Source of the DNA: Verrucomicrobiota bacterium
GTDB lineage: Bacteria > Verrucomicrobiota > Verrucomicrobiia > Limisphaerales > Palsa-1400
Length of the DNA: 57,016 nucleotides
Assembly: GCA_049510745.1 (NCBI GenBank)
Contig: JBEKYR010000033.1
Span: 1-57,016, forward strand
Direction: 5' to 3'
Part shown: in pieces, positions 1 to 57,016 of the stretch
Layout of the letters: every line of letters begins with the position of its first letter
Position numbering within the stretch: position 1 is the first letter of the stretch
The notes under the pieces: model-generated
What the model was told of the DNA's origin: nothing
The model's database searches: none
What the model saw: only the letters and a program-made list of their open reading frames with translations
Translations under genes and position numbers: made by a program

Positions 1-125
1 TACAAGTTACAATTGTGTGACAATGGCGCGGCGTTTCTGTGTCAATCGAATTTCCTGGCGGCCCCGCGCCAACGGCGGCACGGAGCGGCTCAAAAGCATA
101 CCCCATGCCGAACACAGCTGATGAC

Positions 126-157
126 CAATTTTCGATTTTCAATTAGCAATTTTCAAT
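126..157. repeat. Degenerate heptamer tandem repeat (CAATTTT-like, ~4.5 copies)
   Basis: Reads caatttt cgatttt caattag caatttt caat in an intergenic AT-rich patch. Confidence 0.55.
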
Positions 158-253
158 GGTCCCGCCGCCCCGCTTTCAATGCGCGGGACTTCGCGCGAAG
201 AACATTGAAACTCTTCAATTCCCGCCCTGTGTAGCCAGGGTTCGTCCTCACCG

Positions 254-2137
254 TCACCGAAGCTGCGGCGGGGTGGGCGCGAAAATCTTCAGGGTGAAGC
301 CTTCGGGCGAAAAGCTGCCGGCATAAACCGAGAAATAAAAATACTTCGAGACCGCGTCAAAGGACGGCAACAGCGAAAAATCCGCCCACTCGCGCAGCTT
401 GGCCGCCTGGTCGCCGGGGTTCAGGCCGCCCAGCGCCTGCGGCGTGCCCAGGATTTCCGAGAGCGTGAGCGGTTGTTTGCGCAGGATGTCGAAGACTGGC
501 CGCATGCTTTGATTCTGGTTTTCGAAGCCAAACCACCCCGTCGCCATCCCCCCGGTCCTTTGCGCGGCGTCAGGCAGTCCCGCAGTGTCCGCCAACGCCT
601 TGGCTTTGCTGTCGTTGCTGCGCAGGTACTCCTCCAGAATATCGGTGTCGCTGGACAGGGCCAGGTAGCCGCCGCTGCCGCAAAAGTTGAAGGATTGCGG
701 CGCGCCCTTGCCGGGGGCCTGGGAACTCATCGAATAAATGGTGCGGCCGAGGAACTCCCGGTCTTTGATGCCGCCGGAACCGCGGGCCGGGACGCCCAGG
801 CCGACCTTGACCGCCGCGGCCAGCTTCTCCGCATCAGGCGAGCCAATCAGGACAAGAGACGGGGCCGACTTGAGGTCCTCCAGCGTGCCCCCTTTCGGGG
901 CCTTTTCATAACTGATGATGTCGTCTCCCAGGTTGGCCAGCAATTCCGCTTTCAAATCGTAATGTTCGTCCTTGTCCTTGCCCGCCATTTGCAGCAGGGA
1001 ATTGACCGTGGCCACGATCGGGGGATTCAGCTCGTTGAGCATCGTTTCCAGCAGCGCCCAGCTATGCGGTATGTTCAACCGCCACCGCCAGAACTTGACC
1101 GCGTCCGCCGGGACAAACGGAGGCGGCTTGGCCTCCTTCGGGTCCGGGGCGAAGACTTTCAAAAGCCCGCGCCGCTGGCCCTCCGGCGCCCGCACAAAGA
1201 GTTGCGCCGCCAGGCCGCCGGGCAAATTCTGATAACTGAAACTGGCCGAGGTCAGGTCCCGCAATCCCAGCGCGCCGGCCAGCGCGTTGAACTTCAACGA
1301 ATTGTCCGCCGAGGCATCGGCGGCGCCGGGCGGCGGTTTGGCCAATACATCCAACAAGGCCTGGGCATTGACCCAGGCATAGATCGGCGAGGCGCGCAGG
1401 CGCGCTCCGTAATCGGCCTGGAAATCCGCTTGTTCTTCCAACGGCGCCACCAATCCGCCGGCCTGGCGGCTGAGGACTTTCTCGATCACTTCGGTCGAGT
1501 CCCCGATAAGCACGAGCGAATCGCTCTGGCCGATGGTGAGTTCGACTTTCTTTTCCGCCGGCTTGGCCGCGCCCTCCTCGGCGGCATCGGCCGGTTTGGC
1601 TTTCTGGAAAATCTTGTTCCAGGAAAGGTCGTCCGGCGAGGCGATGAGCGTGGTGAATTCCAGGTCCCGCAGCTTCTGTGTCTTCATCGGACGGCCCGCG
1701 TCGGCCCATTTTTTCTCGATGGCAGCCAGGTTGGTCTTGAGTTGGCCGGCATGGTCCTTGGTATCGACGAGCAGAATCTGGGCAAAATGAAACTCCGGAT
1801 TGTCCTGCTGGCCGGCGGGCACGATGGCAAAAGTCACCTGGCCTTGCGCCAGGCCTTGATAGTCGGAGAGCTTGATCTTGAAATTCTGTTCCACCGGCGT
1901 CAGGACCTCGGCGGTGAATTTCTCCATGAACTTGTCTTTGAACGGCTTGACCGCCGGGTCCTGCCAAAGCCGCCCGTAAGGCGTGTTGGTCAGGAACGTC
2001 CAGGCCTTGCCCCAATCCGGCGCGGTCACGACCAGGACGGTGTCTTTGGGCAGAAGTTTTTCCGGCGGCGGAACAGCGCCCCGGCCGGGCAGGCAGAAGA
2101 CGGCTCCGGCCAGCAGCAGGATGATGGGTTTGCTCAT
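254..2137 (-). CDS. Exported hypothetical protein (possibly DUF3352-like)
   Basis: Long ORF with host-like codon usage. Start moved to ATG 2137 (MSKPIILLLAGAVFCL..., signal peptide-like), 26 nt past the stop of the protease gene. Confidence 0.7.
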   Translation of the reverse strand: MSKPIILLLAGAVFCLPGRGAVPPPEKLLPKDTVLVVTAPDWGKAWTFLTNTPYGRLWQDPAVKPFKDKFMEKFTAEVLTPVEQNFKIKLSDYQGLAQGQVTFAIVPAGQQDNPEFHFAQILLVDTKDHAGQLKTNLAAIEKKWADAGRPMKTQKLRDLEFTTLIASPDDLSWNKIFQKAKPADAAEEGAAKPAEKKVELTIGQSDSLVLIGDSTEVIEKVLSRQAGGLVAPLEEQADFQADYGARLRASPIYAWVNAQALLDVLAKPPPGAADASADNSLKFNALAGALGLRDLTSASFSYQNLPGGLAAQLFVRAPEGQRRGLLKVFAPDPKEAKPPPFVPADAVKFWRWRLNIPHSWALLETMLNELNPPIVATVNSLLQMAGKDKDEHYDLKAELLANLGDDIISYEKAPKGGTLEDLKSAPSLVLIGSPDAEKLAAAVKVGLGVPARGSGGIKDREFLGRTIYSMSSQAPGKGAPQSFNFCGSGGYLALSSDTDILEEYLRSNDSKAKALADTAGLPDAAQRTGGMATGWFGFENQNQSMRPVFDILRKQPLTLSEILGTPQALGGLNPGDQAAKLREWADFSLLPSFDAVSKYFYFSVYAGSFSPEGFTLKIFAPTPPQLR

Positions 2138-2162
2138 GTCTTTGGGAATACGCGGCCAAACC

Positions 2163-3140
2163 TCATTCTGCCGCGCTCTTGTTCGTCCGGTTGGGCGGAT
2201 CCAAGTAACGATACGGGTTGCTCGGATTGTCGTTGTCGTAGGCAAACGCCTCCCGATGGTTCAAAAAGAATTTGACGGCTTCGACCGGGATGGCAAAGCC
2301 GAGGCCCTCGCCAAAAGTAATTTTCATGTTCGTCACTCCCACCACCTCGCCCCGCAGGTTGAAGAGCGGGCCGCCACTGTTGCCGGGGTTGATCTGCGCC
2401 GTCGTTTGCAGATACAACGTCCCCTCAAACTCCCGCGTCTTGGTGCTCAGGATGCCTTGCGTCACGGTCCGCTCCAATCCCAGCGGGCTGCCGATGGCGA
2501 AGACGCTCTCGCCCACCGCCAGTTTATCCGCCTCCCCCAGCGTGACGCTGGCAAAGCGGGGCGCGTCCTTGTCCTCGATCCGCAGCAAGGCCAGATCGGC
2601 GAACTTGTTGAGCGCCACGATGCGCACCTGCTTGTAAGTCGTGCGCGTCAACTGGCCGTCCTTCGAATGATAGACCTCCACCGAAATGAGCGTTTCCCCC
2701 TCCGTCACGTGGAAATTCGTAATCAAATAACCGTCCGGGTTGATGAAAAAGCCCGAGCCGAGACCGGCGGGGGTGCGGACTTGCACGACCGCTTCTCCCA
2801 AATCATCGACCAGTTCGCGGACGGTCCGTTCCCCCAAGGGGACGGCCGAGACTTTGTAGAAGCCTTGCTCCGGGACCGGGTTGGGCGCCACCGGCGCCAC
2901 GGGGGCAGCCGGCGCCGGGACGGCCACGGGCTTGGCCGCCACCTCGTTATCGGGGAGCAATCTCGCCACCTGGTTGCGCGGGATGATCAGAACGGTGTAG
3001 CCGATATCGATGATGATGTGGTCCCGTTTCTCCGCGAGAATGGTTCCGGTGACCGAGGCTTTCCCCTTGAGTTCCACCGTGGCCGCGGGCGCCGCGACGG
3101 CGTAGAGCAGAAAAGGCAGCCAGATGCACTTCTTCAACAT
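2163..3140 (-). CDS. Trypsin-like serine protease, S1C/HtrA family, no PDZ domain
   Basis: Motifs GSGF, TNFHV (His), ADLAL (Asp) and INPGNSGGPL (Ser); signal peptide MLKKCIWLPFLLYAVAAPA. Confidence 0.9.
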   Translation of the reverse strand: MLKKCIWLPFLLYAVAAPAATVELKGKASVTGTILAEKRDHIIIDIGYTVLIIPRNQVARLLPDNEVAAKPVAVPAPAAPVAPVAPNPVPEQGFYKVSAVPLGERTVRELVDDLGEAVVQVRTPAGLGSGFFINPDGYLITNFHVTEGETLISVEVYHSKDGQLTRTTYKQVRIVALNKFADLALLRIEDKDAPRFASVTLGEADKLAVGESVFAIGSPLGLERTVTQGILSTKTREFEGTLYLQTTAQINPGNSGGPLFNLRGEVVGVTNMKITFGEGLGFAIPVEAVKFFLNHREAFAYDNDNPSNPYRYLDPPNRTNKSAAE

Positions 3141-3219
3141 TCCAAAAGCATAACCAATCCCGGCCGAATGACAAGGCCGGGAAATTGACAATCTCGCCGC
3201 TTTGCCCGGCTTCCACCGG

Positions 3220-4419
3220 CTATCCGAATGCCAGGCATTGCCGCCGCCAGTGGTCCACCCGCCCGGCCAAACCCAAATCCTTCAGATACGCCGTGTTGAT
3301 TTGCGAGGGCAGGATGATCGACGGGTCGGGCTGCGTCTCGTGATCCAGGATGTTGGCCGCATGCACGGCCGTCACCGGACTGAACCCGCTGTTCCGCCGC
3401 CGCCAGGGACAATGATGCAAGGCCACCGCCTCGGTGATCGATTTGGGCAATCCCCAAATGCCCAGAACCGTCGCCCCCAACTCGGCGTGGCCGATGCCCG
3501 GCAGCAGTTGGGCCTCGGCCTCCCACATGTTGCAATGCTGCTCCCGCGCCAGACGCAAGACCTTCCCAAACACCCCCGCGTGGTTGGCCGCAAAAAGCAG
3601 CTTGCCCAGGTCATGCAGCAATCCGCCGGCAAAGGCCTGCTCGGCTATTTCCAGTGACGTGCTTTCCATCGTCGCGATGCGCTGGGCGAACTGACCCGTC
3701 CTCACCGAGTGCCGCCACAATTCCTCGACGGAGAAGCCGGCCAGTTTGAGGTGATCGAACGACGAGAAGCTGTGGGCCAGCAGAACAAGGGCCTTGGTCG
3801 TCTCCAGGCCGATGTAGCCGATGGCATCGAGCGGGCGCACAACATTCAACTCCAGGCCGAAAACCGCCGAGTTGGCCAGTTGCAGCACCTTGGCGGTCAT
3901 CGCCGGGTCCTGCGCGATGAGATCGGCGATCTTTTCGATCGAGCACGACGGCGAGCGCATTTCTTCGACCACCTGAAAATACGTTTTGGGCGGGCTGGGG
4001 ACCTGGCGCATCTGCGCCATCAGACCCTGCATCGATTCGCTGGGCAGCCAGCTTTCCTGCGCGAAAGCCTGGTTGAGGGCATTGAGCAGCGTCGCCGCGC
4101 CGCACGGCTTCAACAAATGGTGATGGGCGTGCCCGATGCACTTCATCGTGCTCTCCGTGTCCGCCATGTCCGAGAGGACAATGCGCATGGCTTTGGGCTG
4201 CCGCCGCATCAAGGCATCCAGAAAGTCGGTGCCGCTCATGCCGGAAAGGCAGACATCGGCCGCCACCGCGTCAAAACTCGCCTGATAGCACAGCGCCAGC
4301 GCCTCCTCGCCCGAAGCCGCGCGTTCCACCGTCCAGGCCGCCTCCGGGCCGCTGTCCCGCGCCTGGAATTCCTGGCACAGAGCCGGGTCCCCGCCGACAA
4401 ACAAGATGCGCTTCTTCAT
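3220..4419 (-). CDS. Response regulator receiver + HDOD domain protein
   Basis: N-terminal REC (KRILFVGGD...DAVAAD...IVLS...LLKP); HDOD motifs QDPAMTAKVLQLANS, LWRHS, GLLHDLGK, HAELG..WGLP..I.EAV..HH. Start ATG 4419. Confidence 0.88.
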   Translation of the reverse strand: MKKRILFVGGDPALCQEFQARDSGPEAAWTVERAASGEEALALCYQASFDAVAADVCLSGMSGTDFLDALMRRQPKAMRIVLSDMADTESTMKCIGHAHHHLLKPCGAATLLNALNQAFAQESWLPSESMQGLMAQMRQVPSPPKTYFQVVEEMRSPSCSIEKIADLIAQDPAMTAKVLQLANSAVFGLELNVVRPLDAIGYIGLETTKALVLLAHSFSSFDHLKLAGFSVEELWRHSVRTGQFAQRIATMESTSLEIAEQAFAGGLLHDLGKLLFAANHAGVFGKVLRLAREQHCNMWEAEAQLLPGIGHAELGATVLGIWGLPKSITEAVALHHCPWRRRNSGFSPVTAVHAANILDHETQPDPSIILPSQINTAYLKDLGLAGRVDHWRRQCLAFG

Positions 4420-4657
4420 GCCAATCAAGCCAACCGATTGGGTGGGGCGTCCACGTCCCGCGCGTGAGCGCCGAAAACCCGTCCAGTCATTTAGAGTATC
4501 GGCAGAATGCCCTGTCGTCAAAAGCATTCCGGGGCCGGAAAAGACAAGGCGCGCCTCTCAGTTTTTGGCAGGGATCGAACGTGGTTGCAGGAGGTCCAAA
4601 AACCGAGATGCGCCCGTCGGCCCGCCCGGATTCCACATTTTTCTCGACAAAGGGGAG

Positions 4658-4716
4658 ATTTGAATTTAGACTCCCCGCATTCCGGCTTCCAATGCGGGGA
4701 GTCTTAATTTCAAATT
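4658..4716. repeat. Long inverted repeat / hairpin between divergent genes
   Basis: agactccccgcatt (4668-4681), 9-nt loop, aatgcggggagtct (4691-4704): a perfect 14-bp stem with imperfect AT-rich extension. Confidence 0.7.
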
Positions 4717-4826
4717 CACCTGAATCCATGGCGATGCCCTCACTCTGTTCACCAAATGGCGCCTGTCGCCGCAGCCTGCCCAGCCATGACCGCCGCAAAG
4801 GGCTGAAAACACCTGAAAAAAAGAGC

Positions 4827-4858
4827 TTGACGCACTGTTATTATGTGATATATACAGT
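4827..4858 (+). promoter_or_regulatory. Putative sigma70 promoter with overlapping YtrA-type operator
   Basis: TTGACG at 4827, TATATA/TATACA at 4849-4856, inverted repeat ACTGT(4834)-N15-ACAGT(4854) just upstream of the gntR start. Confidence 0.55.
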
Positions 4859-4865
4859 AGTATCA

Positions 4866-5267
4866 GTGACCAACCAACGTAAATCCTGGTTGATCGGCCC
4901 GATCTCCCCCGCCGCCGGCGGGACGCTTTACCAACAGATCGTTGACCGCCTCAAACGCGAGGTCAGCGAGGGGCGACTCAAGCCCGGCGCGGCGCTGCCC
5001 TCCTTCCGCCAGCTCGCGGAGGAATTGCTCGTCAGCGTCATCACCGTCAAGCGCGCTTACGAGGAATTGGAGCGCGAAGGCATCATCTTCCGCCGCCAGG
5101 GGCTGGGCACGTTTGTGGCCGAACAGGGCCGCGACCGCAGCCGCGAGACGAAACTCGCCGCGGCGAAAGAGTTGCTGCGCGACGGTTTCCGCGAAGCCGG
5201 CGAGGCCGGATTGAAACCGGCTGAAATCCTCGACCTCGCCCATGAACTGCTGAAGGAGAAAAAATGA
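4866..5267 (+). CDS. GntR family transcriptional regulator, YtrA subfamily
   Basis: LYQQIVD..K..V..G.LKPG..LPSFRQLA..L.VS..TV.RAY.ELE.EG.I..RQG.GTFV; short C-terminus; precedes ABC ATPase. GTG start 4866. Confidence 0.9.
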   Translation: MTNQRKSWLIGPISPAAGGTLYQQIVDRLKREVSEGRLKPGAALPSFRQLAEELLVSVITVKRAYEELEREGIIFRRQGLGTFVAEQGRDRSRETKLAAAKELLRDGFREAGEAGLKPAEILDLAHELLKEKK

Positions 5268-5268
5268 T

Positions 5269-6150
5269 ATGAACAACGCCATCGAAATCCGCGGACTTGT
5301 CAAAAAATATCCCCGCTTCCAGCTCGGTCCGCTCGACCTGACCGTGCCGCGCGGCGCGATCTACGGCCTCATCGGCCCGAACGGCGCGGGCAAGACCACC
5401 GCCATCGACCTCATTTTCGGCCTGGGCAAAAACGACGCCGGGCAAATCCGCGTGCTCGGCTTCGACCACCGAACCGACGCGGTATCGCTCAAACGCCGCG
5501 CCGCCTGCGTCAGCCCCGATTTAAACTTCGAGGTCTGGGGCAAAGTCGGGCGCGCCATCCGTTTTGTGCGCGGCTTTTATCCTGAATGGGATGAGACCTA
5601 CTGCGCGGCGTTGATGAAGGCCTTTCATCTGAGCGACACCGACAGGGTGGCCACGCTTTCGTTCGGCGCGAAAACCAAGTTGAGCCTGCTGCTGGCGCTG
5701 GCGCGCCGGCCGGAGATTTTGATTCTCGACGAACCGATCACCGGCCTGGACGCCGTTTCCAAGCAGCAAGTCTTCGGCGAATTGCTCAAGGCCGTGGAAG
5801 ACGGCGAGCGCACCGTGCTGATTTCGTCAAATGGGTTAAGCGACATCGAACGGTTTGCCGACCATGTGGGCATGATCAAGAACGGGCTGCTTCTCCTTGA
5901 AGGGCGCACCGACGAAGTGGTGGACCGCTACCGCCTGGCGGAATTTTTCACGGGCAACGGCACGAGCTTCCAGAGCCGCGAGGGCCTCATCATCTTGAAA
6001 CAAACTGAAAACCGCTGGCATGCGCTGCTCGACCAAAAAAGCGGCGCGCACGAGTGGCTGCAGACGCACGGCGCGGAACAAATCTCGCTCACCCGCGTGA
6101 CGCTGGAAGAGTTGTTCGTGGCGCTGGCCAAAGAAGAGGAGGCCGCATGA
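5269..6150 (+). CDS. ABC transporter ATP-binding protein (YtrB-like)
   Basis: Walker A GPNGAGKTT, signature LSFGA, Walker B LILDEP; the usual H-loop His reads SSN. Confidence 0.9.
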   Translation: MNNAIEIRGLVKKYPRFQLGPLDLTVPRGAIYGLIGPNGAGKTTAIDLIFGLGKNDAGQIRVLGFDHRTDAVSLKRRAACVSPDLNFEVWGKVGRAIRFVRGFYPEWDETYCAALMKAFHLSDTDRVATLSFGAKTKLSLLLALARRPEILILDEPITGLDAVSKQQVFGELLKAVEDGERTVLISSNGLSDIERFADHVGMIKNGLLLLEGRTDEVVDRYRLAEFFTGNGTSFQSREGLIILKQTENRWHALLDQKSGAHEWLQTHGAEQISLTRVTLEELFVALAKEEEAA

Positions 6151-7646
6151 ACCGGCTGATTCTCGATCACTTTCGCCGCTGGTTGTGGGTCCTGGCTCTT
6201 GTCTCCGTGCTTGAATTCGGTCTGGGCTGGCTTATCGCCAGCCACCCGGAACAAAACTTCGAGTTTTGGGGTTTGCTTCTGGCTTTGTGGACGGGCGCGA
6301 ATTTGCTCTCGTTTGATTTCAGACGCGGAATCGGTCGCGCGGTCGCGGTTTTGCCGCTGACGGCCCGGCAAATCGGCCGCGGTTGGTGGCTGGCGACCGT
6401 GGCCCTCCCGGCCATCGCGCTGGCCGCGCTGCTGTTTTTGGGCGCGGGAACGTTTTATCATTTTCACCCGGACAAGGTTTTCCCCGCGGATCGGCTGGCG
6501 CTGGCGTGCCTCTTTAACGTGGCCTGGCTGGGCGTAGTGTTCACCTGTGTTTTCCCCGCGCCCGGCCTTTACGGAAACGGGTGGGAGCGCGCGGGCGCCT
6601 CCTTTTTGTCCCTGCTGGGCGCCTCCTTTTTGTCCCTGCTGTCGGTCGTAACGCTCCTGGGCGGAATGATCTATTTCCAGGACGCGTCGAAAAAGCCCTT
6701 CAAATGCGCCCTCCTTTTGGGAGTCGGCGCATTGTTGACAGTTGCGGGCTGGTTTCGCGCCGGGCGATTCGTCCTTGGCCCCGCCAGCTTCCGGCTCGCT
6801 ACGCCACAAAACAAAGTTCCGCGCAGCCAGCCCGGCGCGTTCGACGACAGCTTCCGACGGCTGGAGGCGCTTCGGCCCCCGGCGACGGCATCAAGACTTC
6901 GAAGGCGCCTGTTCGACCGCCTCATGCGGTGGCTGGAGGGGATGGCGGGCGGAAATCCGCGCGGCGAGCACCATGCGCCCGGCGGCTGCGGCGGAATTCC
7001 TTTTCTGATCAGCGCCACCTTTGTCCGCGGATTTCTCTACGTCGCGGCCATGGTCGCGCTGATGGCGCTGGTCAGACATTGGCAACGTCGGATGATGTCG
7101 CACGATATGGACATCCTGTTATTTGCAACGAATGGGAGTTTTATGTCGTGTTGGTTTATTATTTTCTACCAGATCGTGCCCGTCCTGCCGCATCTGCGCT
7201 TTTTACGGACGCTGCCGATTTCCGTAAGCAGCCTCGCCGGGGTGATGATCGCCATGGCAATTCTGCCGCTCATCGCGCTGGGCGCGCTGGCGGCCGGAGT
7301 CGCCGGGCTGTCCGTGGGAACTCCAGGCGCCGTCACGGTTTTGAAAAGCTATGCGCTCATCCTCGCGCCTGCCTCGCTGTGCGTCTTCTTCGCCGTCTGT
7401 CGCGGCTCTGGAGTGCCGGCCGGCGCTTTGGTGCTCTTGACTATGTTCGGTTTCCTCGTAGCGCCCTTGTGGTTGAAGGGGATTCTCCATAATCCGGAAA
7501 TCCCCTTCCGTCTGACCGGCGCATTCGTGGCGTTATGTGTCCTGCTGGCATTTCTGCTCACGCGGCGCGCGCTCCTGCACAGCAGCCGCGCCTACCGCGT
7601 CCAGGCAAGCCCCTTCGGCAAATGGGCGTGGACCATGGGCAGGTGA
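6147..7646 (+). CDS. Multi-pass membrane protein, probable ABC permease
   Basis: ATGA overlap with the ATPase gene; ~12 hydrophobic segments in two halves, each with an LP(L/I)(T/S) motif. Confidence 0.75.
   Translation: MNRLILDHFRRWLWVLALVSVLEFGLGWLIASHPEQNFEFWGLLLALWTGANLLSFDFRRGIGRAVAVLPLTARQIGRGWWLATVALPAIALAALLFLGAGTFYHFHPDKVFPADRLALACLFNVAWLGVVFTCVFPAPGLYGNGWERAGASFLSLLGASFLSLLSVVTLLGGMIYFQDASKKPFKCALLLGVGALLTVAGWFRAGRFVLGPASFRLATPQNKVPRSQPGAFDDSFRRLEALRPPATASRLRRRLFDRLMRWLEGMAGGNPRGEHHAPGGCGGIPFLISATFVRGFLYVAAMVALMALVRHWQRRMMSHDMDILLFATNGSFMSCWFIIFYQIVPVLPHLRFLRTLPISVSSLAGVMIAMAILPLIALGALAAGVAGLSVGTPGAVTVLKSYALILAPASLCVFFAVCRGSGVPAGALVLLTMFGFLVAPLWLKGILHNPEIPFRLTGAFVALCVLLAFLLTRRALLHSSRAYRVQASPFGKWAWTMGR
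6593..6641 (+). repeat. Perfect in-frame 24-bp tandem duplication
   Basis: gggcgcctcctttttgtccctgct x2, encoding GASFLSLL GASFLSLL. Confidence 0.95.
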
Positions 7647-7686
7647 TTCCTACCCTGCCGATTTCGTTGCCCGATTGAAAAGCCCC

Positions 7687-7926
7687 TTACGCGCGCTGCA
7701 ATTGCAGTTCGGCTTCGAACCAATGCTTCCGATCACAGCCCTGTTCCTGTCCTTGCGAGAGCCAAATCTCGTAGGCCTTTTGTGCGATGGCCGCCTGCGA
7801 AGGGCGTGCTCTTTGCGACTTTGCCGGGTTGACCGAAGAAACGCCGGCAGTGGCAACTGGCGTTGATTTCATAGCGCCCCGAGCGTTGGAAGTGGGAGAG
7901 GTGGTTCGGCCTGGGTTTATCGTCAT
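7687..7926 (-). CDS. DUF2934 domain-containing protein
   Basis: IAQKAYEIWLSQGQEQGCDRKHWFEAELQL matches the I..RAYE.W...G...G.D..HW..AE..L pattern. Confidence 0.8.
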   Translation of the reverse strand: MTINPGRTTSPTSNARGAMKSTPVATAGVSSVNPAKSQRARPSQAAIAQKAYEIWLSQGQEQGCDRKHWFEAELQLQRA

Positions 7927-8141
7927 AATTTTATGCTTTCTGGATCTGTTTTTTTAAATTTGAGCCACCATGGCGGCTCCAGCTTTGAAAAGCAGGGAAT
8001 AAGAGGGAGGGACTGCCCATACGAATGGAAGTCGGACACCTGGTAAACTTAGCTCCGTTAGCAACCACAAGGTACGCCATAAACCAAGTCAAGCAAGATA
8101 AATCGGCATAAATCGGCTGCCGGGGGCAATTTCGCAATCCC

Positions 8142-9422
8142 TCAGGCCGGCTTGGACTTCACCTTCAAAGTGAGGCCCTCGATGCCGACGATTACCACGG
8201 GCTGGCCCCGCTCGACCGGCGTGTCCGAAACGGCGTTCCACAATTCGCCTTCGACAAAAACGCGTCCGCCCGTGGCGTCCACGCGCTCCAGCGCCGGGAC
8301 GGTTTTGCCGAGCATGGTCTCGCGGCCCGCGCGCACCGGCAGCCGTTGCGCCCGCAGGCCCGCGCCGACGAAGAAGATGAAAAACGCGGCCGTCAGCGAC
8401 GTGGCCGAAATGATGGAGGGCAGCGAAAGACGAAAGCCTGGGCCGGCGTGATTGAAGAGCATCAGCGCGCCGAGGAAGAAGGCAACAATCCCGCCGAAGG
8501 TCAGGACACCGTGGGTCGGCGCGAAGAGGTCGATGATAAACAACATCACGGCCAGGCCGATGAGCGCCAACCCGGCAAGGTTCACCGGCAGGATGGCGGA
8601 CATGTAAAGGACCAGCAGGAGCGCGATCGCGCCCACGACGCCCGGCAGAATCGCGCCCGGGTTGCTCAGTTCGCCGATGAGGCCGTAGATGGCCGCGAGC
8701 ATGAGGATCAACATCACTTCCGGCCTCCAAAGCAGTTGGAACAATTCCTCGCTCGCGGACATGGGAATGGCCGCGACGTTGGCCCCGTTCGTTTTCAATT
8801 TCCTTTGGCCGACTTGGCGGCTGTCGAGTTGCTTGAGCAGGTCGGGAATGTCCTTGGCGATAAGGTCAATGACCTTGAGCTCGAGGGCTTTTTCCGCCGT
8901 GATGGAGGCGCTTTCGCGGACCGCCGTTTTGGCCCAGTCGGCATTGCGGCCGCGTTTTTGAGCGATGGCTTCAATCTCGCTGCTGGCGAAGTTCTCCAGC
9001 TTTTGCTTCATGACCTCGTCGAGTTTTTCGGCGCCGGCCACGCCGATTTCGACCGGGTGCGCCGCGCCGATGCTGGTGTTGGGGGCCATGGCGGCGACAT
9101 CGGCCGCCATGGTGATGAAAGTGCCCGCGCTGGCCGCGTACGCGCCCGAGGGCGCGACATAGACAACGGTCGGCACTGTCGAAGCGTAAAACGTCTGCAC
9201 GATTTCCTTGGTCGAATCGAGCAATCCGCCGGGCGTGTCGAGTCGAATGATAAGGCAGGCGTCGCCGCGTTCTTCCGCGATGCCAAGGGCGCGGGAGATG
9301 TAACTGGCGGTGGCCGGGCCGATGGCGCCCTTGATTTCAATCAGGCTGACGTCTGCGGCCGGAAGGCTGGCCGCCGCTCCAAAAAGAGCCGCCGCGATCA
9401 GAATCGGGCTTAGATGTCTCAT
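8142..9422 (-). CDS. nfeD: NfeD family membrane-bound serine protease (ClpP class, long form)
   Basis: LDTPGG, AASAG (Ser), IGAAHPV, TM bundle and C-terminal OB-fold G.VFVEGELWNA. Confidence 0.92.
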   Translation of the reverse strand: MRHLSPILIAAALFGAAASLPAADVSLIEIKGAIGPATASYISRALGIAEERGDACLIIRLDTPGGLLDSTKEIVQTFYASTVPTVVYVAPSGAYAASAGTFITMAADVAAMAPNTSIGAAHPVEIGVAGAEKLDEVMKQKLENFASSEIEAIAQKRGRNADWAKTAVRESASITAEKALELKVIDLIAKDIPDLLKQLDSRQVGQRKLKTNGANVAAIPMSASEELFQLLWRPEVMLILMLAAIYGLIGELSNPGAILPGVVGAIALLLVLYMSAILPVNLAGLALIGLAVMLFIIDLFAPTHGVLTFGGIVAFFLGALMLFNHAGPGFRLSLPSIISATSLTAAFFIFFVGAGLRAQRLPVRAGRETMLGKTVPALERVDATGGRVFVEGELWNAVSDTPVERGQPVVIVGIEGLTLKVKSKPA

Positions 9423-9654
9423 AATTCCTTCCAGGCATCAACGTAACAGATGCGGCCACAGGCGCAACGGCGTATCTCACTTTTTGGAAATGGGGAGGCG
9501 CCTGTGTGGCGGGAATAAATTGCCCTTCGCCGGCCTTCGGGCGCGGCAAAAAGTTCCCACAGCCGTCGAAGCCGCCGGCCGCCCGGCGAGGCGGCATCTA
9601 AAAAACCCTGAAAACAAAGGGGTTTTGGCGCCTGGTGCGCCTTCCGCCCAAACA

Positions 9655-9670
9655 TGGCAGCAGTCCTGCT
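9655..9670 (+). promoter_or_regulatory. Putative sigma54 (-24/-12) promoter of the orf81-fliA-motAB operon
   Basis: TGGCAGCAGTCCTGCT has GG-N10-GC spacing, 25 nt upstream of ATG 9696. Confidence 0.6.
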
Positions 9671-9695
9671 AAGGCTCAATCAACTGTGAAGTGTT

Positions 9696-9941
9696 ATGAA
9701 ATCGTTACTGTTCGTTGGCGGGGTATTGGGATTCGGCATCGGCGCGAGTGTCAGCTTCCTGCACGCGGATTCGTGGCCGACATGCCTCTGGCATGGCAGC
9801 CTGGCGGCTTATGTGACGGCCATGCTGATGCGCTGGTGGGGGCAGGCCTGGCGCCGCAACCTCGAACAGGCGCTCTTGGAGCGCGAAAACACGCCCAGCC
9901 CGCTTCTCCCAACCTCAACTCCACCAAAAGCTAAAACATGA
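9696..9941 (+). CDS. Small two-TM membrane protein, first gene of the fliA operon
   Basis: Two hydrophobic segments; ATGA overlap with the fliA start. Confidence 0.7.
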   Translation: MKSLLFVGGVLGFGIGASVSFLHADSWPTCLWHGSLAAYVTAMLMRWWGQAWRRNLEQALLERENTPSPLLPTSTPPKAKT

Positions 9942-10771
9942 GTGGCACATTGTGCGATCTCGACCCTCCTTCCCGCACCACTGAACAGCGCCGTTCCACA
10001 CAAAAAGAGCTGTGGCGGCGCTATTCGCGTTCCGGACCAGGCAGTCTGACGGAGAACAGCCTCATCGAGGAGTATCTTCCCCTGGTCAAAACCGTCGTGG
10101 GCCGCCTGGCCATGACCTTGCCGTCGCACGTCAACAGCGATGATCTTTACAGCGCCGGCCTGGTGGGGTTGCTCAACGCCATGCGCCGGTTCAATCCCGA
10201 GAACGGCACTTCCTTTGAAACCTACGCCCGCGTGCGCATCCGCGGGGCGGTGTTCGATGAACTGCGCCGGCTGGATTGGGTGCCGCGGTCGATCCACGAG
10301 AAGGCCAAGAAGATCGAAAAGGCGATGCAGGAATTGACCCAGCGCCACGGCACCATCCCGACCGACGCCCAAATGGCCAAGGCGTTGCGCATGTCGCTGG
10401 ACGATTACCAGGAATTGCTCGAAGAAGTCCGCCCCGCCACTTTCATCTGCCTGGATTCCGTCCAAGGCGGCGATGGAGAGCATGGCGGCTCGGTCTATGA
10501 CGTCATCGCCGATGACTCGCAGACCAACCCGGAGCAATGGACCTCGCTGCGGGAACTGGCCGGGCTGATCGAGGAACGGCTGCGGCAGTTGCCGGAGATG
10601 CAGCGCAAGGTGCTGGCCCTTTACTATTTTGAAGACATGCGTTTGCGGGAAATCGCCGAAGCCTTCGGCGTGACGGAATCCCGCATCTGCCAGATTCATT
10701 CGCAGGCGATCCTGGCGATCAAGGCGCTGTTGCGCAAGCAAGACCCGGAAGTCTTTAACCGTCCGTTGTAA
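9938..10771 (+). CDS. fliA: RNA polymerase sigma-28 factor FliA/WhiG
   Basis: DDLYSAGLVGL, FETYARVRIRGAVFDELRRLDWVPRS, LYYFEDM.L.EIA..FGVTESRICQIHSQA. Confidence 0.95.
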   Translation: MSGTLCDLDPPSRTTEQRRSTQKELWRRYSRSGPGSLTENSLIEEYLPLVKTVVGRLAMTLPSHVNSDDLYSAGLVGLLNAMRRFNPENGTSFETYARVRIRGAVFDELRRLDWVPRSIHEKAKKIEKAMQELTQRHGTIPTDAQMAKALRMSLDDYQELLEEVRPATFICLDSVQGGDGEHGGSVYDVIADDSQTNPEQWTSLRELAGLIEERLRQLPEMQRKVLALYYFEDMRLREIAEAFGVTESRICQIHSQAILAIKALLRKQDPEVFNRPL

Positions 10772-10789
10772 GCTCATTGCGAGCAGATC

Positions 10790-11662
10790 ATGATAGTTCT
10801 ACTTGGCGCGGCAATTGTGATTGTTTCGGTGGTCGGCGGCTTCGTCCTGGCCGACGGCAACGTCATGGCGCTGCTGCATGGGTCCGAGCTGATCATCATT
10901 GGCGGCGCCGCCGTCGGGTCCATGGTGCTCATGTCACCGAGGAAGGTTCTGGTTGACCTTTTCCGGCAGATGTTCGGGTCGTTAAAAGGCTCGCCTTACA
11001 CGCGCCGGGCTTACGACGAACTGTTCAAGGCGCTTTATGAATTGTTCATGCTCGGACGGCGCGGCGGCATGGTCGCCTTGGAAGAGCACATCATGAGCCC
11101 GGAGAGCAGCGCCATCTTCAGCAAGTACCCCGCCTTCCAAAAAAACAAGCACGCCATGGAATTCCTCTGCAACGGCCTGCGCCCGATCATCGACGGCAAG
11201 ATCAAGCCCGACCATCTGAAGTTGCTGCTGGAGATCGAACTCGAAGCCATGGAGGCCGAGTATGAACGGCCCGTCAGCGTCCTGGTCAAGGCCGCCGACG
11301 CCATGCCGGGCTTCGGCATTGTCGCGGCGGTGTTGGGCATTGTCATCACCATGGCGTCCATCGCCGGCCCGATCGAGCGGATTGGCGAGAAGGTCGCCGC
11401 CGCCCTGGTCGGAACGTTCCTGGGCATTTTCCTTTCCTACGGTTTTATGAATCCCCTGGCCGTCAACATGGAGTTCATCAATATCGCCGAATTGGCCTAT
11501 GTCCGCTGCATTGCCGCCTCGGTCATCAGTTTTGCCAGCGGCATGTCGCCCATCATGGCGGTCGAAGTGGCCCGGCGCGGCTTGTCCAGCGAAGTCAAGC
11601 CCAGTGCGGACGCCTTGGAAGTGATGCTCAAGGCGCTCAACCAGGCCGCCGCCGCGAAATGA
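10790..11662 (+). CDS. motA: Flagellar motor stator protein MotA
   Basis: ELIIIGGAA, ADAMPGFGIVAAVLGIVITM, AALVGTFLGI..SYGF..PLA, AVEVARR. Confidence 0.95.
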   Translation: MIVLLGAAIVIVSVVGGFVLADGNVMALLHGSELIIIGGAAVGSMVLMSPRKVLVDLFRQMFGSLKGSPYTRRAYDELFKALYELFMLGRRGGMVALEEHIMSPESSAIFSKYPAFQKNKHAMEFLCNGLRPIIDGKIKPDHLKLLLEIELEAMEAEYERPVSVLVKAADAMPGFGIVAAVLGIVITMASIAGPIERIGEKVAAALVGTFLGIFLSYGFMNPLAVNMEFINIAELAYVRCIAASVISFASGMSPIMAVEVARRGLSSEVKPSADALEVMLKALNQAAAAK

Positions 11663-11671
11663 TCCCGTGCC

Positions 11672-12400
11672 ATGAGCGCTAAAAGACATCACGGGGGAGC
11701 GTGGAAGGTCGCTTACGCCGACTTCACCACGGCGATGATGGCGCTGTTCATCGTCTTGTGGCTGACTTCCCAGGACCAGCGCATCAAGGACGCCGTCGAG
11801 CGCGCCTTCCGCAATCCCTTTTCCTCTGTCACAAAGGATTCCACCGGCATCATTCCGAGCAAGGACACCCAGGCGGTGCGCAACCAATCGGGGAATTTCG
11901 ACTCGGCCTCGGCCATCGAGCTGACCATTCTGCGCCGCCTTAACCAGGACCTTTTGAAATCGCTGCAATCGGAGGGCGATGAGGAAAGTTCGGTCAAATT
12001 GGAACTGACGCCCGAGGGTCTGTGCATCAATGTTTTCGACCGTTCCCACAAACCGATCTTCGAGCCGCAATCGACCCGCTTCACGCCCTACGGCGACTGG
12101 GTTTTCTCGACGCTCGCCTGGGAAATCTCGCGCTACCACGGTTTTTCGGTGGAGTTGGAGGGCCACACCGAAAGCGGCAATCCGCCCCTGCGCACGGACT
12201 ACGGCGATTGGGAAATCTCGGCGGACCGCGCCACAGCGGTGCGCCGCAAACTCATCGAGCACGGCGTGGCCGGATCGCAAATCATCAAGGTGGCCGGATT
12301 TGGAGACACGGTGCCGATGCCGACCACGGAAACGACCAACGAGATCAACCGGCGGGTCACGGTTTTGCTGAACGTTCACGCGGCCAACAGGAAAACTTGA
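11672..12400 (+). CDS. motB: Flagellar motor stator protein MotB
   Basis: HHGGAWKVAYADFTTAMMALF (conserved Asp) plus OmpA-like domain EGHT...WEISADRA...NRRV. Confidence 0.95.
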   Translation: MSAKRHHGGAWKVAYADFTTAMMALFIVLWLTSQDQRIKDAVERAFRNPFSSVTKDSTGIIPSKDTQAVRNQSGNFDSASAIELTILRRLNQDLLKSLQSEGDEESSVKLELTPEGLCINVFDRSHKPIFEPQSTRFTPYGDWVFSTLAWEISRYHGFSVELEGHTESGNPPLRTDYGDWEISADRATAVRRKLIEHGVAGSQIIKVAGFGDTVPMPTTETTNEINRRVTVLLNVHAANRKT

Positions 12401-12413
12401 TCGAGGACACGCC

Positions 12414-12668
12414 ATGTCTGACACATTTGTACCGCTGACCGTTGCGACCGGCTCTTCCGGGGGAAGCGGGCCCTTTCAAATGAAAGTGCTGCCGCAAGCG
12501 GAAGCCACAGCGGTTTTCGCGCCGTTGCCCGGCGCCGGAGCGGGGAACTCTTTCTCGACGGCGTGCGGCCGGCCGGTCTTGACGTTGCAACGCCAAGGCG
12601 AGGTGGTCAGCGGGATTCGAGTCGAGTGCGCCTGCGGCCAGGTGATCGAGTTGAAATGCGTGTACTAA
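12414..12668 (+). CDS. Small hypothetical protein with C-x-C-G...C motif
   Basis: RBS gagga upstream; 13 nt after motB; ends IRVECACGQVIELKCVY. Confidence 0.7.
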   Translation: MSDTFVPLTVATGSSGGSGPFQMKVLPQAEATAVFAPLPGAGAGNSFSTACGRPVLTLQRQGEVVSGIRVECACGQVIELKCVY

Positions 12669-12771
12669 CGCTCTTCGCCTGTGGCATTTTTCTCCCCGTT
12701 TGCCCGGCAACTTTTTCCCCGTTTCGGCCCCGGCCATGCGCAAACCCTTGCAAAACAGCATCCTTTGGCTG

Positions 12772-12787
12772 TGGCACAGTCGTTGCT
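12772..12787 (+). promoter_or_regulatory. sigma54 (-24/-12) promoter of the flg operon
   Basis: TGGCACAGTCGTTGCT matches the consensus TGGCAC-N5-TTGCW, 13 nt upstream of flgF GTG 12801. Confidence 0.8.
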
Positions 12788-12800
12788 CGAAGGCTTTGAC

Positions 12801-13547
12801 GTGAATGTGAGTCTCTTTCAAGCCGCCTCCGCGCTGGATGCCAACAGCCGCTGGCAGGAGGTGATTGCCGACAACCTGGCCTCCAGTTCGGTGCCGGGTT
12901 TCAAGCAACAGCAACTGTCGCTCGCGGCGGTGCAAGCCGGCTTGATGCCCGCCCACGGAGAGAAGAATCTGCCCCAGTTCTTCTCCGTTCCCAAGGCGAG
13001 CACCACGACCAATTTCTCCGCCGGAGAAATGAAATACACCGGCAATAACAGGGACGTGGCCATCGAAGGCAAAGGGTTCTTCGAGGTGCAGTTGCCCAAC
13101 GGCAAGACCGCCCTGACTCGTGACGGCGAGTTTCAATTCAATTCGCAAGGCGAGTTGGTGACCAAGGAGTCCTACCCGGTCATGGGCATCAACGGCCCGA
13201 TCCAATTAAACCGGAACAGTTCCGCGCCCCTTTCCATTGCCTCCAATGGCGAAGTCAGCCAGGGATCCGAGCCCCGCGGAAAACTCAAAGTGACGGAAGT
13301 GGACCAACCGAAACTGCTCACGCAAATCAGCGGCGGTTATTTCGTCGCCCAGGACCCCAACCTGCATATGCAGGCCAGCACGGCGAACCTGCGCGAGGGC
13401 TACCTGGAAGGGGCCAACACCTCCGCCGTGGGCGAGATGGCCAATCTGATGACCGCCATGCGCGGTTTCGAGGCCAACCAAAAGGTCATTCAAATCCAGG
13501 ACGACCGTCTGAACCGGATCATCAGCGATCTCGGAAACCCCTCATAA
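12801..13547 (+). CDS. flgF: Flagellar basal-body rod protein FlgF
   Basis: EVIADNLASS.VPGFK, DVAIEG.GFF.V, TRDGEF, GYLEGANT...EMA.L...R.FEANQK; directly before flgG. Start trimmed to GTG 12801. Confidence 0.88.
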   Translation: MNVSLFQAASALDANSRWQEVIADNLASSSVPGFKQQQLSLAAVQAGLMPAHGEKNLPQFFSVPKASTTTNFSAGEMKYTGNNRDVAIEGKGFFEVQLPNGKTALTRDGEFQFNSQGELVTKESYPVMGINGPIQLNRNSSAPLSIASNGEVSQGSEPRGKLKVTEVDQPKLLTQISGGYFVAQDPNLHMQASTANLREGYLEGANTSAVGEMANLMTAMRGFEANQKVIQIQDDRLNRIISDLGNPS

Positions 13548-13550
13548 CCT

Positions 13551-14333
13551 ATGTTGCGCTCATTGTATTCAGCGGCGGCCGGCATGGAGTCCCAACAGTT
13601 GAACCTGGATGTCATCTCCAACAACCTGGCCAACGTCAACACCACGGGTTACAAGAAAAGCAAAATCGAATTTCAAGACCTGCTCTACGAGACGACCCGC
13701 ACGCCCGGCGCCGAGCAAGGCAACGGCAACCTTTTGCCCACCGGAATCCAGATCGGCCACGGCTCCCGCGCCGTTGCCACGTCGAAGGTTTTCACCGAAG
13801 GCGAACTGACGCAAACGGGGGAGCGCCTGGACATGGCCATCCAGGGCGATGGATTCCTTCAAGTGCAGATGGCCGACGGCACGCTGGCCTACACCCGCGA
13901 TGGCGCGTTGAAAACCGCCTCCGACGGACGCATCACCACCAGCGACGGCCTGGTCGTCCAGGGCGGCTTTCAACCGATTCCCACCGGCACCACCGGGGTC
14001 ACCATCTCGCCCGATGGCCAGGTCACGACCACCGGCGCCAACGGCACGTCGAATTTTCAGGTGACGCTGGTGCGTTTTGCCAACCCGGCCGGATTGCAGT
14101 CCGTGGGCCGCAATTTGTACCTGGAGACGCCCGCTTCCGGCACGCCGGAGACCGGCACCCCCAACCAGGCCGGCTTTGGCAGCCTGCAGCAGGGCTACCT
14201 GGAGATGTCCAACGTCAAAGTCGTCGAGGAAATGGTCAACATGATCGTCGCCCAGCGCGCCTACGAGGTCAACTCCAAGGCCGTCCAGGCGGCCGACGAA
14301 ATGATGCAGCAAAGCGACAACCTGCGCCGTTAA
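13551..14333 (+). CDS. flgG: Flagellar basal-body rod protein FlgG
   Basis: MLRSLYSAAAGM..QQ..LDVISNNLANVNTTGYK...FQDLLY; LEMSNV.VVEEMVNMIVAQRAYEVNSK. Confidence 0.96.
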   Translation: MLRSLYSAAAGMESQQLNLDVISNNLANVNTTGYKKSKIEFQDLLYETTRTPGAEQGNGNLLPTGIQIGHGSRAVATSKVFTEGELTQTGERLDMAIQGDGFLQVQMADGTLAYTRDGALKTASDGRITTSDGLVVQGGFQPIPTGTTGVTISPDGQVTTTGANGTSNFQVTLVRFANPAGLQSVGRNLYLETPASGTPETGTPNQAGFGSLQQGYLEMSNVKVVEEMVNMIVAQRAYEVNSKAVQAADEMMQQSDNLRR

Positions 14334-15298
14334 TGAATCGTCTTGACAAGTTTTTTTGGGCTTTCGTCTTAGCTCTGGTCTTGGTCGCGCCGGCTCGCCC
14401 CCTTCTCGGCGGCGAGCCGGCTGCTTTTTCCCTCGCGCCCGAGGCCAAAGTCGATGGCTCTGGAATCTTCTTGAACCAACTGGTCCGTCCGTCTCCTTCT
14501 GCGACACTCCCCACACTTCGTTTGGCCCCGGCTCCCCCCCTGGGCCAAACGACCCCCCTTTCCCGCCAGCAAATCATCGACCTGGCCAAAGACGCCGCGC
14601 CGCAATTGAACACCACCAATTGGACCGGCCCCAACTTCGTCCGCGTCTCCCGCCGCACCCGCCCGTTGGGCGAAGTCGAAGTGACCGACCTGCTCCGCGC
14701 CGCTTTGCAGCGCGACTACGTCGGCGCCCGCGGCGAGTTGGAACTCCACCTCACCCGGCCCTGGCAGGCGGCGACCGTGCCCGACGAACCCCTTTCCCTG
14801 CAATTGACCGATCTGCCCCCGGCGGGTGTCCTGCCCAATGAGGTGGCCGGATTCGAGCTGTGGTGCGGCAAGGAACGGATTGGCGCCTGGCAAGTCGCCT
14901 TGGCCGCCCGCATCTGGCACGACGTGCCCGTGGCGCACGCCTCGCTCGGCCGCGGCCAGTTGCTGCGCGAAGCCGACATTGTTCTGGAGCGCCGGGATAT
15001 TCTGGGACAACACGAGGCTTTCATCCGCTTTCCGGTGACCGACGACTCCCTGGAGTTGTGCGCCGGCCTTTCCGCGGGAACGCCGGTCTGGAGCCACTGT
15101 GTCCACCTCCGCCCCCTGGTCCGGCGGGGACGGTTGGTGGAAGCCGTGTTTCAGGACGGCAATCTGACCATTTCGCTCAAAGTCGAAACGCTCGAAGACG
15201 GCGGCCTGGGCCAAACCGTCCGCGTGCGCAACCCGAAAACCAAACGTGAACTCTTAGGAAAGGTGCAAAATGAAGACCTCGTGCTTATCGCTTTGTGA
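14333..15298 (+). CDS. flgA: Flagellar P-ring formation chaperone FlgA
   Basis: Signal peptide; C-terminal LVRRG..V.......L.I......LEDG..GQ.VRVRN..TKR; lies between flgG and flgH. Confidence 0.85.
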   Translation: MNRLDKFFWAFVLALVLVAPARPLLGGEPAAFSLAPEAKVDGSGIFLNQLVRPSPSATLPTLRLAPAPPLGQTTPLSRQQIIDLAKDAAPQLNTTNWTGPNFVRVSRRTRPLGEVEVTDLLRAALQRDYVGARGELELHLTRPWQAATVPDEPLSLQLTDLPPAGVLPNEVAGFELWCGKERIGAWQVALAARIWHDVPVAHASLGRGQLLREADIVLERRDILGQHEAFIRFPVTDDSLELCAGLSAGTPVWSHCVHLRPLVRRGRLVEAVFQDGNLTISLKVETLEDGGLGQTVRVRNPKTKRELLGKVQNEDLVLIAL

Positions 15299-15908
15299 CG
15301 CCACCCATCTGGCCGTGTTCCTTTTTATATTGCAGTTGACAAACCTGGGGGCCGATTCGCTCTGGAAGGACGACGCCTCTCCGACCTCGATGTTTGCCGA
15401 CAAAAAGGCGCACCGGGTGGGCGACATCGTGACGGTCATCATCCAGGAGAACAACGGCGCGTCCCGCAACAACAACACCACCACCTCCCGGCAATCGTCG
15501 GTGGACTCCTCCATCAGCAGTTTTCTCTACCCGGCGGGCGCCAGCGGATTGCTGACCAAGAGCGGCCAGCTTCCCGCCATGAGCCTGAGCGGCAAGAACA
15601 GCTTCAACGGCGGGGGCCAGATTAACAACTCGGAAATCATCACCGCCCAACTCGCTGTCAAGGTCATTGATGTCCTGCCCAACGGCAACCTGGTCGTGGA
15701 AGGGCGCCGCCAGACCGCCTTCTCCGGCGAGAAACAGGAAGCCATCCTGCGCGGCACTCTGCGCGGCGATGATATTTCGTCCACCAACACCGTCTTCAGC
15801 TTCAATATCGCCGACGCCTCCATTCAATTCATCTCGCATGGCAGCGTCACCGACAACCAGAAGCGGGGCTGGTTCACCACCGTTTGGGAAAAGGTGTCCC
15901 CCTTCTGA
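15270..15908 (+). CDS. flgH: Flagellar L-ring protein FlgH
   Basis: FADKKAHRVGDIVTVIIQE, V.DVLPNGNLVVEG, G..R.DDI...NTV.S..IADA.I, GWF.....VSPF. Confidence 0.93.
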   Translation: MKTSCLSLCDATHLAVFLFILQLTNLGADSLWKDDASPTSMFADKKAHRVGDIVTVIIQENNGASRNNNTTTSRQSSVDSSISSFLYPAGASGLLTKSGQLPAMSLSGKNSFNGGGQINNSEIITAQLAVKVIDVLPNGNLVVEGRRQTAFSGEKQEAILRGTLRGDDISSTNTVFSFNIADASIQFISHGSVTDNQKRGWFTTVWEKVSPF

Positions 15909-15916
15909 GGTGTGAC

Positions 15917-17026
15917 ATGCGCCGGTTTTTGCCTCTGCTCATCTTGGGCGCGCTTCTGGCCGCCGGACCTGCCCTCCTGGCGGCCGGTTCGCGCATCAAG
16001 GACCTGGCCATGGTCGCGGGCGCCCGCGACAATCAACTGGCCGGCTACGGCCTGGTCGCCGGCCTGGCGAATGACGGCGACAAAAACCCGGTCGAAACCA
16101 TCCAAACCATCGCCAACATGTTGCAGCGCTACGGCCTGACCGTTCCCGTCGCGACCCTCTCCTCCAAGAACGTCGCCATCGTGATGGTGACAGCCGACAT
16201 CCCCGCTTTCTTGAAGCCCGGCGCCCGTCTGGATGTGACGGTGGCCTCCCTTGGCGACGCCAAGAGTTTGCAGGGCGGCGTTTTGGTCCAAACACCGTTG
16301 CTCGGCGCGGACGGCAAGGTCTATGCCATTGCCCAAGGCCCTCTGTCCATTGGCGGACTCTCAGCCGGGGCCGACGGCGCCGGCGGCGCCACCGTGCAAA
16401 AGAACCATCCCACCGTCGGCACCATCGTCGGCGGCGCCTTGGTGGAACGGGAGATTCCCGCCACGGTCGTGAGCGACAACCACCTGGAATTGCTGCTGCG
16501 CGAGCCGGATTTCACCTCCGCCTCCCGCATGGCTTCGGTCATCAATCTCAAATTCCCCGCCTCCTCGCTCGCGGTGGATTCCACCACCGTGCGGGTGCGC
16601 ATGCCGCCGGATTGGGCCGGCTCGACCGTCGATTTTATTTCCCAGGTCGAAACGCTCGAGGTCAACCCCGACGTTCCGGCCCGCGTCATCATCAACGAGC
16701 GCACCGGCACCATCGTCGCCACCGCCCGCATCCGCATTTCCAACTGCGCCGTCTCTCACGGCAATGTCACCATCAGCATTGCTTCGGGGCAGGATGTGTC
16801 GCAGCCCACCGCCTTCAGCCAGGGCGGCAGCACGCAGGTGACCACGCACACCGACGCCAAGATCAAGGAAGACAAAGGCTCCCTGGTCGCGCTGCCCGAA
16901 TTGCCCACCGTCGAGAAGGTGGCCTCCGCCCTCAATGCCCTGGGCGTGACGCCGCGCGACATGATGTCCATGTTCGAGGCGATGAAGGAGGCGGGCGCTC
17001 TGCAGGCGGAACTCATCATGCGTTAA
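15917..17026 (+). CDS. flgI: Flagellar P-ring protein FlgI
   Basis: RIKDL....G.RDNQL.GYGLV.GL...GD, KNVA.VMVTA, GDAKSLQGG.L..TPL.GADG.VYA.AQG, VIINERTGTIV. Confidence 0.96.
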   Translation: MRRFLPLLILGALLAAGPALLAAGSRIKDLAMVAGARDNQLAGYGLVAGLANDGDKNPVETIQTIANMLQRYGLTVPVATLSSKNVAIVMVTADIPAFLKPGARLDVTVASLGDAKSLQGGVLVQTPLLGADGKVYAIAQGPLSIGGLSAGADGAGGATVQKNHPTVGTIVGGALVEREIPATVVSDNHLELLLREPDFTSASRMASVINLKFPASSLAVDSTTVRVRMPPDWAGSTVDFISQVETLEVNPDVPARVIINERTGTIVATARIRISNCAVSHGNVTISIASGQDVSQPTAFSQGGSTQVTTHTDAKIKEDKGSLVALPELPTVEKVASALNALGVTPRDMMSMFEAMKEAGALQAELIMR

Positions 17027-17027
17027 C

Positions 17028-17375
17028 ATGAAAATCGACGGCACCCATCCTCAAATCGACGCTTCGCGGCTGCCGCTGGAATCGCTGGCGGCCAACTCCA
17101 AGCTTTCGGACAACGAAAAGGTGGCCGAGGTGTCGCGCCAATTCGAGGCGGTCTTGCTGCGCCAGATTTTGCAGGACATTCGCAAACCGGTGCTGGCTTC
17201 GACCGAATCCAATTCCACGACCAATGGCATCTATGCCGATATGATCAACGATCAATTGGCCGACAGCATCAGCCGCTCCGGCGCCTTCGGGCTGGCCCGC
17301 AGTTTGCAGAGCCAACTGGGCCGCCAGGTCCTGCCCCAATCCCCGGCGCAACCTCTTTCCCCTCCCAAGAAATAA
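17028..17375 (+). CDS. flgJ: FlgJ, rod-binding domain only (no muramidase)
   Basis: QFEAVLLRQIL..IR...Y.DM..DQLA..IS..G.FGLA..L..QL; 115 aa, after flgI. Confidence 0.8.
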   Translation: MKIDGTHPQIDASRLPLESLAANSKLSDNEKVAEVSRQFEAVLLRQILQDIRKPVLASTESNSTTNGIYADMINDQLADSISRSGAFGLARSLQSQLGRQVLPQSPAQPLSPPKK

Positions 17376-17378
17376 TCC

Positions 17379-17876
17379 ATGATCCAAAGCCTCCAACTCC
17401 TCATCGACGCCCTGCGCGACGAATTGCAGCATTACGGCGAAATGCTCGCCCTGCTCGACCGACAGCAGGAATATCTCATCGCCCGCGCTGCCAGCGAAGT
17501 TTTTCAATCCATCAGCCTCATCAAGGCGCAAGGCTCGGCCATCCAGCAAGCCCGCGCCCGCCGCGAGGAATGCCGGCGCGCGGTCGCCCTGGAGTGCGGC
17601 CAGCCCGGCGACGCCAGTTTTGCCGGTTTGATTCCCTTGCTCCCGGCGGACTACCAACCGCTGCTCCAGGCGTTGGTTGAGGAAAACAATGAATTGCTCC
17701 AGCGCGTGCGGCGCCGGGCGCGCCAGAATCACCTCATGCTGCGCCGCTCGGTGGAATTGATGCAGGAATTGCTCAACACCTTGCTGCCCTCGCGCCAGGG
17801 CTCCGTCTATGACGGCTCCGGCAACCGTCCGGCCTGCGCCGCCGCGCCCCGCCGGTTTTACGAAGCTTTCGGCTGA
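17379..17876 (+). CDS. flgN: Flagellar export chaperone FlgN
   Basis: Helical 165-aa protein with N..ML..S motif and C-terminal Y-D-G-S-G; directly upstream of flgK. Confidence 0.75.
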   Translation: MIQSLQLLIDALRDELQHYGEMLALLDRQQEYLIARAASEVFQSISLIKAQGSAIQQARARREECRRAVALECGQPGDASFAGLIPLLPADYQPLLQALVEENNELLQRVRRRARQNHLMLRRSVELMQELLNTLLPSRQGSVYDGSGNRPACAAAPRRFYEAFG

Positions 17877-17880
17877 TCTT

Positions 17881-19302
17881 ATGCTCGGACTCATCGGAAC
17901 ATTGGACGTGGGCGCCCGCTCGCTCTCGGTGCAGCAGCAGGAAATGGAGATTTCCGGCCAGAACCTGGCCAACGTCAACAATACCTCTTACGCCGACGAA
18001 CAACTGGTCGTCTCCGACTCCACGCCGCTGGAAACGGCCATTGGCGAGGAAGGCACCGGCGTGCAATCGACCGGCATTACCCAATCCCGCAATCCCCTTT
18101 TGGACAGCCAAATCCGGGCCGAGGCCAGCGTGAGCAGTTCCCTCACCGCGCAGCAAACCAACCTGCAGAACGCCGAGGCCTACCTGGACGAACAGATCAG
18201 TTCCACCAGCTCCTCGACCACGCCGGACAGCGCCAACGGGCTGGCGGCCAATTTGTCAAACCTGTTCGACTCGTTCCAAAGTCTTTCCACCGATCCGGGC
18301 AGTCTTTCGTTGCGCCAGACCGCGGTGCAGAACGCGCAGGAGGTGGCCGCGCAGTTCAATCAGGTTTCCACCCAACTTTCCACCGTGCAGGGCGATCTGA
18401 ACGCGTCCGTCCAAAACGACGTTGCCGGCGGCAACCAGGACCTCAACACCATCGCCACCCTGAACCAGCAGATCGTCGCGGCCCAAGCCGCCGGCGGCAG
18501 CGCCGACCAGTTGGTCGATCAGCGCGAACAAACTTTGGAAAACCTCGCCGGGTTGGTCAATTTCTCCGCCACCACCCAGGCCAACGGCGCCGTCGATGTC
18601 AGCATTGGCGGCGTATCGATGGTTTCCGGCGGCAGCGTCACGGACAACCTGCAAACCTACAAGGACGGCAACGGGAACCTGCAGGTCCAGGCGCAAAATG
18701 CCGGCACGCACCTCACCTTGACCGGCGGCAGCATCGAAGGGGAGATCACCGCGCGGGACGGCGCCCTGGCCAGCCTGCAAGGCGGTGTCAACACGCTGGC
18801 CTCCCAGTTGATCAGCCGCGTCAATTCGATTTATTCCAGCGGCTATGATCTCAACGGCAACACGGGCCAGGACCTTTTCACCGGGACGGACGCCTCCAGC
18901 ATCGGCGTCAACAGCAATGTGGTGTCCGACCCCACCCAATTCCAGGCAGCCGGACCCGCCAACGCGACGGGCGACGCGCCGGGCGACAACAAGACTGTGG
19001 CCGCCCTGGCCGGGTTGCAAACGCAGAATATTTCCGGCCTGGGCAACCAGACCTTCAGCGCCAATTACGCCCAAACCGTCTCGGACCTGGGCAATGCCAT
19101 TTCTTCAGTGAACGATCAACTCGACAGCAGCCAGGCCGTCACCCAAATGCTCGCCAGCCAGCGCAACTCGGCCGGCGGCGTGTCCACCGATGCGGAGATG
19201 ACCAACCTGATTCAATACCAAAAGGCTTACGAGGCTTCCGCCGAATTGATCACAACCTTGAATCAGATGCTGCAAACAGTCGTGGCCATGAAAACCAGTT
19301 AA
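17881..19302 (+). CDS. flgK: Flagellar hook-associated protein FlgK
   Basis: ISGQNLANVN..SY, GTGV, L.DQR...L..L, GG.I.G....RD, GVS.D.EM.NLI.YQKAY.ASA..I....QML. Start ATG 17881. Confidence 0.92.
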   Translation: MLGLIGTLDVGARSLSVQQQEMEISGQNLANVNNTSYADEQLVVSDSTPLETAIGEEGTGVQSTGITQSRNPLLDSQIRAEASVSSSLTAQQTNLQNAEAYLDEQISSTSSSTTPDSANGLAANLSNLFDSFQSLSTDPGSLSLRQTAVQNAQEVAAQFNQVSTQLSTVQGDLNASVQNDVAGGNQDLNTIATLNQQIVAAQAAGGSADQLVDQREQTLENLAGLVNFSATTQANGAVDVSIGGVSMVSGGSVTDNLQTYKDGNGNLQVQAQNAGTHLTLTGGSIEGEITARDGALASLQGGVNTLASQLISRVNSIYSSGYDLNGNTGQDLFTGTDASSIGVNSNVVSDPTQFQAAGPANATGDAPGDNKTVAALAGLQTQNISGLGNQTFSANYAQTVSDLGNAISSVNDQLDSSQAVTQMLASQRNSAGGVSTDAEMTNLIQYQKAYEASAELITTLNQMLQTVVAMKTS

Positions 19303-19318
19303 TTGAGACGCAAAACCT

Positions 19319-20257
19319 ATGCGAGTCACCACCACCGCCTTCTCAAACAACTTCCTCAACGAAATCGCCCAGTTGAAGAGCCAGCAAAGCGCGTTGCAGA
19401 ACCAGGCGACCACCGGCCTGAAGGTTTCGCTGCCCGAGGACAACCCCGGCGTCATGGACCAGGTTCTCAACCTCCAAAGCGAGGCCAGCGCCAACACGCA
19501 ATACCAGAGCAACATCACGCAAATCCAAAACTCCGCCACCACGGCTTCCGACACCCTCAACAGCCTTCAGACCCTCGTCGAGAAGGCCGGGGAAATCGCC
19601 ACCGAAGCCAACGGGGTGACTTCCTCCACCCAGCTTTCCACTTATGCCACACAGGTCAGCGGTTTAATCCAGAGCGCCTTGCAACTGGGCAACACCAAGG
19701 ATGCCAACGGCAATTATATCTTTGGCGGCACCGCCACCGGCGCTCCGCCCTTTTCCGCCACCACCGACTCCAGCGGCAACGTCACCGGCGTCACTTACAA
19801 CGGCAACGCCTCGGTGGCCAAAAGTGAAATCGCCCCCGGCCTTTCCGTCACGGCGCAAAGCCCCGGCGAGAACAACACCGGCTCAGGACCCGGCGGCGTT
19901 TTTGCCGACAGCCGGACCGGCGCGGACCTTTTCAGCCATTTGATCTCGCTCCAACAAAATCTGAGTTCGGGCAACACCAGCGCCATCTCCTCGACCGACA
20001 GCCCGAATCTGACCAAGGACGAAGACAACGTGGTCACGCAAATCAGCGGCAACGCCGTTTTGCAATCCACCCTGACCGCGGCCGGCAACGTCAGCTCGCA
20101 GAAATCGACCAACATCGACACGCAAATGTCCAACGACACCAGCGCCGACCTGGCGCAAACTCTCACCCAGCTCAGCCAGACCCAAACCGCTTATCAGGCC
20201 GCATTGGAAAGCGGCGTGATGACGATGAGTCTTTCCATGATGAACTTCCTCGAATAA
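19319..20257 (+). CDS. flgL: Flagellar hook-associated protein FlgL
   Basis: MRVT start, TG.K...PEDNP, GNYIFGG......PF, Y.GN, D.A..L..L....TAYQAAL......LS.MNFL. Confidence 0.9.
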   Translation: MRVTTTAFSNNFLNEIAQLKSQQSALQNQATTGLKVSLPEDNPGVMDQVLNLQSEASANTQYQSNITQIQNSATTASDTLNSLQTLVEKAGEIATEANGVTSSTQLSTYATQVSGLIQSALQLGNTKDANGNYIFGGTATGAPPFSATTDSSGNVTGVTYNGNASVAKSEIAPGLSVTAQSPGENNTGSGPGGVFADSRTGADLFSHLISLQQNLSSGNTSAISSTDSPNLTKDEDNVVTQISGNAVLQSTLTAAGNVSSQKSTNIDTQMSNDTSADLAQTLTQLSQTQTAYQAALESGVMTMSLSMMNFLE

Positions 20258-20358
20258 CGCCCGCGCCGGGCGGGTTCAAAGTTCATCCAAGTATTCTTGA
20301 TCTTCAACCGCCGCGGGAGGATGCTATTGCCTCGCAGGGATGCCGGAGTGAGTTGACT

Positions 20359-21084
20359 ATGTCCTATCAAATTCTCAGTCTTGATGCCGTCGCGGAGTAT
20401 TTGCATCTGACCCCGGAGGACATCGCGCGGCGCGTCAAATGCAACGAGATTCCGCACCAGAAGCGCGGCCGCCGGATCGTCTTTTCCAAGGAGGAAATTG
20501 ACCTTTGGGCTTCGCAGCGCCTCCTCCGCCTGCCCGGGCAGCGGCTGGCGGAGTATCACCGAAAAACCACCCTGGGCACCCGCGAACTGCTGCCGCGCCA
20601 AACCCTCCTGCCGGAAATGATCCAGCCCGGCTTCATTGCCCCGGCCCTGGCGGCCAAAACCAAGTCGTCCGTTTTGCATGAGTTGGTGGCTTTGGCGGGA
20701 ACAACCGGGCGCTTGAACAACCCGCAGGACTTGCTGGCCAGCCTGGAAGCCCGCGAAGCCCTTTGTTCAACCGGCATGCCCGGCGGTTTTGCCCTCCCCC
20801 ATCCCCGCGTGCCCGAGCCTTACCTGTTTGAAACCTCGTTCATCGTCCTCGGCCGCACCGTTCAGGAAATCTATTTTGGCGCGCCCGACGACCAACCCAC
20901 GACCCTGTTCTTCCTGATTTGCTGCCAGGACGACCGCCTGCATCTGCACACCCTGGCCCGAATTTGTCTCATAGCCCAGAAAACCGCCATCCTCGACCAA
21001 CTCCGCCAGTCCGCCGATGCTCCCTCCATGCATGCCTCCCTCCTGGCCGCGGAAGAGGCGGCGCTGGCCGAAACCAAAACCTGA
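20359..21084 (+). CDS. HTH (excisionase-like)-PTS EIIA (Ntr/fructose type) fusion protein
   Basis: N-terminal LSL..VAEYL.L.........IP..K.G....F...ID.W; C-terminal RE...STG...G.ALPHPR with phospho-His, HL..LA. Confidence 0.88.
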   Translation: MSYQILSLDAVAEYLHLTPEDIARRVKCNEIPHQKRGRRIVFSKEEIDLWASQRLLRLPGQRLAEYHRKTTLGTRELLPRQTLLPEMIQPGFIAPALAAKTKSSVLHELVALAGTTGRLNNPQDLLASLEAREALCSTGMPGGFALPHPRVPEPYLFETSFIVLGRTVQEIYFGAPDDQPTTLFFLICCQDDRLHLHTLARICLIAQKTAILDQLRQSADAPSMHASLLAAEEAALAETKT

Positions 21085-21119
21085 CGGGTCAGCCACCGCG
21101 CCTGGCCAGGCCGCGAGTT

Positions 21120-22178
21120 TCAACGAATGGGAACCTGGCCCTTTTCGTCGGCGGGCCGCGCTTCGGCCTCGATGCCCTTGAACTCGACCTGCAACTGCTG
21201 GCTGAGCCACTGGCTGAACGCCCGCGCGCGCGCTTCGCTCCAGCCCCATGTCACCAACTTCATCGGCTGCGGTTCCGAGTCGGGCGCGGCGCGCTTGAGG
21301 GCGGGCACGTAGGTGAAATGGTTGCCGCTGGGGCTTTTGCTCACCCGCCGGAGCAGGGCGACGGCCAGGATTTCGCGGCGCGGAACGGTCAGCGGCGCGG
21401 GGCGCCCGCCCGTCCGGGGCAGCGTGACGGTCTGGGCGGAAGGGTTGATGCGCAAATCATACGTGCCGGCGTGCTGCTCTTTGGCCGCCCAGAGGAAAGC
21501 CGCCGCTCCCGCCGCCAAAACAAAAATCCACACCATCACCATCAGGCGCAAGCTGGGCGCGAACCCGCCGATGGCAACCACCGGAAAGGCGGAGACGAAC
21601 GCCGCCGCCGCCAGCCCGAAAGCGCCGGCTGCCAGCGGGGAAAATTCCGCCAACCGCGCCCTCGTTTCTCCGGGGCTTTGCAGAATCCGAATGCCTCCGG
21701 CCGGGGCCGGCCCGCCGCTTTCCCCCCTGGCCTGGAAGAGCGCCATCCAGAGAGCCAACGTCACGACGCTGAGCGGGAGCGCAAACAGCAGCAGCAACAG
21801 ATCGGAACCATCCAGGCCCGGATTGAGCAGCGAATCCCCGGGGTCCGCTGGATTGTAATAAACCGTTCGCTCCGACCAGACCGGAAAGGCGTTGGTGGCA
21901 GCGGCATATTCGAAGGTGATGTTCCGGTCGTCGTAACGATAGCGGTGCCCGGTGTAATCGGCGCCGTTGACGGTGAAGTTATATTGGATAGCGACGCCCC
22001 GGTGCGTCATGGGTCCTTTGCTGACGACGCTTTGCACGATTTTGCCCGTGGTCGAGGCGAAACCACGGGACCGGAACTGCCGCACCGAGGTGTCGAGCAC
22101 CACAAAGTCCGCCGCCAACACCAAGCCGGTCCACATGGCCAGCAAGAGCAGAGGATAGCTGAAGGCGAACTTTCGCAC
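21120..22178 (-). CDS. DUF3592 domain membrane protein
   Basis: TM, then G.IV.S......Y.F.V.G..Y.G.......VYYNPADP..S.L; GTG start 22178 chosen. Confidence 0.75.
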   Translation of the reverse strand: MRKFAFSYPLLLLAMWTGLVLAADFVVLDTSVRQFRSRGFASTTGKIVQSVVSKGPMTHRGVAIQYNFTVNGADYTGHRYRYDDRNITFEYAAATNAFPVWSERTVYYNPADPGDSLLNPGLDGSDLLLLLFALPLSVVTLALWMALFQARGESGGPAPAGGIRILQSPGETRARLAEFSPLAAGAFGLAAAAFVSAFPVVAIGGFAPSLRLMVMVWIFVLAAGAAAFLWAAKEQHAGTYDLRINPSAQTVTLPRTGGRPAPLTVPRREILAVALLRRVSKSPSGNHFTYVPALKRAAPDSEPQPMKLVTWGWSEARARAFSQWLSQQLQVEFKGIEAEARPADEKGQVPIR

Positions 22179-22254
22179 GCCGCCATTGTGCCGCAAGAGG
22201 CGGCTTCTGACAAACCCCAAAATCAGTCCGCTGTTGCGCTTCCCGGCGGCGCGC

Positions 22255-24042
22255 TCACGCGCTCCGGCGCCGGACAAACTCGAAGTTGCACAGGCGCACT
22301 TCCGGCTTGCCTTCCGCGTCCAGCACCAGTTTTCCTTCCGGATCGAAGGAGATCAACAGGTGGTCGGGCTTGAGATTGAGGTCCTCCAGTCCGCACTGGG
22401 CCAGCCGGGCGGACATCGCCTCCAACAATTCCTCCATCGTCCGGCGCGGGATCAGGCCATGGGCGGAGGCATGTTGCGCGTTGAGGGACGAGTAAAAGGA
22501 TCCGTCGCGCACCGCCAGCAATTCGTCCGGCCCGTTCCAGAATCCCCAGATCGTAATGTAATCGTAATCCTTGCGGATGGCCGGCTCGCCGTCCGGTGTG
22601 AGCAGATGGGTCAGGGCGGAGTAACGCCGCGCCTCGGCCCCCGCGTGGGAGGACTCGCCTTTGCTGCCCGTCATGTAAATGGCGCGGGGATAGATGGTCT
22701 TGATGCCCTGACGACTGAGACGGAGCGCGAGGGCGAATTCCTCGAAGGGGCTGTTGAACTCGTGCGCCCGGGCCGCCTCCAGGTTGGCGCGGGCGTTCTT
22801 CAACTGCACCGGGTCGCCCATCCGCGAAACCCGCCAGACGAGCAGGATGTTGTCCTTGGTGCAGGTGCGGAAGACCTGGTTGCGCGCCGATAGCTTCTTG
22901 TTCGGCGTCCGGCGCCAGCGTTCCGGGAGAAAATAATTGAACAGGTCGGGGTCCTTGCCCACCACCCACAACAATCCGCCGGTGCTCTCGGCGCGCCCGA
23001 AAACAAACTCCACCCCCAGCAGGCTCGTCGGGCGCAGATGATCCGGCATGGGCTTGGCGGCGTCCGCCTCGAAGCGGTGCGCCATGTGCGCCAGGTAGAG
23101 TTTCCGGTTGGCGCTGCGGACGGCCTGCTCGTGCTCCGGCGTCCGCTCCAGCAATTCGTAATCCACCAGCGCATAGGCCAGTTGCCCGTGCCAGTCGCGC
23201 AACAGCTCTCTGTATCGCTTGGGCCGCAGAATGATGTGCGCCGGCTTCATGTCAATGACATGGTAACCCTTCTGGCGCAATTCATGTGTCACCAGGCTGG
23301 TCACCTGCGCGAGAAACTCCGCGCTCTTGCGTCCGCCCAACTCGAAGCACTCCGCCGTTTCCACCGCGTCCAGGCCCTTGATCCACCCGTAAACGACGAC
23401 GTATTGCCGCAGAATGTCAATCTCCACGCCGGGATGGCGGGCGACTTTGGCCCGGATCCTATATTCCGAGCGGCCGGTCTGCCACAATTGCAGCCTTTTG
23501 CCGGGCACGTAGATCGCCAGCGGCAGTTGGGTGCGGATGCGGATGCCCGGGGGCCCAAGCTCGCCCTGGCGCAGTTCCATCAACAGGGAAAACTCCTCGA
23601 AGGGACTGTTGAACTCGGCGTGGATGAACTTGTTCACCGTCAGCGTGTCCAGCGGCACGTCTTCGCCCACGCGCGACCATTTGACCACCAGATTGAGGCT
23701 CCGGCCGTTGACGGGCCGCGTCGGCAGCCTGTAAACGGTGCCCGTGCCGCTCAACCGCTTGCGCTCGGCCTCGAACCACTCCGGCGCGAACCAGTTTTCC
23801 AGCAGCAGGTGCCGCCAGAACAGCGCGCCAAAACGCGTCAAATAAAGATCGCCTCCGTCGCTCGTTTTCAAGTGAACGTAATCCACCCCCAGCAGCGAGA
23901 TCGCCGTGCCGCCCGGCGGCGCGCCGGCGGGCAATTGCAGCGGCGCGCGCGCCCCGGCGCTTTCCGCCGCCGGCTCCGGGAGTGATTTCCACGGTTCCTC
24001 CTGGCCAGTCATGGTGGAAATGTAGTGCTCCGGCCGGTTCAT
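22255..24042 (-). CDS. Uncharacterised protein with two tandem protein-kinase-like repeats
   Basis: Internal duplication: EFNSPFEEF twice, 285 codons apart; DMKPAHIIL..VDYE and NLKPDHLLI..CNFE. Start is ATG 24042 or 24012. Confidence 0.75.
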   Translation of the reverse strand: MNRPEHYISTMTGQEEPWKSLPEPAAESAGARAPLQLPAGAPPGGTAISLLGVDYVHLKTSDGGDLYLTRFGALFWRHLLLENWFAPEWFEAERKRLSGTGTVYRLPTRPVNGRSLNLVVKWSRVGEDVPLDTLTVNKFIHAEFNSPFEEFSLLMELRQGELGPPGIRIRTQLPLAIYVPGKRLQLWQTGRSEYRIRAKVARHPGVEIDILRQYVVVYGWIKGLDAVETAECFELGGRKSAEFLAQVTSLVTHELRQKGYHVIDMKPAHIILRPKRYRELLRDWHGQLAYALVDYELLERTPEHEQAVRSANRKLYLAHMAHRFEADAAKPMPDHLRPTSLLGVEFVFGRAESTGGLLWVVGKDPDLFNYFLPERWRRTPNKKLSARNQVFRTCTKDNILLVWRVSRMGDPVQLKNARANLEAARAHEFNSPFEEFALALRLSRQGIKTIYPRAIYMTGSKGESSHAGAEARRYSALTHLLTPDGEPAIRKDYDYITIWGFWNGPDELLAVRDGSFYSSLNAQHASAHGLIPRRTMEELLEAMSARLAQCGLEDLNLKPDHLLISFDPEGKLVLDAEGKPEVRLCNFEFVRRRSA

Positions 24043-24255
24043 GCAAGCGGCACGATGCGAGCGGGCGGTCGGGAATCTCTGGAACCGGCGCATTTCGCGA
24101 GATGACTGCAAAAAGAGGTGAGTTTTTGCCAAAAGGCGGGGAGTCTCTGCCCGGCTTCGTCACCAATCTTTGCAATAATACAAACAGGTTCGGAATGCCT
24201 GTGCCGGCCCGGGGAACCGCCCCGGATTTTGCGCCAGGTTGAGTCCGATGAACAC

Positions 24256-24278
24256 ATTGAAATGACAGGCTTTTCAAT
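24256..24278. promoter_or_regulatory. Inverted repeat, candidate operator upstream of the fermentation/hydrogenase operon
   Basis: ATTGAAA-N9-TTTCAAT with perfect 7-bp arms, 23 nt before ATG 24302. Confidence 0.4.
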
Positions 24279-24301
24279 CCACACCTTTTCCCGGATAATC
24301 C

Positions 24302-27061
24302 ATGCAAACTCCCCCCTCTCATCCCAGCCCCCAACGCGTTGAACCCGCCCACGACATCCTGCGGCAGTTCCCGCCCCGGCCGCTCGACTGCATTTTTTCG
24401 CCCAAAGCTGTCGCCCTGATCGGCGCCACTGAATCGCCGGCCAGCGTCGGGCGCACCTTGTTGGAGAACCTCCAGCAGGGCCAATTCCCCGGCGCAATTT
24501 ACCCGGTCAACCCAAAACGCGATACCGTCCTGGGCGTGAAGGCTTACCCCGGCATCCTCGCCGTGCCGGGCAAGGTGGACCTGGCCGTCATCGTCACACC
24601 CCCCCCGACCGTTCCCGGAATCATCCATGACTGCGTGCAGGCGGGGGTGCATGGCGCCATCATCATTTCGGCCGGCTTCAAGGAAACCGGCGCGGCGGGC
24701 GTCGAGCTGGAACGCCAGATCCTGGCCGAGGCCCGGCGTGGCCAGATGCGCATCGTGGGGCCGAATTGCCTGGGCGTCATGGTGCCCGGCGAGAAGTTTA
24801 ACGCCACTTTTGCCGCAGGCATGGCCCGGCTCGGGACCGTCGGATTCATCAGCCAGAGCGGCGCGCTCTGCACCGCGGTCCTGGATTGGAGCCTGCGCGA
24901 AAACGTCGGCTTCAGCGCCTTTGTTTCGCTGGGTTCGATGGTCGATGTCGGCTGGGGTGACCTGATCTTTCACCTGGGGGACGATCCCGGCACCCGCAGC
25001 ATCGTCATTTACATGGAAACCATCGGCGACGCCCGCGCGTTCCTGTCCGCGGCCCGCGAAGTTGCCCTGACCAAGCCCATCATCGTCATCAAGCCCGGCC
25101 GCACCTCCGCCGCCGCCAAGGCCGCCGCCTCCCACACCGGCTCCTTGACGGGCAGCGACGAAGTCTTGCAGGCGGCTTTCCAGCGGGCCGGAGTGTTGCG
25201 CGTCGAAAACATCTCCGAACTGTTCGACATGGCCGAAGTCCTGGCCAAGCAACCGCGCCCCCCCGGTCCGCATCTCACCATCGTCACCAATGCCGGCGGT
25301 CCGGCAGTGCTGGCCACGGACATGCTCATCACCGGCGGCGGCCAGCTCGCCGAACTGACGCCCGAAACCATGGCCGCCTTCAACCAGATTCTGCCTCCCG
25401 CCTGGAGCCACAACAATCCGGTGGACATCATCGGCGACGCCGGCCCGAAATTGTACGCCCAGGCGGTGGACATCGCCGCCAAAGACCCGAACACGGACGG
25501 CTTGCTGGTGATCCTGACGCCCCAGGCCATGACGGATGCCACCGCCACGGCCGAGCAACTCAAGCCCTACGCGCACCTGGAGGGCAAACCGATCCTTGCC
25601 AGTTGGATGGGGGCGGACGCCGTCGTGGCGGGCGAGGACATTCTCAATGCCGCAAAGGTTCCGACGTTCAAGTATCCGGACCGCGCGGCCCGGGCCTTCT
25701 GTTACATGTGGCGGTACACCGAAAACCTCCGCGCCCTTTACCAAACCCCCTTGCTGGGGCCTGATTCGGACGATGCGGCCACCGCGCGCGAGGGCGCCGA
25801 CGCCATGGTCAAGGCCATCCGCCAGCAGGGACGCACCGTCCTGACCGAGTTTGAATCCAAGCAACTGCTGGCCGCCCACGGCATCCCCACGGTGGAAACC
25901 CATATCGCCACCAGCGAGGAGGAAGCCGTCCAACACGCCGCTCGGATGGGCTTTCCCGTCGTGCTCAAGCTCTATTCGGAAACCATCACGCATAAAACCG
26001 ACGTCGGAGGCGTGCAGTTGAACCTGCGCAATTCGACGGCCGTGCGCCGGGCGTGGCGCGCCATTGAAACCGCCGTGGCGCAACGGGCCGGCAAGGAAAA
26101 TTTCCTCGGCGTGACAGTTCAGCCGATGATTAAACTGGACGGGTACGAGTTGATCATCGGCAGCAGCATTGATCCCCAGTTCGGACCGGTGTTATTGTTC
26201 GGCACCGGCGGCCAGTTGGTCGAAGTCTTCAAGGACCGCGCGCTCGGATTGCCGCCGCTCAATGCCACGCTCGCCCGGCGCATGATGGAGGGCACCCGCA
26301 TCTTCACCGCCTTGCAGGGCGTGCGCGGACGCGCCGCGGTGGATCTCCCGGCGCTCGAACAATTGCTGGTGCGCTTCAGCCAGCTTGTCGTCACCCAGCC
26401 GTGGATCAAGGAGATTGACATCAATCCGCTCCTCGCTGCGCCCGGACGCCTCCTGGCCCTGGACGCGCGCGTCCTCCTGCATGACCCGGCGACCCCGGAA
26501 TCGGCGCTGCCCTGTCCTGCCATCCGCCCCTATCCGTCCCAATACGTGGGAGTTTGGAAAACGAAAAACAAAAAGCGCATCACCATCCGGCCCATCCGTC
26601 CCGAAGACGAGCCCTTGATGGTGAAGTTCCACCAAACCCTCTCCGAACAAAGCGTCTATCAACGGTATTTCAGCGTCCTGAAATTGTCGCAGCGCATCAC
26701 CCACGAACGGCTGACGCGGATTTGTTTCAATGATTACGACCGCGAGATCGCGCTGGTGGCCCAATACAGGGAAACCCCGGCCGAGGAACCGCAGATTCTG
26801 GGCGTCGGCCGCTTGAGCAAGCTGCGCGGCGTCAACGAGGGCGAATTCGCCATCCTGGTCAGCGACGCCTGGCAGGGACTGGGCCTGGGCACCGAACTGC
26901 TCAAGCGCGTTGTGCAGGTCGGCCGCGACGAAAAACTTCAACGCATCATCGGCCATATCCTGCCCGAAAACCACATCATGCACCACATTTGCCAGAAGGT
27001 CGGCTTCAAAGTCGGGCACGGCGCCGACCAACACGATCTCCTGGCCGAATTCACCCTCTAA
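24302..27061 (+). CDS. Acetate-CoA ligase (ADP-forming) alpha-beta / GNAT acetyltransferase fusion (Pat-like)
   Basis: CoA-binding domain, GPNCLG, SQSGA, AASHTG, NAGG, ATP-grasp HKTDVGGV and EIDINPL; C-terminal GNAT RPIRPED...[15 protein letters not shown]. Confidence 0.92.
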
Positions 27062-27081
27062 TCCAATACACGCTCTACTCT

Positions 27082-30000
27082 ATGGCAGCCAAAAAAAGTT
27101 CCAACGGTCCGCTCTTTGCGACCATTGACGGCAACGAAGCCGCCGCTTACGTGGCCTTCCGGACCAACGAGGTCATGGCCATCTACCCCATCACCCCCTC
27201 CTCACCCATCGCCGAATGGTGCGACCAGTGGGCCTCCGAAGGAAAACGAAACCTATGGGGGACGGTTCCCGCGATCGTCGAGATGCAGAGTGAAGGCGGC
27301 GCCGCCGGCGCCGTCCACGGCGCGCTCCAAACCGGCGCCCTGAGCACGACCTTCACCGCCTCGCAGGGTCTCCTGCTCATGATCCCGAACATGTTCAAAA
27401 TCGCCGGCGAACTGTTGCCGTCCGTCTTCCACGTGACGGCCCGCACGGTAGCCACGCACGCGCTCTCCATCTTCGGCGATCACAGCGACATCATGGCGGC
27501 GCGCTCGACGGGTTGGGCCATGCTCGGCGCCGCGTCCGTTCAGGAAACGATGGATTTCGCCCTGATTGCGCAGGCGGCGGCGTTGCGGGCCAGCCTCCCC
27601 TTTGTCCATTTTTTTGATGGCTTCCGCACCTCGCACGAGGTGGCCAAAATTCAACTCGTTCCCGACGAGGCCATGCGGGCGCTCATGGACGTGGGCTTGA
27701 TCGCGCAAGGGCGCGTCCGCGCGATGACCCCCGACCGCCCGGTCTTGCGCGGAACGGCCCAGAACCCGGATGCCTTTTTCCAGGGGCGCGAGGCAGCCAA
27801 CCCCGCCTATGCCGCCTGCCCGGACATCGTGCAGCAGGTCATGGACGAGTTCGCCCGCCACACGGGCCGCTCCTACAAGCTCTTCGACTACGTGGGCGCG
27901 CCCGACGCCGCACGCGTTCTGGTGATTATGGGCTCCGGCGCCGAAGTCGCGCAGGAGGCGGTCGAACACCTCAATCGCCGCGGCGAAAAACTGGGCCTGG
28001 TGAAGGTGCGGCTCTACCGTCCGTTTGACAGCGCCCGGTTCGTCCAGGCATTACCCGCCTCGGTCAGAGCCATCGCCGTGCTTGACCGCACCAAGGAGCC
28101 GGGGGCGGCCGGCGAACCGCTCTACCAGGATTGCGTGACGGCCCTGTTCGAACATCGTCTGGGCGGCCCGCGCCCGGCGGCTGAGATGCCCGTGATCGTC
28201 GGCGGCCGCTACGGCCTGTCCTCCAAGGAATTCACGCCCGCCATGGTCAAAGCCGTTTTTGACAACCTCGCCGCGCCGGCCCCGAAAAACCATTTCACGG
28301 TCGGCATCACCGACGACGTCTCCTTCACCAGCCTGCCGGTGGACGCGCAATTCTCCACCGAACCCGACGACGTTATCCGGGCGTTGTTCTACGGTCTTGG
28401 CGCCGACGGCACGGTGGGCGCGAACAAAAACTCGATCAAGATCATCGGCGAGAACACGCCCTATTGCGCGCAGGGTTATTTTGTCTATGACTCGAAGAAA
28501 TCCGGCTCGATGACCGTGTCGCACCTGCGCTTCGGCCAGCAGCCCATTCGTTCCAGCTACCTGATCACGCGCGCGAATTTCATCGCCTGCCACCAGCCGC
28601 TGTTCCTGGAGCGCTACGATATGTTGCGGGACCTCGTGCCGGGCGGCACGTTCCTGCTCAACTCGCCTTTTTCCCGGGAGGAAATCTGGCCGCGCCTCCC
28701 GACGCCGGTGCAGCAGGCGCTGCTGGACTGCAAGGCCCGGTTCTTTGTAATTGACGCCACGAGCGTCGCGCGCGCCAGCGGCATGGGCGGCCGCATCAAC
28801 ACCATCATGCAGGTGTGTTTCTTCGCCCTTTCGGGCGTGCTGCCCAGGGACGAGGCCGTCGCCGCCATCAAGGAATCCATCAAAAAAACCTACGGCAAAA
28901 AGGGCGATGAAATCGTCCAGATGAACCTCAAGGCGGTGGACAACACCCTGGCCAACCTGTTCGAAGTCCCGCTGCCCGGCCACGTCAACGGCGCCGGCGA
29001 ATTGCTCCCCTCGGTCACGCCGGACGCCCCGCCGTTCGTCCGGGACGTGCTGGGCAAACTGGCCGCCGGGCGCGGCGATGACCTGCCCGTCAGCGCGTTC
29101 CCGCGGGATGGCACGTTTCCGACCGCGACGGCGCAGTACGAGAAGCGCAATCTGGCCCTGGACATCCCGGTGTGGAACGAGGCGATTTGCATCCAATGCC
29201 TCAAATGTGTGTTCATCTGCCCGCACGCCACTATTCGGGCCAAAGTCTGCGAACCGGCGCGGCTGGAAGGCGCGCCCGCCACCTTCAAATCCGCCGCCGC
29301 CCGCGCGCCGGAGTGGAAGGGACTGCGTTTTGTGCTGCAAGTGGCGGCGGAGGATTGCACCGGGTGCGCCCTCTGCGTCGAAGTCTGCCCCGTCCGTGAC
29401 AAGACGGAGAACAAGCGCAAGGCGCTCAACGTGCGGCCCCAGGCCCCGTTGCGCCTGTCCGAGCGCGAGAACTGGAATTTCTTCCTGGGGCTGCCGGAAC
29501 TGGACCGGCGCAAAATCAACACCACCCTCCTGCGGCAGCAGCAGGTGATGCAGCCGCTCTTCGAGTTCTCCGGCGCCTGCGCCGGTTGCGGCGAAACGCC
29601 CTACCTGAAATTGCTCACCCAGTTGTTCGGCGACCGCGCCATCATCGCCAACGCCACCGGCTGCTCCTCCATTTACGGCGGCAACCTGCCCACCACGCCT
29701 TACGCGAAAAATGCCGACGGCCGGGGTCCCACCTGGTGCAATTCCCTTTTTGAAGACAACGCGGAGTTCGGCCTGGGCTTTCGCATCTCCCTGGACAAAC
29801 AACGGGAGCTGGCGGAGGAACTGGCGCGCAAACTCGCCGGCCCCCTCGGCGATGATCTGGTGGACGCGCTCTTGAAATCCAGCCAGGCCGACGAGGCGGG
29901 GATCGCCGACCAGCGCGCGCGCGTGGCCGTCTTGAAGCAGAAGTTGCGGGGGCTTGATTCTCCCGAGGCGCGGCTCCTCTTGAGCCTGGCCGATCAATTG

Positions 30001-30720
30001 GTCAAAAAAAGCGTCTGGATCGTCGGCGGCGACGGCTGGGCCTATGACATCGGCTACGGCGGGCTGGATCACGTGCTGGCCAGCGGACGCGATGTCAACG
30101 TGCTGGTTCTTGACACGGAAGTTTATTCCAACACCGGCGGGCAGATGTCCAAGGCCACCCCGCGCGGAGCGGTCGCAAAATTCGCCGCCGGCGGCAAGCC
30201 CGGCGTCAAGAAGGACCTGGGCCTCATCGCCATGGCCTGCGGCCAGGTCTATGTCGCCAGCGTGGCGATGGGCGCCAAGGACGATCAGACCCTCAAGGCC
30301 TTTGTCGAGGCGGAATCCTATCCCGGTCCGTCGCTGATCATGGCCTACAGCCATTGCATCGCCCACGGCATCGCGGTGGACGCCGGCGTCGGCGCCCGCC
30401 AGCAAAAGCTGGCGGTCGATTGCGGCCAGTGGCTCCTCTACCGTTTCGATCCGCGCCGGGCCGACCGGGGCGAAAACCCGCTGCAATTGGACTCCCCGCC
30501 ACCGAAGAGCGCCGTGCGGGATTATCTGCTTTCGGAAAACCGCTTCAAAATGCTGACCTTGAGCAAGCCCGACGCCGCCCGGCAGCTTTTCGCCCGCGCG
30601 CAGTCCGATGTCGAGAGCCGCCGGAGTTTTTACCAATTCCTGCAAAGCCGCAATCTCAAGGCGGAGGCCGCGCCGTCCGCGGGGCCTAAAACGTCCGCTG
30701 CGGCGGAGCCGGCCGCCTGA
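27082..30720 (+). CDS. nifJ: Pyruvate:ferredoxin (flavodoxin) oxidoreductase, homodimeric
   Basis: DGNEA, YPITPSS, MQSEGGAAG, GLGADGTVGANKN, two CxxCxxCxxxCP, FSGACAGCGETPY, GGDGWAYDIG, YSNTGGQ. Confidence 0.97.
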   Translation: MAAKKSSNGPLFATIDGNEAAAYVAFRTNEVMAIYPITPSSPIAEWCDQWASEGKRNLWGTVPAIVEMQSEGGAAGAVHGALQTGALSTTFTASQGLLLMIPNMFKIAGELLPSVFHVTARTVATHALSIFGDHSDIMAARSTGWAMLGAASVQETMDFALIAQAAALRASLPFVHFFDGFRTSHEVAKIQLVPDEAMRALMDVGLIAQGRVRAMTPDRPVLRGTAQNPDAFFQGREAANPAYAACPDIVQQVMDEFARHTGRSYKLFDYVGAPDAARVLVIMGSGAEVAQEAVEHLNRRGEKLGLVKVRLYRPFDSARFVQALPASVRAIAVLDRTKEPGAAGEPLYQDCVTALFEHRLGGPRPAAEMPVIVGGRYGLSSKEFTPAMVKAVFDNLAAPAPKNHFTVGITDDVSFTSLPVDAQFSTEPDDVIRALFYGLGADGTVGANKNSIKIIGENTPYCAQGYFVYDSKKSGSMTVSHLRFGQQPIRSSYLITRANFIACHQPLFLERYDMLRDLVPGGTFLLNSPFSREEIWPRLPTPVQQALLDCKARFFVIDATSVARASGMGGRINTIMQVCFFALSGVLPRDEAVAAIKESIKKTYGKKGDEIVQMNLKAVDNTLANLFEVPLPGHVNGAGELLPSVTPDAPPFVRDVLGKLAAGRGDDLPVSAFPRDGTFPTATAQYEKRNLALDIPVWNEAICIQCLKCVFICPHATIRAKVCEPARLEGAPATFKSAAARAPEWKGLRFVLQVAAEDCTGCALCVEVCPVRDKTENKRKALNVRPQAPLRLSERENWNFFLGLPELDRRKINTTLLRQQQVMQPLFEFSGACAGCGETPYLKLLTQLFGDRAIIANATGCSSIYGGNLPTTPYAKNADGRGPTWCNSLFEDNAEFGLGFRISLDKQRELAEELARKLAGPLGDDLVDALLKSSQADEAGIADQRARVAVLKQKLRGLDSPEARLLLSLADQLVKKSVWIVGGDGWAYDIGYGGLDHVLASGRDVNVLVLDTEVYSNTGGQMSKATPRGAVAKFAAGGKPGVKKDLGLIAMACGQVYVASVAMGAKDDQTLKAFVEAESYPGPSLIMAYSHCIAHGIAVDAGVGARQQKLAVDCGQWLLYRFDPRRADRGENPLQLDSPPPKSAVRDYLLSENRFKMLTLSKPDAARQLFARAQSDVESRRSFYQFLQSRNLKAEAAPSAGPKTSAAAEPAA

Positions 30721-30736
30721 ACCCGTTACCCCCCTT

Positions 30737-31747
30737 ATGGACCTGACTACCACCTATCTCGGGCTGAAGCTGCGCACACCGTTGGTCTGCGCGGCCTCGC
30801 CGTTATCGCAGCAGTTGGACAATCTCAAACGGATGGAGGATGCCGGCTCTTCGGCTGTGGTGTTGCATTCGTTGTTTGAGGAACAGTTGCGCCAGGACAC
30901 CCTCGAACTGGCGGGCAACGTTGAGCGCGGCACCTTCAGTTCGCCGGAGGCGCTGACCTACTTCCCGGAGCCGCCAGAATACAAACTGGGACCGGACGAA
31001 TATCTCGAGCACATCCAACGCGCCAAACAGACGGTGGGCATCCCGGTAATCGCCAGCTTGAACGCCTGCTCGCCGGGCGGGTGGACCCGCATCGCCCGCG
31101 GCATGCAGGACGCCGGCGCCGACGCGCTCGAGTTGAACATCTACCACATCCCCACCGACGCCAAACAAACCTCCGCCGACCTCGAGGCGATGTATCTGCA
31201 AATCGTGCGCGACGTGAATGCGGAAGTGACGATTCCCGTGGCCGTCAAATTAAGCCCGTTCTTCACCAATTTCTCCAACGTCGCCGCGCGGTTTGATGAC
31301 GCGGGCGCCGAAGGCCTGGTTCTGTTCAACCGGTTTTTCCAGCCCGACATCGACCTCGAAACACTGGAGGTGCGCCCGAATGTTTTGCCGAGCACGCCCA
31401 TGTCCATGCGGCTGCCGTTGCGGTGGATCGCGATTCTTTACGGCCGCGTGGCGGCCAGCCTGGCGGCGACCAGCGGCGTGTACGGCGGCGGCGACGTGCT
31501 CAAGCTGCTGCTGGCCGGCGCGGACGTTACCATGTTGTGCTCGGTGCTGCTGCGCGACGGCATCCGGCAGATCAGCGCCATCGAAGGGGACCTGGTTGCG
31601 TTGATGGAGAAGCACGAGTTCGATTCGGTGCGGCAGTTGAAGGGGAGCATGAGCCAGAAGAACTGCGCCGACCCATCCGCGTTCGAGCGCGCGCATTACA
31701 TGCGGGCGCTCACCAGCCCTATCGGGAAGCCGCCCGGACCGCCATAA
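30737..31747 (+). CDS. Dihydroorotate dehydrogenase-like FMN protein
   Basis: MDLTTTYLGL.L..P...ASP, SLFEEQ, IASLN, ELNIY, VKLSPFF, LFNRFFQPDID; lacks the SCP catalytic loop. Confidence 0.88.
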   Translation: MDLTTTYLGLKLRTPLVCAASPLSQQLDNLKRMEDAGSSAVVLHSLFEEQLRQDTLELAGNVERGTFSSPEALTYFPEPPEYKLGPDEYLEHIQRAKQTVGIPVIASLNACSPGGWTRIARGMQDAGADALELNIYHIPTDAKQTSADLEAMYLQIVRDVNAEVTIPVAVKLSPFFTNFSNVAARFDDAGAEGLVLFNRFFQPDIDLETLEVRPNVLPSTPMSMRLPLRWIAILYGRVAASLAATSGVYGGGDVLKLLLAGADVTMLCSVLLRDGIRQISAIEGDLVALMEKHEFDSVRQLKGSMSQKNCADPSAFERAHYMRALTSPIGKPPGPP

Positions 31748-31757
31748 AGCCCAACCC

Positions 31758-33785
31758 ATGATGCCCCAACTCACCACCTGCACTTTCTGTGGCACTGGCT
31801 GCGGCATCTATCTGGAAACGGCCGGCAACCGGATCGTCGGCGCCTATCCGAGCATGTCGCACCCCGCCAACAAGGGGAGGATTTGCGTCCGCGGCTGGCA
31901 CGTGCATGAAGTGGCCAGTTCCCCGGACCGCCTCACCAGCCCGTTGCTCCGCAAGAACGGCCAGTTCCAGAAAGTCTCCTGGGAGGAGGCCCTCGGCTTC
32001 GTCGCCTCGCGGCTCGGAGAAATCCGCGACCAATACGGCCCCGACTCGGTGGCGTTCCTGGATTCGCCCCGCTGCTCGAACGAGGAGGCCTACCTCCTGC
32101 AAAAACTGGCCCGCACCCTCATCGGCACCAACAACGTCGATCACGGCGCCGGCGTCTATTGCAACAATTCCATCAACGTCCTGCTCGACATGATCGGCGT
32201 TGCCGCGAGCACCAACTCCATCGGCGAACTGGCCCGCAGCGGGGTCATCATCGTGGACGGCGTTGACCTGGGCCGGCAACTGCCGACCATCGGCGGCTGG
32301 GTCATTCGCGCCAAACTCAACGGCGCCTGCCTCATCGTCGTTGATTCCCGCCGCCATCGGGTGGCGGAGAACGCCGACATTTTCTTGCAGATCAAACCCG
32401 GGACCGAATCCCTCCTTTACGGCGCGCTGGCCAAGGTCATCGTGGACCGCGGCCTGCTGAATCTGCCCTTCATCAAGGCCCGCTGCGAGGGCTGCGAAGC
32501 GTTTCTGGCGCGCGTGCGGGATTACGATCTGCGGCAGGCGGCCGAAGGTTGCGGCGTGCCGGCGGAGTTGATCGAGGCGGCGGCGCTGGCCTACGGCCGG
32601 GCGCAGAGCGCGGCCATCCTTTACTCGACCGGCATCGAAGGCCGCGAGGAGGACAGCATCCGCGGCATCATCAATCTGGCCCTGCTCACCGGCAACTTTG
32701 GCAAGGAAGGCGCGGGCGTGTTTCCCCTGACCGAGCACAATAATTTGCAGGGTGTATGTGACATGGGGATGTTGCCGGACCGGTTGCCGGGCTATCAGGC
32801 CGTCACCAATCCCAAGGCGCGCTCCGCGCTGGAAGGCCTCTGGCGGGCGACGCTTCCCGCCGCGCCCGGGGTGGGAGCCGACACGCTGTTCGCCGCCGGC
32901 GGGCACACGCCGCTGAAGGCGCTCTGGCTTGGGCGTTATGACCCCGTCAGCACGGCGTTTTTCGGCGACCCTGTCGAAGCGCTCCGCCGCTGCGAACTGG
33001 TCGTGGTGCAGCATTTGTTCATGACCGATTCCGCGGACTTCGCCGACGTGGTGCTGCCGACGACGCTCTTTGGCGAGGAACGCGTGACCTTCACCAGCAC
33101 GGAGAGACGGATTCAAATCGCCGAGCGCGTGATTGACCCGCCCGAGGGGCCGATGCCCGCCTGGGAACAACTGACCCGCCTGGCCCGCGCCATGGGCGCC
33201 AACTGGGATTATGCGTCCGCCGCGGAGGTCATGCAGGAGATCGGCCAGGTCATCCCCTTCTACAGCGGGGCCAGTCATGACAATCTCACGCGCGATTACG
33301 GCCGCCAATGGCCCTGCACCACCGACCGCCCCCTCGGCACCGCGCTCCTGTTTGCCGAAGAGGCAATGGAGCGGCCTTTCAAGTTTGTGCCCGTCGCCCG
33401 GCCGCCGAAACCGGCCGGAAATCCGGACGAATTCCCGTTCACCCTGGTCTTCGGGCAATCGCTCTACTACTGGCACCAGAATGTCCTCGTCAAGCACAGT
33501 GAAACCCTCAAGCGCGAATACCGTCTCTTGTTGCTGGATTATCCGAACGGCTTCGTTGAGATCAACACCGGCGACGCCGAGCGGTTGGGCATCCGCGACG
33601 GCGGCCGCATCCGGCTCAACACCGCCGGCGGTTCGCTGGCCTCCACCGCGCGGGTCACGCCCGAAGTGCGCGGCGGCACGGCGTTTGTTCCTTACTTTGT
33701 GCGGCAATTGAAACGGGAAATACTCGGCGCGACCGGCGGGGGCGGAGCGATCGTTCCGGTGCGCCTGGAAGCGGCGGGGTCGTGA
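31758..33785 (+). CDS. FdhF-like molybdopterin oxidoreductase family protein with degenerate active site
   Basis: CTFCGTGC...C [4Fe-4S] motif, DRL..PL, NEE.Y..QK..R..IGTNNVD, NLALLTGN.G..G.G, NNLQG.CDMG; catalytic motifs altered. Confidence 0.88.
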   Translation: MMPQLTTCTFCGTGCGIYLETAGNRIVGAYPSMSHPANKGRICVRGWHVHEVASSPDRLTSPLLRKNGQFQKVSWEEALGFVASRLGEIRDQYGPDSVAFLDSPRCSNEEAYLLQKLARTLIGTNNVDHGAGVYCNNSINVLLDMIGVAASTNSIGELARSGVIIVDGVDLGRQLPTIGGWVIRAKLNGACLIVVDSRRHRVAENADIFLQIKPGTESLLYGALAKVIVDRGLLNLPFIKARCEGCEAFLARVRDYDLRQAAEGCGVPAELIEAAALAYGRAQSAAILYSTGIEGREEDSIRGIINLALLTGNFGKEGAGVFPLTEHNNLQGVCDMGMLPDRLPGYQAVTNPKARSALEGLWRATLPAAPGVGADTLFAAGGHTPLKALWLGRYDPVSTAFFGDPVEALRRCELVVVQHLFMTDSADFADVVLPTTLFGEERVTFTSTERRIQIAERVIDPPEGPMPAWEQLTRLARAMGANWDYASAAEVMQEIGQVIPFYSGASHDNLTRDYGRQWPCTTDRPLGTALLFAEEAMERPFKFVPVARPPKPAGNPDEFPFTLVFGQSLYYWHQNVLVKHSETLKREYRLLLLDYPNGFVEINTGDAERLGIRDGGRIRLNTAGGSLASTARVTPEVRGGTAFVPYFVRQLKREILGATGGGGAIVPVRLEAAGS

Positions 33786-34873
33786 AGGCGCGCCTGGTTG
33801 ACCTCGCCGACGTTCTGAAGATCGTGGACCTGCTCCGCGCCCGCGCCTACGAGGTCATCGCGCCGTTCTGCGGGCGCGGGCGCGACAGCTACTTCGACAC
33901 CGTCACGGACGCGAATCGTCAGCGGGTGCAGATTCATTTGCCCAATCCGTACTACCCTCCCAAGCGTTTCGTCTTTCCGCACATCGAGCGCATGATGAAA
34001 GTCCGCGGGCCGAACGGCGCCATGAAAATTGAGCCGGCTTACGAGGAGCCCCGGCGCGCCCTCTTCGGCATCCGCTCCTGCGACGTGGCCGGGCTGTGGC
34101 ACCTGGACCGTTTCTATCTCGGCCGCGACTTCCGGGATGTCTATTACGAGAAGCGCCGCAAGAATCTCTTTTTGGTGAACATGGTCTGCACCGACCCGGC
34201 GCGCGACATCGGCGAGGACTGCTTTTGCCTGTGCGCCGACACCGGTCCGGCGGCCCGCGACCATTTTGATTTGCAGCTCATGGACCTGGGCGGCGGTGAA
34301 TTCATGGCCGTGGCCGGCACGCCCGCCGGCGAAGAACTTTTCTCCGAGCCGATTTTCCGCCAGGGCACGGCCGCGCATCTGGAACGCCGCCGCGCCATTC
34401 TGGCCGACGTGCGCAAGCAGTTCCGCACCACCACGAGCTGGTTTCCGGCCACCGTCCGCTATGTTTCGCAGGGCACGATCCTGGAAAAGACCTGGGAGGA
34501 AATCGGCAACCGCTGCCTGGAATGCGGCGGCTGCACTTATGTCTGTCCCGCCTGCACCTGTTTCACCGTTTCCGACCGCCAGGTGGGGCCGGAGGAAGTC
34601 GAGCGCGTGCGGATTTGGGATTCCTGCGGCCTGAGCGGCTTCACGCGCATGGCCGGCGGTTTCAATCCCCGGCGCGCGGTGCATGACCGCCGCAACCGCC
34701 GCCTCTTCCGCAAGCTGGCGCAGTACTTCATCGAGCGCGAATTGGCCATGGCCTGCGTCGGCTGCGGCCGTTGCGCCGCCGTTTGCCACGGCGACATCGG
34801 CATGCCCAGCGTGGTCGAAATGATCCGGCGCGCCGCGCCGGAGACAGCCCAAAATGAACCCGCCCGACACTGA
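33782..34873 (+). CDS. 4Fe-4S dicluster protein, AsrA / sulfhydrogenase beta-like
   Basis: FGIRSCD, C...CFC, W....RCLECGGCT.VCPACTCF, R.WDSC....FT.MAGG.NPR, CVGCGRC...C; GTGA overlap. Confidence 0.88.
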   Translation: MKARLVDLADVLKIVDLLRARAYEVIAPFCGRGRDSYFDTVTDANRQRVQIHLPNPYYPPKRFVFPHIERMMKVRGPNGAMKIEPAYEEPRRALFGIRSCDVAGLWHLDRFYLGRDFRDVYYEKRRKNLFLVNMVCTDPARDIGEDCFCLCADTGPAARDHFDLQLMDLGGGEFMAVAGTPAGEELFSEPIFRQGTAAHLERRRAILADVRKQFRTTTSWFPATVRYVSQGTILEKTWEEIGNRCLECGGCTYVCPACTCFTVSDRQVGPEEVERVRIWDSCGLSGFTRMAGGFNPRRAVHDRRNRRLFRKLAQYFIERELAMACVGCGRCAAVCHGDIGMPSVVEMIRRAAPETAQNEPARH

Positions 34874-35702
34874 AAACATTTATCTGCCGAAGCTGGCGGT
34901 CCTGGACCGGGTGGTGGACGACATCCCGGAGGTGAAGACCTTTTATTGGCGGTTCGAGGAGGAGGCGGCGCAGGCGCAGTTCAAACACTTCCGCCCCGGA
35001 CAATTCGCCCAGATTTCCGTCTTCGGCGTGGGCGAATTCCCGGCCTCCCTTCCCCCCAGCCCCACCGAGGAGGAAACCTTCTTCACCATCCGCCAGGTCG
35101 GCAGTTGCACCTCCGCGCTCCATCAACTCAAGCCCGGCGGCAAGTTCGCCGTGCGCGGCCCTTACGGCAATGGTTTTCCGATGCAGGATTACGCCGGCAT
35201 GAACCTCACCTTCGTCGCCGGCGGCATCGGCCTGATTCCCTTGCGTTCCTGCATTGTCTATGCGCTCGATCACCGCGCGCAATACGGGCGCATCCAGGTT
35301 TTTTACGGCGCAAAAACCCCCGGCGAACTGATGTACCTGCCCGATTTGCGCGCGTGGGAAAAGTCCGGCGCGATGGAGTGTCACCTCACGGTGGACCGCG
35401 CCGCCAACGGCTGGAACGGTCACGTCGGCGTCGTCGGCAGTCTTTTCCAGAAGAGCGGCGTGGACGTGCCGGTGGACAACACCATCGCCTTCGTCTGCGG
35501 CCCGCCGGTCATGTTCCGCTTCGTCATCAAGGACCTGCTCGCCCTCGGTTTCAAGGAGCGCCACATCGTCTCCACGCTCGAGCGTTACATGAAATGCGGC
35601 GTGGGCAAGTGCGGCCATTGTTGCATCGGCGTCGCCTATATCTGCGTGGACGGTCCTGTGTTCACCTACGAACAAATCAAAAAACTTGGGGAGGACATCT
35701 GA
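34854..35702 (+). CDS. FAD/NAD(P)-binding [2Fe-2S] protein, AsrB / sulfhydrogenase gamma-like
   Basis: PGQF...S..GVGE.P.S, VRGPYGNGF, AGGIGL.PLRS, CGPP.M, LER.MKCGVGKCGHC......C.DGPVF. Confidence 0.92.
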   Translation: MNPPDTENIYLPKLAVLDRVVDDIPEVKTFYWRFEEEAAQAQFKHFRPGQFAQISVFGVGEFPASLPPSPTEEETFFTIRQVGSCTSALHQLKPGGKFAVRGPYGNGFPMQDYAGMNLTFVAGGIGLIPLRSCIVYALDHRAQYGRIQVFYGAKTPGELMYLPDLRAWEKSGAMECHLTVDRAANGWNGHVGVVGSLFQKSGVDVPVDNTIAFVCGPPVMFRFVIKDLLALGFKERHIVSTLERYMKCGVGKCGHCCIGVAYICVDGPVFTYEQIKKLGEDI

Positions 35703-36190
35703 TGGCCGGCTTGCGCGAACAAATTCAGTCCTCTCTTCGCGGCCGCGTCTGTTTCATGGGCCTGGGCAACGTGGACGGCGGCGACGACGGCTTTGGGGTG
35801 CGGCTGGCGGAAGCGCTCGCCCGCGCCGGGGTGCCCGACGTGGTCATCGCCGCAACCGCCCCCGAGCAACTGGCCGGCCGTTGTGTTGACAATGGGTTCG
35901 ACCATCTGGTCTTCCTCGATGCCGTGGACTTCGGCGCCGCGCCCGGCTCGGTGGTCTTCCTGAATTCACGGGAAATGGCCGCGCGCTTTCCACAGATTTC
36001 CACGCACCACATTTCGCTGGGAATGCTGGCGAAGTACGTTGAAACCGGCGGACGTTCGCGGGCCTGGCTCCTGGGCGCGCAACCGGCGTCCTTGAAACCC
36101 GCGACCGCGCTTTCGCCCGCCATCCGTTCGACGCTGGACGTCCTCGCCGAACTGATGGCCAGCGTCGTGAGCGAGGGAATTGCAACATGA
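35702..36190 (+). CDS. hycI: Hydrogenase maturation endopeptidase, HycI-like
   Basis: GLGN...GDDGFG, APE, DAVDFG..PG, STH..SL, LG.QP; TGATG coupling. Confidence 0.85.
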   Translation: MAGLREQIQSSLRGRVCFMGLGNVDGGDDGFGVRLAEALARAGVPDVVIAATAPEQLAGRCVDNGFDHLVFLDAVDFGAAPGSVVFLNSREMAARFPQISTHHISLGMLAKYVETGGRSRAWLLGAQPASLKPATALSPAIRSTLDVLAELMASVVSEGIAT

Positions 36191-38115
36191 TGACTCCCGA
36201 ACAGGCGGTCTTCGCGTCCATCCTCCTCTGCCTCGCCGGCGCGGTGCTGACGTTGCTGGCCGCGCGGAACCGGACGCTGGCGGGCTGGCTCGCCTTTTTG
36301 GTGACCGCTGCGACTGCGGCGCTGATCTTCTCCGCCGTGGCGACGGTGCTGGCGGGCGGCGCTTCCGCCCGCTCCAAAGAGTTTTGCGCCCTGCCGGCCA
36401 TCGGTTTCGGCCTGCGCCTGCACGTGGACGGATTGACCGCGCTGTTCCTGATGCTGGCGGCGTTGATCGCCGTGCCCGCTTCGTTTTATTCCATCGCCTA
36501 CATGAGGCATTACCGGGATTATGGCGTCGCCCGGTATTATCCTTATTTCCTTTTGTTCCTGGCGGCGATGTACGGCCTGCTCAGCACGACGGACATGATG
36601 TGGTTCTTCCTTATTTTCTGGCAGATGATGACGCTGCCCGGCTACGCGCTCATCCGTTTCGAGCACAAAATACCGGGCAACATTCGCGCGGCCAACAAAT
36701 ATCTGCTGATGATGCAAATTGCCTGCGCGGCAACCCTCATCGGCGCGGAGATTCTGGCCGACGCGGGCGCGTCCGCAAATGCGGGCGGCGGAGTGAAGTA
36801 CGACTTCGACACCGTGAGCGCGGGTCTGCCGGTGTTGTTGCACACGCGGCCCGTCCTTACGGCGCTGGCGTTCGGGCTGTTCCTGGCGGGTTTTGGCATC
36901 AAGATGGGCATGTGGCCCTTCGGGCAGATCTGGCTGCCGGACGCGCACCCGGCGGCGCCATCGCCGGTGAGCGCGATGCTTTCCGGAGTCATGATCAAGA
37001 CCGGGGTGTATGGCCTCATGCGCTGTTTCCTGTGGCTCGTGCCGGCGGAGGCGCAGGCCGGCTTTCCCCTGGCGCGCTGGGGTTTGGTGGTGGCGGTGTT
37101 CGGGACGATCTCGCTTTTCACCGGGACCATGCAGGCGCTCAAGCAGGAGCAGACCAAGCGCCTGCTCGCGTTCCACAGCATCGGCCAGGTCGGCTACATC
37201 CTGCTCGGTTTGGGGGCCTGCATGGCATTGCTGCCGGCCGCGGGACCGGAGGCCGCGGCGCTCGCGGCCCTGGGCATGACCGGAGCGCTCTTTCACACCC
37301 TCAATCACGGCGTTTTCAAGGCGCTGCTCTTCCTGAACGCCGGCTCCATGCTCCACGCCACCGGCACGCAGGACCTGAACAAAATGGGTGGCTTGCTCAA
37401 ATACATGCCTCTGACGGCCGCCACGGCGCTGGTGGCTTCCCTGTCCATTTCAGGCGTTCCGTTGTTCAACGGCTTCGCCAGCAAATGGAGCATTTACGTG
37501 GCGGCCGTGCAAGGAGGCGGCGTGGCCGGCTATCTGCCCGTCTGCGCCGCCATTGCCATCCTCACCAGCGCGCTGACCCTGGCGTCGTTCGTCAAGTTTT
37601 TTGGCGCAAGTTTCCTGTCGCGGACGAGCGCGATGGTGAAGGAGAAGGCCGCCGGCCGGCGCCGGCTGGAGGTCGGCATGACGATGCAAATTCCCCAATT
37701 GTTCCTGGCGCTGATCTGTCTGCTGCTGGGGATTCTGCCGGCCATTGCTTATGGCCTGATTCTGAGGGCGCTGGCGGCCAGTCCCCATGGTTTTGGCCAG
37801 GCCCTCGGCGGCGCTTTGCCTCTGCCCGAAAACCTCTGGGCCGGCCTCTCCGGCTTCGAGTCGCGTTCGGTTTTCGTTCCGCTCGCCTTGGTGGCCGTCC
37901 TTGGGCTGGCGTTTCTTGTGGCCCGGTTTATTTCGAAGTTGGGTGCCGCGCCGCGCCGCGCTGCGGTTCCCTGGCTGTGCGGTTACGCGCGCGAAGCGGA
38001 ATGCAACCGTTATGTGGCGCACGGCTTTTACGGCGAGATCAAGCGTTATTTCCGATGGCTCGGCGGCGCGCCCGTCCCGCCGGCGGCGAAACCCGGCGAC
38101 CTGAAGGAACACTGA
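36187..38115 (+). CDS. Group 4 hydrogenase antiporter-like membrane subunit (HycC/HyfB/NuoL-M family)
   Basis: KMG..P...WLPDAHPAAPSPVSAMLSGVMIKTGVYG, KRLLAFHSI, NH..FKALLFL.AG, G.P..NGF.SKW, W.CGY. Confidence 0.92.
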   Translation: MMTPEQAVFASILLCLAGAVLTLLAARNRTLAGWLAFLVTAATAALIFSAVATVLAGGASARSKEFCALPAIGFGLRLHVDGLTALFLMLAALIAVPASFYSIAYMRHYRDYGVARYYPYFLLFLAAMYGLLSTTDMMWFFLIFWQMMTLPGYALIRFEHKIPGNIRAANKYLLMMQIACAATLIGAEILADAGASANAGGGVKYDFDTVSAGLPVLLHTRPVLTALAFGLFLAGFGIKMGMWPFGQIWLPDAHPAAPSPVSAMLSGVMIKTGVYGLMRCFLWLVPAEAQAGFPLARWGLVVAVFGTISLFTGTMQALKQEQTKRLLAFHSIGQVGYILLGLGACMALLPAAGPEAAALAALGMTGALFHTLNHGVFKALLFLNAGSMLHATGTQDLNKMGGLLKYMPLTAATALVASLSISGVPLFNGFASKWSIYVAAVQGGGVAGYLPVCAAIAILTSALTLASFVKFFGASFLSRTSAMVKEKAAGRRRLEVGMTMQIPQLFLALICLLLGILPAIAYGLILRALAASPHGFGQALGGALPLPENLWAGLSGFESRSVFVPLALVAVLGLAFLVARFISKLGAAPRRAAVPWLCGYAREAECNRYVAHGFYGEIKRYFRWLGGAPVPPAAKPGDLKEH

Positions 38116-39813
38116 ATGATTGCGCGCGAAAAACTGGATCAATTGGAGGCAAGGTTCGGCCCCGTCATCCGGCGGGCCGATCTCCCCTCCGATCGCTGCC
38201 TGTTCGTTTTCGTGGAAGCCTCCGCGTTGAAGACGGTGTGTCGGCACGTTTTTCGCGAGCTGGATGCCCGCTATGTCACCAGCATTGGCGCCGATGACCG
38301 GCCCTTCTCCGGCTCGTTCCTGGTGGCGCACAATTTCGCGTTTGATCGCGACCACCTGCTGTGCGGCATCCTGGCGGACATTCCCGCCGGCGATCCCCGC
38401 GTGGACAGCATCTCGGACGTCGTGCCGCCGGCGAATTGGGCCGAGCGGGAATTGCGCGATCTGGTGGGCATCGAACTGGCCGGACATCCCTATCCCAAGC
38501 GCCTGGTCCTGCCGGACGGCTGGCCGGAGGGCGTCCACCCGCTGCGGAAGGACGTTCCCTGGAATTTTGTGCCCGCCGGTTTCGATGACGAACGCGAATT
38601 CAAGTTCGACGACCCGCCCGAGGGCTGCACGGTCGTGCCTTTCGGCCCGTTTCATCCCACCCTCGATGAACCCGCCCACTTCCGCCTTTACGTGGAAGGC
38701 GAGCGGGTGCGCGGGTGCGAATACCGCGGCTTCATGGCCCATCGCGGGATCGAGAAGCTCGCCGAATCCGTGCTCAGCTACAACGACATCCCGATCATGG
38801 CCGAGCGCATCTGCGGCATCTGCGGCTGCGTGCATAATGTCGCCTACGCGCAGGCCGTGGAAAGTGCCGCCGCCTTGCAGGCCCCGCCGCGCGCGGAGTA
38901 TCTGCGCACCATCCTGCTGGAACTCGAGCGCCTGCACAGCCATCTCCTCTGGGTCGGGCTGGCCTGCCACATCGTGGGTTTTGACACGTTGTTCATGCAA
39001 TGCTTCCGCATCCGCGAACCGGTCATGTGGGTCGCCGAGAAAATCACCGGCAACCGCAAGACCTACGGCCTCTGTGTCATCGGCGGCGTGCGGCGGGATT
39101 TGACGGATGAGTTGAAGGCCGAGCTGCAACAGGTGCTCGCCCGTCTCGAAACGGAATGGCGGACAGTGACCGGCGCGGTGTTCAAGGACCGGAACATCCA
39201 GCAGCGCACCCGCGGGGTCGGCGTCGCCGACCGCAGGCTCGTCAAGGAGGCGGCGCTCATCGGACCGGTGGCCCGCGCGGCGGGCGTGGAGATCGATTGC
39301 CGCCGCGATCATTCCTACGCCGCCTATGACCGCGTGGCCTTCGAGGTCATCACCGCCGCCGACGGCGACGTCTGGTCGCGGCTGGTGGTGCGGGCGCGCG
39401 AAGTGTTCGAGTCAATCAAAATCATCCGCCAATGCCTCGACAAAATGGAAAGCGGTCCGGTCCAGTTGGCGCTCAAGGACGAATTGCCCGTCGGCCGGAT
39501 GGGATTGTCCTCCGTCGAAGCGCCCCGCGGGGAGTGCCATCACTTCGTCATCACCGGCGAGGCCAACCGGCCGCGCCGCTGGCGGGTGCGGGCGCCCACC
39601 TATCAGAATCTGCAGGGTGTCCCGGCGATGATCAAGGACCAGCAACTGGCGGACATGACGATTACGCTGGGCAGCATCGACCCGTGTTTCTCCTGCACCG
39701 ACCGGCTCGAAACCATTGACATCAAATCAGGCGGAGTCAAGGTCTGGTCGCCGGAGGAACTGCTCAAACTGGGGCGAGCCAAGAAAACGGGAAGTTGGCT
39801 GATTTGGCATTGA
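38116..39813 (+). CDS. hycE: Group 4 [NiFe]-hydrogenase large subunit (HycE-like NuoC+NuoD fusion)
   Basis: W.ERE..DL.G....GHP...RLVLP..WP....PLRKD; L1 ERICGICG; L2 DPCFSCTDR followed by a cleavable tail. Confidence 0.92.
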   Translation: MIAREKLDQLEARFGPVIRRADLPSDRCLFVFVEASALKTVCRHVFRELDARYVTSIGADDRPFSGSFLVAHNFAFDRDHLLCGILADIPAGDPRVDSISDVVPPANWAERELRDLVGIELAGHPYPKRLVLPDGWPEGVHPLRKDVPWNFVPAGFDDEREFKFDDPPEGCTVVPFGPFHPTLDEPAHFRLYVEGERVRGCEYRGFMAHRGIEKLAESVLSYNDIPIMAERICGICGCVHNVAYAQAVESAAALQAPPRAEYLRTILLELERLHSHLLWVGLACHIVGFDTLFMQCFRIREPVMWVAEKITGNRKTYGLCVIGGVRRDLTDELKAELQQVLARLETEWRTVTGAVFKDRNIQQRTRGVGVADRRLVKEAALIGPVARAAGVEIDCRRDHSYAAYDRVAFEVITAADGDVWSRLVVRAREVFESIKIIRQCLDKMESGPVQLALKDELPVGRMGLSSVEAPRGECHHFVITGEANRPRRWRVRAPTYQNLQGVPAMIKDQQLADMTITLGSIDPCFSCTDRLETIDIKSGGVKVWSPEELLKLGRAKKTGSWLIWH

Positions 39814-39838
39814 TTTTTGGGATGGCCCATGATATTAT
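39810..39838 (+). promoter_or_regulatory. sigma70 promoter of vapBC (leaderless)
   Basis: TTGATT(39810)-17 nt-TATTAT(39833), 7 nt before ATG 39846; flanked by TGGCAT/ATGCCA inverted arms. Confidence 0.7.
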
Positions 39839-39845
39839 GCCATAT

Positions 39846-40121
39846 ATGACGACGCAACTGACGATTGACAGCGCTGGACGTATTGTTCTGCCCAAGCCGA
39901 TACGGAAGGAATTGGACATTGGCCCCGGTGACTTGCTGGAGTTGGAAAATGTCGGCGAACGCATCACCCTTCGCCCGGTTCGCGGCGGGGCGCCGCTCGC
40001 CAAGGAAAAAGGCGTGTGGGTCTTCCGCACCGGCCAGCCTTTGGCGGCTTCCGTTACCGATGATCTGCTGGAACAAATTCGGGGGGAGCGCGACAAGCAG
40101 AATCTCGCCACACTCGAATGA
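39846..40121 (+). CDS. vapB: AbrB/MazE/SpoVT family antitoxin
   Basis: TIDSAGRIVLPKPIRKELDIGPGDLLEL.......I.LRP; ATGA overlap with the PIN gene. Confidence 0.88.
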   Translation: MTTQLTIDSAGRIVLPKPIRKELDIGPGDLLELENVGERITLRPVRGGAPLAKEKGVWVFRTGQPLAASVTDDLLEQIRGERDKQNLATLE

Positions 40122-40543
40122 AGGCATTTTTGGATACGTCGGTGCTGGTTCCGGTTTTTTACGGCGACCATGTGCATCATGCCGCCAGCTTGGACCTCTT
40201 CACCAAGTTTCCCCAAAAGGATGTTTGCTGCGGGGCGCATAGTCTCCTGGAGGTGTATTCCACGCTGACCCGGATGCCCGGCAAGCATCGCATCAGCAGC
40301 GAGCAGGGGATGCTTTTCATCACCAACATTCGGGAGCGGCTGACCATTGTGACGCTGAGCGCAGACGATTACGGGGATATGCTCCAAAAATTCACGTCCA
40401 TCGGCATTGTGGGCGGCGCCATCTACGACGCTTTGCTGGCCACCTGCGCCCTCAAGGCAAAAGCGGAAACGCTCTTTTCTTGGAACATCCGCCACTATGG
40501 GCAATTCGGCCCGGAGGTGACGCGCATCCTAAGGACGCCGTGA
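40118..40543 (+). CDS. vapC: PIN domain ribonuclease toxin
   Basis: FLDTSVL, E.YS.LTR, IYDAL...CA, L.SWN..HY. Confidence 0.88.
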   Translation: MKAFLDTSVLVPVFYGDHVHHAASLDLFTKFPQKDVCCGAHSLLEVYSTLTRMPGKHRISSEQGMLFITNIRERLTIVTLSADDYGDMLQKFTSIGIVGGAIYDALLATCALKAKAETLFSWNIRHYGQFGPEVTRILRTP

Positions 40544-40571
40544 CGTGTGCGCCATATCGAGTCGTTGCTAA

Positions 40572-40595
40572 ATGGAGTTTGACTCTCAACTCCAT
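40572..40595. repeat. 8-bp inverted repeat after vapC
   Basis: ATGGAGTT-tgactctc-AACTCCAT; no U-tract follows. Confidence 0.6.
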
Positions 40596-40635
40596 GACAT
40601 TCTGCAATCGGCGAATTTATCGGTGAAGGACTTAT

Positions 40636-41562
40636 ATGAATCGTGAGCTGATATGGAGGATTGCGGGCGGGCTGGCCAACGTTGGCGCGGTCCTGCTCGT
40701 TGCGCCGTTCTGCGAAGGGTTGCTGCGGAAGGTCACGGCGCGCCTGCAATCGCGCCGGGGACCGCCCCTCTGGCAGCCCTACATTGACCTGCTCAAGTTG
40801 CTCGGCAAGGAGGACATTGAATCGGGCGAATCGCCGGCCCTGCAGCGGTTTGTCGCCTGGCTCTCGCTGGCGGCGGTCTTGACGGTCGCCTGCCTGGTGC
40901 CGATGGGTTTTCCCGCGCCCATGAACGGGGCGGGCGACGTGATTCTGCTCATTTACCTGCTGACCCTGTGCGGCATTGGCACGTTGCTCGGCGGACTGGC
41001 GGCGGGCTCCACTTATTCGCTGCTCGGCATCGGGCGCGAGATGATGGCGATGATCGCCCTGGAACCGTTGTTTGCCATCGCCCTTCTCGTCGGCGCGGTT
41101 CATGTGGGATCGTTCCGGCTCGACGCCGTCTTGAACGGCTCGGTCTATGCGGCGGCGGGCATTCCGTGGTCGGGTCTGATCCTGCTGGTGGTGATGGTGC
41201 TCTCCTTTCAGGCGTTTGTGCAACGGGTGCCCTTTGACATGTCCGCGGCGGAGACGGAAATCATGGAAGGGCCGTTGATGGAATACTCCGGTCCCAAGCT
41301 GGCCCTGTTCAAGTACGCGCAAATGGCGCGGCTGGTCATTCACAGCGGGTTATTCGTCGCGCTGTTTGCGCCCTGGGGATCGGGACTGGCCTTCCCGCTG
41401 GGCTGGCTGCTGTTCTGGGCCAAAGTGCTGGCGTTGGTGCTGCTGGTGACGGTCGTCGCCGCGACGCATGCGCGCTACCGGATTGACCAGGCCATTCGTT
41501 ACTTCGCCGGATTGCTGGCGGTGGCGTTCGCCGCCCTGGCGCTGGCGGGTTACGGACACTGA
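40636..41562 (+). CDS. hycD: Group 4 hydrogenase membrane subunit (HycD/NuoH family)
   Basis: G..RKV.AR.QSR.GPP..QPY.DL.KL..K, R.PFD...AE.E...G...EYSG..LAL. Confidence 0.9.
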   Translation: MNRELIWRIAGGLANVGAVLLVAPFCEGLLRKVTARLQSRRGPPLWQPYIDLLKLLGKEDIESGESPALQRFVAWLSLAAVLTVACLVPMGFPAPMNGAGDVILLIYLLTLCGIGTLLGGLAAGSTYSLLGIGREMMAMIALEPLFAIALLVGAVHVGSFRLDAVLNGSVYAAAGIPWSGLILLVVMVLSFQAFVQRVPFDMSAAETEIMEGPLMEYSGPKLALFKYAQMARLVIHSGLFVALFAPWGSGLAFPLGWLLFWAKVLALVLLVTVVAATHARYRIDQAIRYFAGLLAVAFAALALAGYGH

Positions 41563-41575
41563 TGGAGACACGTTC

Positions 41576-42100
41576 ATGTCCATGATGAGCAAATTCAAAG
41601 AAGCGATGGTCGGCCTCAAGGCCGGCTGCGTGACCCTGGATTATCCGGCGCAACCGCGGCCCGTGGCGAAGAACTTCCGCGGCCGGCCCATCTTCGATGC
41701 CCAAAAATGCATCGGCTGCGCCGGCTGCGCCAACAACTGTCCGGCGCGCGAAATCCTCGTCTTCGATGTCTGCCAGGAAATTCGCATCCTGAAATACCTG
41801 GGCCGGCGTTGCACCTACTGCGGACGCTGCGCGGAGGTTTGCCCGGAGAAGGCCATCACCATGAGCCAGGAGTTCGAGACGGCCACCGACAAAATCGGCG
41901 ACCTGCGGCAGCGGCTGGATTTGTTTATGAGCACCTGCCAGCGGTGCGGACGTTGTTTCAAGGAAAGTTCGCCGCTCGAACAGTTGAAGCTCAAGGGCTA
42001 CCGCTTTGATGATCTGGACAACGAACGGTGGATTTTCCGCTCCCGCGCCTACCTGGAAAGCGAGCCGGTGGTGGATGACATCAAGATCGAACTGGACTGA
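41576..42100 (+). CDS. hycF: Group 4 hydrogenase 2x[4Fe-4S] subunit (HycF/NuoI family)
   Basis: T..YP........FRG.P, CIGCAGCANNCP, CTYCGRCAEVCP, extra CQRCG. Confidence 0.9.
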   Translation: MSMMSKFKEAMVGLKAGCVTLDYPAQPRPVAKNFRGRPIFDAQKCIGCAGCANNCPAREILVFDVCQEIRILKYLGRRCTYCGRCAEVCPEKAITMSQEFETATDKIGDLRQRLDLFMSTCQRCGRCFKESSPLEQLKLKGYRFDDLDNERWIFRSRAYLESEPVVDDIKIELD

Positions 42101-42106
42101 ACCGCG

Positions 42107-42643
42107 ATGCTGAAGAATCTTTGCCAGAAAATGTTCGGACGGTCGCTGTGGGTTTACCACGCCAACAGCGGCGGCTGCAACGGCTGCGACATCGAGGTGC
42201 TCAACGTGCTCACCCCCTACTATGACGTCGAGCGTTTCGGCATCAAGCTGGTCGGCTCGCCAAGGCATGCGGATGTGATGCTTTGCCAGGGGCCGGCCAT
42301 GCGCGCCACCGCCCGCGCCTTGCGGTGCGCCTACGACGCGATGCCGGCGCCGAAGCTGGTCTTTGCCATCGGCGGCTGCGCCTGCGGCGGCGGCATCTGG
42401 CACGACTCCTACCCGGTGCTCGGTCCGGTGGAAAAAGTCATCCCGGTCAACTTTTACATTCCAGGCTGTCCGCCCCGGCCTGAAGCCATCATCTTTGGCG
42501 TGGCGGTGGCTGTCGGGTTGGTGGACAAAAAAGTGGCGCCGGTCGAGTTCAAGGAACTGGAGCTGCCCATTCCGCGCTACCACCCGGCTGACCTGCGCGG
42601 CCGGGGTGAAATGGTGGTTTACGAAAAAGCGGAGAAGATTTAG
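42107..42643 (+). CDS. hycG: Group 4 [NiFe]-hydrogenase small subunit (HycG/NuoB family)
   Basis: GGCNGCDIE, YDVERFG, SPRHAD, GGCACGGG, IPGCPPRP. Confidence 0.92.
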   Translation: MLKNLCQKMFGRSLWVYHANSGGCNGCDIEVLNVLTPYYDVERFGIKLVGSPRHADVMLCQGPAMRATARALRCAYDAMPAPKLVFAIGGCACGGGIWHDSYPVLGPVEKVIPVNFYIPGCPPRPEAIIFGVAVAVGLVDKKVAPVEFKELELPIPRYHPADLRGRGEMVVYEKAEKI

Positions 42644-42647
42644 ATTC

Positions 42648-42995
42648 ATGCACGAGTATTCGATCATGCAAAGCGCGCTCCATCAGGCCTTGCGCGAAGC
42701 CCGGCTGGCCGGGGCCGCGCGGATCCATGAAATCCGGCTGCGCATCGGGGTCCTCAGCGGTGTCGTGCCCGACGCGCTCCGGTTCGCGTTCGAGGTCCTC
42801 ACGCCCGGAACGGCCGCCGAAGGCGCGCTGTTGACGATCGAGGAGGTGCCGGCGCGATTCTGGTGCGCCACGTGCCGCCGGGAGTTTGTCTCCGCCAATT
42901 TGTTTGCCGAGTGCCCCGATTGCCGCAATCCCAGCAACGAACTTCGCGCCGGCCGGGAACTGGAATTAAGCTCAATGGAGGTGGACCATGTGTAA
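42648..42995 (+). CDS. hypA: Hydrogenase maturation nickel metallochaperone HypA
   Basis: MHEYSI, G.LSGV...AL.FAF, CATC...CPDC, G.EL. Confidence 0.95.
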   Translation: MHEYSIMQSALHQALREARLAGAARIHEIRLRIGVLSGVVPDALRFAFEVLTPGTAAEGALLTIEEVPARFWCATCRREFVSANLFAECPDCRNPSNELRAGRELELSSMEVDHV

Positions 42996-43806
42996 CGAAT
43001 GCGGCTGCGGTTTGTCCGCGGGAGCGCCGGTGACCGTTTCCGGCCATGACCACCCTGCCCCTGGCGCTCACGAGCACCTCCACGATCATCCGCACCATCA
43101 TCATTCGTCCGAACCCGGCGCGGAAGAACACCAGACGCTGGACTTGCGGCGCGCCATCCTGGAGAAGAACGACCGCCTGGCCGAGCGCAACCGCGGCTTC
43201 TTCCGGGCGCGCGGGATTCTGGTCCTCAATGTCCTCTCCTCTCCCGGCTCGGGCAAAACGACCCTCATTCGCGAAACCATCCGCCGGCTCGGCCCGCGCC
43301 TGAAAACGGCCGTCATTGTCGGCGATCTGGCCACCGACAACGACGCCCGCCGCCTGCGCGATTCCGGCGCGCCGGTCGTTCAGATCAACACCGGCACCGT
43401 CTGCCATCTCGAAGCGGACATGGTGGCCCGCGCCTGGAAGCAACTGGACACGGCCAAGCTGGACCTCCTCATCATCGAGAACGTCGGCAACCTCGTCTGC
43501 CCGGCCAGCTATGATTTGGGCGAGGACCTGCGCGTCGTGCTCTTGTCCGTCACCGACGGCGAGGACAAGCCGCTGAAATATCCGCCCGTATTCCACACTG
43601 CCCACGCCGTCATCATCAGCAAGGTCGATCTGGACCGGGCCTGCGACTTCAACCGCGAGGCGGCGACGGCCAATATCCGGCACATCGCCCATCACGCGCG
43701 GTTGTTCGAGATTTCCGCCAAGGCCGGCACCGGGATGGATGACTGGTGCGACTATCTGATCCGGCAGCACGAAGCCGTGAAAGGGCGCGACCCGCTGGCT
43801 TCGTAG
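42988..43806 (+). CDS. hypB: Hydrogenase nickel incorporation GTPase HypB
   Basis: MCNECGC, His-rich linker, SSPGSGKT, CHL, ENVGNLVCPA, GEDKPLKYP. Confidence 0.96.
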   Translation: MCNECGCGLSAGAPVTVSGHDHPAPGAHEHLHDHPHHHHSSEPGAEEHQTLDLRRAILEKNDRLAERNRGFFRARGILVLNVLSSPGSGKTTLIRETIRRLGPRLKTAVIVGDLATDNDARRLRDSGAPVVQINTGTVCHLEADMVARAWKQLDTAKLDLLIIENVGNLVCPASYDLGEDLRVVLLSVTDGEDKPLKYPPVFHTAHAVIISKVDLDRACDFNREAATANIRHIAHHARLFEISAKAGTGMDDWCDYLIRQHEAVKGRDPLAS

Positions 43807-43826
43807 CAAATTCCTTCCAGCAGGCG
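43786..43826 (+). repeat. Left copy of 41-bp degenerate direct repeat (overlaps hypB 3' end)
   Basis: cgcgacccgctggcttcgtagcaaattccttccagcaggcg; 36/41 identical to 46887-46927. Confidence 0.85.
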
Positions 43827-43894
43827 ATTTGCCAAGGGATTAGACTTGGGTTTCGCAGGTTTTTGGCAAACCTGCTCAGAACGGAAACGATCAT

Positions 43895-44362
43895 ATGCGA
43901 GTGAAAAGTTCACGGCATTCGAAAATCACTGGTGACTTCGGTGAATCAATTGTACTGTATCTGCTGTCTCGACACGGCTTCGAATGTGCCCGGGTTGATC
44001 ACACAGGAATTGATCTGATAGCGCGGCGACCAAATTCCCGCGAGGTGCTCGGGATTTCGGTCAAGAGTCGAAGCCGTGAGGCTGGGACTGAAAACACACA
44101 CCTCGCATTGCCGCATGAAGGCTTTGACAAAGCCAAGGCCGCGTGTGATGCGTTTCACTGTACTCCTTTCTTTGCGCTCGTCATTGATGCTGGCGAACGG
44201 ATACGCGTGTTCCTGCTTTCACTCCGTCATTTGCAGAAGCTATTTCCGGGTGGGCGTAAAGTTTCGGCATGGCAGATGTCCGATAGGTTTTTGAGGAAGT
44301 ATTACGCTGACCCGCAAATCAATATCTTTGAGTTCTCAGCGCATGCTCAAAAGTGGTTTTAG
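43895..44362 (+). CDS. PD-(D/E)XK superfamily nuclease-like protein
   Basis: G..GE..V...L...GF.......IDLIA.......ISVKSR resembles the Hjc/YraN/restriction endonuclease core. Confidence 0.7.
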   Translation: MRVKSSRHSKITGDFGESIVLYLLSRHGFECARVDHTGIDLIARRPNSREVLGISVKSRSREAGTENTHLALPHEGFDKAKAACDAFHCTPFFALVIDAGERIRVFLLSLRHLQKLFPGGRKVSAWQMSDRFLRKYYADPQINIFEFSAHAQKWF

Positions 44363-44544
44363 GCGGATAACTTCGAATGTACCCTCAGACCTCCTCGTCA
44401 TGGGAGATGTGGCGAAAGCCGAGTATGAGTGCTGGGCTCAGTTCGTCACCATTTTCAAGCATTTACCGAAGTACAATGACAAGAAAAACGCGACGAAGTT
44501 CGGGCAGTCGCCGTCATAGGGTCAAACCGGAATGGCGTAGGGGA

Positions 44545-44829
44545 CTACGCTTTGACCAGTTGGATGACAACGTTTTTGCCCAGGGCGTGCGCGACGCGTT
44601 TGATGGTGGAGAGGCGCACGTCTTCGGCATGATTCTCCAGCCGCGAGATGGCGGACTTTCTCGTCTTGGTGCGTTGCGCGAGGTCTTCCTGCGTGATGCC
44701 CGCCCGCTCGCGAGCTTGTCGCAGGAGAACGCCTACTTTGAATTCCTGGTAGCCGCTCTCAAAATTTTCGGCGAATTTTTTGTCGGTGCGTTTGCGCCGG
44801 CTGATGTATTTGTCGAGGTCGTTTTTCAT
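44545..44829 (-). CDS. higA: XRE/HTH_3 antitoxin (HigA-like)
   Basis: [16 protein letters not shown]....[10 protein letters not shown].....LST....A.ALG; ATGA overlap with the upstream toxin. Confidence 0.88.
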
Positions 44830-45179
44830 CGTCTTGTTCTCCGGTTCAAGTAATCGCGCCGCCGCTGGGCGGCGAGTTCGATTTCCCGGTTGGGTGTTTT
44901 CTGTGTCTTCTTCGCAAATCCGTTGGTCAAGATGATCAGGTTGCCCGCGTCCCAAAAGCCCAGCAGCCGGAACGCATCGCCGCCAAACTCCGCGCGGACT
45001 TCCCAAAGATCGTCAGTGCCTTCAAGTTTCTTCAAGTATTGCTTCGGCACCAGCGGCAGTTCCTTCACCAATTTGAGCACCCACGCCACTTTCTGTGCCT
45101 GCTTGGGGCCGAGACCATCGAGAAATTCTTCCACCGGGCAATCGCCACCGGCGGAGCGGTAGAATTGAATCTCGCGCAT
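44826..45179 (-). CDS. higB: RelE/ParE superfamily toxin (HigB / Gp49-like)
   Basis: FY....G..PV.EFL, KKL.....LWEVR, R...F......IL..GF.KKTQKTP..EI..A..R; toxin-first gene order. Confidence 0.9.
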
Positions 45180-45186
45180 TGCCGGG

Positions 45187-45216
45187 AAGTTAGCGTATTT
45201 GTGAACTTGCTGTCAA
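45187..45216 (-). promoter_or_regulatory. sigma70 promoter of higBA (leaderless) with inverted repeat
   Basis: Minus strand TTGACA-18 nt-TAACTT, 7 nt before ATG 45179; AAGTT(45187)/AACTT(45204) arms. Confidence 0.6.
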
Positions 45217-45238
45217 GGCTGATCAGGCTGTGAAATAT

Positions 45239-45410
45239 CGCGGTCCACTGGATCGTGACCGTCGTCCGCTCCCGCAAAGCGCATGGCCGTGGCCAGCTTG
45301 CCAGGATCGGTCTTGGCCCGCTTCCGCAACTCGCTCTCGTTCCACCCCGGCCGTTTCAATTCCGTCGCAATGATCCGTTCCGCCTTCGCTTCCGGCGCTT
45401 CCCGCCGCAG
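45239..45410 (-). pseudogene. Frameshifted C-terminal remnant resembling REP-associated tyrosine transposase-like proteins
   Basis: Manual translation LRREAPEAKAERIIATELKRPGWNESELRKRAKTDPGKLATAMR, frameshift at 45276-45278, then LRERTTVTIQWTA; no start codon. Family recognised from memory. Confidence 0.55.
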
Positions 45411-45422
45411 GTCGCTCGCGCT

Positions 45423-46652
45423 TCAGTTCTTTAGCCGGTAATAACCCTGGCCCGCCAGTGGATAGACGATCACTTGATTCTGCAGGTTCGTGACCACAGG
45501 CGTGTTAGTCACATAAGTCCAATTGGTCGCGCTCAGGTCCGGTTTCTGCTGCAATTGATAGCCGGCCATCGGCCACGGCCAAGTGATCACGACGTTGGTC
45601 TCCCCAAGCACGGGGGTCAACCACGGATGCGGCATTGAGGTGACGATTTGGTCAAGAACGGTGTAACCATTGGCCGTGGTTGTTCCTTCCGACGAACAGG
45701 CCACAAAACCGCCGCCGTCCGCTGAAGAGGCGACCGCCATCCAGAGTTCCGCAGGCACATTGTTCGAGACCCAGGTCACGCCTGAATCGCTCGAAGTGTA
45801 AATCGGACCGGGAGTGGTAATGCCAAAGCCGCTTGGATTGACGGCCGCCACTAATTTGGTTCCATCCGCTGAAGAGGCGATGGCATTCCAAACTTCAATG
45901 GGCGCATTGGTTTGTTGCGTCCAGTTGGTTCCCCCATTGGTGGAAGTATAGATTCCGCCCCCGACAGCCACCGCCGCCAATTTCGTTCCATCCGCAGACG
46001 AAGCCAGCGCCCCCCACCAGATGGCAGGCTCATTGGTTTGTTGCGTCCAATTGGTGCCGGAATCGGTCGAGGTGTAAAAGCTGCCGTTGCCGCCGGCGTC
46101 TGCCACCAGCCGGGTTCCATCCGCGGAAGAGGCAAGGCCATTCCAATTCGTTGCCGGCGCGCTGGTCAGCATCCATGTATTTCCTGAATCGCTGGAAGTG
46201 TAAATGTTAATGGGTCCCGGCTGTCCCGTCTGCCCCACCGCCGCCAATCTCGTTCCGTCGGCTGACGAAGTGAGAAACATCCAATAACACTGTGGCGCGC
46301 TGGTTTGGGTAAATGTCACCCCCGAATTTGTCGAGGTGAAAATATAACCGTCATAGTTTTGCGCCCCCGCCACTTTCGTTCCGTCCGCCGAGCAAGCAAC
46401 GCAAGTGAAGCCGATATTCTGGGTGGTTTCCGTCCAACTGGCTCCTGAATTCGCGGAGACGTAAACCGACCAGGTCGGGTATCCGCCGGCCGCCACCAAT
46501 TTTGTTCCATCGGCCGAAGAGGCGACAGAAATCCAGTTTACATCCGTGGGCGCGCTGGTGCCCGACCAGGTTTGCGCGGCCGCGTGCCGCCCGCCGGCGG
46601 ACAACGCCAGGGACGTGGCCGCAAGGAATCGCAGGGCTTTCACTATTTTCAT
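45423..46652 (-). CDS. Secreted Asp-box/BNR repeat beta-propeller protein with small C-terminal beta domain
   Basis: Signal peptide; ~7 repeats of W..vASSADGTkL.A....IYTS.dSG..W; tail ITWP...YQLQQ..DL...W.........YYRL. Confidence 0.85.
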   Translation of the reverse strand: MKIVKALRFLAATSLALSAGGRHAAAQTWSGTSAPTDVNWISVASSADGTKLVAAGGYPTWSVYVSANSGASWTETTQNIGFTCVACSADGTKVAGAQNYDGYIFTSTNSGVTFTQTSAPQCYWMFLTSSADGTRLAAVGQTGQPGPINIYTSSDSGNTWMLTSAPATNWNGLASSADGTRLVADAGGNGSFYTSTDSGTNWTQQTNEPAIWWGALASSADGTKLAAVAVGGGIYTSTNGGTNWTQQTNAPIEVWNAIASSADGTKLVAAVNPSGFGITTPGPIYTSSDSGVTWVSNNVPAELWMAVASSADGGGFVACSSEGTTTANGYTVLDQIVTSMPHPWLTPVLGETNVVITWPWPMAGYQLQQKPDLSATNWTYVTNTPVVTNLQNQVIVYPLAGQGYYRLKN

Positions 46653-46886
46653 AGGTTCGTTTTTTGGTTTGCGGGAGACGGTTTAAAGAGTCTCCAGATT
46701 GTTTTTGGGTCTGCGGGACTTTTGGGGGGTGATTTTGGGGATCATTCGGGTTTTTGCAAGCCTTTTCCGACAGTTTTCTTGACGTCTGTCCAGCGGTCAA
46801 ACCGTACTATTGGCTTGTTCATGTTCGTTTCGCCATCGGTTCAAGACCGCATTGACCGTTTGGCGGGTGCCTGTGTGCAATCGGGC

Positions 46887-46927
46887 CGCGATCCACTGGA
46901 TTCGTTGCAAATTCCTTCCGGCAGGCG
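46887..46927 (+). repeat. Right copy of 41-bp degenerate direct repeat
   Basis: cgcgatccactggattcgttgcaaattccttccggcaggcg; ends 2 nt before the stop codon of the convergent protease gene. Confidence 0.85.
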
Positions 46928-46929
46928 GC

Positions 46930-47469
46930 TCAGCCACCGCGCGACACCCGCCGGTTGCCGTGCAATTGCCGCGCCGCCGCCAGAACCCGCAGGGCGATTG
47001 GCCGGAGAACTCGACGCAGCGCAGGGGTCATGCTATCTCCGACGGTGAACGGGTCTTTGACTTCGATAGCGAATATCTTTACCCGGCCTGGAACCGGCAA
47101 ACCCAACTGCCGGCCAAGCGCCACTATTTCCCCAACTCCTAGAAAATGCGGAGACACAATCGACAGGATTTTGAGCTGGCCGCCGTCGAATTCATGGAGA
47201 AAGCCGGGGGGCGCCTGTCGTGTCTGCACGGCGTCCACTAAAATCAAATCGGCGAAGCCCACGATGTGATCCAGAAGGGCCAGCCCCATTTCAGAGGTTT
47301 CCTGAACCTCGATTCCGTCGGAGTCGGAGAGGTGGCGTCTGATTTCACGGGCGACATTCAATCCCACCGCATCGTCGCTCAGGATGTCGTTGCCCAAACC
47401 GAGCACCAGGACCGGTTTCGTCCGGGGCGGCGCTTTTCCCGGCAGCACGTGAGGCGAAGACGCTTCCAT
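46930..47469 (-). CDS. Hydrogenase maturation protease (HyaD/HoxW family)
   Basis: VLGLGNDILSDDAVG, ILVDA......PG, SPH; follows mvhA. Start ATG 47469. Confidence 0.88.
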   Translation of the reverse strand: MEASSPHVLPGKAPPRTKPVLVLGLGNDILSDDAVGLNVAREIRRHLSDSDGIEVQETSEMGLALLDHIVGFADLILVDAVQTRQAPPGFLHEFDGGQLKILSIVSPHFLGVGEIVALGRQLGLPVPGRVKIFAIEVKDPFTVGDSMTPALRRVLRPIALRVLAAARQLHGNRRVSRGG

Positions 47470-47489
47470 GATGCCATCTCGATTCCTTG

Positions 47490-49037
47490 CTAGCCGAGCT
47501 TGAGGGAGGCGGGTTGAACCAATTGCCGGAGCAGGTTTCGCCGGGGGTCGTAGATGCTCACACAGAGCGGCAGGTGGCCGGGCAGGGAGTGAGTGGCGCA
47601 GCCGAAACACGGATCATAGGCGCGGAACGCCATCTCCACCATGTTCAGCAGCCCCTCGCTCACGTTGCCTTTCTTGATGAGGCCCTTGGCGGCCTTCTCC
47701 ACGCTCATGGCGATGCGGGCGGCGTTGTTTTGCGTGGCGACGATCAGGTTGGCCTTGGTGATGAGGCCCTGGCCGTCCGTCTCGAAATGATGATAGAGCG
47801 TGCCGCGCGGGGCCTCGACCACTCCGACCCCGACGCTCGGCTTGGCGCTCGGAATGACGCGGAGGTCCGTGCTGGTAATTTCCGGGTCGTTGAGCAACTC
47901 GACGATGCGTTCGGCGGCGTAAATCATTTCGACGACGCGCGCCCAATGGTTGGCCAGCGTGTGATGCACGGGCTTGCCGCCGAGGGTATTAAAAAATTCC
48001 TCGCAAGCCTTCTGCGCCTGCGGCGTGGCCATCCCGTCGGCCACGTTGAGGCGCGCCAGCGGCGCCACCGCGTAAACGCTGCTCTGCGGTCCTTCCTCGA
48101 ATCCGTGCCAGCCCAGCGGCTTGAGAAAACAGAACTTCACGTAACTCCACGGCTCGACGTGTTCGGCCACAAAGTCGCGATACTGCCGGGCGGGAAACTT
48201 CGCATACTCCTTGCCGCTGGCATCCACCACCCGCACGAGGCCGTCGTAGAAGTTCACCCGGTTCTGCGCGTCCACAAGGCCCATGTAGTAAGTCCGGTGG
48301 GTGTAGGCGTCCGACGTGATGAGCTTCACATAGTCGGGATTCTTCAAAACGATGTCCTTGAAGACCTGCAGCGTGAACAAGGCGAAGTCCAGCGTGTCTT
48401 TGGCCAGCGCTTGGAACGGCGGCAGGTCCTCCGGCTTGAGTCCCTTGGACACGCCGCCGGGCAAGCCCAGCACAGGATGAATCACCTTGCCGCCGAAGTA
48501 AGCGATCAGTTCGCGCAAGCGGCGGCGCATGGAAATGACTTTTTTGCCGACTTCGATCCCGACCTTCTGGATGACGCCCACCACGTTGCGCTGTTCCGGC
48601 GGCGCTTGCGGCCCGACAATGAAGTCCGGGCCGCCAAGGATGTAAACGTGCAGGGCATGGTCCTCCATCACAAAGGTGTTATAGACCAGCTCGCGAATCT
48701 TGCGGGCGGCGGGCGGCGGTTCAACCTGGTAAAGGTCATCGAGCGCCTTGGTCGCGGCCATGTGGTGGGCGGTGGGGCAAACGCCGCAGATGCGGCTGGT
48801 TATCTGGGGCATCTCCTCCGCGGGCCGGCCCAGGCTGAAGACCTCGAAACCGCGCAACTCGGGGATTTGCAGGTAAGCGCGCTCCACGTCGCCGGCGTCA
48901 TCCAGGAAAATGTCAATCTTGCCGTGGCCTTCCAGGCGGGTAATCGGGTCAATCGTCACGCGACGGCGCGCGGTTTGAGCGGCGGCGTTGGCGCGCGCGC
49001 CGGCCTCGTTCCAAACTTTGGTGGTGTCGGGGTTCAT
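47490..49037 (-). CDS. mvhA: Group 3c [NiFe]-hydrogenase large subunit MvhA
   Basis: IDPITRLEGHGKI, RGFE.F..GR..EE.P.IT.RICGVCP.AH, EAPRGTL.HH, RAYDPCFGCATH plus tail. Confidence 0.93.
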   Translation of the reverse strand: MNPDTTKVWNEAGARANAAAQTARRRVTIDPITRLEGHGKIDIFLDDAGDVERAYLQIPELRGFEVFSLGRPAEEMPQITSRICGVCPTAHHMAATKALDDLYQVEPPPAARKIRELVYNTFVMEDHALHVYILGGPDFIVGPQAPPEQRNVVGVIQKVGIEVGKKVISMRRRLRELIAYFGGKVIHPVLGLPGGVSKGLKPEDLPPFQALAKDTLDFALFTLQVFKDIVLKNPDYVKLITSDAYTHRTYYMGLVDAQNRVNFYDGLVRVVDASGKEYAKFPARQYRDFVAEHVEPWSYVKFCFLKPLGWHGFEEGPQSSVYAVAPLARLNVADGMATPQAQKACEEFFNTLGGKPVHHTLANHWARVVEMIYAAERIVELLNDPEITSTDLRVIPSAKPSVGVGVVEAPRGTLYHHFETDGQGLITKANLIVATQNNAARIAMSVEKAAKGLIKKGNVSEGLLNMVEMAFRAYDPCFGCATHSLPGHLPLCVSIYDPRRNLLRQLVQPASLKLG

Positions 49038-50029
49038 GGCGTCTCCTGGGCGGCTTCAAGCGGCAGGCTCACCTTGCGCCGCAGCAAACTCTTGGCCAGT
49101 CCGTAGCGGTAAAACGTGCCCACTGGGTCAGGGATGCCGGCCAGGATGCCGGGGATGTCCTTTTCATCCTTCGCGGCCACGTTGGCGCACAGGGAGGAGA
49201 GGATTTTCGCGCCCTGATCGCGCACGCGCGAAGTTGGCCCGAAACACCCGGTGCAGGGCATGTTGCCGCCGGGACAAACCGCTTCGCAGCCGGCGCGCGT
49301 GGCGGGACCCATGCAGACGACGCTTTGCGCCAGCAGGCAGAGATTGGGGTCGAGCGCGACCTGATGCGGACGCTTGAACTCGGTGAAGCTCAAGTCAGCG
49401 GGTTTGCTCGCCTTGCGCGGGCACTGCTCGCACAGGGCCACGTCGGGCGCCAGCACGCTGCCTTTGGGCGGGAGCTTGCCTTCCAGCAACGCGCCGATGG
49501 CCGCTTGGGTGATTTTGGGCGTGGGCGGGCAGCCGGGGATATAGAAGTCCACGTCCACCACCTGGTCGAGCGCGCGGACGACGTTGCGAAATTGCGGCAA
49601 CGTCACGGTGTGGCCGTTGTTCTGAACCGAAGTCTGCGGCCGCGTCTTCGCCTCGTTCACCACCGTTGGCGCTTCCTCATAGACGTAACGGAGCAGTTGC
49701 CCGCGCGAAAATTGATTGGCCAAACCGGGAATGCCGCCCAGTTGCGCGCAAGCGCCGTACGCGATGAGGTATTGGCTCTTGCGCCGGAGCAAATGCGCCA
49801 TCTCCTCCTGCTCGCTGGTGCGGATGGCGCCGTTGAGCAGCGTCGCCACGATGGACCTGTCCGGCATCGCCTCGACATGCTTCTTTTTGAAATCCATCGC
49901 CACCGGCCAGAAGACAATATCCACGGCCTCGATCACGCCGAGGATGTCCTCCGCAAAATCCACGATGGTTTCTTCGCAACCACCGCACGAGGCGCACCAG
50001 TAGAAGCAGATTTTGGGCTTATCAGGCAT
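49034..50029 (-). CDS. mvhG: Group 3c [NiFe]-hydrogenase small subunit MvhG
   Basis: YWCASCGGCE, G.CA..GGIPGLAN, PGCPP, C..CP, CLL.Q...CMGPATR.GC...C......C.GC.GP. Confidence 0.93.
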   Translation of the reverse strand: MPDKPKICFYWCASCGGCEETIVDFAEDILGVIEAVDIVFWPVAMDFKKKHVEAMPDRSIVATLLNGAIRTSEQEEMAHLLRRKSQYLIAYGACAQLGGIPGLANQFSRGQLLRYVYEEAPTVVNEAKTRPQTSVQNNGHTVTLPQFRNVVRALDQVVDVDFYIPGCPPTPKITQAAIGALLEGKLPPKGSVLAPDVALCEQCPRKASKPADLSFTEFKRPHQVALDPNLCLLAQSVVCMGPATRAGCEAVCPGGNMPCTGCFGPTSRVRDQGAKILSSLCANVAAKDEKDIPGILAGIPDPVGTFYRYGLAKSLLRRKVSLPLEAAQETP

Positions 50030-50537
50030 GGGCCACCTCCGGCGCGGCGCGTTGCTCCGCCAACGGGCCGTGGCCCGCCGGCTCGGCGGGAAGCGTCATT
50101 TCGCCGTCCCAATCCTTGCGGCGTTGCGGCAGGTTGAGCGGCCCCAGCGCGCGGACTTGCGCCACCATGTCGTTAATGACGGTTTTGACCCGTTCGCCCT
50201 CCGAGGCGGAGATCCATTCCAACCGCACACGCTGGTCTTCGACGCCCATATCGCGCAAGAGGCGCTGGAGCATTTGAAAGCGGCGCACGGTCTTGTAGTT
50301 TCCCTCGACATAGTGGCAATCGCCCAAATGACAGCCGCCAATGAGCACGCCGTCCGCCCCCTGGGTCAGCGCCTCCAGAATGAACTGCGGGTCCACGCGG
50401 CCGGAGCACATGAGCCGGATGACGCGGACGTTGGGCGCGTACTTGAGCCGCGACACGCCGGCCAGATCGGCGGCGGTGTAAGTACACCAGTTGCAGAAGA
50501 ACGCCACGATGCGCGGCTGCCAATTCGGGTCAGACAT
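50022..50537 (-). CDS. mvhD: [2Fe-2S] adaptor subunit MvhD
   Basis: FFCNWCTYTAADLAG, R.MCSGRV, GADGV...GCH.GDCHY..GN, W.SASEG. Confidence 0.95.
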   Translation of the reverse strand: MSDPNWQPRIVAFFCNWCTYTAADLAGVSRLKYAPNVRVIRLMCSGRVDPQFILEALTQGADGVLIGGCHLGDCHYVEGNYKTVRRFQMLQRLLRDMGVEDQRVRLEWISASEGERVKTVINDMVAQVRALGPLNLPQRRKDWDGEMTLPAEPAGHGPLAEQRAAPEVAHA

Positions 50538-52530
50538 AACTCAGCACTCCTTCGATTTCGGCGAAGATTTCCTCGTCCTCGAACAAATTCTGCTTGATCG
50601 AACCGCTCGGACAGGCGGCCACGCACGTGCCGCAGCCTTTGCACAGCGCCTCGTTGAGCTGCGCCTTCTGCTTCGCCTCGTCGAATGTAATCGCGGTGTA
50701 GGGACAGAGCGGGATGCATGATTTGCAGCCGGAACAATCGGCTTCGACGATGTAAGCCGTGTTCGGTTCCTGTTCGATATAGCCCTTGTCAATCAGCGCC
50801 ATCGCTTCGGCGGCGGCGGCGCCCGCTTGCGCGATGCTGTCGGGGATGTCCTTGGGACCCTGGCAGCAGCCGGCGATGAACACGCCGTCGGTGAACGTGC
50901 TGACGGGCGCCAGCTTGGGGTGTTTCTCCAGGAACCAGCCTTCCGTGCCGCAACTCATGTTGAAGAGCCGCCGCACCTCCTGCGCGTCGGCCTGCGGCTC
51001 CATGCCCACGGCGAGCACGATCATGTCCACCGGAATCCGCCGCACGAAACCCGCCAGCGTGTCCTCCACGCGGATGACCAGCTTGCCTTCTTCTTCGGAC
51101 GCCAGCGCCCAGTCCGTTACTTCGGCCACGCGGCCGCGCACGAACTGGATGCCTTCCCTGAGCGACTTGTCGTAGAACTCCTCGCAGCCTTTGCCCGGCG
51201 CGCGGATGTCCATGTAGAACACGGTCACGTCCGCGTCGGTGTGTTCCCGCACCAGTTGCGCCAGTTTCATCGAGTGCATGCAACAGGTGCGCGAACACCA
51301 CCGGTTGGTCTTCAGGTCGCGCGACCCGACGCACAAGATGAATCCGACCGACTTCGGATGACGGCCATCGCGCAGGACGATTTCACCCGCCGTCGGGCCG
51401 GAACTGGTGACCAGCCGCTCCAGTTCAATGGACGTGACGACGTTCGGATACAGGCCGTAGCCGTATTGGGGAATCCGCTTGGCATCGAAGAGTTTGAAGC
51501 CCGTCGCAAGGATGATGTTGCCGACTTTGATTTCGACCAGCTCCTCTTTCTGGGTGAAGTCAATCGCTTGCCGGTCGGCGCAGGCCTCCAGGCACGTCTT
51601 CTTGCACTTGCCCGTCTTGAGCTGAAGGCAGCGTTCCGGGTCAATCAGCACGACCTGCGGCACGGCTTGGGGGAAGGGGATGTAAATGGGCTTCCGCTTG
51701 CTCAGGCCGACGTTGAATTCGTCGGGGAACTTGGGCGCTTTGAAGACGCACGCCTCGATGCACTCCTGGCAGCCGACGCACAATTCCTCGTTCACATAAC
51801 GAGGCTTGCGCTTGACCGTGACCGTGTAATTGCCGACATAGCCATCGACCTTCACCACCTCCGAGTAAGTCCACATCGTGATGTTTTCGTGGGCGCGGAC
51901 GGCGGACATCTTGGGTGTGAGAATGCAGGCGGCGCAATCGAGCGTCGGGAACGTCTTGTCGAACTTCGCCATGTGCCCGCCGATGCTCGGCTCGCGTTCG
52001 ACCAGGAAAACCTTCTTGCCCGCGTTGGCCACCGTGATGGCCGCGTGAATGCCCGCGATCCCGCCGCCCACCACCAGCACGTCGGGGTGAATCGGAACCC
52101 GCGTCGTCTCCAGCGACCGATGAAAACGAACGCGGGCAATGGCGGCCCGCGCCAGCGACTTGGCTTTGGCCGTGGCTTCGGCGTGGTCGGTATGCACCCA
52201 CGAATCGTGCTCGCGGATGTTGACCATCTGGAAATAGAACGGGTTCAGTCCGCCCGCGGCCACGGCGTTGCGGAAGGTGTGCTCGTGCAGCAACGGCGAG
52301 CACGACGCCACGACGACGCGGTTGAGTTTGTGCTCGCGGATGTCCTGCTGGATCAACTCCTGCCCCGGGTCGGAGCACATGTACTTGTAGTCGCGCGACA
52401 CGACCACGCCGGGAAGTTTGGCGATGTCTTGCGCCACGGCGGGGCAATCCACCAGGCCCGCGATGTTGTGCCCGCAGTGGCAGATGTAGAAGCCGATGCG
52501 AACGGCGCCATTCCTGTTGTTCGTGTTCAT
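50530..52530 (-). CDS. hdrA: Heterodisulfide reductase subunit A
   Basis: CHCG.NI, YMCS..GQ, VVGGGIAG, DKTFPTLDCAACIL.P, ELER, CVGSRD....CSRTCCM...K, GPKDIP, two C-terminal ferredoxin motifs. Confidence 0.95.
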   Translation of the reverse strand: MNTNNRNGAVRIGFYICHCGHNIAGLVDCPAVAQDIAKLPGVVVSRDYKYMCSDPGQELIQQDIREHKLNRVVVASCSPLLHEHTFRNAVAAGGLNPFYFQMVNIREHDSWVHTDHAEATAKAKSLARAAIARVRFHRSLETTRVPIHPDVLVVGGGIAGIHAAITVANAGKKVFLVEREPSIGGHMAKFDKTFPTLDCAACILTPKMSAVRAHENITMWTYSEVVKVDGYVGNYTVTVKRKPRYVNEELCVGCQECIEACVFKAPKFPDEFNVGLSKRKPIYIPFPQAVPQVVLIDPERCLQLKTGKCKKTCLEACADRQAIDFTQKEELVEIKVGNIILATGFKLFDAKRIPQYGYGLYPNVVTSIELERLVTSSGPTAGEIVLRDGRHPKSVGFILCVGSRDLKTNRWCSRTCCMHSMKLAQLVREHTDADVTVFYMDIRAPGKGCEEFYDKSLREGIQFVRGRVAEVTDWALASEEEGKLVIRVEDTLAGFVRRIPVDMIVLAVGMEPQADAQEVRRLFNMSCGTEGWFLEKHPKLAPVSTFTDGVFIAGCCQGPKDIPDSIAQAGAAAAEAMALIDKGYIEQEPNTAYIVEADCSGCKSCIPLCPYTAITFDEAKQKAQLNEALCKGCGTCVAACPSGSIKQNLFEDEEIFAEIEGVLSYV

Positions 52531-53399
52531 ACTGTGGCGGGTTCGGCTGGCAATGGTTTCATGGGAACAAAGTTGCGCTGCAATCCGAGTTGTTTCGGCG
52601 ACAGGCCGAAGGCCAGTCCCATCAATTGCGTGAAATAGACCGTCGCGATGCGCGTCGGCCCCCAGCGCCGGTCAATCTGGTCGTGATACGCGTCCAGGTT
52701 GAACTGGCAAAGCGGACAGACCGTGGCGATCACGTCCGCCCCGCGGCGCACGGCTTCCTTGAGCAGAATGTAGGTCAGGCGCAGCCCGGCTTCCGGGACC
52801 GTGCCGGTCAAACTCCCGCCGCAACACTTGGTCTTGAGCGGGTAGGGAACGACCTCCGCCCCGAGTGTGGCCAGCAGCCTGTCCATCGTCGTGGGGTTCC
52901 ACGCGTCGTCGAACGTCGCGTAAGGGCGCACCACCTGGCAGCCGTAGTAGGGCGCCACTTTCAATCCCTTCAGGGGGCGGACGACCTTTTCCTTGATGAC
53001 GTCCAGTCCCACGTCGTGAACGAGCACGTCGAGCGGATGGCGCACCGGCACCTTGCCGCTGTACGTGAGATTGGCGCCGCTCAGGGCGCGCCCGACGGCC
53101 GCGTTGATTTCGGGAAAGTCGGCGATGTTGTGCTTGGTCTTGTTGAGCACCAGATAGCAGGCGCTGCAGGGCGTCAGGAGATCGTGCGGACCGGTTTTCT
53201 CGGCGATGGCCAGATTGCGCGCCGCCAGCACCGCCGCCTTGGCCTCGTCCACCGACATGTAGGCCGTGGCGCCGCAGCAGTTCCAATCGTCCAGTTCGAC
53301 CAGTTGCACGCCGAGGTGCTGCATGACGGGCAGGAGAGATTCCTCGTAAGCGCGGCCCAGCCCGCGGAGCGAGCAGCCGGGGAAGTAGGAGTAGGTCAT
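52527..53399 (-). CDS. hdrB: Heterodisulfide reductase subunit B
   Basis: Two intact CCG domains: YFPGC..DWNCCG..CSAC and YYGC..CCGG..CPLCQFNL. Confidence 0.94.
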   Translation of the reverse strand: MTYSYFPGCSLRGLGRAYEESLLPVMQHLGVQLVELDDWNCCGATAYMSVDEAKAAVLAARNLAIAEKTGPHDLLTPCSACYLVLNKTKHNIADFPEINAAVGRALSGANLTYSGKVPVRHPLDVLVHDVGLDVIKEKVVRPLKGLKVAPYYGCQVVRPYATFDDAWNPTTMDRLLATLGAEVVPYPLKTKCCGGSLTGTVPEAGLRLTYILLKEAVRRGADVIATVCPLCQFNLDAYHDQIDRRWGPTRIATVYFTQLMGLAFGLSPKQLGLQRNFVPMKPLPAEPATV

Positions 53400-53995
53400 G
53401 CCGCCTCCTTCGGTTTGCCATCACCACTGCCGGCGGTGGCAAGCATCGCGGCCAGTTCGGCGCGCCGTTCGATGCGTTCGTGCCGGATCACAAACCGCCC
53501 CGTGCGAATCAATCCCAGCCCCAGCCGCCACGAGCCGAGCACGGCCCGCCAATTGGCCTTGAGGAACAGCCTCATCACGAGCAGCGTCTCGGTGATGCGG
53601 CCTTTGCTGCGCACCATCGCGGAGAATTCCTTGGCCAGCACCGGTATCGGGAATCGCTTTGGATAGATGCCGTCCTGGATGGCCCGTTGCTTTAACGCAT
53701 ACATGATATCGGTGATGCGAATCTGGCGCGGGCACTCGACGGTGCAGGCGTAACAGGAGGCGCAAAGCCAGATGGTGTGGCTGCGCAGAACTTCGTTCTT
53801 GAAATCGGCCCGCACCAGCGCCATGACCTGGCGCGGCGAGAAATCCATGTAGATGCTCAACGGGCAGGTCCCGGAACAGGTGCCGCACTGGATGCAACTC
53901 TGGAGTTGCTCGCAGCCCGACACGCTCATGATCTCCTTCGCAAACCCTCTGACCCGGTCAGCTTCGTATTTGATCGTGCGTTTGATTCGCATCAT
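53396..53995 (-). CDS. hdrC: Heterodisulfide reductase subunit C
   Basis: CIQCGTCSGTCP and WLCASCYAC..ECP; upstream of hdrB. Confidence 0.93.
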   Translation of the reverse strand: MMRIKRTIKYEADRVRGFAKEIMSVSGCEQLQSCIQCGTCSGTCPLSIYMDFSPRQVMALVRADFKNEVLRSHTIWLCASCYACTVECPRQIRITDIMYALKQRAIQDGIYPKRFPIPVLAKEFSAMVRSKGRITETLLVMRLFLKANWRAVLGSWRLGLGLIRTGRFVIRHERIERRAELAAMLATAGSGDGKPKEAA

Positions 53996-54238
53996 AAATT
54001 GCCTCGGCCTCTGGCTGCGGCCCACGCCTCGGAGCCACGCGACATACCCCCATTACTCTTTCCAGCTAAGTTGACGCCCGGAAGAAAGTCTCACCCTGCG
54101 TTGGCAAAGACCGGCCATCTTTTGCGCATCGCACCGGCCCGGATTTGTCGCTTCTGCCCAAAAAAGTCGCTTGACACCACAACCCTTTGTTGTTACGAAC
54201 GTCTCAGGCTACATTATGTAGCGGTTGACTCGAACTTT

Positions 54239-54709
54239 ATGCGCTGTCCAAAGTGCGGCAATCAGGACGATAAGGTCATCGACTCGCGCGCCTCACGCGA
54301 AGGTTCGACCATTCGCCGCCGCCGCCAGTGTTTGCAGTGCGATCACCGCTTCACCACCTACGAAGAGATTGAGCATGAAGGACTTATGGTGGTCAAGCGC
54401 GATGGACGACGCGAGGAGTTCTCCAAGGAAAAACTGCTGGCCGGTCTCAAGAAAGCCTGCCAGAAACGCCCGATCAGTCCCAAGGTCATCGAAGACCTCG
54501 TGGAACGGATCATGGACGAAATCAGCGACAAATATGAGCGAGAAGTACCCGGCATGGCCATCGGCGAACGAGTCATGGAGGGGTTGCGGGAGATCGATAA
54601 AGTGGCCTATGTACGCTTTGCCAGCGTTTACCGTCGTTTTGAAGAGGCGACCGAGTTTGTGCGCGAAGTCAAAAAACTGGAGGCCGATCATGATTCAACT
54701 CAAGGCTGA
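54239..54709 (+). CDS. nrdR: Transcriptional repressor NrdR
   Basis: MRCPKC....KVIDSR......IRRRRQC..C..RFTTYE; ATP cone VVKRDG.RE.F; VAYVRFASVYR.F. Confidence 0.97.
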   Translation: MRCPKCGNQDDKVIDSRASREGSTIRRRRQCLQCDHRFTTYEEIEHEGLMVVKRDGRREEFSKEKLLAGLKKACQKRPISPKVIEDLVERIMDEISDKYEREVPGMAIGERVMEGLREIDKVAYVRFASVYRRFEEATEFVREVKKLEADHDSTQG

Positions 54710-55262
54710 TTGCCTGATCTTTCAAACCAACGACGGCGAACAGGTCCCCTGCTCCGCCGAATGGGTCACGCTGGAATTGATGGGCGAAGGAGCGTCCCTG
54801 GTGGACCCGGAAGTCGTGCGGCACGCCTCCGCGGCCGTCCTGCATTACTTCAAACATGAATTGCACCGGCAATTTGTCTCGGTGAGCGAATTCGCCATCG
54901 CCTTGGAAAAGGTCCTGCGCAGTTTCGGCCTGAGCGTTTATGCGGATTTTGAGGCCGAAGCCGCGGCCCCGAAGGAGCGGCGGGTTTTGGAATCCAACCT
55001 TCACCAATTGGCCAGCGCCGCGGTCGCCGAGGGATTCGAGTTGCTTTTCTTCCCCCAATTGCGCCAAGAGCTCCGGCGCCAGATGCAGCGGTCTCCCCAC
55101 GTCGTCCGCTTTCGCGGCCTGCGCGATTGCGTCAAACACCTGGCCGGCGCCGAGCGCTGGAACCGCCGCTGCCAAAACCTCAACGATCAAATTGTCGATT
55201 TCCTCCGCAGTTGCTGGCAAACTGAATCCGCCAGTCAATCCTGTGCCCTCGTGGTGCTATGA
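54690..55262 (+). CDS. Hypothetical protein coupled to nrdR
   Basis: RBS ggagg before ATG 54690; overlaps the nrdR end and the HIT start; host-like codon usage. Confidence 0.75.
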   Translation: MIQLKADCLIFQTNDGEQVPCSAEWVTLELMGEGASLVDPEVVRHASAAVLHYFKHELHRQFVSVSEFAIALEKVLRSFGLSVYADFEAEAAAPKERRVLESNLHQLASAAVAEGFELLFFPQLRQELRRQMQRSPHVVRFRGLRDCVKHLAGAERWNRRCQNLNDQIVDFLRSCWQTESASQSCALVVL

Positions 55263-55603
55263 GCAAAAATGTCTTCGAGAAAATCATCGACCGCGAAATC
55301 CCGGCCGCCATCGTCTATGAAGACGACCTGGTGCTGGCCTTTCGGGACCTTAACCCCAAGGCGCCGGTCCATGTCTTGATCGTCCCGAAGAAGAACATCC
55401 CGCGCCTGACCGAAGCCAAGCCGTCCGACTCCCAGGTGCTCGGCCATTTGCTGCTCAAGGCGGCCGAAGTGGCGGGCCAACTGGGCCTGGCCAGCAAGGG
55501 CTTCCGCTTGGTCATCAACAACGGGCCGGATGGCGGCGAAACTGTCCCTCATCTGCACTGCCACATCCTCGGTGGCCGCGCGATGGCGTGGCCGCCGGGT
55601 TGA
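55259..55603 (+). CDS. hinT: Histidine triad nucleotide-binding protein
   Basis: F.KII.REIPA.IVYED..V.AF.D..P.AP.H.L.VPK, V.HLH.H.LGGR...WPPG. Confidence 0.93.
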   Translation: MSKNVFEKIIDREIPAAIVYEDDLVLAFRDLNPKAPVHVLIVPKKNIPRLTEAKPSDSQVLGHLLLKAAEVAGQLGLASKGFRLVINNGPDGGETVPHLHCHILGGRAMAWPPG

Positions 55604-56208
55604 TGATTACTTTTCTGCATGGCCGGCTGGTTGACGCGCTCCCCACCCAGGTCACGGTGGAAGTCAACGGCGTCGGCTATGAAGTCCTGATCCCTCTCTC
55701 CTCATTCGACAAACTCCCCGCCCCCGGCCAGCCCGTCAAACTCTTGACCCACCTGGTCGTGCGCGAAGACGCCCACGTGCTCTACGGCTTCATGAGCGCC
55801 GCCGAGCGGGAACTTTTCCGCCTCCTCATCCACAGCGTCAGCGGGATCGGCCCCAAGATCGCCCTCAACATCCTCAGCGGCATCAGCGTCACCGCCTTCC
55901 GCGGAGCGGTCGCCGGGAGCGACCTCAAAATGCTTTCCCAAATCTCCGGCGTCGGCAAAAAGACCGCCGAGCGCATTGTCATCGAACTCAAAGACAAAAT
56001 CGGCCCCGGGGGCGCCCTCGAAGCCCTCAGCGCCCAGCGCGCCCTTTCCGCCGGCGAACAAAAAATCAACGACGCCGTCCTGGCGCTCATCGCCTTGGGC
56101 TACAAACCCGCTGAAGCCCACGAGACCGTCCGCGCGACACAGGCGCTGCTGGGACCGGACGCCGGCGTGGAAGAACTGGTGCGCGCCAGCCTGAGGAAAG
56201 GAGCATGA
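55603..56208 (+). CDS. ruvA: Holliday junction branch migration protein RuvA
   Basis: MI..L.G, GVGYE, VRED...LYGF, L..VSGIGPK.AL, GVGKKTAERI..ELK.K, AL.ALGY. Confidence 0.96.
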   Translation: MITFLHGRLVDALPTQVTVEVNGVGYEVLIPLSSFDKLPAPGQPVKLLTHLVVREDAHVLYGFMSAAERELFRLLIHSVSGIGPKIALNILSGISVTAFRGAVAGSDLKMLSQISGVGKKTAERIVIELKDKIGPGGALEALSAQRALSAGEQKINDAVLALIALGYKPAEAHETVRATQALLGPDAGVEELVRASLRKGA

Positions 56209-56897
56209 TGGCGGCAACCCTCAGAAGGTCCTCCGGCATCGTCGTGCCTCATCAACTGCCCTGGCACCGCCAGTTGGTAGCCTTCGCGGCCGCGTCGCTT
56301 CTGCGCGTGTGCCTGTGGACCTGGCGCTGTCACTGGAAGGATACCGCCGATTATCCCGAATCCAGAGGCCCGGTCATCTACTGCATCTGGCACAACCGCC
56401 TGCCGCTGGCCTTGGCCAGCTACGACGATTACCTCCAATCCAAGTGGCCGGACAGCGGCCTGGCGGCGATGATCAGCGCCAGCCGCGACGGCGGGTTGCT
56501 GGCCAGCGTGCTCGAACGATTCGGGGTCCAGCCGGTGCGCGGTTCCACCAGCCGGCGCGGGCCGCAGGCCTTGCTGGAGGCGACGACCTGGATGGAACGC
56601 AATTACAGCGTTGCCATCACGCCCGACGGCCCGCGCGGCCCGGTCTATCAGATTCAGGACGGCATCATTCAACTGGCCAAATTGACCGGACGCCCCATCC
56701 TTCCGACCTCCAACTTCACGCGCTGGAAGATTCGCCTGAACAGTTGGGATCGGTTTCAGATTCCGCTGCCCTTTGCGCGGTGCGAACTGCGCCACGGCGC
56801 GCCCCTCTGGGTGCCGCGCGACGCCTCGGAAGCGGACTGCGAGCAACTCCGCCTCAAACTCGAACAAGCCATGCGCGCCATCACGCGCGACACCTAA
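56205..56897 (+). CDS. DUF374 / lysophospholipid acyltransferase family protein
   Basis: WHNR, S.SRDG, G...RGS.SR.G..AL, ITPDGPRGP, SWDRF..PLPF. Confidence 0.9.
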   Translation: MMAATLRRSSGIVVPHQLPWHRQLVAFAAASLLRVCLWTWRCHWKDTADYPESRGPVIYCIWHNRLPLALASYDDYLQSKWPDSGLAAMISASRDGGLLASVLERFGVQPVRGSTSRRGPQALLEATTWMERNYSVAITPDGPRGPVYQIQDGIIQLAKLTGRPILPTSNFTRWKIRLNSWDRFQIPLPFARCELRHGAPLWVPRDASEADCEQLRLKLEQAMRAITRDT

Positions 56898-56982
56898 CCT
56901 AAGTTCCTTTTGATTTTGCGTAAGTGCTTGCAAATCAAAGCAACGGCCAGAAAATGTAGCAAGTAATAATTGATTAAATCTC

Positions 56983-57011
56983 TTGACATACCTATGGTCC
57001 CGCTTTATTCT
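56983..57011 (+). promoter_or_regulatory. sigma70 promoter for a gene beyond the window
   Basis: TTGACA-17 nt-TATTCT with an AT-rich upstream element. Confidence 0.65.
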
Positions 57012-57016
57012 GTAGC

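Follow-up and report, generated by a model that had tools for sequence, protein, structure and literature searches.

Gene organisation and conservation of the cassette

The window, as we call the whole stretch of Verrucomicrobiota DNA analysed (57,016 nucleotides), carries the complete gene set of a group 4 membrane-bound [NiFe] hydrogenase: a large subunit with both CxxC nickel motifs, a small subunit, and NuoI-like, NuoH-like and antiporter-like subunits (Table 1). These genes are preceded by fdhL, encoding a formate-dehydrogenase look-alike, and by asrA and asrB, whose products are homologues of the beta/gamma NAD(P)H module of soluble hydrogenase I (SHI). The electron-transfer module of group 3b SHI and Asr is present. 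In agreement with the original prediction, the ORF list and family scans gave no sign in the cassette of its catalytic partner (3b alpha/delta or AsrC), and HycB is lacking too. No HycB-like match longer than 100 aa was found in the 180 loci searched, and elsewhere in the genome HycB gave weak matches only (25-28% over long stretches). The sole other PF00374 large subunit of the genome is of Mvh type (window 47490-49037). An hdrCBA-mvhDGA cluster 3 kb downstream, on the opposite strand, is a separate operon, and a PFOR gene neighbours the cassette. As for maturation, hypA and hypB adjoin the cassette, an arrangement found mainly in close relatives, and HypD is present in the genome.

Table 1. 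Features of the hydrogenase cassette and adjoining genes (window coordinates).
Feature	Position	Strand	Basis of assignment
fdhL, pseudo-FdhF, 675 aa	31758..33785	+	TIGR01591, 552 bits (under the 666 cut-off); alignments with solved FDHs; family tallies
asrA-like / SHI-beta (HydB)-like Fe-S protein, 363 aa	33782..34873	+	NF040829, NF040833, TIGR02910; PDB 9NEZ_B, E=1.4e-34
asrB-like / SHI-gamma (HydG)-like FAD/[2Fe-2S] protein, 282 aa	34854..35702	+	PRK08345, PF00175, PF10418; 9NEZ_C, E=1e-57
hycI, hydrogenase maturation endopeptidase, 162 aa	35702..36190	+	TIGR00072, 89 bits (exceeds cut-off); PF01750
hycC/hyfB-like single antiporter subunit, 642 aa	36187..38115	+	PF00361; top NCBIfam match HyfB; alignment with E. 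coli HycC/HyfB
hycE, fused NuoC/NuoD-type group 4 [NiFe] large subunit, 565 aa	38116..39813	+	7Z0S_E, E=3.5e-122
AbrB/MazE-type antitoxin, inserted	39846-40121	+	PF04014, PF01850, TIGR00028 (families for the antitoxin/toxin pair)
VapC PIN toxin, inserted	40118-40543	+	PF04014, PF01850, TIGR00028 (families for the antitoxin/toxin pair)
hycD, NuoH-like membrane anchor, 308 aa	40636..41562	+	PF00146; alignment with HycD/HyfC; conservation
hycF, NuoI-like 2x[4Fe-4S] subunit, 174 aa	41576..42100	+	PRK12387
hycG, NuoB-like small subunit, 178 aa	42107..42643	+	PF01058; 45% identity to HycG and HyfI
hypA, nickel insertion	42648-42995	+	Translation
hypB, nickel insertion	42988-43806	+	TIGR00073

The first half of the cassette is joined by four overlapping junctions (GTGA between fdhL and asrA, 20 nt between asrA and asrB, TGATG between asrB and hycI, ATGA between hycI and hycC) and one 0-nt gap (hycC/hycE). 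The tight coupling put forward in the original prediction was thus confirmed, all ORFs being present and every junction as described; its account of the genes had omitted hycI, behind the TGATG and ATGA junctions, and had missed an interruption further on. At this point hycE and hycD are uncoupled, lying 822 nt apart with an AbrB/VapC toxin-antitoxin pair between them (39846-40543) that has a promoter-like site of its own at 39810-39838. The corresponding gap is below 310 nt in 58 of 60 loci of relatives, and the pair has no match in the 80 related loci; it is an interruption, outside the conserved cassette.

A survey of gene neighbourhoods, one of the checks suggested with the original prediction, showed all nine genes to be collinear in 53 of 80 related loci, which span eight phyla; the remaining loci are cut by the locus end (22), have hycC elsewhere in the genome (3) or are broken after hycE (2). 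When the search was anchored on HycE, fdhL-asrA-asrB was found in 38 of the 39 metagenome loci that extend far enough upstream. Such an arrangement far exceeds what chance would give. The operon occurs in 24 of 201 sampled genomes of its own order, and carriers include MAGs from wetland, peat, aquifer and digester.

These data bear on whether FdhL, AsrA and AsrB could be a separate soluble module that serves heterodisulfide reductase/MvhD (Flx-Hdr-like) or some other partner and is merely co-regulated with the hydrogenase. The nearby hdrCBA-mvhDGA operon and the presence of hdrB directly upstream of fdhL in 7 of 80 loci are consistent with such a role; the Flx-Hdr family shows conserved co-location with hdrABC and the MvhD-like flxC, and we take FlxA and FlxB to be AsrB- and AsrA-like, respectively. 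However, the conserved link is to the hyc genes only, and translational coupling ties hycI and hycC to asrB. Furthermore, the Hyc core without AsrAB would have no HycB-type input, since searches of the loci and the genome gave no close HycB match. A separate module is therefore very unlikely.

Residue conservation in the individual subunits

HycE carries both nickel motifs (RICGIC and DPCFSC, with C233, C236, C524 and C527 intact) and a cleavable C-terminal extension. The four cysteines are kept in all 58 genome-derived homologues and in 79/79 and 78/78 metagenome homologues; the claim of intact Ni ligands is confirmed. The protein shares 38% identity with HycE and HyfG of E. coli and no more than 40% with plasmid-borne 4a-type proteins. 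In the large-subunit phylogeny, another suggested check, the window clade formed its own branch (100/99), apart from a HycE+HyfG branch (100/99) that comprises only two group 4a rows. The window clade and a group of Armatimonadota sequences, hereafter the sister clade, are each well supported, but their junction reaches only 88/42 in this tree, to which the sequences of Takano et al. (see below) are external. In HycD the acidic residues of the E-channel are largely kept, and in HycF an extra invariant CxxCxxC (C121, C124, C127) replaces the CxxC...CPxC metal site of the E. coli protein.

FdhL has a single [4Fe-4S] site (C8, C11, C15, C43). Its Mo-ligand position is occupied by Tyr134, its His position by Cys135 and its Arg position by Thr325, and the pterin-pocket residues are replaced. 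Among 74 homologues, the Mo-ligand position is Tyr in 72, the Arg position is Arg in none, and position 135 is Cys in 51 and Ser, Arg, Thr or Asn in 23; the cluster ligands are kept in all 74, and the basic residue beside the cluster is kept too (Arg45 for Lys). Compared with 72 representative FDHs of the Cys/His type, FdhL has lost 32 of their 119 conserved positions, several of them through invariant Gly-to-Glu or Gly-to-Arg swaps. The family is nonetheless strongly conserved (60-89% identity), which might exceed what a passive relic needs.

To this can be added the distribution of molybdenum cofactor (Moco) genes. In 50 carrier genomes MobA was unmatched in 24, MoaA in 20 and both in 17, against one for the control HypD, and in the 23 carriers at least 90% complete the figures were 11 for MobA, 7 for MoaA and 7 for neither gene being found; because the surveyed genomes are mostly MAGs and related to one another, these absences are neither certain nor independent. 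The cassette is independent of Moco genes. The window's own genome (94% complete) gave no match to MobA, FdhD, PFL, FeFe hydrogenase or Rnf/Nqr. It has MoaA and MoeA, which are accounted for by a MocA-like gene adjoining xanthine-dehydrogenase-family genes (labels by eye). The degenerate state of the FdhF homologue and its dissociation from formate, both anticipated by the original prediction, are thus upheld by the loss of catalytic and pocket residues and by the Moco-gene survey. Given the lost catalytic residues, electrons are likely exchanged between NADH and H2 rather than with formate.

The catalytic FdhF of a group 4a formate hydrogenlyase is lacking here: the three positions hold Tyr, Cys and Thr, the pocket is lost, and the genome gave no MobA or FdhD match. 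Alternatively, FdhL might still be active, with molybdenum or tungsten bound by an unusual ligand such as Cys135, and the complex would then be a formate hydrogenlyase or would oxidise another substrate. The fold is retained (AlphaFold2 mean pLDDT 77.9), a Cys stands one residue off the ligand position, MoaA and MoeA are encoded in the genome, and a group 4b cluster with a 'formate dehydrogenase', which may not be this cassette, has been read as formate-coupled (PMC9599518). We find this extremely improbable: Cys135 is unlikely to be a shifted ligand since it is replaced in 23 of 74 homologues, the pocket residues are lost, neither moaA nor mobA is found in 17 of the 50 carriers or in 7 of the 23 of high completeness, and the xanthine-dehydrogenase-family genes explain the resident MoaA and MoeA.

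AsrA has 16 invariant cysteines, in 71 of 71 copies. AsrB has Asp181 at the position facing the 2'-phosphate, and this Asp is present in 70/70 copies and in 18/18 of the sister clade; opposite to it, the NADPH-using SHI-gamma (9NEZ_C) has a Thr. We take D239 of cytochrome b5 reductase and S223 of FNR to be the equivalent positions. With the D239T change, cytochrome b5 reductase uses NADP in place of NAD, and S223D moves FNR from NADP towards NAD (PMC5817062). On the strength of this one residue, AsrB is predicted to prefer NAD(H) over NADP(H). The link to NAD(P)(H) made in the original prediction is supported in that a pyridine-nucleotide module stands in the place of HycB, and the invariant Asp181 points more narrowly to NAD(H).

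A single antiporter-like gene was found, as expected from the original prediction. In its product the glutamate of TM5 is replaced by Gln146 (58/59 and 52/53 copies), which aligns with Glu135 of E. coli HycC, a residue called strictly conserved (PMC9474812). All other charged residues of the central axis are kept (K239, K271, H370, H374, K378, K433), and the antiporter is duplicated in some loci and retained elsewhere when outside the cassette. The window clade has one antiporter type, Gln at TM5 and no HyfE, whereas the sister clade keeps the TM5 Glu in 52 of 52 antiporter genes; of its 19 loci, 16 have HyfE and 15 have at least three antiporters.

Proposed electron path and coupling

Together, these features lead us to lean, with some reserve, towards a membrane-anchored group 4 [NiFe] hydrogenase that likely forms one complex with a catalytically dead FdhF look-alike and interconverts NADH and H2 reversibly with little or no ion pumping. 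Its assembly, cofactors, nucleotide preference, direction and coupling are inferred as follows. Electrons would pass from NADH to the FAD and [2Fe-2S] of AsrB, then through the Fe-S clusters of AsrA, standing in for HycB as linker, to HycF, HycG and the Ni-Fe site of HycE. As a cofactor-free scaffold holding a single [4Fe-4S] cluster, FdhL would resemble the C-terminal part of complex I NuoG; it may lie off the electron path or let ferredoxin dock. The arm would be anchored, and substrate protons supplied, by HycC and HycD. Such an enzyme could act as a fermenter's redox valve, releasing H2 from NADH when partners keep the H2 pressure between a few and tens of Pa, and reducing NAD+ at higher H2. 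The H2-evolving direction would be limited, since it becomes uphill above about 3-60 Pa H2.

Little or no pumping is likely because the single pump subunit is without the normally essential glutamate. As for energy, the yield of NADH oxidation to H2 is at best about -10 kJ/mol when H2 stands at 1 Pa, less than the 14.5 kJ that one ion takes at 150 mV. The 'ion-translocating' label of the original prediction is accordingly weakened. One residue cannot settle coupling, since the E135A change in E. coli HycC did not lower H2 production and FHL-1 coupling is itself disputed (PMC9474812), and pumping by a changed route could persist because the other axis residues are kept and the antiporter is duplicated or retained. 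The fully ion-coupled, NAD-linked enzyme originally proposed would in practice run backwards, with ion influx driving NAD+ reduction from trace H2; this presumes the usual group 4 polarity, in which H2 evolution exports ions. The conserved axis residues and HycD glutamates point in its direction, and a coupled form probably exists in the wider family, given the multiple antiporters, HyfE and TM5 Glu of the sister clade, which has the same input module. For the window clade itself, with one antiporter type, no HyfE and a TM5 Gln, and with ion export not affordable during NADH-driven H2 evolution, we regard full coupling as quite unlikely.

Somewhat less unlikely is a confurcating, three-way enzyme, in which NADH via AsrB and a low-potential donor (PFOR-reduced ferredoxin or another substrate) via the FdhL [4Fe-4S] cluster would jointly drive H2 formation and possibly ion export. 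A scheme of this kind has been put forward for related group 4b clusters on the basis of an AlphaFold 3 model (PMC13582414). The three-way wire of that model has a branch leading to the Fdh-like protein, which speaks for a third substrate and against the simple NADH:H2 reading. The invariant FdhL cluster ligands with their basic neighbour would fit such a role, the extra CxxCxxC of HycF could be the branch point, and PFOR adjoins in a genome where no FeFe hydrogenase or Rnf match was found for disposal of electrons from NADH and ferredoxin. On the other hand, the cassette has no HdrA-, NfnB-, EtfAB- or HydBC-type subunit, and AsrB belongs to the FNR/PyrK-type flavoproteins, a class in which we know of no bifurcating member. 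PFOR is adjacent in just 6 of 80 loci, all close relatives, which also weakens the PFOR link of the original prediction, and the equivalent complex I cluster, N7, is off-path (PMC9474812).

Relation to known systems

The original prediction of a new complex needs qualification, as the combination has been reported from sequence before (PMC6349859 and PMC13582414); the searched literature gave in silico reports only, and no bench test of this hydrogenase type. Takano et al. (2026; PMC13582414, in silico only) described group 4b clusters with a Cys/Sec-less Fdh and SHI-gamma and SHI-beta homologues, and proposed bifurcation with NADP(H). Those clusters share with the present one the dead FdhF, the SHI-beta/gamma module and the fused HycE-type large subunit. 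Our Armatimonadota loci start with fdhL-asrA-asrB in 18 of 19 cases (one cut by the contig end), and two of them have in-frame TGA codons in the N-terminal Ni motif, matching the description in PMC13582414. Whereas the typical 4b cluster of Takano et al. has HyfE, several antiporters and several ferredoxins, the window clade has one antiporter type with Gln at TM5 and neither HyfE nor HycB, branches separately with a HycE identity of about 50%, and is predicted to use NAD(H) with a cofactor-free FdhL. 'Verrucomicrobiota' and 'Omnitrophota' are absent from Table S1 of that study. An 'enigmatic' group 4 hydrogenase of Saganbacteria RX5A/RX6A, its function left undetermined (Matheus Carnevali et al. 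2019; PMC6349859, Supplementary Note 5), likewise adjoins asrA- and asrB-like genes and an unclassifiable molybdopterin-oxidoreductase homologue with one Fe-S domain, but differs in its CooF-like ferredoxin, its Mrp antiporters and the separation of its NuoC and NuoD homologues. In HydDB, group 4b combines a module for formate or CO as donor with an Mrp Na+ module (PMC5037454); the cassette lacks an active Fdh as well as a CODH gene and an Mrp set.

E. coli FHL-1 (FdhF-HycBCDEFG, group 4a in HydDB; PDB 7Z0S/7Z0T) has the same minimal membrane arm of one antiporter and a NuoH-like anchor, the same fused large subunit with HycI processing, and HycF and HycG, at 31-45% identity per subunit. It differs in that the FdhF catalytic site and Moco dependence are lost here, HycB is replaced by AsrA/AsrB, the HycF metal site is remodelled and the tree branch is separate. 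The TM5/TM7 pair is broken in opposite ways, E. coli HycC keeping Glu and having lost Lys, the present protein keeping Lys and having Gln for Glu. The Pyrococcus furiosus SHI (group 3b; PDB 9NEZ) provides, in beta and gamma, the best solved matches of AsrA and AsrB, but it is a soluble, NADP(H)-using enzyme with alpha/delta subunits of its own and with Thr where AsrB has Asp181.

In complex I (NuoEFG), too, an NADH flavoprotein and a molybdoenzyme relic devoid of cofactor sit on a core of NuoB/C/D/H/I type that bears an antiporter arm; its acceptor is quinone rather than H+ at Ni-Fe, and NuoF carries FMN rather than FNR-type FAD. The resemblance is one of parallel assembly, not membership. Possible, if doubtful, is a broader reading in which an NADH-linked group 4 family rebuilt the complex I design independently, with an ion-coupled multi-antiporter form and a streamlined form uncoupled by the Glu-to-Gln change, its coupling switched off because the NADH driving force is too small; FdhL might then be the entry point for ferredoxin in a confurcation that needs no classical bifurcating flavin.

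The characterised group 4 hydrogenases in HydDB have formate, CO or ferredoxin as donor (PMC5037454), and a direct NADH link would give the complex I superfamily a new input. An NADH-linked form would be a living analogue of a hydrogenase core gaining an NADH module and a NuoG-like relic. The two sister clades (Glu with several antiporters versus Gln with one) offer a natural experiment on the TM5 glutamate and antiporter number in redox-ion coupling, which remains disputed for E. coli FHL. Finally, databases label the dead subunit 'formate dehydrogenase', so that in communities with carriers formate metabolism is likely to be called too often and an H2 route to be overlooked.

Conservation of the cassette and its surroundings

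The nine-gene cassette (31758-42643, all on the plus strand) is real and conserved, and it is not a formate hydrogenlyase. We lean towards a membrane hydrogenase that works reversibly between NADH and H2, in which the FdhF relic would be free of cofactor and ion pumping weak or absent. A scan for the FdhF-like subunit, FdhL, with one genome per species, confirmed 171 stretches, and the best 80 of these were compared. They span Verrucomicrobiota, Acidobacteriota, Planctomycetota, Armatimonadota, Nitrospirota, Methylomirabilota, Omnitrophota and one Geobacteraceae MAG, the closest FdhL relatives among them being Verrucomicrobiota MAGs, several labelled Limisphaerales. The cassette genes present follow the window order in all 80 loci. 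All nine genes were found in 53; 22 loci are cut by the locus end, two stop after hycE and three are without hycC in place, the genomes concerned carrying a copy elsewhere (64-69% identical). In a metagenome search anchored on HycE (best 80 of 307), 39 loci extend 4.6 kb or more upstream; fdhL, asrA and asrB are there in 38. Together, the two surveys bore out the conservation anticipated in the original prediction. FdhL occurs in 24 of 201 sampled genomes of the order, each at least 90% complete. A Nitrospirota class search gave 8/54 matches, all of the window's own clade, and a plasmid collection held no large subunit above 41% identity.

Genes of the cassette in the window
Gene	Coordinates	Strand	Remark
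fdhL	31758-33785	+	cassette gene 1
asrA-like	33782-34873	+	cassette gene 2
asrB-like	34854-35702	+	cassette gene 3
hycI	35702-36190	+	protease gene, cassette gene 4
hycC	36187-38115	+	cassette gene 5
hycE	38116-39813	+	cassette gene 6
hycD	40636-41562	+	cassette gene 7
hycF	41576-42100	+	cassette gene 8
hycG	42107-42643	+	cassette gene 9

Re-reading of the sequence reproduced exactly the five gene junctions named at the outset; missing from the gene list given with them were the hycI protease and, in the 822 nt between hycE and hycD, an AbrB/VapC pair (39846-40543). This junction (39814-40635) looks prone to insertions among the closest relatives: locus L006 has another small gene pair there (18062-18642; by eye, like a toxin-antitoxin module), the gap in L002 is 741 nt, and the operon breaks at this point in L001 and L070 (after 18057 in both) and in several metagenome loci. 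A terminator scan showed no excess over shuffled sequences (23 vs 20.6). The cassette is directly followed by hypA and hypB, and then by a stretch of lower GC (43895-46652) with, as labelled by eye, a small nuclease-like ORF (43895-44362) and, on the minus strand, a gene pair of RelE/HigB-like and HTH type (44545-45179) together with a secreted repeat protein (45423-46652).

Upstream neighbours vary across the 80 loci: PFOR is adjacent in six, a soluble-hydrogenase large subunit in five and hdrB in seven, the last being the neighbour that bears on a separate Hdr-linked module, a reading we regard as very improbable. All six PFOR-adjacent loci have an FdhL at least 75% identical. Adjacency in so few loci ruled out PFOR as a fixed partner and weakens the proposed link to it; the same count speaks against confurcation through FdhL, which we consider unlikely.

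In the window, an acyl-CoA synthetase/acetyltransferase fusion, PFOR (TIGR02176) and a PRK07565 dihydroorotate-dehydrogenase-like flavoprotein (24302-31747) lead into fdhL with successive gaps of 17, 16 and 10 nt. The run and fdhL could form one transcript by which this lineage alone (6/80) converts pyruvate into acetate, ATP and H2. A complete hdrC-hdrB-hdrA-mvhD-mvhG-mvhA-protease operon (46930-54025, minus strand), with a group 3c-like hydrogenase and Hdr, faces the cassette. The genome to which the window belongs as contig C33 (G000; 5.6 Mb, 94% complete) has a second hdrABC/mvhD set on contig C4. Elsewhere it encodes an Ehr-type complex lacking Ni ligands and, beside a second PFOR, a second complex I-like cluster (G000:C17:42300-51448 and G000:C2:162600-177691); PFL, FeFe hydrogenase and Rnf/Nqr gave no match in G000.

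FdhL and the molybdenum cofactor

Relative to solved formate dehydrogenases, FdhL reads NVDHGAGVYC for NVDHCARLCH and PLTEHNN for PLRGQNN. The 74 full-length homologues all keep the four cluster cysteines; 72 of them have Tyr at the ligand position, and none has Arg at the Arg position, where Thr, Ala or Ser stands instead. The metagenome set agrees with these residue states. Cys135, beside the ligand position, is retained in only 51 of the 74 and was rejected as a shifted Mo ligand, since many homologues have Ser, Arg, Thr, Asn or Gly there. The pocket was compared using 150 FdhF-like cluster representatives, 141 of which aligned, with the 72 having Cys then His or Gln at the site as reference. 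The reference set has 119 positions with at least 80% conservation; 87 are kept in the FdhL family and 32 are lost, among them N170D, H175L, G326E, G393R, D419H, K441E, G443V, R567, H647F and N654. In the E. coli FdhF structure, most of these positions presumably face the pterin and guanine pockets. The AlphaFold2 model could not be used to read the pocket because pLDDT is below 50 exactly in the Fe-S domain and cofactor loops. These losses upheld the view that the FdhF-like subunit is degenerate and that formate does not drive the complex.

Among the aligned representatives (P0124-P0273), 69 of 141 are without the Cys/Sec-His(Gln) pair, many of them about 900 aa long. Judged from the alignment, dead FdhF homologues seem much more varied than the FdhL family, and a few of these sequences may belong to nitrate reductases or be misaligned. 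Two apparent FdhL-AsrA fusions (P0121, P0122) proved to be frameshift mosaics with out-of-frame stretches and were set aside as evidence.

The genome of the window has MoaA and MoeA, with no full-length MobA match and no FdhD. Its best NTP-transferase match adjoins genes that by eye resemble a xanthine-dehydrogenase-family enzyme, and its only other PF00384 match sits in the nuo operon. Fifty carrier genomes, representing 50 of the 80 loci and mostly picked for complete cassettes, were surveyed: MobA was unmatched in 24 and MoaA in 20, and the control HypD, imperfect in that it can be linked to the cassette, in one. Of the 24 carriers without MobA, 22 have no more than two PF00384 matches. In 23 other carriers at least 90% complete, a set partly overlapping with the first, 11 gave no MobA match; seven gave no MoaA match, and all of these are among the 11. 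Since the carrier sets overlap and the genomes are related, we attach no statistic to these absences. As far as gene content can tell, the survey agrees with FdhL being a pseudo-enzyme. That FdhL is an active Mo enzyme is extremely improbable, given the lost catalytic positions and the 17 of 50 carriers matching neither MoaA nor MobA.

The predicted NAD(H) input module and the membrane arm

AsrA and AsrB match the beta (E=1.4e-34) and gamma (E=1e-57) subunits of Pyrococcus furiosus soluble hydrogenase I (SHI). AsrA has 16 invariant cysteines (71/71 homologues), from which we infer enough ligands for at least three clusters, and AsrB keeps its [2Fe-2S] motif (70/70). Asp181 of AsrB (TVDR) is invariant and stands opposite a Thr in the alignment with NADPH-using SHI-gamma; we take it to be the equivalent of the D239 position of cytochrome b5 reductase and the S223 position of FNR. 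In a review table (PMC5817062), D239T makes cytochrome b5 reductase switch to NADP in place of NAD, and S223D shifts FNR from NADP to NAD. Because Asp181 is invariant where SHI-gamma has Thr, and mutants of other reductases switch preference, NAD(H) is the predicted nucleotide of AsrB. P0123 is a distant AsrA-AsrB fusion.

No HycB-like gene was found in any of the 180 loci searched. Of the E. coli metal site at the HycB/FdhF contact (PMC9474812), HycF has lost the second cysteine pair, and an invariant CxxCxxC stands in its place; such remodelling fits, and does not prove, a changed partner. C121, C124 and C127 of HycF are invariant in both the window's clade and its sister clade, C66 only in the former, and HycG has clade-wide extra cysteines at positions 6 and 60 (49/49). 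These extra cysteines may form an additional metal site or cluster.

Gln146 of HycC aligns with the TM5 Glu of E. coli HycC, HyfB, HyfD and HyfF and is found in 58/59 copies from related loci and 52/53 from metagenomes, the remaining axis residues being invariant or nearly so. In PMC9474812 the TM5 Glu is described as strictly conserved, E. coli HycC as having lost the partner Lys, and E. coli formate hydrogenlyase as having no clear path to the P-side, with HycC E135A leaving H2 production undiminished. The Glu/Lys pair is thus broken from opposite sides, E. coli HycC having lost Lys and the window HycC Glu. At an assumed pH of 7 and 1 Pa H2, NADH to H2 yields from -2.7 kJ/mol (E' -280 mV, from the abstract of PMC9304861) to -10.4 kJ/mol (E' -320 mV), turning positive above about 3 to 60 Pa H2; one ion at an assumed 150 mV costs 14.5 kJ. 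An uncoupled arm is plausible, because an NADH-fed enzyme could not afford ion export; the argument draws on one residue and on arithmetic. Both points weaken the case for an ion-translocating complex, as first proposed, and make full ion coupling a rather improbable alternative. At the HycC C-terminus (37950-38115), the alignment shows the W-x-C-G-Y loop kept and the final hydrophobic helix of E. coli HycC absent.

Related hydrogenases and the sister clade

The proposed complex is not wholly new, as its type had been noted in silico. An "enigmatic" Saganbacteria group 4 hydrogenase with an unclassified molybdopterin oxidoreductase, asrA, asrB and cooF appears in Supplementary Note 5 of Matheus Carnevali et al. 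2019 (PMC6349859), who left its function undetermined. Takano et al. 2026 (PMC13582414) report one group 4b subclade in which about half the Fdh genes are without Cys/Sec and co-occur with SHI-gamma and SHI-beta homologues; from an AlphaFold 3 model they propose a bifurcation that links H+/H2, NADP(H) and an unknown substrate. The sister group described below resembles this subclade in phylum, TGA-bearing Ni motifs and gene content; the paper's table has neither Verrucomicrobiota nor Omnitrophota, both among the phyla of the 80 loci. HydDB lists no NAD-linked group 4 subgroup (PMC5037454), a peat study took a group 4b cluster as formate-coupled (PMC9599518), and another study (10.1101/197269) gave nothing specific on such clusters. 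The literature searched, which left out most subscription journals, yielded no biochemical study of such a complex. The present analysis adds the survey of Moco independence, the prediction that AsrB uses NAD(H), and the contrast of a streamlined clade with Gln against a multi-antiporter clade with Glu.

The HycE search of 251 genomes of Armatimonadota matched 54, three at 71-78% identity and the rest at 46-51%. Of 56 match regions, 20 were compared: one (L189) belongs to the window's clade and 19 to a more distant sister group. In the latter, fdhL, asrA and asrB lie upstream in 18 regions, the remaining one being cut by the contig end; the Cys/Sec-His pair is missing at all 10 well-aligned FdhL sites, AsrB Asp181 is kept in 18/18 copies, and in two regions an in-frame TGA stands at each of the N-terminal Ni ligands. 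A maximum-likelihood tree built from 40 large subunits (the window, 14 of the 80 loci, the 20 regions, E. coli HycE and HyfG, and three outgroups from the window's own genome) supported the window's clade at 100/99, the sister group at 98/97 and E. coli group 4a at 100/99. The window hydrogenase is not a member of group 4a. The window's clade and the sister group join weakly at 88/42, with outgroups on long branches, and the window hydrogenase is at most a candidate member of the published 4b subclade.

HyfE is present in 16 of the 19 sister regions and at least three antiporters in 15, with one antiporter in two (L184, L190); TM5 Glu is kept in 52/52 antiporter genes. Antiporter loss does not force the change to Gln, since the single-antiporter sister loci keep Glu. 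Within the window's clade (loci L008, L028, L029, L052, L067, L080 and L088-L090), hycC stands alone, far from the cassette, in genomes G040, G251 and G252, and is tandemly duplicated in some loci, the readable copies keeping the TM5 Gln.
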